The translations under genes were made by a program, and so were the position numbers. The notes under the pieces were generated by a model. It was not told the DNA's origin. It made no database searches and saw only the letters and a program-made list of their open reading frames with translations. DNA of 40,067 bases. Origin: a virus (lineage: Duplodnaviria; Heunggongvirae; Uroviricota; Caudoviricetes). Where the stretch lies: the IMG/VR virus record IMGVR_UViG_2585427781_000002; one strand, written 5' to 3'. Positions within the stretch are counted from its first letter, which is position 1. Every line of letters begins with the position of its first letter. Below, one piece after another: positions 1 through 40,067 of the stretch.

Positions 1-1871
1 GTCGCATAATTGCCAATCTCAACGTAAATATCATATGTATCGCCGGATGTGTTGATCCAGGCGAAATTCGTTAATCCGACGGCTGTACGCTTCCACAAAG
101 CCCCGGTAATTCCTTTGGGGTTTCCATTGCCTGCTCGTAGAACCAGTTCTGAAATGCCTGCCTGATGTGGGGAACCGACGTTGTAACCAGCGCCACCAAT
201 CAATGCGATGTAAACGATGGAACTCGCTTGTGGCATGGTAACCGTAGCCAGTTTGAACCACCCAGCCCCGCCAGAGAAAGACATCGTTACTGAATTTAAA
301 GTACCAATATCTTTCGGCGTTAATGTTATATCCGCAGTCAGTGCTTTTCCGTTAACTTTTCGGTTAGATGGCACCCTGCTATTCGCATTGTCATTGGCTG
401 CTTTAACTGCTTTTGGCGTTGCGGCCAGCGATTCACTGGTGCTATCAACAGCACTGCTAAGTTTCACAACACCTTTAGTTGTAAGGCTTGCGTCTTCCAT
501 CGCAACTGCACCGGCCATCTCTTCAGCACGATCAGCAGCAGCTTCCGCACGGGTCGCAGCGGATTCAGCAGTAGTTTTGCTCTGAGATGCTGCCGTCGCA
601 CTGCCTGCCGCCTCTGTTGCCTTCGTGGATGCCGTCGTGGCGCTGCTCTTCGCTGCTGACGCCTGTCTGGTCGCCTCATCTTTTGAAGCAGACGCAGATG
701 ATGCCGATGACGACGCCGAACTGGCTGACGATGCGGCAGCCGTTTTTGAGGATTCTGCGCTGGTTTCCGACGCTTTCGCGTTCGTTTCGGATGTCTTCGC
801 TGCGGAAGCAGACCTCGCTGCTGCGCTGGCCTGTTCAGTGGCTTCGCCAGCCTTCGTTGTGGCTGTTGAAGCAGACGATGCGGCGCTTTCTGCCGATTTT
901 CCGGCGGCGGTGGCACTGGCTGAGGCCTGCCCGGCACTTGTTGACGCTGCACTGGCAGACGACGCAGCCGCTGTTTTTGAGCCTGCCGCAGCCGAGGCGC
1001 TCTGTCCCGCTGCCGTTTCAGAAGACCTGGCGTTCGTCTCTGACGTTTTTGCCGCCTTCGCGGAATTTCCTGCCGCTGTTGCCGAGGAAGCTGCGCTACT
1101 GGCGCTCGAGGATGCGTTCGTTTCTGATGATTTTGCCGCCTCTTTTGAAGCCGCCGCATCCCGGGCTGAGGTGGCAGCTTCTGACGCTTTCGTAGTTGCG
1201 GTGGATGCAGAAGTGGCTGCTGATTGTTGTGACGCTGCAGCATTCGTTTCTGACGTTTTCGCGGCACTGGCACTGGTAGCTGCCGCGCTTTTTGAGGACT
1301 CTGCAGCGGCAGCACTTTTTGATGCTTCAGTAGCCTTTGTTGATGCCGTTCCTGCGCTGGAAGTCGCTGACTGAGCCGACGACGCGGCCTGTCCGGCTGA
1401 CGTGCTGGCTGCGCGTGCTGAGCCTGCAGCATCAGTCGCATGGGTTGCCGCCTCACGGGCTGATGTGCTGGCATCACTGGCTGACTTCTTCGCGGCTGCC
1501 GTGTTCTGTGCCACCACGGACGCGTTACGCGCCACCTCTTCCACCATCAGCTCAAAACGGCGCAGTGCCTCCGGACGGGCATCATCCTCCGTCATGGCAC
1601 CGAGAAAATCATTCAGCGTACCGGGTCGGGAATCTTCATACACTGTGATGGTCCCGGCATGTGACGGCGGGAATCCTTCCACCAACAGACTGACGCTGTA
1701 CTGACCGTACTCAACGTCCATACTGTAACGCCCGGCTTCATCCGGATTTTCAGATGCCAGCGTGTTCACCACCACCGTGGTACTGTTACGTTTTGCTTTC
1801 AGCTGGATTGTGCAGTTCTGTACCGGTTTTCCTGTGCCGTCTTTCAGTACACCTGAAATTTTTACTGCCAT
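1..1871 (-). CDS. stf: side tail fiber protein Stf, 5' portion (gene runs off the left edge)
   Basis: Minus-strand frame from ATG at 1871..1869 reads MAVKISGVLKDGTGKPVQNCTIQLKA... then long Ala/Ser/Thr-rich repeats (KTSETNA-type), matching the lambda Stf N-terminus as remembered. No in-window stop, so it is absent from the ORF track. Lies directly downstream of lom as in lambda. Confidence 0.75.
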   Translation of the reverse strand, partial: MAVKISGVLKDGTGKPVQNCTIQLKAKRNSTTVVVNTLASENPDEAGRYSMDVEYGQYSVSLLVEGFPPSHAGTITVYEDSRPGTLNDFLGAMTEDDARPEALRRFELMVEEVARNASVVAQNTAAAKKSASDASTSAREAATHATDAAGSARAASTSAGQAASSAQSATSSAGTASTKATEASKSAAAAESSKSAAATSASAAKTSETNAAASQQSAATSASTATTKASEAATSARDAAASKEAAKSSETNASSSASSAASSATAAGNSAKAAKTSETNARSSETAAGQSASAAAGSKTAAASSASAASTSAGQASASATAAGKSAESAASSASTATTKAGEATEQASAAARSASAAKTSETNAKASETSAESSKTAAASSASSASSSASSASASKDEATRQASAAKSSATTASTKATEAAGSATAASQSKTTAESAATRAEAAADRAEEMAGAVAMEDASLTTKGVVKLSSAVDSTSESLAATPKAVKAANDNANSRVPSNRKVNGKALTADITLTPKDIGTLNSVTMSFSGGAGWFKLATVTMPQASSIVYIALIGGAGYNVGSPHQAGISELVLRAGNGNPKGITGALWKRTAVGLTNFAWINTSGDTYDIYVEIGNYA

Positions 1872-1880
1872 ATTCACCCC

Positions 1881-1909
1881 ACAAAAAAGCCCGCCTGAAC
1901 CGGCGGGCT
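1881..1909 (-). terminator. candidate intrinsic terminator between lom and stf
   Basis: Inverted repeat AGCCCGCC (1888-1895) / GGCGGGCT (1902-1909) with a 6-nt loop; on the minus strand the hairpin is followed by a U-run (plus-strand A-run 1882-1888). Confidence 0.45.
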
Positions 1910-1935
1910 GTCATAACACTGTGTTACCTGGCTAA

Positions 1936-2535
1936 TCAGAATTTATAACCAACACCCACGATGAACCCGTCAGTGCGCCAGTCACCACTGCCGGAGCCTT
2001 CATAAGCGACATCAATGGCCACGGATTCGGTCGGGTTAAACTGCACGCCAGCTCCCCACGCCAGAGACGTGTTGCTGTGGCGACCGTCATCACTTCCGGT
2101 CAGCACATCGTGCTTTTTCCCCTTGTTGTCAGTTACGTGGAGATAATCCCCGGAGAAAGTCGACACACGGCTGTAAGCCACACCCGCCATCGCATACGCG
2201 CTGAACCATTCATTCACGCGCACAGACGGCCCCGCCATTACGCTGAACCAGCGGTTACGAACGGAATCTTCATGCCAGCGGGTATCGCTGTAACGGGTAA
2301 TCTGGCGATTCTTGTCTCCTGCATAGCTGAACGACGTCACCATCCCCAGTGTGTCCGTAAACTCATAACGGTATTTCACGTTAATCCCGTTCAGATCATC
2401 ACTGCCGGGAACGTTCGTCCGGGCATGAAGATACCCCGCGCTCAGCGTGGACTGATGTTCAGACGCCCATGCAGGCGCACCGGATACGGCCAGACAAATG
2501 GCTGCGGACAAAATGGCGGCATAAAGTTTACGCAT
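1936..2535 (-). CDS. lom: outer membrane protein Lom (Ail/Lom family)
   Basis: 199-aa ORF with a signal peptide ([24 protein letters not shown]) and beta-barrel-like sequence ending ...GVGYKF; sits between J and stf as in lambda. Confidence 0.9.
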
Positions 2536-2557
2536 AATTACCTCTCGCTTTTCTGCA

Positions 2558-2583
2558 ATAAAAAAGGCGTCATTTCTGACGCC
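2558..2583 (-). terminator. candidate intrinsic terminator downstream of J
   Basis: Stem GGCGTCA (2566-2572) / TGACGCC (2577-2583) with loop TTTC; on the minus strand the hairpin is followed by a U-run (plus-strand A-run 2558-2565). Lies between the J stop and the lom start. Confidence 0.5.
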
Positions 2584-2601
2584 CGTTCTGGGTTATAAAA
2601 T

Positions 2602-6003
<3,402 letters not shown>

Positions 6004-6060
6004 TCACGCTCCATAAACGACAAAACCGCCCGGAGGCGGTTTCACATAAAACATTTTGCA

Positions 6061-6708
6061 TCAGCGACCAATCACCACAACCTGACCACCATCCCCTTCG
6101 TCTGCCGTGCTGATCTCCTGAGAAACCACCCGCGACCCCACGCGCATTTCACCGTACAGAACAGGCAAAACATTGCCCTGGGCAACCATGTTATCCAGTG
6201 AGGAGAAATAGGTGTTCTGTTTGCCGTTATCTGTACTGGCTGCCGTGGGCGTCCTGGCTTTCGGTGCCAGCATCTGCGCCACTCCGCCCAGGATCATACT
6301 GGCCCCTGCCGCATACATGCCCGATACAGCCGCGGCACCCAGCCAGCCCACAGGGTTCCACCATGCCACCGCAATCAGCGCCGCCCCAAGCACCACCTGA
6401 AACACACCGCCACTTTTAGCTCCCGCCAGACGCGGCACGATGTGGATCACGGCACCATTTGCCAGCGGCTCATTAAGACGGGCAGATAATTCATTTTCGC
6501 CTGCATCACGCCCGGCAATGCGCACCTGATACCAGCCCTTATTCAGTTTCTGACGAAACGCCGGGAGCTGAGTGGCCAGCGCCCGGATGGCTTCGGCCCC
6601 CGTTTTCACACGAAGGTCGATGCGGCGGCCAAATCGTTGCAAATCCCCGTAAAGGCAGATGCGTGCCATGCCCGGTGACGCCAGAGGGAGTGTGTGCGTC
6701 GCTGCCAT
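6061..6708 (-). CDS. I: tail assembly protein I
   Basis: 215-aa ORF directly upstream of J, overlapping the K 3' end as in lambda; C-terminal hydrophobic Gly/Ala-rich segment. Confidence 0.8.
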   Translation of the reverse strand: MAATHTLPLASPGMARICLYGDLQRFGRRIDLRVKTGAEAIRALATQLPAFRQKLNKGWYQVRIAGRDAGENELSARLNEPLANGAVIHIVPRLAGAKSGGVFQVVLGAALIAVAWWNPVGWLGAAAVSGMYAAGASMILGGVAQMLAPKARTPTAASTDNGKQNTYFSSLDNMVAQGNVLPVLYGEMRVGSRVVSQEISTADEGDGGQVVVIGR

Positions 6709-7349
6709 TTGTCGGTATACCTCTCTCGTTTGCTCAGTTGTTCAGGAATATGGTGCAGCAGCTCGCCGTCGCCGCAGTAAATAGCGGCATGATTCGGCAC
6801 CGATGAACCAAAACAGCACAGCAGCACATCGCCCGGCTGCGCCGCTGACAACGGCACCTGATACAGCCCTGTAGCCTCCAGATTATCCAGATAGAGATTC
6901 TGACCGTTACGCCACCAGTCATCCCCGCGATGAAAATCCGGCATCTCAATCCCCGCCAGATGGTAAGCATCCCGGAACAGCGTGTAACAGTCCGTCACCC
7001 CGTGCTCAAAGCGCCGCCCGGTGAGATGCGGCACACAGCGGAATTTATGAATCTCACCCCGGCAGACCAGCCACCACGGCAAATCACTCTGCACCTGCAG
7101 CCGCCGGTCAGTCTCACTCAGCCAGGGCAGACCACCGGGGTGGCTGTGGACCAGCGCCACAATCTCACCCTGCATTTCTGCCCGCAGCCAGTCCTCCGGC
7201 GACATCCGGAAATACTCCTCCGGCTCACCGGAGATATTCACGCAGGGAAAATATCTTTCTCCCTCCGGCGTTCTCACCACGAAGCCGCACGACTCCGCTG
7301 GCGCACATCGCCGGGCGTGCGCCAGAATCGCTGATTCTGTCTCTGTCAT
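6606..7349 (-). CDS. K: tail assembly protein K (MPN/JAB plus NlpC/P60-like domains)
   Basis: 247-aa ORF with HSHPGG metal-binding motif and a downstream Cys/His peptidase-like region; position between L and I. The exact start is uncertain. Confidence 0.8.
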   Translation of the reverse strand: MTETESAILAHARRCAPAESCGFVVRTPEGERYFPCVNISGEPEEYFRMSPEDWLRAEMQGEIVALVHSHPGGLPWLSETDRRLQVQSDLPWWLVCRGEIHKFRCVPHLTGRRFEHGVTDCYTLFRDAYHLAGIEMPDFHRGDDWWRNGQNLYLDNLEATGLYQVPLSAAQPGDVLLCCFGSSVPNHAAIYCGDGELLHHIPEQLSKRERYTDKWQRRTHSLWRHRAWHASAFTGICNDLAAASTFV

Positions 7350-7354
7350 GGGAT

Positions 7355-8053
7355 TTACTGCGAAAGTTTGTTAATGGAAAGGAAGCCGCCAAAGTTGCCG
7401 ACGTTATTGCGGAACTTACAACCGCTCAGGCATTTGCTGCATTTATCCTTCGTGATATCGGACGTTGGCTGGTCATATTCATCCGCGACCGCCGGACCGT
7501 GATAACCGCACTCATCGCCGCGATAGGTCCAGGTGCAGGTGTTGGCCAGCATGATACGTCCCGGAAAAACAGCGCCGTCCGTTTCCGTCGGCGTGGCCAG
7601 TACAAAAGAGGCACTGACCGCGCTCAGTTCGCTGCACTGCTCGATGCGCCAGCGGCTGATCACCTCCTGCTCCGGGTCGGCGTCACTGTTTCCGTTGACG
7701 AAGTTCACCGCATCCAGAAAACGGGCGTAAACCTTACGCCGGACCACCGTTCCGCCGACCAGACTCTGCAGCTCTTCCGCCATCCCGGTGACCATACCGT
7801 GCAGGTTAGAAACCGTCAGTGTCGGACGGGCAGCACTGCCCTTGCCGTTCAGTTCAAATCCCGTCCCCTGAATGGGATACGGCTGATACTGTCGTCTCTG
7901 CCAGGTGACCGGCTCACCTTTTTCGTTCTGCTCATTACAGAAAAAATAACGTTCACCACCGACCTCTGTCAGATCGATTTCCCAGAGCACCACCTGGGCT
8001 GACTGAGTGAGGCGTGTCGTCTCATGATGTGTTTCCTGTGGAATATCCTGCAT
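7355..8053 (-). CDS. L: minor tail protein L
   Basis: 232-aa ORF, same length as lambda L, with C-terminal cysteine cluster (CSKCLSGCKF); conserved position. Confidence 0.9.
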   Translation of the reverse strand: MQDIPQETHHETTRLTQSAQVVLWEIDLTEVGGERYFFCNEQNEKGEPVTWQRRQYQPYPIQGTGFELNGKGSAARPTLTVSNLHGMVTGMAEELQSLVGGTVVRRKVYARFLDAVNFVNGNSDADPEQEVISRWRIEQCSELSAVSASFVLATPTETDGAVFPGRIMLANTCTWTYRGDECGYHGPAVADEYDQPTSDITKDKCSKCLSGCKFRNNVGNFGGFLSINKLSQ

Positions 8054-8062
8054 CAGAGCCTC

Positions 8063-8392
8063 CTATGCCACGACCTGTTCAAAATCTGCCGTTATGGTTA
8101 CCCACAGCGCCCCCACGCTTGCCGACCATTTACGACAAACCACCCTAATCGGTTTCCAGTCATAAGGTGGCGTCCACTGAAATGCGCGGACGCCACCGTG
8201 CCGTTCCAGAAAGGCTTTTAAAGATGGGTGTTCACATTTACGAACACGTATCGTCACGCTGTAAGTCGACAACTGGTTATTCAGTCCCGCCGCACGACGC
8301 TGTTCATAACCATCGCCCAGCTTCACTGTCACCACTTTCGGCTCTGATACCACATTCATATCCGGGCGCACTTTCCAGTGAAACGTCTCCAT
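8063..8392 (-). CDS. M: minor tail protein M
   Basis: 109-aa ORF, same length as lambda M, immediately downstream of H with a 1-nt overlap. Confidence 0.9.
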   Translation of the reverse strand: METFHWKVRPDMNVVSEPKVVTVKLGDGYEQRRAAGLNNQLSTYSVTIRVRKCEHPSLKAFLERHGGVRAFQWTPPYDWKPIRVVCRKWSASVGALWVTITADFEQVVA

Positions 8393-11076
8393 TACCGATA
8401 TGCTCCACTTAACCGACCACCATCACGGGCCTGCTGTTGCATAAAGTCCGCTGCTGCTTTTTTCCCGAGGTCATAAACCACCTTCAGGGCAGCCGGACCT
8501 ATCTGCCCGTTCGTGCCATCGTTATTGATCTCGATGTTGTACTGCGGGGCAAACATCGCCATACCTGAACCACCAATATCCGCCACAACCCCCAGCTTAC
8601 CGTCAGCACCACGACGCAGAGGCAGAATGGCTTCAGGCCCAGCTTCCCCCATCACACCTGCACCTTTTGCAAAAGCAAAAAACGTCGGACGGTTAACCAC
8701 CGTGCCACTGTAGCGACTCAAATCAGCAGACTGATAAACACCACCATCAGCATTGGGCGTCACACTGGCAGTTGCTGCACTCCCCCAGCCAAACGCCGAA
8801 CCAATCCCCTTAACTGTCTGCATCATGGACATCTGAGCCATGATTTTTGCCAGATCAGAAAGGAGCGAGGCGGTAAAAGATTTGAAGTTCAGTTTTCCGG
8901 TGGTACAGAATGTAGCCAGTGCATTACCTGCACTATTAAATGCCGCTGTAAGCATCTGCTCCGCAGTGCCTGCCGCATTATCCGCATCTGCCGTGAAATT
9001 CTGAAACGCCCGCATGGCACCGTTTTTCCAGTTACCCTGAGCAATTTCAAGCTGTTGCCAGTAACGGCGATTCTCATTCAGTTGCCTGTTCAGGCTCTCC
9101 GTCAGCGCCTGCTCGGCCTTTCTGTAGTCATCCGTGTTATATGTCCCTTTCTGCTCACTATCCCGCCTCAACTGCTCCAGCTGTTGCTGGTATTTCTGGC
9201 GAAGGCTCAGTTGTACCTGATATCGCTGCCGCTGCTGATCACCCATACCCACCGTGGCGATATCCAGGTCATGTTGCTGACGCTGAGCGCGCTCTTCTTC
9301 AGCCAGTTGACTGGTCAGCTGAATTGTTTTTTTCTTCAGATCGTTGAGTGCCGTCTGTTTCTGAAGCTCCTGCTGTTTTACATCCAGCAGCGTCAGTGCC
9401 TGAATCAGTTCATCTTTACGGGCCAGCACACTCTTTTCATCTGCCGTCAGTTTTTTCCCGTCCAGATCGCTGATGCGCTGCTGCAGAGCCAGAAGCTGTT
9501 TATGCGCTTCTGTCATCTTTTCAGTGGCAATGCCTGCTGACTGTCTTGCAGCAGCAATCTGTCCTTCCACCTGTGCCTGTTGCTGGCTGTACTGCAGCAA
9601 TAACCGGGTGGCCTCATCATTACGGGTTTCGCGTGTTTTTTTCTTACCGGATGCCAGGGCTTTCTCGTAACGTTCATTTTCACGTTGTATCGCCGCATCC
9701 CTGACAGCCTGATCGGCGTACTGCATGGCATTAATACGCGCAATTTCACGCTGATGTCGTGCTGCTTCCGTTTCATTCATCCGGTTCAGTGCAGCATTTT
9801 CAGCATTACGGCGTTTCTGTTGCTCCTGATAATTCCGCTCTGCCTGCTCTTTTGCATCCTGCAAATCCTTCTGGCGTTTTTTCTCCTGAAGATCGTTAAG
9901 ACGCTGCTGATCGTATTCAACCTGAGAAGATGATGCCGTCCAGGGGAGTCTTTTCGCCCGCGACACTTTCTCCTGTAAAGCGGCAATCTGTTCATCCAGC
10001 GAGTCTTCACGACCAATATTCATGGCCGCATCCCAGAAACGACTCCACAAATCAGACAGATACTTCAGCGTACTGCCAAGCGCATTGAGGTTATTATCAA
10101 TATCCGCAGTACGCCGACCGGTTTCCTCTGCCAGTGCAGACATGGCTATCCGTGCAGCATCACTGGACCGCCCCTGCTCCCCAAGGACGCGTATCTGCTC
10201 AAGCTGAGTGGCAGTAAGAAAATGCAGCTCATTGTCCAGAGCCTTCGCGGCATTTACAGGATCATCCTTCAGCCGCTTAAACTGATTTATGGTATCGCTG
10301 ACCGACTGGCCAACCGATCGCTCCATCTGTGCGGCAGCTCTCGCCACCATACCGATATCGTTTCCACGAAATGCACCACTCCCCACCACCTGAGCCAGCG
10401 CACCGGCTGCAGCATGTTGCGTGATACCATTCCCGGAAATAGCACGACTGAGCGTCCACAGCTGCCCGGCAGTAACTCCGGCATAATGCCCCGTCAGCGA
10501 CAACTGGCGGTTAAATTCTTCCCCCTCCTTCTGACCGTCATACCAGGCTTTACCCAGACCATAGACGGCCGCGGCAATACCGCCAATAACCCCGCCAAGC
10601 ATCATGCCTTTCGGTGACATCAGTGTGTCTATCCATCCGGCACGGTTAGCCAGCGTTATCCCGGATCCCCTCAGCGCCCCTAAATTGCCGCGGGCCAGTT
10701 CACCTATCAGAACGCCTATCTCCTGGCGGGCTGCTGCACTTTTCAGACCCAGCGAATGCGTGGCTTTTCCTGCCTGCTCCATTTTGCGGATATACACTTC
10801 TGCAGCACTGCTTACCCCCAGCTGGGCTGCCTTAGCACGAAGCAACTCAGAAGATGAAAGATTCTGGCGGGTTGCCTGCTCTTTAAGCTGACGGATAAAC
10901 GCCACTTTCTGTCGGGTAGCCTCTTCCTCAGCCTGTGTAAGAACACGGGTTTTCGCCGTAACCTCAGAAATCAGCGCCAGATAATCCTGCTGACCAATCC
11001 CGCCACTGTTTCTGGCCTGTCGGATCTGCTGCTGAATACGCTGTAATTCCTGCAGCCCCGCACTGGCCTGTTTCAC
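8392..11076 (-). CDS. H: tail tape-measure protein H, portion downstream of an in-frame TAG
   Basis: 894-aa ORF with long coiled-coil Q/R/E-rich repeats and C-terminus ...NNDGTNGQIGPAALKVVYDLGKKAAADFMQQQARDGGRLSGAYR, matching the lambda H C-terminus as remembered. The track ORF begins at a GTG right after the amber codon. Confidence 0.85.
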   Translation of the reverse strand: MKQASAGLQELQRIQQQIRQARNSGGIGQQDYLALISEVTAKTRVLTQAEEEATRQKVAFIRQLKEQATRQNLSSSELLRAKAAQLGVSSAAEVYIRKMEQAGKATHSLGLKSAAARQEIGVLIGELARGNLGALRGSGITLANRAGWIDTLMSPKGMMLGGVIGGIAAAVYGLGKAWYDGQKEGEEFNRQLSLTGHYAGVTAGQLWTLSRAISGNGITQHAAAGALAQVVGSGAFRGNDIGMVARAAAQMERSVGQSVSDTINQFKRLKDDPVNAAKALDNELHFLTATQLEQIRVLGEQGRSSDAARIAMSALAEETGRRTADIDNNLNALGSTLKYLSDLWSRFWDAAMNIGREDSLDEQIAALQEKVSRAKRLPWTASSSQVEYDQQRLNDLQEKKRQKDLQDAKEQAERNYQEQQKRRNAENAALNRMNETEAARHQREIARINAMQYADQAVRDAAIQRENERYEKALASGKKKTRETRNDEATRLLLQYSQQQAQVEGQIAAARQSAGIATEKMTEAHKQLLALQQRISDLDGKKLTADEKSVLARKDELIQALTLLDVKQQELQKQTALNDLKKKTIQLTSQLAEEERAQRQQHDLDIATVGMGDQQRQRYQVQLSLRQKYQQQLEQLRRDSEQKGTYNTDDYRKAEQALTESLNRQLNENRRYWQQLEIAQGNWKNGAMRAFQNFTADADNAAGTAEQMLTAAFNSAGNALATFCTTGKLNFKSFTASLLSDLAKIMAQMSMMQTVKGIGSAFGWGSAATASVTPNADGGVYQSADLSRYSGTVVNRPTFFAFAKGAGVMGEAGPEAILPLRRGADGKLGVVADIGGSGMAMFAPQYNIEINNDGTNGQIGPAALKVVYDLGKKAAADFMQQQARDGGRLSGAYR

Positions 11077-11088
11077 ACTGTCAATCTA

Positions 11089-11466
11089 ACGATAAAACGC
11101 AGCAGCCGCTTTATCCTGAGCCTCCGCCAGAGCCATGGCCTGCGCCTGTTCATCGCGCATTTTCTGGCTCAGCGCCTCCATGCGCTGGCGGGTTTTCTCC
11201 ACCTCGCGGGCCATGCGTTCATGAGCCTGTGCGTTCTTCTCCACCGTCTGCGCATGGACGGAGGCGGCTGTTGCAGCCGAAGAAGCCGCCTGCGTTGTCT
11301 GCCGGGCGGCCTGAGTCTGACGCTCCATAAAACGCTGCATACGGGCAGAAGACCGTTCTGCATCGCTGGCGGCACCATTCAGAAGGTTTTTGATACGGGG
11401 AATTTCATTTTTAAACTCTGCCGCATCAATCCCCAAATCAATGACCAGGTTGGCTATCTGGTCCAT
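11089..11466 (-). CDS. H: tail tape-measure protein H, N-terminal portion upstream of the in-frame TAG (11086-11088)
   Basis: Same reading frame as the 894-aa ORF, separated only by TAG. From ATG at 11466, MDQIANLVIDLGIDAAEFKNEIPRIKNLL... aligns with the lambda H N-terminus (..GDLVVDLSLDAARFDEQMARV..). Confidence 0.7.
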
Positions 11467-11767
11467 AACGCACACCTCCGGAAATACCTTCTCCAAGATG
11501 CATCAGTTCTTCGTCCGTTCGCTCCGGTATCCCGTTCTCTTCCGGTAAAAGGCTGAAATCAGCCACCGCAGCATCACTGCTGCCGGACACCATTCTCACG
11601 ATCAATGCCTTCAGCGAGGCAAACTGCGCATCCATCCACACATCACTGAAGCTCTGCATCCGGAAATAATCGCCCCACTCACCAAGCTCAGTGGCCGACA
11701 TTTCCGACAGCATCCGCCGCCAGTCTGCCCGCCGGAACTCCCGGGCAAGCCGCATGACAAACTGCAT
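11438..11767 (-). CDS. T: T segment of the tail assembly chaperone G-T (expressed by -1 frameshift from G)
   Basis: ORF in the -1 frame relative to G; its frame stays open upstream through the G stop region; position between G and H. Confidence 0.65.
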   Translation of the reverse strand: MQFVMRLAREFRRADWRRMLSEMSATELGEWGDYFRMQSFSDVWMDAQFASLKALIVRMVSGSSDAAVADFSLLPEENGIPERTDEELMHLGEGISGGVRYGPDSQPGH

Positions 11768-11775
11768 TTCCCGCG

Positions 11776-12165
11776 TCAGGACTTTTCCGGCGTCAGCGCC
11801 TCATGCTCATCATCCCCGGCATTATCAATGGCCCCCATACCGCTCAGCGACAGAACCATCTCCGCCCCCGCACCCAGGGCATCATACGACCATGTTGTAA
11901 TAACGGATGCGCAAAGCGTCTCTACATCCTTAGACTGATCCGCATTCCACAGTGAGCGGGAAACCAGCCAGGCATTGATATCCATCCCCATCCGCAGAAA
12001 AGCAATCTGTCGTTCAGCCTCCGGCAGTTCTCCCTCCCCGGCATCAAACTTTGCCGTTCGCTGCTGAACAAACGCCAGATATTCAATTCTCTGCAGCCCG
12101 GACAGCTCACTGAGCACCACGGACTGTTTTTCATAATTAAACGTGCCCTGTTTCAGAAACATCAT
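11776..12165 (-). CDS. G: tail assembly chaperone G
   Basis: Start at MMFLKQG... (ATG at 12165 or 12162); ...VLSELSGLQRIEYLAF resembles lambda G; ends EALTPEKS* with a slippery-like motif two codons before the stop. Confidence 0.8.
   Translation of the reverse strand: MMFLKQGTFNYEKQSVVLSELSGLQRIEYLAFVQQRTAKFDAGEGELPEAERQIAFLRMGMDINAWLVSRSLWNADQSKDVETLCASVITTWSYDALGAGAEMVLSLSGMGAIDNAGDDEHEALTPEKS
11782..11790 (-). other. candidate -1 programmed ribosomal frameshift site for G-T
   Basis: Minus strand reads CCG GAA AAG TCC TGA at the end of G; shifting -1 on the GAAAAG stretch enters the T frame (…GCC GGA AAA GTC CTG…). Analogous in position to the lambda G GGA AAG site but not an exact canonical heptamer. 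Confidence 0.45.
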
Positions 12166-12222
12166 GTTCTCCACCTGCAAAAAAGCCCCGGATAACCGGG
12201 GCAAATGATGAGTATCGTCCTG

Positions 12223-12972
12223 TTAACCTGCGGCGCTGACAGCCACCGCAGCCACGGCCACAAAATCGCCGTCAGAAGTCATGCCCACAATGCTGACACT
12301 GCCCTGCTTCACGCCTTTCACCGTGGCCACAAGCCCGTTCAGGGTCACCGTGGCAGTCTGTGGATCTGTCGAATGTACACTGATCGCTTTGTCACTGGCT
12401 CCGTCAGGTTTTACTGTAAAGGTCAGCGTGGTGGTTGCTCCCACTTTTACACTGGCAGATGCTGGTGCCACCGTCAGCCCGGTAACGCTCACTGTTTCAG
12501 TGCCTTCCTCTGCCAGATGCGGACGCCCCACACCGCTGATTTTCACTGTGCGGGTCATCACGTCTTTTGAGGCAATGGTTTTACCCAGTGAGCTCAGCCA
12601 GCCACGGAAAACATCAACAGTGCCGTTGGGATATTTGATACGAAACGCGCAGACTTCACCGGAGTCGAACAACTGAACCAGTTTTTTCTGCCCGCTGTCA
12701 CCCGGACGCCAGGCCAGCGTCGCCGAAGTATCACCGACGGATTTCTGCCCCTGGGTTGTCGTTTTCCAGTCTGCATCTTCATCATCGAGATAAGTGTCAT
12801 CTTCTGCATCAGCGGTCATTTCGCCAGGTTGCAGATCCTTCACCATCGCAAGACGCAGCCAGTCAGTGTCCGATAAAGGGTTCGCAAACGCATCGCCCTT
12901 GCCGGTGTACATCCAGAACGTCGTTCCCGCACCTTTCGTTTTTGCCAGTGGATTTGGTGTGGTCATTGCCAC
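12223..12972 (-). CDS. V: major tail protein V
   Basis: 249-aa ORF; ...AKTKGAGTTFWMYTGKGDAFANPLSDTDWLRLAMVKDLQPGEMTA...YLDDEDADW... closely parallels lambda V; C-terminal Ig-like region. Confidence 0.9.
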   Translation of the reverse strand: MAMTTPNPLAKTKGAGTTFWMYTGKGDAFANPLSDTDWLRLAMVKDLQPGEMTADAEDDTYLDDEDADWKTTTQGQKSVGDTSATLAWRPGDSGQKKLVQLFDSGEVCAFRIKYPNGTVDVFRGWLSSLGKTIASKDVMTRTVKISGVGRPHLAEEGTETVSVTGLTVAPASASVKVGATTTLTFTVKPDGASDKAISVHSTDPQTATVTLNGLVATVKGVKQGSVSIVGMTSDGDFVAVAAVAVSAAG

Positions 12973-12977
12973 CTCCT

Positions 12978-13379
12978 TTAATTCGTGTACGTGATCTGGT
13001 ACGTGATTTCCGCCATCGCCCAGGTGGCCATCTCATTATCACGTTGATAGTTAAAACCGAGAGGGATCAGGGTGTCGATGAGTCCGGAAAGTGCCGGTAT
13101 ATCATTCAGAGCCGGGAAAATGGTGCTCTCCATCCACATATCCAGCTCTGAATCCGGTGCCTGTGCCCGGATGAAGACAGCAATATGCAGAACAGCCTGC
13201 CAGTCATCTTCATCCGTCATTTTTCCGGTGTACTGAGCATCACTCAGCCACACCGCCACGGCAGGCAGTTCCTGCGCATCAATAAATGCCGGAAGCCCGT
13301 CAAAAAACGTGGCGCTGTCTCCACACTGTTCCCGAAGGCGTGCCAGTACGGCCTGGCGGATTTGTGTATGTCGGTTCAT
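12978..13379 (-). CDS. U: tail terminator protein U
   Basis: MNRHTQIRQAVLARL...ATFFDG...PAVAVWL...ELDMWMES...DIPALS... aligns with lambda U; start taken at the internal ATG 13379 (track start 13391 is also an ATG). Confidence 0.85.
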   Translation of the reverse strand: MNRHTQIRQAVLARLREQCGDSATFFDGLPAFIDAQELPAVAVWLSDAQYTGKMTDEDDWQAVLHIAVFIRAQAPDSELDMWMESTIFPALNDIPALSGLIDTLIPLGFNYQRDNEMATWAMAEITYQITYTN

Positions 13380-13954
13380 CGGGTCAGCCATAACCTCAGT
13401 TGTTGTTTCAGTGCATACCCCAGCTGTTTCGGCATTTCCGCAGCAATAATGCGGTCGCGGGCATCTTCAAATGCCTGTGTCAGCGGTCCGGACAGCGGGA
13501 CTTTCACCACATCAATGGGGTAACGATTTTTGCCATCAATACGCCGCATCACATGCCAGCGACCATTCGCCAGTTGCTGAATAAACGCATCCCGGAAAAG
13601 ATATTTACCCACCTTCAGCACACTGCCACGGTACTGCAGTTTTCCACCACGCCGGGCCAGTCTGACCCGGGCTGTCCCCAGCTTAATAGCGGGCAGATTG
13701 CCCCGGTTAACGCGGATCCTGGCCGTCATTTTTCCTGACGGACTGGCTTTAAACACCCGGACACGCTGACGTACCAGTTTCAGGGGGATCCCTTTCACCT
13801 GGTTATCTCCCGCAACGGTATTCCCGGCAACCTGCCGGGTGGCGACCGAGACCGCTTTCTGTGCCACACGGTTTATCGCCCATGCGCTGGCCTGTGGCAC
13901 CATACGGGTATCAAGGCTGTTCAGATTACGGATGGCATTCTCAAGCCCCTTCAT
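13376..13954 (-). CDS. Z: tail completion protein Z
   Basis: 192-aa ORF, same length as lambda Z; MKGLENAIRNLNSL...AINRVAQ...NGRWHVMRR..GKNRYPIDVVK.. parallels lambda Z. Confidence 0.85.
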   Translation of the reverse strand: MKGLENAIRNLNSLDTRMVPQASAWAINRVAQKAVSVATRQVAGNTVAGDNQVKGIPLKLVRQRVRVFKASPSGKMTARIRVNRGNLPAIKLGTARVRLARRGGKLQYRGSVLKVGKYLFRDAFIQQLANGRWHVMRRIDGKNRYPIDVVKVPLSGPLTQAFEDARDRIIAAEMPKQLGYALKQQLRLWLTR

Positions 13955-13965
13955 CCCACACCTCT

Positions 13966-14241
13966 TTACTCAATAAAGATCATTGGCTTACCGTTAAAAC
14001 GTTCATGCCGTGTGACCGTCCATTGTTGTCCGTCATAAACAACGCGATCCCCGCGCCGTGGGCGGTATCCCGAAGAAAACACCACCAGAGAGACCGCAGG
14101 TCCGGACAGAGCATTCAGCTCTGCCAGTGTTTCTCCCGGGATCACAGTCATATCGACATCATTAATCGAGGCTGTCTTTCCCATCTTTCTGACCGTGATC
14201 GCATCCATACGCGCTGCCAGCCGGGAAAAGGGATCAGACAT
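13966..14241 (-). CDS. head-tail joining protein (FII-like position and pattern)
   Basis: 91-aa ORF immediately upstream of Z; DPF...GD..W.V pattern loosely resembles lambda FII. Assignment is mostly by position. Confidence 0.5.
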   Translation of the reverse strand: MSDPFSRLAARMDAITVRKMGKTASINDVDMTVIPGETLAELNALSGPAVSLVVFSSGYRPRRGDRVVYDGQQWTVTRHERFNGKPMIFIE

Positions 14242-14557
14242 TGAGTTTTACCGGCACTTCTTCTGCACTGGTTCCGGCATCTGCCCAGACAACCCCGACC
14301 AGCGGATCAGAGCCGCTGTTAGTCAACTGAACTTTTCCGGACTTCAGATAAACCTTCTTACCCGTTTTCATGTCATCCGTTTTCAGCTTAGGCAGCATAA
14401 ACACACCTTCGGTCAGGCCGTCGCCTGTTTCACCCTGTGGAATATCGGTCAGCGCTACCGCAAAAACATCACCCACCTGCACCAGATCTCCGCTGCTGAT
14501 GGCTGCACTGGCAACAATCGCCACCGTTTTTCCTTCTTCTACAAAATTCTTTGCCAT
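14234..14557 (-). CDS. small capsid-associated protein (DUF2190-like), downstream of the major capsid gene
   Basis: Start at ATG 14557 (MAKNFVEEGKTVAIV...) with GGAGA RBS; the track start at 14602 is a TTG. Small Gly/Val-rich protein typical of genes following HK97-type capsid genes. Confidence 0.5.
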   Translation of the reverse strand: MAKNFVEEGKTVAIVASAAISSGDLVQVGDVFAVALTDIPQGETGDGLTEGVFMLPKLKTDDMKTGKKVYLKSGKVQLTNSGSDPLVGVVWADAGTSAEEVPVKLNV

Positions 14558-14600
14558 AACTGTCTCCGCACAGCCCCGTTCAGGGGCTGATTTCAGGTAC

Positions 14601-14620
14601 AAAAAAAGCCCTTACGGGCC
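14601..14620 (-). terminator. candidate attenuator/terminator after the capsid gene
   Basis: Hairpin GCCC-TTAC-GGGC (14608-14619) followed on the minus strand by a 7-nt U-run (plus-strand A-run 14601-14607). Confidence 0.4.
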
Positions 14621-14643
14621 ATCAGAGTTGTTGTCTGCGACGT

Positions 14644-16602
14644 TTACGCCGTACATTTCACCAGACCGCGGTGATCAACTGGCGCGACACCGGCGTCAAT
14701 ACGCACTTTCGTTGTCACGCCATCCACACTGAAGCCCTCCATCTGATCAATATATGGCGTATCCACACCGTTGAGATAAGCCACTTCAATCGTATCGGAG
14801 CCTTTTGACGCAGCCAGGTAGAAGGTGGTCTGGCTGTTATCATCAAGACGAGGCTCTGCAATAACGGTCGCAAAATCTTTCACCGGGTTAATAATACCGG
14901 CGTTAATGTCAGCCCCCTTGACACTTGAGGAGCGAATGACCTGGTTAGCAACAGACTCCATCGCCGTCGGTACCAGTACGAACGCAGGACGAATATTCAG
15001 ATGACGCTCCCCCTCTTTCTGAACGCGCATCAACTGGCGGGCTTTATCCAGCGATTCCACGTCCATTGCAGCGCTCTCCAGTACGTTTGCATGTTTCGCT
15101 TTATCGAACAGACTTACATTATCTGTGGAGATTTTCGGGTTAGACGTCAGAATGGCATAAACCAGATCGGCAATAGTGGATTTCGCCGCACGGCCCAACT
15201 TCATCGGGACATCGGTCAGCATATTCAGATAATCATTGATAATGGCCTGACGGGTGATACTGAACAGCTCGCCATAGGTCGCCAGTGCAATAGTGGCCTG
15301 TTTATCTCCGGTGGTGACGTATTTATATTCCGCCCCTTCACGCACCTGACGCAGAGCACTGAAGCCCCCCATACCCACACGATGGGCAATTTTAAAATCA
15401 GACAACTGACCTGTCCGCGTCCACTGTTCATAGGTTTCAGGGGCATCTTCCCAGCCCTGCAGAATGGCTTTGTTCGCAACATCCAGCAGAATATTACCGA
15501 AGTCAGACGTACTGTGTGTGAACGCCGCACCGACCATCTGCATCGGGTTATAACTGGAAACCCCAATACCCCGTTCAGTCAGTGACATACGGGCATATTC
15601 ACGCAGGGTCATCCCGTTGTAGACATTATCACGTTCGGTTTTTTCAAATCCGGCACGCGCCATCAGCGCCTGGCGGATCCCGTCCCCCACAAAATTACCG
15701 TTACCGGCATAAATATGAGCCGGGGTATTTTTATTGGATGGCGTGGACTCGCGCCCCATCTCGTTCAACAGCTTTTCGCGGGCCTGCTCCAGCGAACATT
15801 CAGGATCGGCAAGACACTGAGCCTGCAGCGTCTGATAACGCCCGCCAAACATGGCAAACAGATCATTAATACCGTTTACACGCGCTTTTTGCTCTGCCAG
15901 TACCTGCGCACGGATGCTGTTTTCATCCACCACGGGTGCTGCTGCCTGCACTGGCGTCCGGGAGGCTTCAGGTTCATTATCCTGTACGCGTGGAGCACTG
16001 TTGCGTGGCGGAGTAATCATGTTTCGAATGGATTCCGGCATCTTTTTAAATTCCTCTGTACGTTTTGACTGAATACATGCCATTGCCTTAACGGCTGGCG
16101 TTACCTGATCAGCAAATCCATGTGCCAGACATTCGGCACCGGACATCCAGGTCTCATCCGCCAGCATGGCAGCAATTTCATCGGTGGTTTTCCCGGTTTT
16201 CTGTGCATAAGCGGGTAACAGAACCGCCTCAACTTTATCGAGCAGGTCGGCATAGGTGCGCATGTCCTCCGCATCACCGCCCGTAAAGCCAAATGGTTTA
16301 TGAATCATCATGAAGGTGTTTTCCGGCATAATGACCGGGTTTCCCACCATCGCAATGACCGACGCCATTGATGCCGCCACACCGTCGACATAAACGGTAA
16401 TGGACGCACCATGTGTTTTCAGCGCATTAAAAATGGCGATGCCTTCAAAGACATCGCCACCCGGTGAATTGATATGGAGATTAATGTGGGTGATATCGCC
16501 CAGTGCATTCAGATCACTGATAAACTGCTTCGCTGTAACACCCCAGAAACCAATCTCGTCATAAATATAAATATCCGCGTCACTCTGGTGACCAGCCTGC
16601 AT
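14644..16602 (-). CDS. prohead protease (ClpP/S49-like) fused to an HK97-fold major capsid protein
   Basis: Start at ATG 16602 (MQAGHQSDADIYIYDEIGFWGVTAK...); N-terminal region has the ClpP-like serine protease pattern (INSPGGDVFEG), followed by an Ala/Gln-rich linker and a C-terminal capsid-like domain. The track ORF extends upstream over the portal 3' end. Confidence 0.8.
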   Translation of the reverse strand: MQAGHQSDADIYIYDEIGFWGVTAKQFISDLNALGDITHINLHINSPGGDVFEGIAIFNALKTHGASITVYVDGVAASMASVIAMVGNPVIMPENTFMMIHKPFGFTGGDAEDMRTYADLLDKVEAVLLPAYAQKTGKTTDEIAAMLADETWMSGAECLAHGFADQVTPAVKAMACIQSKRTEEFKKMPESIRNMITPPRNSAPRVQDNEPEASRTPVQAAAPVVDENSIRAQVLAEQKARVNGINDLFAMFGGRYQTLQAQCLADPECSLEQAREKLLNEMGRESTPSNKNTPAHIYAGNGNFVGDGIRQALMARAGFEKTERDNVYNGMTLREYARMSLTERGIGVSSYNPMQMVGAAFTHSTSDFGNILLDVANKAILQGWEDAPETYEQWTRTGQLSDFKIAHRVGMGGFSALRQVREGAEYKYVTTGDKQATIALATYGELFSITRQAIINDYLNMLTDVPMKLGRAAKSTIADLVYAILTSNPKISTDNVSLFDKAKHANVLESAAMDVESLDKARQLMRVQKEGERHLNIRPAFVLVPTAMESVANQVIRSSSVKGADINAGIINPVKDFATVIAEPRLDDNSQTTFYLAASKGSDTIEVAYLNGVDTPYIDQMEGFSVDGVTTKVRIDAGVAPVDHRGLVKCTA

Positions 16603-16648
16603 CCTGAACCAGGAATTATTCTTCGGACTGGTCGTCGGTGTACTGCGG

Positions 16649-18124
16649 CTACTGTCGTTTCGTTGCGGCACTGCTGCCTCCTTTATCACTGGCCGGATCG
16701 GTATCAAATACCAGGTCCAGCTTGCGGTTTTCATCAATTTCGGCCTTGCGCCGACGTTTGACATCATCCGGATTACGACCACCTGCACGTACCCAGTCTG
16801 ATTCTGTCGCCGCTCCACCACGAATCTGGATTTTCCAGGCCTCAGCCTCCTTAACAGGGTCAATCCACGGCATCACCGGTCCGGAATACACCGCGGTATA
16901 CAGTGAAGAACGGTCAAGATCGCGGGGTAGCCTGATAACACCGGATGCCACAGCCTGTTTCAGCCAGGCACGATACATCGGGCGGGTGACGGCACCAATA
17001 AACCAGTCCTGCAGGATCAGGTAGCCATCAGTGGATTCAACCAGCTCCTGACGCTGGGCGCTGTAAGTGCCGTTATAGTTGCGCGCTGTACTGGAAAAAC
17101 TCAGACGACTGCCCGCCGCCACGGCACGCAACTGAGCATTACGAAAAGTTTCAAGGTTAGGATTTGGGCGATCCGACTTCACCATTCCGATTTCTTCGCC
17201 GGGTTTCAGATCGTCGTAAATAATGCCTGGCTGAATGGTAAGCTCGCGTTCATTCTCCTTGCTGTCATTACCATCCGTTTCATAGCTCTGTCCGTCGCCT
17301 TTGCGGATGTACATCCCCAGAGCAGCGGCGACCCTTGCTGCAGTCAGCTCAGAATCTTCATACTCTTTCAGGGCGCTGAGGCGGATCAGCACACCGGACA
17401 ATAAAGACGTCCCGCGCATCTGGTGCAGACGGCGAACAAATTTAAGATGCAGCATTCGCTCTGCATCCACTTCTTTGGTTTCCATCTGCCGTCCGGATAC
17501 AGGACGACTTTTATACACCAGATATTTTTCGGGACGCCCCCAGTCATCAACAAACACGCCCTGATTCAGCCTGTTGCTCTCATCACTGGTCATGGGAATA
17601 AAGTCCGGCTCGAGCGCCTCCAGCCAGAAATGAACACCGGCAGAAGGCGTCAGGCTGTTTATGCGCCCGGAAACCATCTGGGCAAACACCTCACCATCGC
17701 GCAGCCAGGTACGAAGCATCAGACGTTCCAGCATCGGACGGGTAAACTGCCCGGTGACTTCCGGGCTGACAGACCATTCACTCCATCGGGTGCGAATCTC
17801 CGCAGCCAGGTCACGGGCAATGGCCCCATTGCGTAATACCGGATGTGGCTCGACAATAATCCCGTTTTTCCCCACCACCCGTTCTTCCAGCTTGTCAAAT
17901 ACACCAATAACCAGATCGTGGTTGTTATCAAGGTAACGGGCCTGCTCACGTAACGACACGGCCCCGTACTGGCTTAACTGGTCGGCAGTTCGGTTCTCCC
18001 GTCGGGCTTTGTGTGTCCGCGTCGTTTTTACGGCCTCATAAGCCTGGATCACCGCACGGGAACGCAGCCTTGCCGCTTTCCATCCTGGTGAAAAAACGCC
18101 AATCACATCATCAAGAATTGCCAT
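16649..18124 (-). CDS. B: portal protein (lambda B family)
   Basis: Start taken at ATG 18124, overlapping the W stop (MAILDDVIGVFSPGW...); track start 18196 is further upstream. Size and position between W and the capsid gene fit a portal. Confidence 0.85.
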   Translation of the reverse strand: MAILDDVIGVFSPGWKAARLRSRAVIQAYEAVKTTRTHKARRENRTADQLSQYGAVSLREQARYLDNNHDLVIGVFDKLEERVVGKNGIIVEPHPVLRNGAIARDLAAEIRTRWSEWSVSPEVTGQFTRPMLERLMLRTWLRDGEVFAQMVSGRINSLTPSAGVHFWLEALEPDFIPMTSDESNRLNQGVFVDDWGRPEKYLVYKSRPVSGRQMETKEVDAERMLHLKFVRRLHQMRGTSLLSGVLIRLSALKEYEDSELTAARVAAALGMYIRKGDGQSYETDGNDSKENERELTIQPGIIYDDLKPGEEIGMVKSDRPNPNLETFRNAQLRAVAAGSRLSFSSTARNYNGTYSAQRQELVESTDGYLILQDWFIGAVTRPMYRAWLKQAVASGVIRLPRDLDRSSLYTAVYSGPVMPWIDPVKEAEAWKIQIRGGAATESDWVRAGGRNPDDVKRRRKAEIDENRKLDLVFDTDPASDKGGSSAATKRQ

Positions 18125-18342
18125 CAGACCCCCGCCAGCCGATACCCGGGATGCCCCCGTCGTCGTGTAATCAGAGCCGCAAGGCGGCGCTCCCACTCCT
18201 GCCGTCCCTGCCTGATCTCAGATAAGTTTTCCATGGTCATCTGCTGACCATTAAAGGTGACGGATTTTCCGTCCAGCACCGCCATTTCAGCTTCCGTATA
18301 ACGCTGAATCATGGCTTCGATATCATTCTGGTTCATAACCAT
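18124..18342 (-). CDS. W: head-tail joining protein W
   Basis: 72-aa ORF between terminase and portal; C-terminus ..ITRRRGHPGYRLAGV resembles the lambda W C-terminus (..RRRGPAGFYV). Confidence 0.7.
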   Translation of the reverse strand: MVMNQNDIEAMIQRYTEAEMAVLDGKSVTFNGQQMTMENLSEIRQGRQEWERRLAALITRRRGHPGYRLAGV

Positions 18343-20432
18343 CCTCCGGAAGTCAGCCAGGGGTTAACATCGTCAGTTACTGTTTTCTTCCGTTTTTGTT
18401 TTTTAACAGGCGTGGATACCGGTTCCGGTGAGGATGACGGTTCGGTACTGTCCGGGACACACTCCAGCCAGGTTTCCCGGCTCGCCCACTCCGGTGCATC
18501 CGGCCAGCGGATCTTTTCGTATCCATGCAGAATGACCAGAGCCTCGGCATACACCATCAGGTCAAAAGCTTCGTTGGCACCGCGACCCGGCTTACTCCAT
18601 TTCCCGTCACTGCTCCGCTCTTCATACGTCAGTTCGTCGTAAAACCAGCTCCCCAGCCAGTCAGGGAAATGCACATAGCCGGGACCTGGCGAGTCACGCC
18701 ATAACGCGTTATTCACCCGGTCTTTCAGTGCATCCGTCTGAAGAAGCCAGAGCGGCACATCACCTGCGGCCTGCGCCCGTCGGCCCGTTCGTCCGGTGTT
18801 ATCAGGGAATGTACGGGTGATCAGTTTTGCGCGCCGGATGCTGTCGCCCTTAAACAGGTAAATACGTTTACCAAGGCCATCACGACGGCAACGACGCCAG
18901 AATTTATAGGCATTATCAGTGACCCCGTCTTCACCGCCGGAGTCCACCGCCATTGCCATCAGTCGCATTTGTTGAGAAGGATCGGAGGCCAGCGGCCAGC
19001 TTTTATGAAAAACATCCGTCAGCAGGACATCCCAGTCTTCCGGATAGCTGGCCGGATCAATTCGCTGGCTCTCCCCGTCGCTGTCACCGCGCAATGACTG
19101 CGTGATGTTGTAACGATCAATAATCCAGCGTTCGCCACGGCTGCCATAGCCCGTTACCTGAACCACAAAACGGCGATGACGTCCCGCCTGCACATCCACT
19201 GTCGCCACAAGAAAATTAACGCCATCTGGCACACTGCGGGAAGGAACTGGCTCTGCCCGCTGCTCAAGCAGTTCACTTTTTCGTTGCTCCATGCTGGCGC
19301 GGGGAAGATAAGGTAATCCCCAGTCGGTGTTGATAACCGCCCTGAGTGTTTCTTCACTTCCTGTCGCTTCATACTCCTGTTCTGCAGTCAGTAATTTGTA
19401 AACCAGTTGCGCCCAGGTCTGATACGCAGCAGCTGGCCCTTCCATCCAGAAACTGGCGATACGGGAGCGGCGCGGTTCACCGGAAACGTTGCCGTTACAA
19501 TCAATGACCTGACCTTCACGCAACCAGACTCCTGCACTATTGAGCTCACGCTTTTTCTCCGCAGTGATAATGCCGCTGCAGTGCGGGCAAAGTAGATACG
19601 CCGCCTCACTGGCTTTAAAGGGATCCGGTTCATTACGGTAGCCGGTCATGGCATCCATGGCTGGCTGAAAATATTCACCGCAGTGCGGACATGGCCAGTA
19701 CCAGCGGCGGCGGTCACCACGATTGTAAAGGGAAAGAATACCAGTCGTCGGTGGCGCTTCATGAGGCGACTTACGTCGCCATTTGCTGTCGCAGATGTCA
19801 CGTCCCGGCGAGCTCTCCACCAGAGTCATCCCGGCGGACATAAATGTGGTGGTACGTTTTGAGGCCAGGGAGAAACCATCACCCTCGCTGTCGATATTCT
19901 CCGGAAAACGGTCGTAATCGGTTAAGGCGACAAACCGGTAATCCGACGACGACATAATGTTGACCGAGGGCCAACCAATTTTAAGGAACGAGCCATCCCT
20001 GAACGTCTTATCATGGACATTATTGTCATTACGACGTGGACTCATTCTTTTCTTTACCGCCGCACTGCTTCTGAACGTTCTGTCGAGGCGCTTTTTTGAA
20101 TGCTCGCGGGCCTTATCTTCGGTCATCTGCACAACGAGCATGTCCGAAGGATCGCAAACGATGGTATAGACAATCCATCCATCGATCAGACCAATGGTCT
20201 TCCCTGTTCGCGCAGGACCAACAAAAATCACCGCATCGTATTCACGCGATGCCAGGCAGTTCATGGGCTCAATGATGTAGGGTGTCAGTTCAGGATCCCA
20301 TGGCACCGAGTTACCAGCCCCCTTGGGAACACGCATGAATTTTTTAACAGCCTCCGAAATCGGCATGCGACGTGGTGGGGAAAATCCTGCCGATATGTCC
20401 CTTCCCAAATTTCGGGCTGATGAAAAACCCAT
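18333..20432 (-). CDS. terminase large subunit (lambda GpA family)
   Basis: 699-aa ORF; Walker A-like GPARTGKT, zinc-binding CPHCGEYF...CPHC as in lambda A, C-terminal nuclease region. Confidence 0.9.
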   Translation of the reverse strand: MGFSSARNLGRDISAGFSPPRRMPISEAVKKFMRVPKGAGNSVPWDPELTPYIIEPMNCLASREYDAVIFVGPARTGKTIGLIDGWIVYTIVCDPSDMLVVQMTEDKAREHSKKRLDRTFRSSAAVKKRMSPRRNDNNVHDKTFRDGSFLKIGWPSVNIMSSSDYRFVALTDYDRFPENIDSEGDGFSLASKRTTTFMSAGMTLVESSPGRDICDSKWRRKSPHEAPPTTGILSLYNRGDRRRWYWPCPHCGEYFQPAMDAMTGYRNEPDPFKASEAAYLLCPHCSGIITAEKKRELNSAGVWLREGQVIDCNGNVSGEPRRSRIASFWMEGPAAAYQTWAQLVYKLLTAEQEYEATGSEETLRAVINTDWGLPYLPRASMEQRKSELLEQRAEPVPSRSVPDGVNFLVATVDVQAGRHRRFVVQVTGYGSRGERWIIDRYNITQSLRGDSDGESQRIDPASYPEDWDVLLTDVFHKSWPLASDPSQQMRLMAMAVDSGGEDGVTDNAYKFWRRCRRDGLGKRIYLFKGDSIRRAKLITRTFPDNTGRTGRRAQAAGDVPLWLLQTDALKDRVNNALWRDSPGPGYVHFPDWLGSWFYDELTYEERSSDGKWSKPGRGANEAFDLMVYAEALVILHGYEKIRWPDAPEWASRETWLECVPDSTEPSSSPEPVSTPVKKQKRKKTVTDDVNPWLTSGGWL

Positions 20433-20440
20433 TATTCCTC

Positions 20441-20980
20441 CTAGAGACTCTCTCCTTCCTCATCAGGAATTAATTCAGCAGCACAAGCCTCGTAGGATTT
20501 TTCCTGAAGAGTGTATCGCAGGTCATCAATGGCCTGCTGTACAACGCCAACGGCCTGAGGAGTCAGGGCGCAATCGCGTTCAAGAACATCCGGAATTGTC
20601 TCCAGAACCTGGACGACAGCCTTTCTCATGGACGAATAGACGATGACTACTTCATCAACGGGGATGAGTTTTCGCTGCTCCTTTTCCAACTTGATCCTTT
20701 CATTTTCCGACTGGTACCAGTCCTTTCTCTCTTTCGGCTCCATACGGGATGGATCATGAACAGAGTCTGCTGCCTCATGCTTCACACTAAACAGGGCAGG
20801 CCCGACATGCTGCAGGGCGTAAACGGGGTTCCCCCTGACAGTCGCAGCCACAGGAGTGTTGGCCGCGAGGAGCCGTTTTTTTACTGTGTCCCGGTGAAGC
20901 CCAAAGGCCTCGGCGATTTTAAAAACACTCCAGTAATAAGCATCACCGATCCCGCTCACATTTGACATAAGCAACTCCAT
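20441..20980 (-). CDS. terminase small subunit (Nu1-like position)
   Basis: 179-aa ORF immediately upstream of the large terminase; N-terminal helix-turn-helix-like segment and acidic C-terminus. Confidence 0.7.
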   Translation of the reverse strand: MELLMSNVSGIGDAYYWSVFKIAEAFGLHRDTVKKRLLAANTPVAATVRGNPVYALQHVGPALFSVKHEAADSVHDPSRMEPKERKDWYQSENERIKLEKEQRKLIPVDEVVIVYSSMRKAVVQVLETIPDVLERDCALTPQAVGVVQQAIDDLRYTLQEKSYEACAAELIPDEEGESL

Positions 20981-21530
20981 CTGGCAGGTGAAAATCAGGT
21001 TTATTTATATATTTCAATTAATTGCAAACTAGTCTAATGACAGGGAGAAAAAAATATTGTACAGCTGAAAAGAGAAATAACTTTTAATTATCAATAAATT
21101 ACCAAACATGCTGCCGCCACCATGGAAATGCAAAAACTAGCCTTTTTCCGCGACGCTCCCGCCCCGTGGCAGGGCCCCCCACTGGGAGGACCCGACAGCC
21201 TGACAACCGTGACGAGCATCTGTAACAGAGCTTTACATAATGGCATGGGGATAATTCAGAAGGACATCACAGCATGCCCACACAAATTAGTGTGAGTGTC
21301 CTGTCTCTTACTACGCGCAGGACTGACGAGCATGAGGGGAAAATACGAGAACCGAAATGCCTTATCTTCAGAAATGCAGCCGGCATCCGAACTGGACGAT
21401 ATTGTAAATTCACCTAAATACGAGGCATTGCTGTAGTTGAATTGCATTGCTGTATTAGCCTGACAGTGACAGAATACGATATTGACTCTGTCACTTGTGA
21501 AATGGTCAGAATGGTTAGCAGTTATGGTGA

Positions 21531-21737
21531 TCAGTCAACCACCAGGGAATAATCCTTCGTATTCTTATCGTGCTTTACTAACGCGGCCTCAATTGCCCTG
21601 AATGCTTCCAGAGACACTTGATGTTCTATACATGCAATTACAACATCCGGGTAACCCATCGAAATGGTGCTAATAAGCATAGTTTTTACACGAACCTGCT
21701 CCTGGGAGGGGGCATCAGTGTATTGATCTTTATGCAT
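21531..21737 (-). CDS. conserved small lambdoid-phage protein of unknown function
   Basis: 68-aa ORF; ...[38 protein letters not shown]... resembles a small ORF I recall near the right end of lambda. Confidence 0.5.
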
Positions 21738-22032
21738 TTTGTCGCTCCATGCGTTTGCTCTTCACTTACGGCTAAAAATATAACGTCAAATCACTCAGCA
21801 TGAAAGAGTGAAAGATTCAGCGCGTTTCCCTTACATAATCTGTCGTTTGTATTCTCTTCAGGCATACCGAAAAGACTAGGTATTGTCACACAACCAATAC
21901 CATCGACAATCGAGATTTATACCTATTCGGTAATGTTTAAATATAACAAAACCCCGTAAAAACGAGGTTTATGGGTAATTTGTATTGTTGAATAGCATCT
22001 GATGAGAAATTGATGCTAATGCTATAAACAGA

Positions 22033-22206
22033 CTAGATTAAATCAATCTTGATATCATAGCTTTCAAGACCAGTCATTTTTTCCCGTGCAGTAAACTGGA
22101 TACTGGTAACTTCTTTCCCGGTCTTTTTCTTAAGCTCAATGATTTTTTTTGTTATATATTCAGAAATATCTGCTTCTGTTTTTGTTTTTAACTCTTCAAT
22201 GTTCAT
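22033..22206 (-). CDS. gnsB: GnsA/GnsB family protein
   Basis: From ATG 22206: MNIEELKTKTEADISEYITKKIIELKKKTGKEVTSIQFTAREKMTGLESYDIKIDLI, 57 aa, matching the GnsA/GnsB family as remembered. Confidence 0.8.
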   Translation of the reverse strand: MNIEELKTKTEADISEYITKKIIELKKKTGKEVTSIQFTAREKMTGLESYDIKIDLI

Positions 22207-22378
22207 CATTTCCTCTTTTAGTCTGTTATGACTTTCCTGGTACACAGTAGTGTCAATTATATGGAGCAAGCGTATAAAAGATAAGATGAAACATCGCAAT
22301 AATCAACATACGACGGTCTAAATTTCACACAAACAGATAAAGATGATTATCATTTATTATCAATGCATTAGAATCAAA

Positions 22379-22609
22379 TCAATTCAAGAGTCTCATTGCT
22401 GCTTCCAGAATTTCTTCTGAAGTTACATGCCGATCCGCTGCTACATAAATGACTTTATGATCTCCGGTCAGAGATGGAAACCCTGCAGCCATTACAGTGA
22501 GGTGTGTTGTTTCGCCATTTGGATATTCACGCATGATGGTGTTAACTCCGGTCATCACTGGCACTACCATTGCTGGTTCAGAGTTAAAAAAAACTATTAT
22601 TTTTTTCAT
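22379..22609 (-). CDS. hypothetical small protein upstream of the GnsB-like gene
   Basis: 76-aa ORF from ATG 22609 (MKKIIVFFNSEPAMVVPVMTG...); the in-frame upstream extension in the track is probably not translated. Confidence 0.5.
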   Translation of the reverse strand: MKKIIVFFNSEPAMVVPVMTGVNTIMREYPNGETTHLTVMAAGFPSLTGDHKVIYVAADRHVTSEEILEAAMRLLN

Positions 22610-22880
22610 AATGTTACCGTAATATGTGAGTATCCATCGACTAGACACTAAGCAAAAAAGCTCCCGAAGGAGCCTTCATTTTCACTTTCTTAAATCTAAC
22701 GACAGACGGCTAACATTTAAGTATTGTGAAATATTATCAAATGTAATCATCATTGATTTACAAAAGATACATTTTGCCCCGAAAGGATTCCTGTCAGAAA
22801 CATCAAAAGATGATGTTCTATACTGAGAACCATGGCAACACGGGCATCTAAAGTGAATATGGTTTGTAATATTTTCTACC

Positions 22881-23093
22881 TCAAAGTGCCACAACATGAA
22901 CAGCCGCGGGGCCTTTAGGTCCGTTCTCAATACCAAATTCGACTTCCTGATTCTCAGTTAACGTTTTGAAATCGTTGCTCTGAATAGCTGAGAAATGGAC
23001 AAACACATCTTTGCTACCATCTTTCGGCGTGATGAAACCAAAACCTTTTTCAGGGTTAAACCATTTCACTAAACCAGTCATTTTGTTAGACAT
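22881..23093 (-). CDS. cspI: cold shock protein, CspA family (CspI-like)
   Basis: [70 protein letters not shown]; canonical RNP motifs, 70 aa; long AT-rich upstream region consistent with a csp 5' UTR. Confidence 0.9.
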
Positions 23094-23456
23094 CATTATT
23101 ACCTTTTGAAGAAGTTAGCCCTTGGGCAGAATGGTCCGAAAAAAAATATCAGAGAGAAAAACCAACAAGGAAATCTCAAGAGGTACAAATAATAAAATTA
23201 TAACAATGACTGCTTCAGATAATTTTGTAACAAACCAGAACACCATTAACGCATGATTAACCAACCATAGCAAGGATTACTTTTGTAAAGAAAAACACAC
23301 GAATGAAACAATAGCTTTATTTATTAATAAAACGTGTCATTCTGTCTAATGACCTTTTATCTTACCCTTAAGATTTCAAGGATTTTGACTCATGGAAGAG
23401 TCCTTTTTATTTAAATTTCACATTCAGCGCTAAAAATAATCCGATTTAATATTAAT

Positions 23457-24484
<1,028 letters not shown>

Positions 24485-24611
24485 GGATATTTATCAGGAT
24501 TTATCAGTTTCTAATCTCTAGATATGTTAAGCACTCAGCCCGTCAGTGGTGGATACTGGCGTGTGTAATAAAGGGGGGATGGCTGATTACCTCTGATAAG
24601 GGAATGTAACT

Positions 24612-24908
24612 ATGAACGGTATAGATCCATTCAAACCAATCAGTAAGCAACTTGATGTGGTATTACCACAACTGACAAAACACAACGACCTTCTGGATAA
24701 AGTGTTGCCTTTTTATATTGCTGTTACCGCAAAATTATCAGGTAAAACTCGAGAAGAGGTTCTCAAATATAACATGCTGGCTTTAGAAACAATTTTTGGC
24801 TCAGAAAAAGCGGGAAAATCACCCAAAGAGCTGGCAGAATCTCAATTTGCTTATATGACAAATATAAGAGTATCCGAAATCTTTGATAAGCTACCAGACA
24901 TTGAATAA
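24612..24908 (+). CDS. hypothetical protein encoded antisense to the lysis cassette
   Basis: 98-aa ORF with AAGGGA RBS-like sequence upstream of the ATG; no signal peptide; AT-rich; convergent with the 72-aa gene. Confidence 0.5.
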   Translation: MNGIDPFKPISKQLDVVLPQLTKHNDLLDKVLPFYIAVTAKLSGKTREEVLKYNMLALETIFGSEKAGKSPKELAESQFAYMTNIRVSEIFDKLPDIE

Positions 24909-24932
24909 TTTCTAAGCGGCAGTAATGCCGCT

Positions 24933-25151
24933 TTATATTTTTTCAGCCAAATCTCTCAAGAACTGTTTGGCATGTTTTACCGCAGTAACTTCATAATAAT
25001 CCAAACCAGCTCCTTCAAGTCGCTCAAGGTTGATGTTCAGATCAAAAATTTCACCGGCAAAACGTTCTTTGTCCTGTAACGTTAAGATTACCGTAACTTT
25101 ATTCTCAAAATTGCGGGTCCCTTTCACAATCAGTTCATAGTTTTTAGTCAT
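24933..25151 (-). CDS. hypothetical small protein between holin and endolysin
   Basis: 72-aa ORF starting 5 nt downstream of the holin stop; same strand as the lysis genes. Confidence 0.5.
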   Translation of the reverse strand: MTKNYELIVKGTRNFENKVTVILTLQDKERFAGEIFDLNINLERLEGAGLDYYEVTAVKHAKQFLRDLAEKI

Positions 25152-25155
25152 TGTC

Positions 25156-25371
25156 TTACTCTCCTCTCGCAGCCTTACGCCTGTCTTCTTTAATCTTGAA
25201 ATAAAGGTTTGTCAGATACGTCAGCATGCCAAATACCAGACTACCCAATACACCTATTGCCGCCCACTGTGAGGGTGTGACTTTATCGAGCAACTGTAAA
25301 AACCAGTAGCCAGCACTGCCTGCAGAGGTGCTGTAGGCGATGCCCGTTGTTAACTTATCCATGGATTTCAT
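25156..25371 (-). CDS. pinholin, phage-21 S type
   Basis: From ATG 25371 with GGAGGTGA RBS: [71 protein letters not shown], 71 aa, with the dual-start motif (M1..M4) and two transmembrane segments, matching S21 as remembered. Confidence 0.9.
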
Positions 25372-25561
25372 AGCCTCACCTCCGCAGATAACGGATGGTG
25401 TACACGGTTTGGTTCGAAGAAGGAAAGAAGTTACATTAGCGTAAGGCCCGAACATCTATTCAAAAAGAAAAACGCCAGCAATTATTCTGGCGTAGCTAAA
25501 AATATCGTATAATCTTACACTTCAAAAAATAACTTTATAAAATGCCATCACATCATATCTT

Positions 25562-26284
25562 CTAAGAAAATCTTGATAAATATTGGTGCGGAGGCACACC
25601 AAAATATCTTCTAAAAACACTTACAAAATATGATGCATTGTCATACCCGCATATTCCCGCCACCTTGCCGACAGTATGGTTACTGTAGATCAATAATCTT
25701 TGCGCCATCATCATTCGTTCTTCAAGAATTAATTTACTAAACGATAATCCTTCGTCTTTTAATTTTCTTTTTAACAAACTCTCGCTCATATATAATCTTG
25801 AAGATATATCACAAAGTCTCCATGACGCTGAGATATCCGAGTGAATAATAGCCTTAACTTTACAACCTAAGCTATTAAGACTTCCGAACAAAAAACTTTG
25901 CACTATTTTCTCTGAAGATAAGACAGCAAGACATGCAAGTGATATTTGATTTCTAACTACATCCACGGTTTTGCTATCACAATTCAAGCATGCAACCAAG
26001 TTCTTTAACAATGAAAAATCTTCACATTCTACTATCAAGTATGACGGATAAAACCTTCTTACAGAAAAAGGTGAGAGTGTGTAGTTTTTAAAGAAATCAT
26101 TAACTGTTTTCTCCTCAACATCTACGATCATTAGATGATCTGTATTTGACGAAAAAAGATCTTTTAAATTGTATTCAATGAGGACAGCATTTCCTTTTTT
26201 AAACAAAATATCTTCTTTACCAATTCGGACACCAAACGAGTTCAACACCAAAATGATAGAACATATGTATGGCATATTATCCAC
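25562..26284 (-). CDS. AraC/XylS-family transcriptional regulator
   Basis: 240-aa ORF with a C-terminal AraC-type helix-turn-helix (...GICGYDNASYFVSVFRRYFGVPPHQY); low-GC gene with a 400-bp AT-rich upstream region. Confidence 0.85.
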   Translation of the reverse strand: MDNMPYICSIILVLNSFGVRIGKEDILFKKGNAVLIEYNLKDLFSSNTDHLMIVDVEEKTVNDFFKNYTLSPFSVRRFYPSYLIVECEDFSLLKNLVACLNCDSKTVDVVRNQISLACLAVLSSEKIVQSFLFGSLNSLGCKVKAIIHSDISASWRLCDISSRLYMSESLLKRKLKDEGLSFSKLILEERMMMAQRLLIYSNHTVGKVAGICGYDNASYFVSVFRRYFGVPPHQYLSRFS

Positions 26285-26681
26285 CTGATATCATTGGGGT
26301 TACACCAGGTAAGTATAGGTGGAAAATCAATATTCGCCAGTTCAACAATAAGGAAAATCTCATTGCATCACAACTATAAAACCATGTGTTTAACTCACAA
26401 AAAACAAATCATTAAACTAATCTGTTATATTATAATAGCTGCGTGCAATAATAATATTATATACTCTTAATATTCACTTGAAATATCTTCATATAAAAAC
26501 AGATTGAATAAAATCGTTTGGGGCTGGTATGTTTACCAACATTAAATTGCATCTCAATGTTTTCTTTAGCGTGAACAGGATTTTTATAAAAACTGACACT
26601 ATGAGCATCATAGCGTAGTTTTTACGATTGTAAATATCCTGCATACAGGAACTCATCACTTTCAGATGATATCGCATACAG

Positions 26682-27641
26682 TTAATTCACCATCAGTCTT
26701 AGAGCCAGTTCTTCCGGATAGGGATCGAAGTAATTCTGTGTAAGCAAGTAATCATTAGGATACTCACCCAGATAATGCTTCAGCAGAGTCAACGGCGCAA
26801 GAAGAGGCAATGTGCCAAAGCGATAGTTAAGTATAACCTCGCTCAACTCTTTACGCTGGCGTGTACTTAAGTAATTACTAAAATACCCCTGTATATGCAT
26901 CAGCACATTCGTGTGATTTTTACGTGATGCTGGTTTTCTGAGAATCGCCATCAGATTATCACGATACACCTCAAAGTATGATTCAAGGTCCGCCCACTCG
27001 TGTATTGCAGCCACAAATGGTCCCATATCTTTATAGCCTGCCTGGCTATGCGCCAACAACTGAAGCTTATAACGACTATGAAAAGCTAATAACTCTCTTC
27101 TTGATAATTTCTCCTTGTAAAGGTGATTGAGCTCATGCAAAGCAAAAACTCTTTCAATAAAATTCTCACGAAGCACTGGATCATGTAATCGCCCATCCTC
27201 TTCAACCGGTAGCCAGGAAAACTTTTCCATCAAAGTGCTCGTAAATAGTCCCACTCCATCTTTACGACCTCGATTACCATTTTCATCATAGACACGCACG
27301 CGCTCCATGCCACAGCTGGGAGATTTAGCACAAACCACAAACCCCGATACATCCTTTAATTTGTCCATATAAGAACGACTAAACTCTGTCATTCTCTCTG
27401 TCACATCCTCATTCTGGTCGTGGCTGAAACACATCCGTATATTTCCTTGCTTCGAGCGCACAAGTCGTAGAGCAGGACGCGGAACTGGCAGCCCTATAGC
27501 CATTTCCGGACATACTGGTCTGAATGTTACCCATTCCACTAATTTGTCCATTAAAAAGTCATCTCTTTTGTGACCACCATCAAAACGAACAGCAGAACCG
27601 CCCAAACAACCGCTGATCCCAATCACAGGTTTTTTTATCAT
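26682..27641 (-). CDS. DUF523 (TudS-like thiouracil desulfidase family) fused to DUF1722
   Basis: 319-aa ORF; N-terminal GISGCLGG...FDGG with conserved cysteines (..RPVCPE.., ..CAKSPSCGMERV..) typical of DUF523, and a helical C-terminal half consistent with DUF1722. Confidence 0.65.
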   Translation of the reverse strand: MIKKPVIGISGCLGGSAVRFDGGHKRDDFLMDKLVEWVTFRPVCPEMAIGLPVPRPALRLVRSKQGNIRMCFSHDQNEDVTERMTEFSRSYMDKLKDVSGFVVCAKSPSCGMERVRVYDENGNRGRKDGVGLFTSTLMEKFSWLPVEEDGRLHDPVLRENFIERVFALHELNHLYKEKLSRRELLAFHSRYKLQLLAHSQAGYKDMGPFVAAIHEWADLESYFEVYRDNLMAILRKPASRKNHTNVLMHIQGYFSNYLSTRQRKELSEVILNYRFGTLPLLAPLTLLKHYLGEYPNDYLLTQNYFDPYPEELALRLMVN

Positions 27642-27833
27642 TTCCTCCCCCTTGACTAATTCATTAACACATAAACTTTGTAGTGCACGGACTAAATTGC
27701 CTTTCTGGCTTCATCACTGACAATTTTTCTGTTATTGACTATTCCTAATATAGTAGGAAAGTTCTTTAAGTGATCGGTCGTACTCATCTATCTTTCATAC
27801 TTACTCTCAACTATCAAAAGTACAGGATTTATT

Positions 27834-28358
27834 ATGAAGTTATGGCCTGTGTTGACTGGCATTGCACTCTCTTTCACTCTTATAGCATGTAAGGCCCCGA
27901 CACCACCTAAAGGTGTGCAGCCGATTACAAATTTTGACGCCAACCGCTACCTCGGAAAATGGTATGAAATAGCTCGCCTCGAGAACTGGTTCGAACGTGG
28001 TCTGGAACAGGTCAGCGCTACTTATGAAAAACGGAACGACGGAGGGATTCGCGTACTTAACCGTGGATACGATCCAACGAAAAACAAATGGAGCGAGAGC
28101 GAAGGTAAAGCATACTTTACTGGAGATACTAAAACTGCAGCGTTGAAAGTTTCGTTTTTTGGCCCCTTCTATGGTGGCTATAATGTAATCAAGCTGGATG
28201 ATGAGTATAAGTATGCTCTTGTCAGTGGTCCGAACAGAGAATACCTATGGATTCTGGCAAGGACCCAAACTATTCCAGATAATGTAAAAGCAGACTATGT
28301 GCGTACCGCTCAAAAGTTGGGATTCAATGTCAATGAACTATTATGGGTTAAACAATAA
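27834..28358 (+). CDS. blc: outer membrane lipocalin Blc
   Basis: 174-aa ORF with lipoprotein signal peptide and lipobox (LIAC), then ...NFDANRYLGKWYEIARLENWFERGLEQVSATY...KVSFFGPFYGGYNVI...YLWILART.., matching bacterial lipocalin as remembered. Confidence 0.9.
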   Translation: MKLWPVLTGIALSFTLIACKAPTPPKGVQPITNFDANRYLGKWYEIARLENWFERGLEQVSATYEKRNDGGIRVLNRGYDPTKNKWSESEGKAYFTGDTKTAALKVSFFGPFYGGYNVIKLDDEYKYALVSGPNREYLWILARTQTIPDNVKADYVRTAQKLGFNVNELLWVKQ

Positions 28359-28386
28359 AATCCCCACCCGAAATGATACTTATTAG

Positions 28387-28413
28387 AAAAAAACCAGCCT
28401 TTGGGGAGGCTGG
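28387..28413 (-). terminator. intrinsic terminator downstream of Q (tR'-like)
   Basis: Stem CCAGCCT (28394-28400) / AGGCTGG (28407-28413) with loop TTGGGG; on the minus strand the hairpin is followed by a 7-nt U-run (plus-strand A-run 28387-28393). Lies about 100 nt downstream of the Q stop. Confidence 0.6.
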
Positions 28414-28513
28414 CTAAATCAGGAAACAAGCTGTTATATGATAATAACTACGTTGCGATTCCAACATTTAAAATGTTAGACTAATGAAAATCAGACAGCA
28501 ACTTTTCCTTTAA

Positions 28514-28906
28514 TTATTTCGAACAATCAGCATCCATCTCCAATCGGAGATCCAACACCATCAGCATGCCCTCCACTACGCCCTCAGCTTTCTGGAGCAT
28601 CCTGCCAACCCAACAATCAGATCGCCCATGCTTACGTGCAAGCGCCATAAAAGTCATGCCGCCGACATAATAGTCCACCAATAAATCATGTAAATCGCTG
28701 TTGTTTTTTTTCAGGCGAGCCATACATTCACAAATGATCATCGCGTCATCGTCACAGCATTGCGGACGAGATCTTACTTTTGAAGGAATTAATCCCTTAA
28801 AACCGGCGGCAATGGACGACCAGGTCACATCTTCATGATTATTAGCCGCCCATGCCCCCCAACGCTCAAGAACCATCTGAATATCACGCATCAACTTACT
28901 CCACAA
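28514..28906 (-). CDS. late-gene antiterminator Q (phage 21 / QuuD-like)
   Basis: ...[73 protein letters not shown]... closely resembles Q21-type antiterminators as remembered; the start may be the internal Met (MRDIQ). Confidence 0.85.
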
Positions 28907-28908
28907 AA

Positions 28909-29958
28909 TTAGGCCAGCACACCAATTGCCAGCGCGCGATCGATAAATCGAAAAATCAGCTCCAGTTGGGAGCCATACTTCTCTTCAAATGCCACGGTAT
29001 CCGTATGCAACTCGTCGTGATGCTTTCTGCACAAAGGCAACACAAAGAGATCATGTGCTTTGGTTCCCATTCCGCCCTGCCCGTGACCAATTAGATGATG
29101 CGGATCGTCGGCTGGCATACCGCAGCAAGCACACGGCTGTGTCTTAACCCAGCGTGTGTATTTCTCCTTAACCCAACGGTGACGTTTAGGCAGCTTCATG
29201 AAAGATTCCGGAGACTCTGGATCAACGGTGATGCTTACCACCGTCTTTTCCTGTGATGGGTTTTGTTGCTGGTGGGCGTGAGGCAACGGTGCAAGATTTT
29301 TTGTGCGCTGTTTCAATATGCTGGTGGCGGTCTGCTCTCCCGGTACGATGTCGCTTTCGCGGTACACCGAGCAGTTTTTTTCCGCTGGTAATCCCAGCGA
29401 GCGACGTAATACCACTTCCGGTAGCGCGTCCGCCACCTGATTGCGGACCGCCCACCAGGATAATTCAGCCAGAGATAATTCACGCTCCTGCGTACCGCTT
29501 ATTGCGTGACCGATGACGTCAATCATCCATGCTGACAGGTTTTGATGAGCAAGTTGCTCGAGTGATTCGGATGTCTGGTCACGCAGCTGGTTGTCGCAGT
29601 GCCAGCACAACACCATTGCGCCGGTACCATAACGGTGAATAACGGTTTCGCTGTGATGATAATCGCCGTGTGGCCACTGGCAGGATTTAATATGGCGCAA
29701 CAGCCAGTCAGACAATGCACCAGCACCACCAGCAGCACGAATTACCCGTGCGTTACTGAAAAACGGCAGCAATGTTTTGTCTTCCACCAGCGGCTGGCGA
29801 ACGGCAGGAACGACCCCGGACGGCAGATTACGCATGCTTTTCGGTTCCGGCTCCACCAGTACCCGGGTATTGTGGAATACCGGCATGGATTCACGGCCCG
29901 GCTTAACGACCACCAGCCCGAGTTCCGGTACCAGAACAGGTCGAAGTAATACCCGCAC
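28909..29958 (-). CDS. DUF968-family phage protein (YdfU-like)
   Basis: 349-aa ORF with C-terminal Cys/His-rich motif ([18 protein letters not shown]...CRKHHDELH); translationally coupled to neighbours on both sides. Confidence 0.6.
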
Positions 29959-29959
29959 G

Positions 29960-30238
29960 TTACCTCCAGATGCGTTGCTGGAATGTACGGGACGGACGCG
30001 GTGGGCGTTCGGAGTAAGGCAATCTGACTGAGATTATCCAGTGACGGTAGTCGAGACTAAGAGCTTTCTTAACCTCGTATCCGCGCCTGCGGTAACACTG
30101 AATTATCCATTCAGCCTGCTCTTCAGTGCATGGAGGGTGCTGGAACCATTCAGACTTGAATGCGTGAGAATACCGCTCGTGCGTGCAGGCAAGAACGGGC
30201 GAATTATCAGAATTGTAATATTTTACGTTGCGTGCCAT
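29960..30238 (-). CDS. hypothetical phage protein
   Basis: 92-aa ORF ending 1 nt before the DUF968 start; Cys/His-containing. Confidence 0.45.
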   Translation of the reverse strand: MARNVKYYNSDNSPVLACTHERYSHAFKSEWFQHPPCTEEQAEWIIQCYRRRGYEVKKALSLDYRHWIISVRLPYSERPPRPSRTFQQRIWR

Positions 30239-30304
30239 CGGTTTTCTCCGGTGGCACGGTGTTACTCAGCGGGAGTTCAGCCCCGCGCAAGATTGTAGAT
30301 GAGT

Positions 30305-30556
30305 TTATTCTTCTGCAAAAGCTGAAAAGCCTGCTTTTATTCCGATCTCTTTCAGTGCCTGTAATGAAGTGACAAACTCACCTTCGCGCAAGATAAATCC
30401 GTCTGTCACTCGACCATCCACAAAATTAATTAACGCAGCCCCATTCTTTCGCAAACACATAATGCGGTAATGACTAACAAGATTTCCATTTTCAACGCAC
30501 ACAGCATAGAGGCCATCTTCACAAAAAATTTTACGCAGTTCTTCGATGTTCATCAT
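30305..30556 (-). CDS. hypothetical small phage protein upstream of hok
   Basis: 83-aa ORF (MMNIEELRKIF...); same size and position as Qin rem but identity not confirmed. Confidence 0.45.
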   Translation of the reverse strand: MMNIEELRKIFCEDGLYAVCVENGNLVSHYRIMCLRKNGAALINFVDGRVTDGFILREGEFVTSLQALKEIGIKAGFSAFAEE

Positions 30557-30671
30557 CAGAATCCTTCCGGATAATTAGCTCTCCCCTTTAAGGGACCATC
30601 CCTCTTATCCCTGCGCGCTACTTAAGTATTTTTGATTCTATTCCGGCACCGTCCAGAACTTCAAACGCGTT

Positions 30672-30702
30672 GAAAATAAAAACAAAACCCCGCCGAAGCG
30701 GG
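30672..30702 (-). terminator. intrinsic terminator of the hok transcript
   Basis: Stem CCCGC (30689-30693) / GCGGG (30698-30702) with loop CGAA, followed on the minus strand by a U-rich run (plus-strand A-rich 30672-30688). Confidence 0.5.
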
Positions 30703-30772
30703 TTAAGTGCGGGTGCGTTGAGGATGCCTGCCACATCAGAGGTGGCGAGGGATTTCTCCCTCGCCGGGTCTC

Positions 30773-30928
30773 TTACTCCTCAGGTTCGTAAGCTGTGAAG
30801 ACAGCGACCTCCGTCTGGCCGGTTCGGATTCGTACCTCGCAGAGGTCTTTCCTCGTTACCAGTGCCGTCACTATGACGGTTAAACAGATGACGATCAGGG
30901 CGATTAACATCGCCTTTTGCTGCTTCAT
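30773..30928 (-). CDS. hokD: Hok/Gef-family type I toxin
   Basis: From ATG 30928 with AAGGAG RBS: MKQQKAMLIALIVICLTVIVTALVTRKDLCEVRIRTGQTEVAVFTAYEPEE, 51 aa, single transmembrane helix plus the conserved Cys; an in-frame upstream extension (mok-like) is present in the track ORF. Confidence 0.9.
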   Translation of the reverse strand: MKQQKAMLIALIVICLTVIVTALVTRKDLCEVRIRTGQTEVAVFTAYEPEE

Positions 30929-31185
30929 AGCCTGCTTCTCCTTGCCTTTCGGCACGTAAGAGGCTAACCTACATGTGTCTAGCATGAAATTGGCCTCAGA
31001 TTAATGTTAAGCGTCTTGCAGGACGCGTAATGTTAACTGGGGCTTTTCTCTACCTGCCGTTGGTGTTCGTGCCCGAGGCAGATAGCCTCAAGCACCCGCA
31101 GTCATTCTACTTAACTAAGATTTCCCCGCAAACCGTTTTGTCCAGCACAGTAAATATCCAACTAAACCAATGGAGTTCGCTGTAT

Positions 31186-31365
31186 TTACCGCCAGTATTC
31201 AATGCACATGACCGCCATGAACACCCCTAAAAAAAGGGCATTTATATATCCAAATATTAATATCAAAACATCAACTTTTTCCATATACCTTGCTGTGAAG
31301 ATGATGGGCATACATGATGCGAACAACCAGAACGCAACAAACAAAAACTGCAATGCGTTTTTCAT
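31186..31365 (-). CDS. hypothetical small membrane protein (two predicted transmembrane helices)
   Basis: 59-aa ORF from ATG 31365 preceded by a G-rich RBS-like sequence; strongly hydrophobic (ALQFLFVAFWLFA... / LILIFGYINALFLGVFMAV); AT-rich codon usage. Confidence 0.4.
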   Translation of the reverse strand: MKNALQFLFVAFWLFASCMPIIFTARYMEKVDVLILIFGYINALFLGVFMAVMCIEYWR

Positions 31366-31847
31366 TATTCCCCCTACAATCAATGTGCAATAACATTTAA
31401 ACACACCTCAATTTAGCCGGACATATAAATATCTAAACCAGAAAAAATCACTTACATAGCGTTACAAACTCTTTAGTCTAAATATTCATCGTAAAACATT
31501 CCCCATACTTATCAGCCCGTTCTGCGCCAGGTAGCTCATTGCCTTATCTGGGAACCTGTAATCAGGTTTCCGGATGCTGGTGGATTTTCGCGTTTTAGTT
31601 GTTCATAAAAGTGCACAGCTTTAACCAGTTCTTCTGATGTAACCGGGACTGGCGGGGCAGTGAATAAGGCCTGAATTTCATAGTTCGGCCTATCGTTACA
31701 ATCCTCTTTTTTCGGTACATATTTCCAGTCACCAGACCACTACTTCCCCTGAAAGTCCGTAACGCCTTTTTTTCACGTAGCGATATCGCCATGCCTTTTT
31801 TTTTGCTTCCCCCGCCGTTTCATGCCCTTCCTGATAATTAACCTCGC

Positions 31848-32024
31848 TCATTCATCGCCCCACTCATCACAATATGCTTCGACCGGAGTTTTTCCTGCTT
31901 CATAATCATCACGCCATGCTTCAGCATCAGCAGCACTGCCACCACGTAACTCTGCATAGTCCATTAACAGTTCATGCCATTCTTCAAAACCGACGTTGTA
32001 TTTAGTTGAACCAAAATCAGCCAT
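31848..32024 (-). CDS. hypothetical small acidic protein (58 aa)
   Basis: ORF below the track threshold, found by hand translation: MADFGSTKYNVGFEEWHELLMDYAELRGGSAADAEAWRDDYEAGKTPVEAYCDEWGDE, with GAGGAAG RBS-like sequence upstream. Confidence 0.35.
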   Translation of the reverse strand: MADFGSTKYNVGFEEWHELLMDYAELRGGSAADAEAWRDDYEAGKTPVEAYCDEWGDE

Positions 32025-32061
32025 TTTGTTCTTCCTCTTCGTCTTTTATTTCGTGATATGA

Positions 32062-32199
32062 TTAATTGCAGTAGTTAAAGAAAATATCTTTTGCTTCGTC
32101 ATGTATTTCATCAGGCGTCGCATCATTATCCACTTCGAATTCATCCTCGAAATCTCCACCGGCTATTCCCGTTTCAATAATTATTTTAAACTTTCGCAT
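32062..32199 (-). CDS. hypothetical small acidic protein (45 aa)
   Basis: Hand-translated ORF MRKFKIIIETGIAGGDFEDEFEVDNDATPDEIHDEAKDIFFNYCN; in tandem with the 58-aa ORF; an upstream hairpin (CCGCCC-GAAA-GGGCGG) lies between an AGGAGG and the ATG. Confidence 0.3.
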   Translation of the reverse strand: MRKFKIIIETGIAGGDFEDEFEVDNDATPDEIHDEAKDIFFNYCN

Positions 32200-32706
32200 T
32201 TAACTACCGCCCTTTCGGGCGGCCTCCTGATGTTCTGAGGGTGCAGAAATCCCTCCGGTTAAGGATTAAATTTTTAACAGTGCTAAATTTAATTATTCAG
32301 TTCTGGATTTTGTCACCCTGCGTATCCGCGCTTTCCCGTTACGCTCAATCTGAATTAGCTTTTCTATATTTTTTCGTCTTTCCCGTTCCTCCTGGCGCAA
32401 GAGCCTTACATCATCTGCCAGTCTGGTTTCTCTTTTCGCCACAGAGAGCATCCAGTCAAATGGCTCCACAACTGCACCTCAGATTTTACAGCGGACCTGA
32501 CGCTCTTTTTCGTCAACCCGGACAGAAGCGTGATGGCAATATGGTCTTTCCGATGGCTCATAAAGAAAATTAACCTGATTACGAGGGTCATCCTCTTTTA
32601 TCGGAAATAAAACGATATTGCTTAACTAATCCTCTGGTTTTATTTCCATGCTCCTCTCCTTTGATGCTAATGCCAGCGGTAATTGAAGCCTGATAGCTAA
32701 TTTCAC

Positions 32707-33129
32707 TCACAGTACCGCCTCCTGAAAATTACCCTGATAGAAAGCCAGTACACGCTGCATAGCTTCACTCTTCCGGCACTCGCGACAGATTATGTTTAGA
32801 CGACTGTCGTAGCGACGTATTTCTCCATCAGGTAGTGACCAGATAAGGTCCGGATCAACCACAGCGGGTTTCTTCACCTTCGCCCTAGAGAGTTTTTTGC
32901 GGGCATTTTGCCAGTCCTTTCGTGCCTGTTCAGACGGGAATAACCCGTAGCCGGAGTTGTATACATAACCACTGGCAACCAGCTCTCTGGCAAGAATGCT
33001 CATCAGATATCTTGTCGCACCTGTTTTAGCTTCCAACTGTCGTAATGTCTCGCGACCGCTCTGGCGCACAAGTTCGACCACCTGCTCTTTAATTTTTTCC
33101 CGCTCTTCCTGTGTAAAAACTTTTGCCAC
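32707..33129 (-). CDS. hypothetical phage protein (replication-module position)
   Basis: 140-aa ORF; its first ~42 codons overlap the last codons of the O-like ORF in another frame. Confidence 0.5.
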   Translation of the reverse strand: MAKVFTQEEREKIKEQVVELVRQSGRETLRQLEAKTGATRYLMSILARELVASGYVYNSGYGLFPSEQARKDWQNARKKLSRAKVKKPAVVDPDLIWSLPDGEIRRYDSRLNIICRECRKSEAMQRVLAFYQGNFQEAVL

Positions 33130-33878
33130 AAGTCCTCCTTAAAGGCAGCCTGTTCGTAAAGGTTCACGATCCGCCCCCAAATCCACTGCGCACACGCCAA
33201 ATCCTCCCTGCTACCCCACTGGCGTTTTTTCGCACTAAACACAACCGCGTCGGGGTTCCGGATTAAAAAATCCTGTTCAGCGGTCTGCAGGTCCGGTTGC
33301 GAAGCTTCCGGACGAAAAGTGTTTTTATTCTCTGTAGTAATCTCTGTTGTATTCTCTGTAAGATCATCAGGCCATTTTGACCCGATGACATTGGGTCGTT
33401 TTGAACCAATGGAGCGTTTCATTTTGACCTCTTCCATCGTGTCATTTTGACCTGATGGAGCGGCGCATTTTGAACCGATGGATTCGTTCAATTTGCCACC
33501 ATCTAAAAGCTCGCTCCCATAGTTGATCGTGTAGAAATTGGTCATATCGCGCTTTGATTTATTGAGCTTTTCACAACGCAAAAGCCCCAGCGTTTTCAGA
33601 CTTGCAAACGCGCGCTTTAACGTTGACTCTGACCAGAATGGGAACTGTTCCAGCCATTGTTCCGTTGTGTTGTAAATCCAGCGAACACCATCACATTCCA
33701 TGCCGGAATTGGTATCTCTCAACCAGTAATGCAACTGCTGCAACACAATGGCTTCATTTAAGCCAATCTTCATCGCAAGCTGTGTGTTTATAACCAGTGG
33801 GCGTTCAGCAAAAAGAAGGCTCATAATTCCATCCAGCTTTTTGTTGGTATTGCTGTCGATACGCAAGTTTGAAAGCAA
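33003..33878 (-). CDS. replication initiator, lambda O-like (replisome organizer N-terminal domain)
   Basis: N-terminal ..LNEAIVLQQLHYWLRDTN...RWIYNTTEQWLEQFPFWSESTLKRAFASLKTLGLL.. resembles phage replisome-organizer domains; the central SIGSK repeats are encoded by the iteron array inside the gene. The start may be an internal Met. Confidence 0.7.
   Translation of the reverse strand: MLSNLRIDSNTNKKLDGIMSLLFAERPLVINTQLAMKIGLNEAIVLQQLHYWLRDTNSGMECDGVRWIYNTTEQWLEQFPFWSESTLKRAFASLKTLGLLRCEKLNKSKRDMTNFYTINYGSELLDGGKLNESIGSKCAAPSGQNDTMEEVKMKRSIGSKRPNVIGSKWPDDLTENTTEITTENKNTFRPEASQPDLQTAEQDFLIRNPDAVVFSAKKRQWGSREDLACAQWIWGRIVNLYEQAAFKEDLWQKFLHRKSGKKLKSRWSNLCARAVARHYDSWKLKQVRQDI
33373..33500. repeat. 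iteron array (candidate origin of replication) inside the O-like gene
   Basis: Six direct repeats of CATTTTGA(A/C)C(N)GATGG-like units at about 23-bp spacing (starts near 33373, 33397, 33420, 33443, 33466, 33489), the last one degenerate. Confidence 0.65.
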
Positions 33879-34326
33879 TTGCTTTTTCTATAAGTTCGTC
33901 AGTTTCACGATCCACTACGGCAGGATCAGCAAAAAGCAGTCCGGACTCCACCACATCGCCATATTCTTTGTTTAACCCGGCGATCATGTACGTGATGCTT
34001 TTTCCGTCACTAATTTCACGATACAACCTGAAATCATTAATCCGGATAGCCTCCATAATTGCAGGCACTAGCGCCGTGAACTTTTCACGCTTATCCCTGG
34101 TGTCGATAGCCTTCCAGCGTTCGAATATCTTCACTCGATTAACGCCAAGCGCTCGCTGATCAACCGCGCCACCTTCATCTGTGACACGCTGAACATCGAT
34201 GTTCGGGCGCTCTTTCAAAGCCCAGAATGCTTCAGTGATTAATATCGTCGCCTGCTCCTGTGTCATTCCTGGTCGACATATCCAGGCATCCAGAGCCTCA
34301 CGAGCCTGTTCAGGAGTGATTTTCAT
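33805..34326 (-). CDS. hypothetical early-region protein (CII-position)
   Basis: 173-aa ORF between the Cro-like gene and the O-like gene; no confident family assignment. Confidence 0.45.
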   Translation of the reverse strand: MKITPEQAREALDAWICRPGMTQEQATILITEAFWALKERPNIDVQRVTDEGGAVDQRALGVNRVKIFERWKAIDTRDKREKFTALVPAIMEAIRINDFRLYREISDGKSITYMIAGLNKEYGDVVESGLLFADPAVVDRETDELIEKAIAFKLAYRQQYQQKAGWNYEPSFC

Positions 34327-34537
34327 TGTTCAACCGCCCCGCCCGCTTCGTCTTACGATATTCGTCATAAACCTTGGGATCATACAGAAGCTCCCCGCCA
34401 GATGCCTCCTGTAGACGCATCGCGCGACCTTCAGGAACCAGCTCTTGCCATTGAGAAACAGCAGATGGGTCAACGCCAGCAGCTTTCGCTACTTTGGCTT
34501 TCGTACCGTAAAAATTAATTACGTCTGATTTAAACAT
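34310..34537 (-). CDS. dicC: Cro-like repressor, DicC-like
   Basis: From ATG 34537 with GGAGGT RBS: MFKSDVINFYGTKAKVAKAAGVDPSAVSQWQELVPEGRAMRLQEASGGELLYDPKVY..., 75 aa, divergent from the dicA-like gene. Confidence 0.7.
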   Translation of the reverse strand: MFKSDVINFYGTKAKVAKAAGVDPSAVSQWQELVPEGRAMRLQEASGGELLYDPKVYDEYRKTKRAGRLNNENHS

Positions 34538-34614
34538 CGCACCTCCAATATTGAGTTTTCTCAATGCTAATCACTCAAGGAATCTCAAGTCAAGGGTTAT
34601 TAAGATATCTAAAT
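34538..34614. promoter_or_regulatory. divergent promoter/operator region between the dicC-like and dicA-like genes
   Basis: 77-bp intergenic region with palindrome TTGAG-TTTT-CTCAA (34551-34564) and repeated CTCAAG(G/T) units, consistent with repressor operators. Confidence 0.4.
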
Positions 34615-35022
34615 ATGAACGAGAAAACTTTAGGTCAACGCATTAGAGAAAGACGTAAGCAGGTAGGCTTAAGTCAAAACGGTTTAAGCAAAGCTGCTGG
34701 CGTATCTGGCTCATCAATTTCATTATGGGAAAGTGACCATACAGCCCCGCGTGGGCAAAATTTGCATCGCCTCGCCGAGGTATTGCAATGTTCACCAACC
34801 TGGATACTGTTTGGCGACGAGGACAAAACACCAGCTCCCCCTGTTTCACTCGATAGTGCCTTAGACTTATCGGAAGATGAGTTAGAGATGCTGCGTTTGT
34901 ATCGCGCACTTCCTAAATCAGAGCAACAAGCACAACTCAGCGAACTCCGCGCCCGCGTTGAGAATTTTAATCGCCTGTTCACCGAGCTATTAGAGGCTCG
35001 CAAACGCAACAAGCATCAATAA
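34615..35022 (+). CDS. dicA: CI-like repressor DicA (HTH XRE family)
   Basis: From ATG 34615: MNEKTLGQRIRERRKQVGLSQNGLSKAAGVSGSSISLWESDHTAPRGQNLHRLAEVLQCSPTWILFGDEDK..., 135 aa, closely resembling DicA as remembered. Confidence 0.9.
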   Translation: MNEKTLGQRIRERRKQVGLSQNGLSKAAGVSGSSISLWESDHTAPRGQNLHRLAEVLQCSPTWILFGDEDKTPAPPVSLDSALDLSEDELEMLRLYRALPKSEQQAQLSELRARVENFNRLFTELLEARKRNKHQ

Positions 35023-35214
35023 TCATCCCTTCACAAAATTTTAAAGCCTTACATTTCAATGTATTGGCTTTATCTTGCGCCAATACTTGAGTTTTCTCAT
35101 CAAAAAACCTTGACGAAAAATAATGAGAAAACTAAATTACCTCCATCAACACACCGCACGGTGTTCTCAGCAAACAGTTCCGCTACCCCGGCGTTAAGGG
35201 GAAATGAGGTCAGC

Positions 35215-35367
35215 ATGGATACTATCGATCTTGGCAACAGCGAATCTCTGGTATGTGGCGTGTTCCCCAACCAGGACGGTACGTTCACCGCGATGACATA
35301 TACCAAAAGCAAAACGTTTAAAACCGAATCTGGCGCGCGTTGCTGGTTAGCCAGAAACACTGACTGA
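35215..35367 (+). CDS. ydfA: YdfA-like small protein, first gene of the dicB operon
   Basis: From ATG 35215 with GAGGT RBS: MDTIDLGNSESLVCGVFPNQDGTFTAMTYTKSKTFKTESGARCWLARNTD, 50 aa. Confidence 0.7.
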   Translation: MDTIDLGNSESLVCGVFPNQDGTFTAMTYTKSKTFKTESGARCWLARNTD

Positions 35368-35744
35368 TGAGGCTGACGATGGAATTTAAAGATTTACCGT
35401 CTGATGTACAGAAAACAGCAGCTCATACATTGCATTCTGTGCTGCGAGAAATCGGGAAAGATATTGCAAGCGAGCCAGCAAAAGATCTGGCCCGGAAAAT
35501 CAAGACCGCTTTCGTTGAGCTTTATAATGTTGGCACTGACTCTGAAACTGTCGAGACCAAGACCGTAAGTTCACCAATATTCTCACTTGAGCCAGGCGTA
35601 TTAGCAGGTGAAATATGCACCGAGATTTCCAGCGAACTGCTTCCGGTAATACGAGAAGCAATTTGCCGTCGCGGTTTGGATGGAAGTTACGATCATGACG
35701 TCCTGCAAGTTCTCAGGACAATGGTGACTTCACTGGGGATTTGA
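35367..35744 (+). CDS. hypothetical protein of the dicB operon (YdfB/YdfC position)
   Basis: 125-aa ORF whose ATG overlaps the ydfA stop (TGATG). Confidence 0.55.
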   Translation: MRLTMEFKDLPSDVQKTAAHTLHSVLREIGKDIASEPAKDLARKIKTAFVELYNVGTDSETVETKTVSSPIFSLEPGVLAGEICTEISSELLPVIREAICRRGLDGSYDHDVLQVLRTMVTSLGI

Positions 35745-35913
35745 TCCCTGCGTCCTCTAACCTTTTGATATAGCGGTCCTCCAAGAAGCGGTAAATTTTG
35801 TCGAAATCATCTTTCCCCTCTGGTTTATTCAGAGGATTACAGGACCCGTAAGTAGCGGCATACATTTCAACCGTTTTATCAAAAATATAAGAGACAAATT
35901 CTTCTTTAGTCAT
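35713..35913 (-). CDS. hypothetical small protein antisense to the dicB operon
   Basis: 66-aa ORF from ATG 35913 with AAGGAA RBS-like sequence: MTKEEFVSYIFDKTVEMYAATYGSCNPLNKPEGKDDFDKIYRFLEDRYIKRLEDAGIKSPVKSPLS. Confidence 0.4.
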   Translation of the reverse strand: MTKEEFVSYIFDKTVEMYAATYGSCNPLNKPEGKDDFDKIYRFLEDRYIKRLEDAGIKSPVKSPLS

Positions 35914-36187
35914 ATAGATTTCCTTCTTGGTTATTCGGAATAAGAAGGATACCACCTCGCCTGACGTGGTTAAAAGCAGGCACACAACACGAAAGCGCAC
36001 GGCGAAGTTCGTCTCACTGTACGGTGTCGTTAAATTTAATTCGACCGTGCGCTTCCGGTTGTGGCAACCCGCGAAATGGCGCGGCGGTAAGTATGGCGGG
36101 GGTATTCCTTCCCCGTTGAGGACACCGAGTTGTCAGGTTGACCATACGCTTAAGTGACAACCCCGCTGCAACGCCCTCTGTTATCAA

Positions 36188-36246
36188 TTTTCTGGTGACG
36201 TTTGGCGGTATCAGTTTTACTCCGTGACTGCTCTGCCGCCGTTTTT
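36188..36246 (+). ncRNA. dicF: DicF small regulatory RNA
   Basis: TTTCTGGTGACGTTTGGCGGTATCAGTTTTACTCCGTGACTGCTCTGCCGCCGTTTTT matches the DicF sRNA as remembered, including the terminal hairpin plus T-run; located between the ydfB/C-position gene and dicB. Confidence 0.8.
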
Positions 36247-36415
36247 AAAGTGAATTTTGTGATGCGGTGAATGCGGCTAAGCGCACGCGGAACAGTTAAA
36301 ACCAAAAACAGTGTTATGGGTGGATTCTCTGTATCCGGCGTTAATTGTTAACTGGTTAACGTCACCTGGAGGCACCAGGCACTGCATCACAAAATTCATT
36401 GTTGAGGACGCGATA

Positions 36416-36604
36416 ATGAAAACGTTATTACCAAACGTTAATACGTCTGAAGGTTGTTTTGAAATTGGTGTCACTATCAGTAACCCTGTATTTACTGAAG
36501 ATGCCATTAACAAGAGAAAACAAGAACGGGAGCTATTAAATAAAATATGCATTGTTTCAATGCTGGCTCGTTTACGTCTGATGCCAAAAGGATGTGCACA
36601 ATGA
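36416..36604 (+). CDS. dicB: cell division inhibitor DicB
   Basis: From ATG 36416 with GAGGA RBS: MKTLLPNVNTSEGCFEIGVTISNPVFTEDAINKRKQERELLNKICIVSMLARLRLMPKGCAQ, 62 aa. Confidence 0.9.
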   Translation: MKTLLPNVNTSEGCFEIGVTISNPVFTEDAINKRKQERELLNKICIVSMLARLRLMPKGCAQ

Positions 36605-36792
36605 ATTCAGCATTTGCGCTTGTTCTGACAGTTTTTCTTGTTTCCGGAGAGCCAGTTGATATTGCAGTCAGTGTTCACAGGACAATGCAGGAGTGTATGA
36701 CTGCAGCAACCGAACAGAAAATTCCCGGTAACTGTTACCCGGTCGATAAAGTTATTCACCAGGATAATATCGAAATCCCGGCAGGTCTTTAA
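36601..36792 (+). CDS. ydfD: YdfD-like small membrane protein
   Basis: ATG overlaps the dicB stop (ATGA); MNSAFALVLTVFLVSGEPVDIAVSVHRTMQECMTAATEQKIPGNCYPVDKVIHQDNIEIPAGL, 63 aa. Confidence 0.8.
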   Translation: MNSAFALVLTVFLVSGEPVDIAVSVHRTMQECMTAATEQKIPGNCYPVDKVIHQDNIEIPAGL

Positions 36793-36885
36793 AACAGTTC
36801 CGTAATAAATATCCGGTTTCATTCTTATATGCCAGCAATGGCAGGGATTTGTTCATCCTTAAATCTGTCATGAGGTTAAAACAAA

Positions 36886-39357
36886 ATGAGTAAAGTCTTT
36901 ATTTGCGCCGCTATTCCTGACGAACTGGCAACAAGGGAAGAAGGCGCTGTGGCTGTAGCCACAGCCATTGAAGCTGGCGACGAACGCCGTGCTCGAGCAA
37001 AATTTCACTGGCAGTTCCTGGAACATTATCCGGCTGCTCAGGACTGCGCTTATAAATTTATTGTCTGCGAGGATAAACCTGGCATACCCCGCCCTGCCCT
37101 CGATTCATGGGATGCTGAATATATGCAGGAAAACCGCTGGGATGAGGAGTCTGCTTCTTTTGTCCCGGTTGAGACTGAATCCGATCCGATGAACGTCACT
37201 TTTGACAAGCTGGCCCCTGAAGTACAGAACGCTGTCATGGTTAAGTTCGACACATGTGAAAACATCACCGTTGATATGGTTATTAGCGCACAGGAATTGT
37301 TGCAGGAAGACATGGCAACATTCGACGGACATATCGTTGAAGCGTTGATGAAAATGCCAGAAGTTAACGCCATGTATCCGGAGCTTAAGTTGCACGCCAT
37401 TGGGTGGGTTAAGCATAAATGTATTCCTGGTGCTAAATGGCCCGAAATTCAGGCAGAGATGCGCATCTGGAAAAAACGTCGCGAAGGTGAACGCAAGGAA
37501 ACCGGAAAATACACGTCTGTTGTTGATCTCGCCCGCGCCAGAGCCAATCAACAGTACACTGAAAATTCAACAGGAAAAATCAGCCCGGTCATTGCTGCCA
37601 TTCATCGCGAATACAAGCAGACATGGAAAACACTGGATGACGAACTGGCCTACGCTCTCTGGCCTGGTGATGTGGATGCCGGAAACATTGACGGCAGCAT
37701 CCATCGCTGGGCAAAAAAAGAAGTTATCGACAACGACCGCGAAGACTGGAAGCGTATCTCGGCATCAATGCGCAAACAGCCTGATGCCCTTCGCTACGAC
37801 CGCCAGACTATTTTTGGCCTTGTCCGTGAGCGTCCGATCGACATTCACAAAGATCCCATAGCACTGAACAAATATATCTGCGAATACCTGACGACAAAGG
37901 GCGTGTTTGAGAATGAAGAAACAGACCTGGGCACTGTTGATGTTCTCCAGTCATCAGAAACACAAACTGATGCAGTGGAAACTGAGGTATCTGATATCCC
38001 AAAAAATGAAACCGCGCCGGAAGCTGAACCATCTGTAGAGCGTGAGGGGCCGTTCTATTTCCTCTTCGCAGATAAGGACGGAGAAAAATACGGTCGCGCA
38101 AACAAACTTTCTGGTCTGGATAAGGCACTGGCTGCTGGCGCCACTGAAATCACAAAAGAAGAATATTTTGCCCGAAAAAATGGCACATACACGGGCTTAC
38201 CGCAAAATGTAGATACCGCTGAAGATTCAGAACAACCAGAGCCGATAAAAGTTACCGCTGACGAAGTAAACAAAATTATGCAGGCAGCCAATATCAGCCA
38301 GCCTGACGCCGATAAGTTGCTTGCTGCATCACGTGGTGAATTTGTTGAAGGGATTAGTGACCCGAATGATCCGAAATGGGTTAAGGGGATCCAGACCCGC
38401 GATTCTGTGAACCAGAACCAGCATAAATCGGAACGGAACTACCAAAAAGCGGAACAAAACAGCACAAATGCGTTACAAAACGAGCCAGAAACGAAACAGC
38501 CTGAACCAGTGGCGCAACAGGAAGTGGAAAAAGTCTGCACCGCCTGCGGTCAGACCGGCGGCGGCAACTGCCCTGATTGTGGCGCGGTGATGGGCGACGC
38601 AACATATCAAGAAACATTCGATGAAGAATATCAGGTTGAAGTTCAGGAAGATGATCCGGAGGAAATGGAAGGCGCTGAACATCCACACAAGGAGAACACT
38701 GGCGGCAATCAGCATCACAATAGCGATAATGAAACTGGCGAGACGGCAGATCACTCAATTAAGGTGAACGGTCATCACGAAATCACATCCACCAGCAGGA
38801 CGTGTGACCATCTAATGATCGACCTTGAAACCATGGGAAAAAATCCTGATGCCCCGATCATCTCAATAGGTGCAATATTTTTCGATCCGCAAACCGGAGA
38901 TATGGGACCGGAATTTAGTAAGACTATCGATCTGGAAACTGCTGGCGGAGTCATTGATCGGAACACCATTAAATGGTGGCTTAAGCAATCACGCGAAGCG
39001 CAATCTGCCATTATGACCGATGAAATCCCGTTAGATGATGCACTGTTACAATTGCGGGAATTTATCGACGAAAACTCCGGTGAATTTTTTGTTCAGGTTT
39101 GGGGAAATGGAGCCAACTTCGACAACACGATTTTGCGCCGTTCATACGAACGGCAGGGGATCCCCTGCCCGTGGCGTTACTACAACGATCGCGATGTACG
39201 CACAATCGTTGAGCTGGGGAAAGCCATAGACTTCGATGCCAGAACGGCTATTCCATTCGAAGGTGAGCGCCATAATGCACTTGATGACGCCCGTTACCAG
39301 GCAAAATACGTTTCAGTTATCTGGCAAAAACTGATCCCGAGTCAGGCTGATTCTTAA
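36886..39357 (+). CDS. large early-region protein with a C-terminal DnaQ-like (DEDDh) 3'-5' exonuclease domain
   Basis: 823-aa ORF with GAGGT RBS; C-terminal ~200 aa carry exonuclease motifs (MIDLETMG..., ..GNGANFDNTIL.., ..HNALDDARYQA..); a central CxxC...CPDC zinc ribbon; N-terminal ~550 aa acidic and of unknown function. Confidence 0.6.
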   Translation: MSKVFICAAIPDELATREEGAVAVATAIEAGDERRARAKFHWQFLEHYPAAQDCAYKFIVCEDKPGIPRPALDSWDAEYMQENRWDEESASFVPVETESDPMNVTFDKLAPEVQNAVMVKFDTCENITVDMVISAQELLQEDMATFDGHIVEALMKMPEVNAMYPELKLHAIGWVKHKCIPGAKWPEIQAEMRIWKKRREGERKETGKYTSVVDLARARANQQYTENSTGKISPVIAAIHREYKQTWKTLDDELAYALWPGDVDAGNIDGSIHRWAKKEVIDNDREDWKRISASMRKQPDALRYDRQTIFGLVRERPIDIHKDPIALNKYICEYLTTKGVFENEETDLGTVDVLQSSETQTDAVETEVSDIPKNETAPEAEPSVEREGPFYFLFADKDGEKYGRANKLSGLDKALAAGATEITKEEYFARKNGTYTGLPQNVDTAEDSEQPEPIKVTADEVNKIMQAANISQPDADKLLAASRGEFVEGISDPNDPKWVKGIQTRDSVNQNQHKSERNYQKAEQNSTNALQNEPETKQPEPVAQQEVEKVCTACGQTGGGNCPDCGAVMGDATYQETFDEEYQVEVQEDDPEEMEGAEHPHKENTGGNQHHNSDNETGETADHSIKVNGHHEITSTSRTCDHLMIDLETMGKNPDAPIISIGAIFFDPQTGDMGPEFSKTIDLETAGGVIDRNTIKWWLKQSREAQSAIMTDEIPLDDALLQLREFIDENSGEFFVQVWGNGANFDNTILRRSYERQGIPCPWRYYNDRDVRTIVELGKAIDFDARTAIPFEGERHNALDDARYQAKYVSVIWQKLIPSQADS

Positions 39358-39429
39358 TGTTCAACTGTCGCCGGTTGTGACTGGTATTCTGCAACCGGCG
39401 CTCGTCTGATGTAAGAGATAAAGAAATCG

Positions 39430-39681
39430 ATGAGCGAAGTAATCATGATTGTCTCTCCCGGCAAATGGGTATCCGAAGAGCAGTTAATTGCGCTGAAAGG
39501 AATAAAAAAAGGTACGTTAAAAAAGGCCCGGGAAAAATCGTTTATGGAAGGAAGGGAATATAAGCATGTCGCTCATGACGGTATGCCATGGGATAACAGT
39601 CCATGCTTTTACAACCTGGAAGAAATTGATCGCTGGATTGAGCGCCAGGCATCAGCGAGACCAAGACGTCATCTTACTTGA
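39430..39681 (+). CDS. putative excisionase
   Basis: 83-aa ORF immediately upstream of the integrase start on the same strand; basic C-terminus. Confidence 0.55.
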   Translation: MSEVIMIVSPGKWVSEEQLIALKGIKKGTLKKAREKSFMEGREYKHVAHDGMPWDNSPCFYNLEEIDRWIERQASARPRRHLT

Positions 39682-39715
39682 CTAAAAGCCACACTAACTA
39701 ATGAGAGAAGTTGAA

Positions 39716-39828
39716 ATGAAATATCCGACAGGCGTGGAAAACCATGGAGGGAAATTACGTATCTGGTTTGTTTATAAAGGCGTAAGAGTCAGGGAAAATC
39801 TGGGGGTTCCTGACACAGCAAAAAACAG
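39716..39828 (+). pseudogene. integrase gene 5' fragment, truncated by IS1
   Basis: ATG 39716 gives MKYPTGVENHGGKLRIWFVYKGVRVRENLGVPDTAKNR, typical of lambdoid tyrosine-integrase N-termini as remembered; the frame is cut at 39829 by the IS1 terminal inverted repeat. Confidence 0.75.
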
Positions 39829-40067
39829 GGTAATGACTCCAACTTATTGATAGTGTTTTATGTTCAGATAATGCCCGATGACTTTGTCATGCAGCTCCAC
39901 CGATTTTGAGAACGACAGCGACTTCCGTCCCAGCCGTGCCAGGTGCTGCCTCAGATTCAGGTTATGCCGCTCAATTCGCTGCGTATATCGCTTGCTGATT
40001 ACGTGCAGCTTTCCCTTCAGGCGGGATTCATACAGCGGCCAGCCATCCGTCATCCATATCACCACGT
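39829..40067 (-). mobile_element. IS1 insertion sequence (partial, runs off the right edge)
   Basis: Begins with the terminal inverted repeat GGTAATGACTCCAACTTATTGATAGTG, followed by the reverse complement of the insB 3' end. Confidence 0.9.
39844..40065 (-). CDS. insB: IS1 transposase InsB, C-terminal part
   Basis: Track ORF ...[69 protein letters not shown] matches the InsB C-terminus as remembered. Confidence 0.9.

Follow-up and report, generated by a model that had tools for sequence, protein, structure and literature searches.

Genes and features at the locus

The window, i.e., the whole stretch of DNA analyzed (40,067 nt, IMG/VR record IMGVR_UViG_2585427781_000002, Caudoviricetes), carries a prophage early-left region. 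The gene order was cI-like repressor, DUF1391, DicF, dicB, ydfD, the gene under study, xis, and int (Table 1). The gene under study encodes 823 amino acids and closes the leftward operon, which is under repressor control. A previous sequence-only reading of this DNA had placed it where lambdoid phages carry exo/bet or recE/recT, which agrees with the repressor-DicF-dicB-ydfD genes found upstream and the xis-int genes found downstream. A GAGG sequence lies 10 nt 5' of the ATG codon. In a consensus scan for a promoter or terminator of its own, no signal rose above background.

The gap between the gene and xis is 72 nt and holds no annealase gene, and the claim of the same reading that no annealing partner stands before xis was thus upheld. 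RecT, Bet, Gam, Exo, the RecE nuclease domain (RecE 591-866), and the "third domain" found in relatives (see below) were searched by tblastn in the 40-kb window, and nothing was found at E<0.01. SAP, Gam, and Exo were also absent from identical prophages. The gene is the only recognizable recombination-type gene of the prophage. SynExo pairing, i.e., a 5'-3' exonuclease with its cognate annealase as in lambda Exo/Beta and RecE/RecT, is absent here.

In ten loci of five genera, the gene was directly followed by xis, and in nine of them xis was followed by int. These gene-xis loci were found in Tritos, 640R1, mEp460, Evi, and PPompW, and in Kluyvera, Klebsiella, Raoultella, and Citrobacter. In Evi, the next annotated gene after xis encodes a mobile-element protein, not int. 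True RecE genes are followed by recT (Rac, mEp237).

Table 1. Coordinates of the genes, encoded domains, and catalytic codons at the locus (positions in the window).
Feature	Position	Strand	Evidence or measure
ydaT-like gene, divergent from repressor	33805-34326	-	
cro/ydaS-like gene, divergent from repressor	34310-34564	-	
DicA/cI-like HTH repressor heading the leftward early region	34564..35022	+	
DicF sRNA, encoded upstream within this early-left operon of dicBF type	36190..36241	+	72.5 bits, E=4.6e-15
dicB, upstream	36416-36604	+	
ydfD/DUF1482, immediately upstream of the gene under study	36601-36792	+	
Intact ydfE-type gene, RecE scaffold fused to DEDDh exonuclease	36886..39357	+	ORF, 823 aa, ATG to TAA
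Head unit 1, aa 1-100, small alpha/beta domain, part of YdfE_N	36886..37185	+	
Head unit 2, aa 101-205, helical domain	37186..37500	+	AF2 pLDDT 84-95; dN/dS 0.06-0.07
Middle helical domain, aa 240-345, homologous to RecE ~278-360	37603..37920	+	pLDDT ~90; dN/dS 0.19
Acidic disordered linker, aa 346-385	37921..38040	+	pLDDT 24-52; dN/dS 0.67-0.75
"GPFY...GRANK" mini-domain, aa 386-440, beta-hairpins and helices	38041..38205	+	pLDDT ~80; dN/dS 0.06-0.08
Conserved "LAASRGEFVEGISDPNDPKW" motif region, aa 474-510, common to RecE 455-480	38305..38415	+	
Zinc ribbon CxxC-x8-CxxC CTACGQTGGGNCPDCG, aa 551-566, common to RecE 517-532	38536..38583	+	
Acidic/His-rich linker, aa 567-625, last RecE-homologous segment, reaching RecE ~591	38584..38760	+	BLASTP
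DEDDh (DnaQ-like, PF16473) 3'-5' exonuclease domain, aa 642-813	38809..39324	+	Pfam match
Catalytic codons D646; E648; D746; H796; D801	38821-38823; 38827-38829; 39121-39123; 39271-39273; 39286-39288	+	
Excisionase (DUF1233), next gene downstream	39430..39681	+	
Integrase 5' stub, arm-binding domain only, cut by IS1	39716..39829	+	

Identity, distribution, and selection

The gene is 100% identical in DNA to the gene of WP_032216168.1, which was named "exonuclease" by PGAP, and a phrog_2082 match spans residues 1-822 of the 823. Residues 1-256 are identical (256/256) to the product of the pseudogene ydfE in the Qin prophage of K-12. Here, the E. coli prophage gene ydfE is present in its intact form. 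Three conflicting database names are in use for it, i.e., "exodeoxyribonuclease VIII", "3'-5' exoribonuclease", and "exonuclease". Literature searches for ydfE (with Qin and exonuclease; with dicB) returned no functional study and passing mentions at most.

At a coverage of at least 80%, the gene was detected in 3,537 of 5,426 complete E. coli genomes, and it is also carried by phages deposited as complete genomes. The dN/dS ratio was 0.05-0.19 in the folded units vs. 0.67-0.99 in the predicted disordered linkers, and these region-wise values agree with the AF2 domain map. The gene is real and under selection, and its function is maintained. Broken copies are common as well: K-12 ydfE is cut by IS2, and the copy in PPompW_EH1846 is frameshifted. 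The prophage studied here is itself cryptic, its int gene being cut by IS1.

Domain composition of the product

The protein is acidic along its whole length (pI 4.67; 4.3 for aa 351-625). Its scaffold is made up of the YdfE_N head, a middle domain like that of RecE, the GPFY mini-domain, the DPNDPKW motif, and the zinc ribbon, and a disordered acidic segment joins this scaffold to the DEDDh exonuclease. The head (units 1 and 2) was also found in relatives ending in PD-(D/E)xK, third-domain, or tail C-termini, and the middle helical domain was present in nearly all relatives, whichever head they carry. In the GPFY mini-domain, G388, P389, F390, Y391, R404, A405, and K407 were invariant among 89 sequences. 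The four cysteines of the zinc ribbon are kept in RecE and in diverged relatives, and the module is optional in the family.

The PF16473 match was highly significant (E=4.1e-67; 225.7 bits vs. a cutoff of 27) and covered profile positions 2-177 of 177. The DEDDh motifs were recognized as M-I-D646-L-E648, N-F-D746-N, and H796-NALD-D801. All five catalytic residues were invariant in T4 DexA and in eight relatives with identities as low as 52%. The closest solved relative, and the only close one in PDB, is T4 DexA (PDB 8KEL, E=4.6e-8); no RNase was matched in the PDB sequence searches. PF12684, the PD-(D/E)xK/DUF3799 nuclease, had no Pfam match in the 823-aa protein. The DEDDh domain is predicted to be catalytically intact. 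We infer DNA rather than RNA as the probable substrate from a single line of evidence, i.e., 25% identity to DexA. The Pfam family itself carries the name of an exoribonuclease (Rv2179c-like).

These results bear out the sequence-only reading on the protein itself. It had described an acidic 823-aa ORF with a zinc ribbon (the cysteines lie at aa 551-566) and a C-terminal DnaQ-like DEDDh domain in place of PD-(D/E)xK, and its DxE, FDN, and HxxxxD residues held up in the alignment.

Relationship to the RecE/YdfE family

In BLASTP against K-12 RecE, aa 262-625 were aligned to RecE 278-591 (E=3e-61), with approximately 80% identity over aa 474-625. The alignment ends where the PD-(D/E)xK nuclease of RecE begins, and the DEDDh domain is placed exactly where RecE has this 5'-3' nuclease. 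The nuclease domain of RecE has been assigned to residues 564-866 (PMC11611040). The NCBIfam RecE model NF007259 scored 280.4 bits vs. a cutoff of 1269, and matched aa 246-625 only (model positions 271-602). The head had no Pfam match to PF06630 (Exonuc_VIII) and was of the YdfE_N type instead. Both YdfE family domains, PF27430 (YdfE_N) and PF27432 (YdfE_C), are present, as called from the precomputed domains of proteins with 100% identical N-terminal 473 aa.

The N-terminal ~550 residues, which had been regarded as unassignable, can therefore be assigned, i.e., aa 1-256 to YdfE and aa 262-625 to the RecE-homologous region, with the Pfam domains YdfE_N and YdfE_C. A RecE-like non-catalytic region is present and the RecE nuclease is absent.

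The homology search with aa 1-473 was swamped by E. coli copies of at least 90% identity, and an exhaustive search of 50% clusters was used instead. The relatives have two head types and four C-termini, i.e., DEDDh, PD-(D/E)xK, the third domain, and a short tail, and both head types occur with these C-termini. The RecE homology of aa 262-625 marks the protein as a RecE-family scaffold with a swapped nuclease. Together with the combinations of heads and C-termini, its domain makeup places the 823-aa protein, as a domain-swapped member, in a modular RecE/YdfE family of early-left proteins in lambdoid phages.

The AF2 model of the third C-terminal domain, a helix/long beta-sheet/helix arrangement, suggested a Rad52/Red-beta-like annealase. 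This candidate was not supported. The domain had no match in Pfam or by phmmer in PDB, hhalign gave E=0.2 against Bet and E=0.5 against RecT, and the best Foldseek hit had E=0.03.

Tritos class and Chi sites

The gene of phage Tritos is 98.9% identical to the gene studied here and has the same neighbors. In the cited passages of a 2025 study (Genome Res 2025, PMC12315714), Tritos is the prototype of a "nuclease-only, no SAP, Chi-rich" class of lambdoid phages, which has a nuclease, neither SAP nor anti-RecBCD function, and many Chi sites. The study describes the Chi sites of this class as abundant, located for the most part on the top strand, and concentrated toward the right end, and it reports DnaQ-like nucleases in lambdoid Rec modules. 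Since the Tritos copy was already classed, the gene was known as an object and had been catalogued in 2025, so it is not new; its biological role is a prediction only. [quoted passage not shown]

The module pattern in the window is of the Tritos type, with the nuclease present and SAP, SSB, and anti-RecBCD absent (SSB was judged by annotation only). Eight Chi sites were found in the window vs. 1.24 expected, and a density of eight in 40 kb is close to the average for E. coli. Five of the eight lie on the equivalent of the lambda top strand, so that they are not strongly oriented, and they cluster at 24-32 kb of a window which is a partial phage genome.

Predicted role

The best explanation, to which we give a probability of roughly 0.45, is that the product is a DEDDh exonuclease on a RecE/YdfE scaffold which would process DNA 3' ends in cooperation with host recombination. 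After induction or infection, the early-left transcript would supply the protein. The scaffold presumably directs the nuclease to DNA ends or a host partner, as is also presumed for RecE, and the DEDDh domain would then shorten DNA from its 3' ends by a two-metal mechanism. By trimming or blunting 3'-tailed ends and flaps, it may allow host RecBCD and RecA to act on phage DNA. This would differ from the 5' resection for single-strand annealing of the Red/RecET style. The related DexA is a 3'-5' DNA exonuclease (PMC12153337). Because the class lacks Gam and an annealase, has a Chi density like that of the host, and is proposed to rely on RecBCD-Chi, trimming of 3' tails and flaps seems the most likely activity. 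Several points stand against this role. The 3'-5' exonucleases usually depress recombination, as stated in the cited passages of PMC12315714; the N-terminal region of RecE has no assigned function (PMC11611040); the Chi density in the window is average for E. coli, with weak orientation of the sites; a DNA substrate is suggested by the 25% identity to DexA only, in a Pfam family named for an exoribonuclease; and the DEDDh domain family includes E. coli EcD, which was shown to act in defense.

Defense is the main rival to the end-processing role, and it adds an alternative to the recombination and anti-defense nucleases suggested by the sequence-only reading (PMC12153337). In an EcD- or TONDO-like manner, the DEDDh exonuclease would degrade incoming phage nucleic acid in inter-phage defense or superinfection exclusion. 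TONDOs are prophage DEDDh exonucleases with auxiliary domains that protect against RNA phages, and the protein studied here is likewise prophage-borne and combines a DEDDh domain with auxiliary domains. It shares its domain family with DexA and with EcD ("HREX"), a stand-alone DexA homolog of E. coli that degrades 5hmC DNA and confers protection from T4 (PMC12153337). The gene studied here is extremely common among E. coli prophages, cryptic ones included. However, the gene is distal in a repressor-controlled early-left operon and not in the position of a moron expressed in lysogeny. The HREX residues for 5hmC recognition (DexA W152 and D169) are not retained: the W152 equivalent is Y766, which varies as Y/C/W/R in relatives, and the D169 loop is deleted. 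DexA D90, the tetramerization aspartate that is alanine in EcD, is kept as a conserved D718. PADLOC gave no hit with the full-length protein and a weak, generic match to a Cas-associated DEDDh protein with the C-terminal domain alone (7e-7), and TONDOs were described as sequence-distinct and chosen from proteins of <500 aa. The EcD primers do not match the gene. A defense role is unlikely. Identity with the tested EcD (HAK9828821.1) was rejected, as its primers are absent from the window; a single 20-mer primer match in viral contigs was attributed to chance.

The trimming of RNA 3' ends, either of early-left/dicBF transcripts or of host RNAs, is less probable still. It would suit the naming of PF16473 after an exoribonuclease, the many copies called "3'-5' exoribonuclease" by PGAP, and the processing of the operon RNA to yield DicF, but the PDB matches were to the DNA exonuclease DexA and to no RNase, and the scaffold is common to the DNA exonuclease RecE. 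An anti-defense nuclease degrading immune nucleic acids, such as signaling oligonucleotides, retron msDNA, or guide RNAs, is quite improbable. It could be argued on general grounds only, since the gene is early, encodes a nuclease, and stands as an orphan, whereas no similarity to known anti-defense proteins was found in Pfam, NCBIfam, PHROG, and PADLOC searches, and no link was found in the literature. Of the two functions suggested by the sequence-only reading, the data favor a recombination nuclease and offer no support for anti-defense. The many broken copies, including K-12 ydfE and PPompW_EH1846, and the cryptic state of the prophage could mean that the gene is a nonfunctional remnant of a RecE gene whose nuclease and partner were lost. 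This is very improbable, because purifying selection was detected domain by domain, the catalytic residues are invariant across genera, and architecture and synteny are kept in five genera and in phages with complete genomes.

The preferred reading, end processing with host recombination, can be extended to a broader and doubtful proposal. In enterobacterial lambdoid phages, the RecE/YdfE scaffold may serve generally to target DNA ends or a host factor, and a 5'-3' nuclease, a 3'-5' nuclease, the third domain, or no effector could be mounted on it interchangeably. The DEDDh version would then steer host RecBCD-Chi/RecA independently of an annealase, e.g., by blunting 3' tails for RecBCD loading. 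If so, the swap would show the role of the N-terminal two-thirds of RecE.

Reading the protein as a RecE-type scaffold joined to a nuclease of the opposite predicted polarity, with no annealase, corrects the ExoVIII annotation. The natural domain-swap series offers a way to learn what the unexplained N-terminal region of RecE does, a region that matters in linear-linear recombineering. It also gives a concrete handle on the use of host recombination by "Rec-module-poor", Chi-containing lambdoid phages. Under the defense reading, an exclusion factor would be encoded by a prophage gene of very wide distribution.

Comparison with known systems

DexA (8KEL/8KEN) and EcD belong to the same DEDDh subfamily and have identical catalytic residues. 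However, both are stand-alone proteins, roughly 190-227 aa in length, whereas the DEDDh domain here is fused to a 625-aa scaffold, and the insertions specific to DexA, including the D169 loop, are absent from the product.

The Tritos-type module is alike in having a nuclease without SAP, SSB, or anti-RecBCD, and Chi sites are present. Unlike in Tritos, the copy studied here sits in a cryptic, IS-damaged prophage. Neither the homology to the RecE scaffold nor the domain swap is described in the cited passages of PMC12315714.

YdfE of K-12 (b1577, Qin) has the same position after dicB-ydfD, but the K-12 copy, cut by IS2, is without everything from aa 257 on, nuclease included. The "RecE-2"/phrog_2489 proteins, e.g., P0128, share the YdfE_N/YdfE_C scaffold (30-45% identity) and the same operon position, but a conserved C-terminal domain of ~280 aa, with an unassigned fold, replaces any nuclease.

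RecE of the Rac prophage differs in its PD-(D/E)xK/DUF3799 5'-3' nuclease, PF06630 head, and recT partner, whereas the product here has DEDDh and YdfE_N and no recT. The two proteins have in common the homologous non-catalytic region, with its DPNDPKW motif, zinc ribbon, and acidic linker, as well as an operon position near xis-int and the same plan, i.e., a large scaffold with a C-terminal nuclease.

The exonuclease gene and its product

The exonuclease gene has the position and length (823 codons) assigned to it by the sequence-only reading, and a GAGG was located 10 nt 5' of its ATG. The product is acidic (pI 4.67 for the whole protein, about 4.3 for aa 351-625) and has a CxxC-x8-CxxC motif at aa 551-566, which bears out the acidity and zinc ribbon recognized earlier. 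The C-terminal DEDDh domain was also borne out, i.e., PF16473, 'Rv2179c-like', at aa 642-813 (Pfam; E=4.1e-67, 225.7 bits; gathering score 27). D646, E648, D746, H796, and D801 correspond in alignment to the catalytic D7, E9, D119, H186, and D191 of T4 DexA. Conservation of the DEDD residues had been set beforehand as a check, and all five were invariant across eight relatives with identity down to 52%; therefore, the observation stands.

The N-terminal ~550 residues, to which no function had been assigned, were related to YdfE and RecE. Residues 1-256 showed 100% identity to the product of K-12 pseudogene ydfE, which is placed in the Qin prophage at the same position after dicF-dicB-ydfD and is interrupted by IS2. 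PF27430 (YdfE_N) and PF27432 (YdfE_C) were assigned to proteins identical over this N-terminal region. Residues 262-625 aligned to Rac prophage RecE 278-591 (E=3e-61), with approximately 80% identity from aa 474 onward, including the 'SRGEFV[ED]GISDPNDPKWVKGIQTRD' motif, zinc ribbon, and acidic tail. The RecE homology ends at the start of the RecE nuclease domain, and the NCBIfam RecE model covered only the middle part of the protein (280 bits vs a cutoff of 1269). No PD-(D/E)xK domain was found in the protein by Pfam or in a fold search with the AlphaFold model of aa 1-510, and tblastn with the RecE nuclease domain gave no PD-(D/E)xK match in the 40-kb window. The earlier interpretation was partly right, but it missed the RecE/YdfE homology.

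The dN/dS values against the mEp460 and Evi alleles were 0.05-0.19 for folded units and 0.67-0.99 for linkers, with the DEDDh domain at 0.19; this pattern agrees with the AlphaFold model. Because of these region-wise values, the whole multi-domain protein is considered to be maintained by selection. The protein thus has an intact DEDDh active site on a flexible acidic linker, tethered to a conserved, selected, RecE-like scaffold.

Modular RecE/YdfE family

When aa 1-625 were compared exhaustively against 1.84 billion cluster representatives, only 246 relatives were detected, and the modules of full-length relatives were classified locally. Two alternative heads were found, i.e., the YdfE_N type or PF06630 'Exonuc_VIII' of RecE. 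The aa 240-345 domain, GPFY mini-domain, and DPNDPKW motif are common to the relatives, and the zinc ribbon is optional. The C-termini are of four kinds: DEDDh, RecE-type PD-(D/E)xK (DUF3799), a conserved third domain of ~280 aa, and a short tail. All head/effector combinations were represented. Because of these shared middle modules and alternative ends, the protein is best described as a RecE-family scaffold in which the 5'-3' nuclease was exchanged for a predicted 3'-5' DEDDh nuclease.

Two relatives are RecE-derived chimeras. In P0203, approximately the first 527 residues of RecE are fused directly to a C-terminal portion that resembles RecT, and P0211 is without the segment between head and zinc ribbon; both look like deletion products within recE-recT.

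Genomic context

Coordinates of features in the window
Feature	Position	Strand	Remark
Low-GC stretch	21000-29000		35-44% vs 51-61% in structural genes
ydfU/DUF968 ORF	28909..29958	(-)	contains Chi cluster
Chi cluster	29268-29917	both orientations	5/8 Chi sites within 650 bp
DicF sRNA	36190-36241		upstream of dicB; Rfam, 72.5 bits
Exonuclease gene	36886..39357	(+)	
Chi site within exonuclease gene	38789-38796	(-)	
int 5' remnant	39716..39829		arm-binding domain only, about 38 codons; cut by IS1
End of homology to intact prophages	39829		
InsB C-terminal ORF (IS1)	39844..40065	(-)	

A Qin/PPompW-type lambdoid prophage adjoining rspB was found in the window, in the order of cI/DicA-like repressor, DUF1391, DicF, dicB, ydfD, exonuclease gene, xis, and int. 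Because DicF is present, the operon is an intact one of the dicBF type, with the exonuclease gene at its distal end. Since IS1 truncates int, the prophage is probably locked in place. In the annotation of identical prophages, the low-GC stretch has cargo-like genes, i.e., blc lipocalin, YbgA family protein, cspI, gnsB, and hokD.

The expectation of no partner annealase held. In tblastn, RecT (two types), lambda Bet/Exo/Gam, the RecE nuclease domain, and the third domain matched nothing in the 40-kb window at a threshold of E<0.01, and annealase, SSB, and Gam were all absent from the PGAP annotation of identical prophages. The exonuclease gene is followed directly by xis in phages Tritos, vB_EcoS-640R1, mEp460, Evi, and PPompW and in diverged Kluyvera, Klebsiella, Raoultella, and Citrobacter loci. 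At all compared loci, int follows xis, except for Evi, in which a mobile-element protein is annotated next. In genuine RecE genes (Rac, mEp237), by contrast, recT is next. Therefore, lack of a partner annealase characterizes the DEDDh variant across the family.

The copy of PPompW_EH1846 (L013 3001-5468) is inactivated by a frameshift and the K-12 ydfE copy (L004 4079-4999) by the IS2 insertion; the other copies are mostly intact.

Eight Chi sites (GCTGGTGG) were observed in the window vs 1.24 expected from shuffles, spanning 24059-38796, and their density is roughly the host average.

Prevalence

The exonuclease gene is already catalogued, extremely common, and not new, because 100% identical DNA is present in many E. 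coli genomes, named 'exonuclease' or '3'-5' exonuclease' by PGAP; 3,537 of 5,426 complete genomes have a copy covering at least 80% of the gene; phrog_2082 is its full-length PHROGs family; and the Tritos class is in print. In Zheng et al. (Genome Res 2025, PMC12315714), Tritos is the prototype of a four-phage class in Table 1, with a nuclease and many Chi sites and with SAP, SSB, and anti-RecBCD absent. The Tritos gene showed 98.9% identity to the window gene. In the literature consulted, no printed description of the explicit RecE-scaffold homology or of the combinatorial head/effector shuffling was found.

Possible role and comparison with DexA and EcD

The architecture of the 823-aa protein is near certain. 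For its role, we tentatively propose scaffold-targeted trimming of DNA 3' ends after induction or infection (probability of about 0.45). The gene is at the distal end of a repressor-controlled early-left operon and would be expressed upon induction or infection. The scaffold may carry the nuclease to DNA ends or a host partner, and the DEDDh nuclease would trim DNA 3' ends. Neither a phage annealase nor a RecBCD inhibitor was found in the window, and blunting of 3' tails could be one aid to RecBCD loading. The protein is valuable mainly as a natural domain swap, both to probe the unexplained N-terminal region of RecE and to learn how annealase-less lambdoid phages recombine.

Among solved structures, only 8KEL/8KEN was close to the nuclease by sequence (E=4.6e-8); it is a 227-residue 'Exodeoxyribonuclease', and its aligned sequence agrees with T4 DexA translated from the T4 genome. 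T4 DexA is a 3'-5' DNA exonuclease (PMC12153337). PDB sequence searches gave no RNase matches, and an RNase function is improbable. An anti-defence function is still less probable, and a relic is the least probable of all for a protein maintained by selection.

A function in defence or exclusion is also unlikely, although more probable than these three. EcD, a stand-alone E. coli homolog of DexA, degrades DNA with 5hmC and confers protection against T4 (PMC12153337). With PADLOC, the full-length protein had no match, and the C-terminal domain alone had a weak generic match to Cas-associated DEDDh (7e-7). The exonuclease gene was also considered as EcD itself, which was rejected because the EcD primers are missing from the window. 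W152 and D169 of DexA are tied to 5hmC recognition (PMC12153337). Unlike in DexA, the W152 position is Y, C, W, or R in the window protein and its relatives, and the D169 loop is deleted; unlike EcD, the window protein still has the Asp that EcD lost.

Follow-up and report, generated by a model that had tools for sequence, protein, structure and literature searches.

An IS1A insertion in the integrase gene of a putative Qin-site prophage of Escherichia coli, with predicted loss of excision

Can a lambdoid prophage still leave its chromosome when its integrase gene runs, within a few dozen codons, into an insertion sequence? The question is raised by the right end of a 40,067-nt stretch of viral DNA (IMG/VR record IMGVR_UViG_2585427781_000002), referred to here as the window, meaning the whole stretch that was analysed. 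Its answer depends on how much of the integrase gene (int) survives, what the interrupting element is, whether the junction between them is real, and what may lie on the far side of that element, beyond the last base of the window.

The int reading frame starts at 39716 on the plus strand (it begins MKYPTGVENHGG... and reads MKYPTGVENHGGKLRIWFVYKGVRVRENLGVPDTAKNR), and this start codon is the one annotated by RefSeq in intact 426-aa homologues. Collinearity with intact 1281-nt int genes ends at 39828/39829: where the intact genes pass from ...GCAAAAAACAGG to CGCGTTGCAGG, the window passes from ...GCAAAAAACAG to GGTAATGACTCC, and the repeat runs on as GGTAATGACTCCAACTTATTGAT. The 5′ int fragment (39716..39828, plus strand) comprises nt 1–113, that is, codons 1–37 and two bases of codon 38. 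While the G at 39829 can be assigned either to int nt 114 or to the opening base of IS1, the final int codon is codon 38 (AGG) under either assignment. An earlier note on this DNA had claimed that the int frame is broken about 38 codons in by the IS1 terminal inverted repeat at 39829, and the end of homology at this point, in codon 38, bears that claim out.

In the list of open reading frames, the interrupted gene appears as a chimeric 44-aa ORF (39716..39850, plus strand) that starts MKYP and consists of Int residues 1–38 followed by VMTPTY and a stop codon from the IS1 terminus. Its product matches the Pfam family Arm-DNA-bind_2 (PF12167, E = 2.5e-11) over profile positions 1–36 of 65; by this measure, the 5′ int fragment codes for about half of the arm-DNA-binding domain. 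Intact 426-aa homologues bear both PF12167 and the catalytic domain PF00589, the latter of which is absent from the int frame of the window; that frame ends within IS1, at 39850. The int gene here is a disrupted pseudogene. Judging from the sequence, the presumed IS1 target is AAAAAACAG (39820..39828, plus strand; int nt 105–113), which includes a run of six A residues (A6) at 39820–39825; a simple insertion with a 9-bp duplication would repeat it beyond the far end of IS1.

Two features identify the interrupting element as a member of IS1: a right-end inverted repeat and part of the InsAB′ DDE transposase are both present. The right-end 239 nt of an IS1A element (39829..40067) lie on the minus strand, in inverse orientation, and are ended by the window itself. 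They open with the terminal inverted repeat of the right end (IRR; GGTAATGACTCCAACTTATTGAT, 39829–39851, about 23 bp, beginning GGTAATGACTCC), and the 3′ part of insB is read on the minus strand at 39844–40065 (Pfam DDE_Tnp_IS1, PF03400, positions 59–131 of 131, E = 6.7e-39), in agreement with the earlier statement that IS1 lies inverse to int. The InsB portion in the window consists of the C-terminal 73 residues only.

All 239 nt (39829–40067) match the annotated 768-bp IS1A of E. coli strain GDSC2227PM with 0 mismatches, and positions 39829–39851 are identical to the end of that element. Copies of IS1 in several phage records are 100% identical across the aligned 239–241 nt, and identity is 99.6% in two P1 records, where the matching place carries the annotation 'terminal IR of IS1'. 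The match of the sequence within int to IS1 is far beyond chance. The window contains only the IRR-proximal 239 nt of the element, and every public contig with this junction likewise ends in IS1.

The window almost certainly represents an entire contig from short-read assembly, broken inside a repeated IS1. An IS1-dominated query had a median of 10 matches per E. coli genome, and the window presumably stops 239 nt into IS1 because the assembler was unable to extend through such a multi-copy repeat. In contig JOQK01000037.1 (40,012 nt; GCA_000714055.1; E. coli 4-203-08_S3_C2), int is also found at 39716, and the two contigs therefore share their starting base; 6 differences separate them across the last 10.3 kb. 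The window contig is best read as stemming from a sibling isolate of E. coli 4-203-08_S3_C2. A Shigella source, suggested by the IS1 load, was considered and rejected, since the chimeric int–IS1 protein is on record from this E. coli strain. Both ends of the window (1 and 40067) look like repeat-induced contig breaks, which would place the left end of the prophage and both att sites outside it. Position 1, the start shared with JOQK01000037.1, falls in the tail-fibre region.

The position of the junction at the extreme end of a short-read contig, together with the multi-copy nature of IS1, might suggest an assembly artefact, in which a chimeric contig end joins int to an unrelated IS1 copy. 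The identical junction, however, is present in at least four further assemblies, which come from different projects and assemblers. The 44-aa form of the chimeric ORF occurs in GCA_000714055.1 (KEL07864.1, 'hypothetical protein', from E. coli 4-203-08_S3_C2, identical to the window chimera), in GCA_003292995.1, and in a 3,538-nt Logan contig assembled from raw reads (SRR12234525), while GCA_958328675.1 has a 49-aa form called from an upstream ATG. All of the junction contigs end about 0–185 nt past the IS1 boundary, and in one assembly a second IS1 flanks the junction. Since the junction recurs in independent assemblies, including the raw-read Logan assembly, we regard it as real and reject an assembly chimera, the chance of which we consider negligible.

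The second IS1 in GCA_958328675.1 lies within xis. Positions 1–430 of its contig CATUEO010000208.1 place the left end of this copy 280 bp upstream of the junction, in the same orientation and at the equivalent of window position 39549, so that the 430 bp are laid out as an IS1 end, the 3′ part of xis with the 5′ part of int, and another IS1 end. Decay has gone further in this lineage, and the layout would favour deletion between the two IS1 copies.

In 5,426 complete E. coli genomes, no place spanning the junction was found with a 100-nt query; apparent full-coverage matches in complete genomes were considered as instances of the same junction and rejected, as they represent IS1 copies elsewhere near xis and int (for example, between the exonuclease gene and xis in TUM17668, and after int nt 346 in GDSC2227PM). 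An exact junction scan of GTDB species representatives and IMG/VR found none. Short 'partial' N-terminal int proteins from the same 90% cluster were also considered as additional IS junctions and were set aside: those read keep native int to their end, with the exception of an A7 frameshift allele discussed below.

The DNA upstream of the junction indicates that the interrupted gene belongs to a lambdoid prophage of about full length, located beside rspB at the Qin site. Pfam families on the near-identical contig, together with RefSeq annotation of collinear prophages, give the gene order of that site: dicC, a dicA-like HTH gene, a ydfA-type DUF1391 gene, dicB, ydfD, a ydfE-type exonuclease gene, xis and int. 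The exonuclease gene (36886–39357, plus strand) encodes 823 aa with an Rv2179c-like domain. The xis gene that follows (39430..39681, plus strand) encodes 83 aa, matches the Pfam putative excisionase family PF06806 (E = 1.6e-31), and corresponds to WP_000005552.1 of E. coli EA13 with no mismatch; the excisionase upstream of the break is intact, as had been claimed. All of the complete-genome relatives that were examined have rspB-rspA-ynfA after xis and int, a flank that here lies beyond the window, and an intact 426-aa int precedes rspB-rspA-ynfA in E2863, EA13, 2017.03.02CC and others.

Among finished genomes, the closest relative is E. coli EA13, in which int is intact. Positions 10000–39828 of the window align with the EA13 prophage without gaps and with 18 mismatches in 29,829 nt (99.94% over 29.8 kb), none of them past 36102. 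The int gene itself is widespread, being present in 3,051 of the 5,426 complete E. coli genomes. The xis gene and the 5′ end of int are also 99.5–99.8% identical to the phage records HannyBb, Tritos, PhiR42_1 and mEp460_ev081, which have an integrase annotated under the match; the alignments stop at the IS1 boundary, and the comparison is one of the xis/int 5′ region. On the strength of that match, this int type belongs to deposited phage genomes.

We propose that int of this lambdoid prophage (~40 kb, at the Qin site of E. coli, beside rspB) received a copy of IS1A by transposition. The insertion follows int nt 113/114, where the target is rich in A, and the direction of IS1 transcription opposes that of int. 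Translation from the int start would end six codons into IS1, yielding a 44-aa peptide with about half of the arm-binding domain and without a core-binding or catalytic domain. Any downstream int remnant would likewise lack the arm-binding N-terminus. IS1 insertions are polar in either orientation, and lambda Int depends on its N-terminal arm-binding domain to bind arm sites and to carry out full excisive recombination. Given this polarity, and with the arm-binding N-terminus missing from a downstream remnant, no functional Int would be expected; for the same two reasons, a restart of translation in the far end of IS1 would not be expected to give a working enzyme.

Loss of Int function is thus well supported, and Int/Xis-dependent excision would be either abolished or reduced to the rare frequency at which IS1 is precisely lost. 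The insertion almost certainly stops excision of the prophage, to judge from the gene structure. The earlier note had suggested such a block, and as an inference it is supported both by the position of the cut within the arm-binding domain of Int and by the precedent of K-12, where intQ::IS2 is accompanied by undetectable Qin excision (PMC3105296).

To define what might be made from the far side, the far junction was modelled as IS1 followed by an 8, 9 or 10-bp duplication and the remainder of int. With a 9-bp duplication, a simple insertion would read ...GGCAGCATCACC followed by AAAAAACAG and GCGCGTTGCAGG..., and on through int to rspB; the same far junction can also be written as ...AAGTTGGCAGCATCACC followed by AAAAAACAG and GCGCGTTGCAGG.... 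In the 9-bp model, an in-frame TTG located 14 nt inside the IS1 left repeat opens a 396-codon ORF (MAASPKNRR...), from which an N-truncated Int might be translated. Int function could survive in this way, or through a compatible Int supplied in trans, conceivably by a second prophage of that genome, and the prophage would then still excise.

We consider survival of Int function by either route to be very unlikely. The TTG has no Shine-Dalgarno sequence upstream, its product would lack Int residues 1–35 of the arm-binding domain, and the polarity of IS1 would act against expression. The predicted 396-aa TTG-start protein was sought for five int variants of the closest relatives, and none is on record for any of the five. 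Other E. coli integrases that were returned are only ~59% identical. The reading that we prefer remains that of an int gene without a functional product.

A different alternative concerns the extent of the damage. Because the window ends inside IS1 and leaves the far side unconstrained, the element could mark the breakpoint of a rearrangement (an adjacent deletion, an inversion or IS1–IS1 recombination) in which the rest of int and attR were removed or displaced, so that the prophage would be truncated besides lacking Int. At almost this point K-12 has a truncated IS2, together with which xis, the 5′ end of int and the 3′ end of ydfE have been lost, and the second, same-orientation IS1 in xis of GCA_958328675.1, 280 bp off, makes that locus prone to IS1–IS1 recombination. 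IS1 copies are mostly simple insertions, however, and in int of GDSC2227PM the entire 768-bp IS1 is present, with 8 bp of target duplicated and the remaining int following directly.

Also counting against a breakpoint is the existence of a C-terminal int remnant. A 264-aa remnant starting from Met163 is on record for three int variants, one of which is the variant of three of four further close relatives (2017.03.02CC, DXMF6-3R, 30EVA1 and WP8-S17-ESBL-05), and the remnant of the closest relatives' variant exists on 16 public contigs, which are not tied to the junction strains. When metagenome, genome and viral contigs were scanned with gapped DNA patterns, the far junction was not found. On balance, we judge a rearrangement breakpoint to be unlikely, and a simple insertion, with the remaining int beyond IS1, to be about five times likelier. 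We have good confidence in the account as a whole, in which IS1A inserted in int of a Qin-site prophage, excision was lost, and the contig ended in IS1.

A close parallel is found in E. coli K-12, in which intQ′ of the cryptic prophage Qin is the same int gene (99.3% nucleotide identity over nt 122–1281) at the same rspB-side site, and in which an IS also cuts the region coding for the arm-binding domain, 8 nt away from the window's IS1 site. K-12 intQ starts at int nt 122, directly after a truncated IS2 (...GGGGCAAATCCA followed by CAGGTGAACT); the K-12 derivative PG20180050 (retrieved locus 2990–3005) shows this IS2/intQ boundary. The two loci differ in the element and in what has been retained: K-12 has an IS2, itself truncated, and has lost xis, int nt 1–121 and the ydfE 3′ end, whereas the window has IS1 and keeps xis and int nt 1–113. 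K-12 Qin is a 20-kb remnant, while the window prophage is about full length. Excision of K-12 Qin could not be detected in a published study, whose authors put this down to intQ being inactive (PMC3105296).

A survey of Qin prophages reports multiple mutations of intQ, which are described as common, and calls the prophages concerned "grounded" (PMC6379469). Grounded prophages (Ramisetty and Sudhakari 2019, PMC6379469) are, like the one described here, immobilised by a defect in a recombinase gene; that paper proposes selection for grounding, whereas the window prophage has extra replication and tail lesions. The insertion in GDSC2227PM is a parallel for the element itself, with the same gene, the same orientation relative to int, and an IS1A identical across 239 nt. 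There, IS1 follows int nt 346, and the sequence shows all 768 bp of the element, its 8-bp duplication and what remains of int, while in the window IS1 lies after nt 113 and one end is visible. Inactivation of a prophage recombinase by an IS, along with its outcome at the Qin locus, is already known and documented, and it represents ordinary prophage decay. The specific int::IS1 allele appears to be undescribed and of no particular consequence.

Three independent lesions fall within 18 nt of int (nt 105–122): IS1 after nt 113 in the window, IS2 at nt 121/122 in the K-12 lineage, and a frameshift that converts the A6 run to A7. The frameshift accounts for a 42-aa protein named 'defective integrase; Qin prophage' on 35 contigs, which is the exact product of an extra A in the A6 run (39820–39825, int nt 105–110). 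It is tempting to view this segment (codons 36–41) as a recurrent inactivation hotspot in Qin-site integrases, but three events are too few to call one, and we consider the idea doubtful. If true, it would point to a local mutational or target-site bias, or to recurring selection in favour of grounding the prophage by an early knock-out of int; under the latter, dicB, dicF and other host-useful genes would be retained.

Additional lesions were observed elsewhere in the xis–int region. In TUM17668 (retrieved locus 6103–6800), a prophage of the same type has IS1A between its exonuclease gene and xis, the latter with a shorter annotation of 210 nt, and matches in PEC422 and HCP6S3_I2 have similar spans and feature lists. 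The insertions in TUM17668 and GDSC2227PM indicate that IS1 has struck the 2-kb xis–int region at several positions. In AS19-RrmA- and strain 'C' (retrieved loci 5317–6596), the same int is frameshifted near codon 312, another independent inactivation of the gene. For BL21, the annotation of the int copy goes no further than 'Arm DNA-binding domain-containing protein'; this copy is one base shorter than the query in the alignment and probably bears the same lesion as AS19-RrmA- and strain 'C'. Finally, proteins of 555–570 aa join YdfE_N and YdfE_C exonuclease domains to arm-binding and integrase catalytic domains, at 98–99% identity; these are probably ydfE-int deletion fusions or gene calls across a lesion.

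The int gene is not the only damaged gene of this prophage. The earlier note had described its structural and lysis modules as looking intact save for an amber codon in the tape-measure gene. The amber is a TAG at 11086..11088 (minus strand), at codon 127 of 1024 in the gene at 8392–11466, and reflects one substitution relative to the CAG of EA13. The prophage is not otherwise intact, given a 311-bp deletion in an O-like replication gene (junction at 33143..33144, minus strand) and two further small pseudogenes annotated in the nearest relatives, in a region collinear and near-identical to the window. Compared with the 966-nt 'phage O protein family' gene of WP8-S17-ESBL-05, the deletion removes the C-terminal ~95 residues, a third of the protein.

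RefSeq marks the O-like remnant as a pseudogene in EA13, 2017.03.02CC, DXMF6-3R and 30EVA1. Because the deletion is common to relatives with an intact int, it probably predates the IS1 insertion. IS1 seems to have struck an already decaying prophage, as one of several lesions and not as the sole lock-in of a viable phage. "Locked-in" is a reasonable label for the prophage; "domesticated", which implies selection or host benefit, is overstated.

These results have a practical bearing on annotation, beyond which their significance is slight. Prophage predictors would rate this 40-kb element "intact", yet it lacks a functional integrase and encodes neither the tape-measure protein nor the replication initiator in full, and it should best be called defective. 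Where a stretch such as this one stops in an IS, the stop may be nothing more than the end of a draft contig, and claims about what follows it need the remaining assembly. For the prophages of the Qin site, the int::IS1 junction adds one more independent case to a pattern in which their integrases are repeatedly inactivated.
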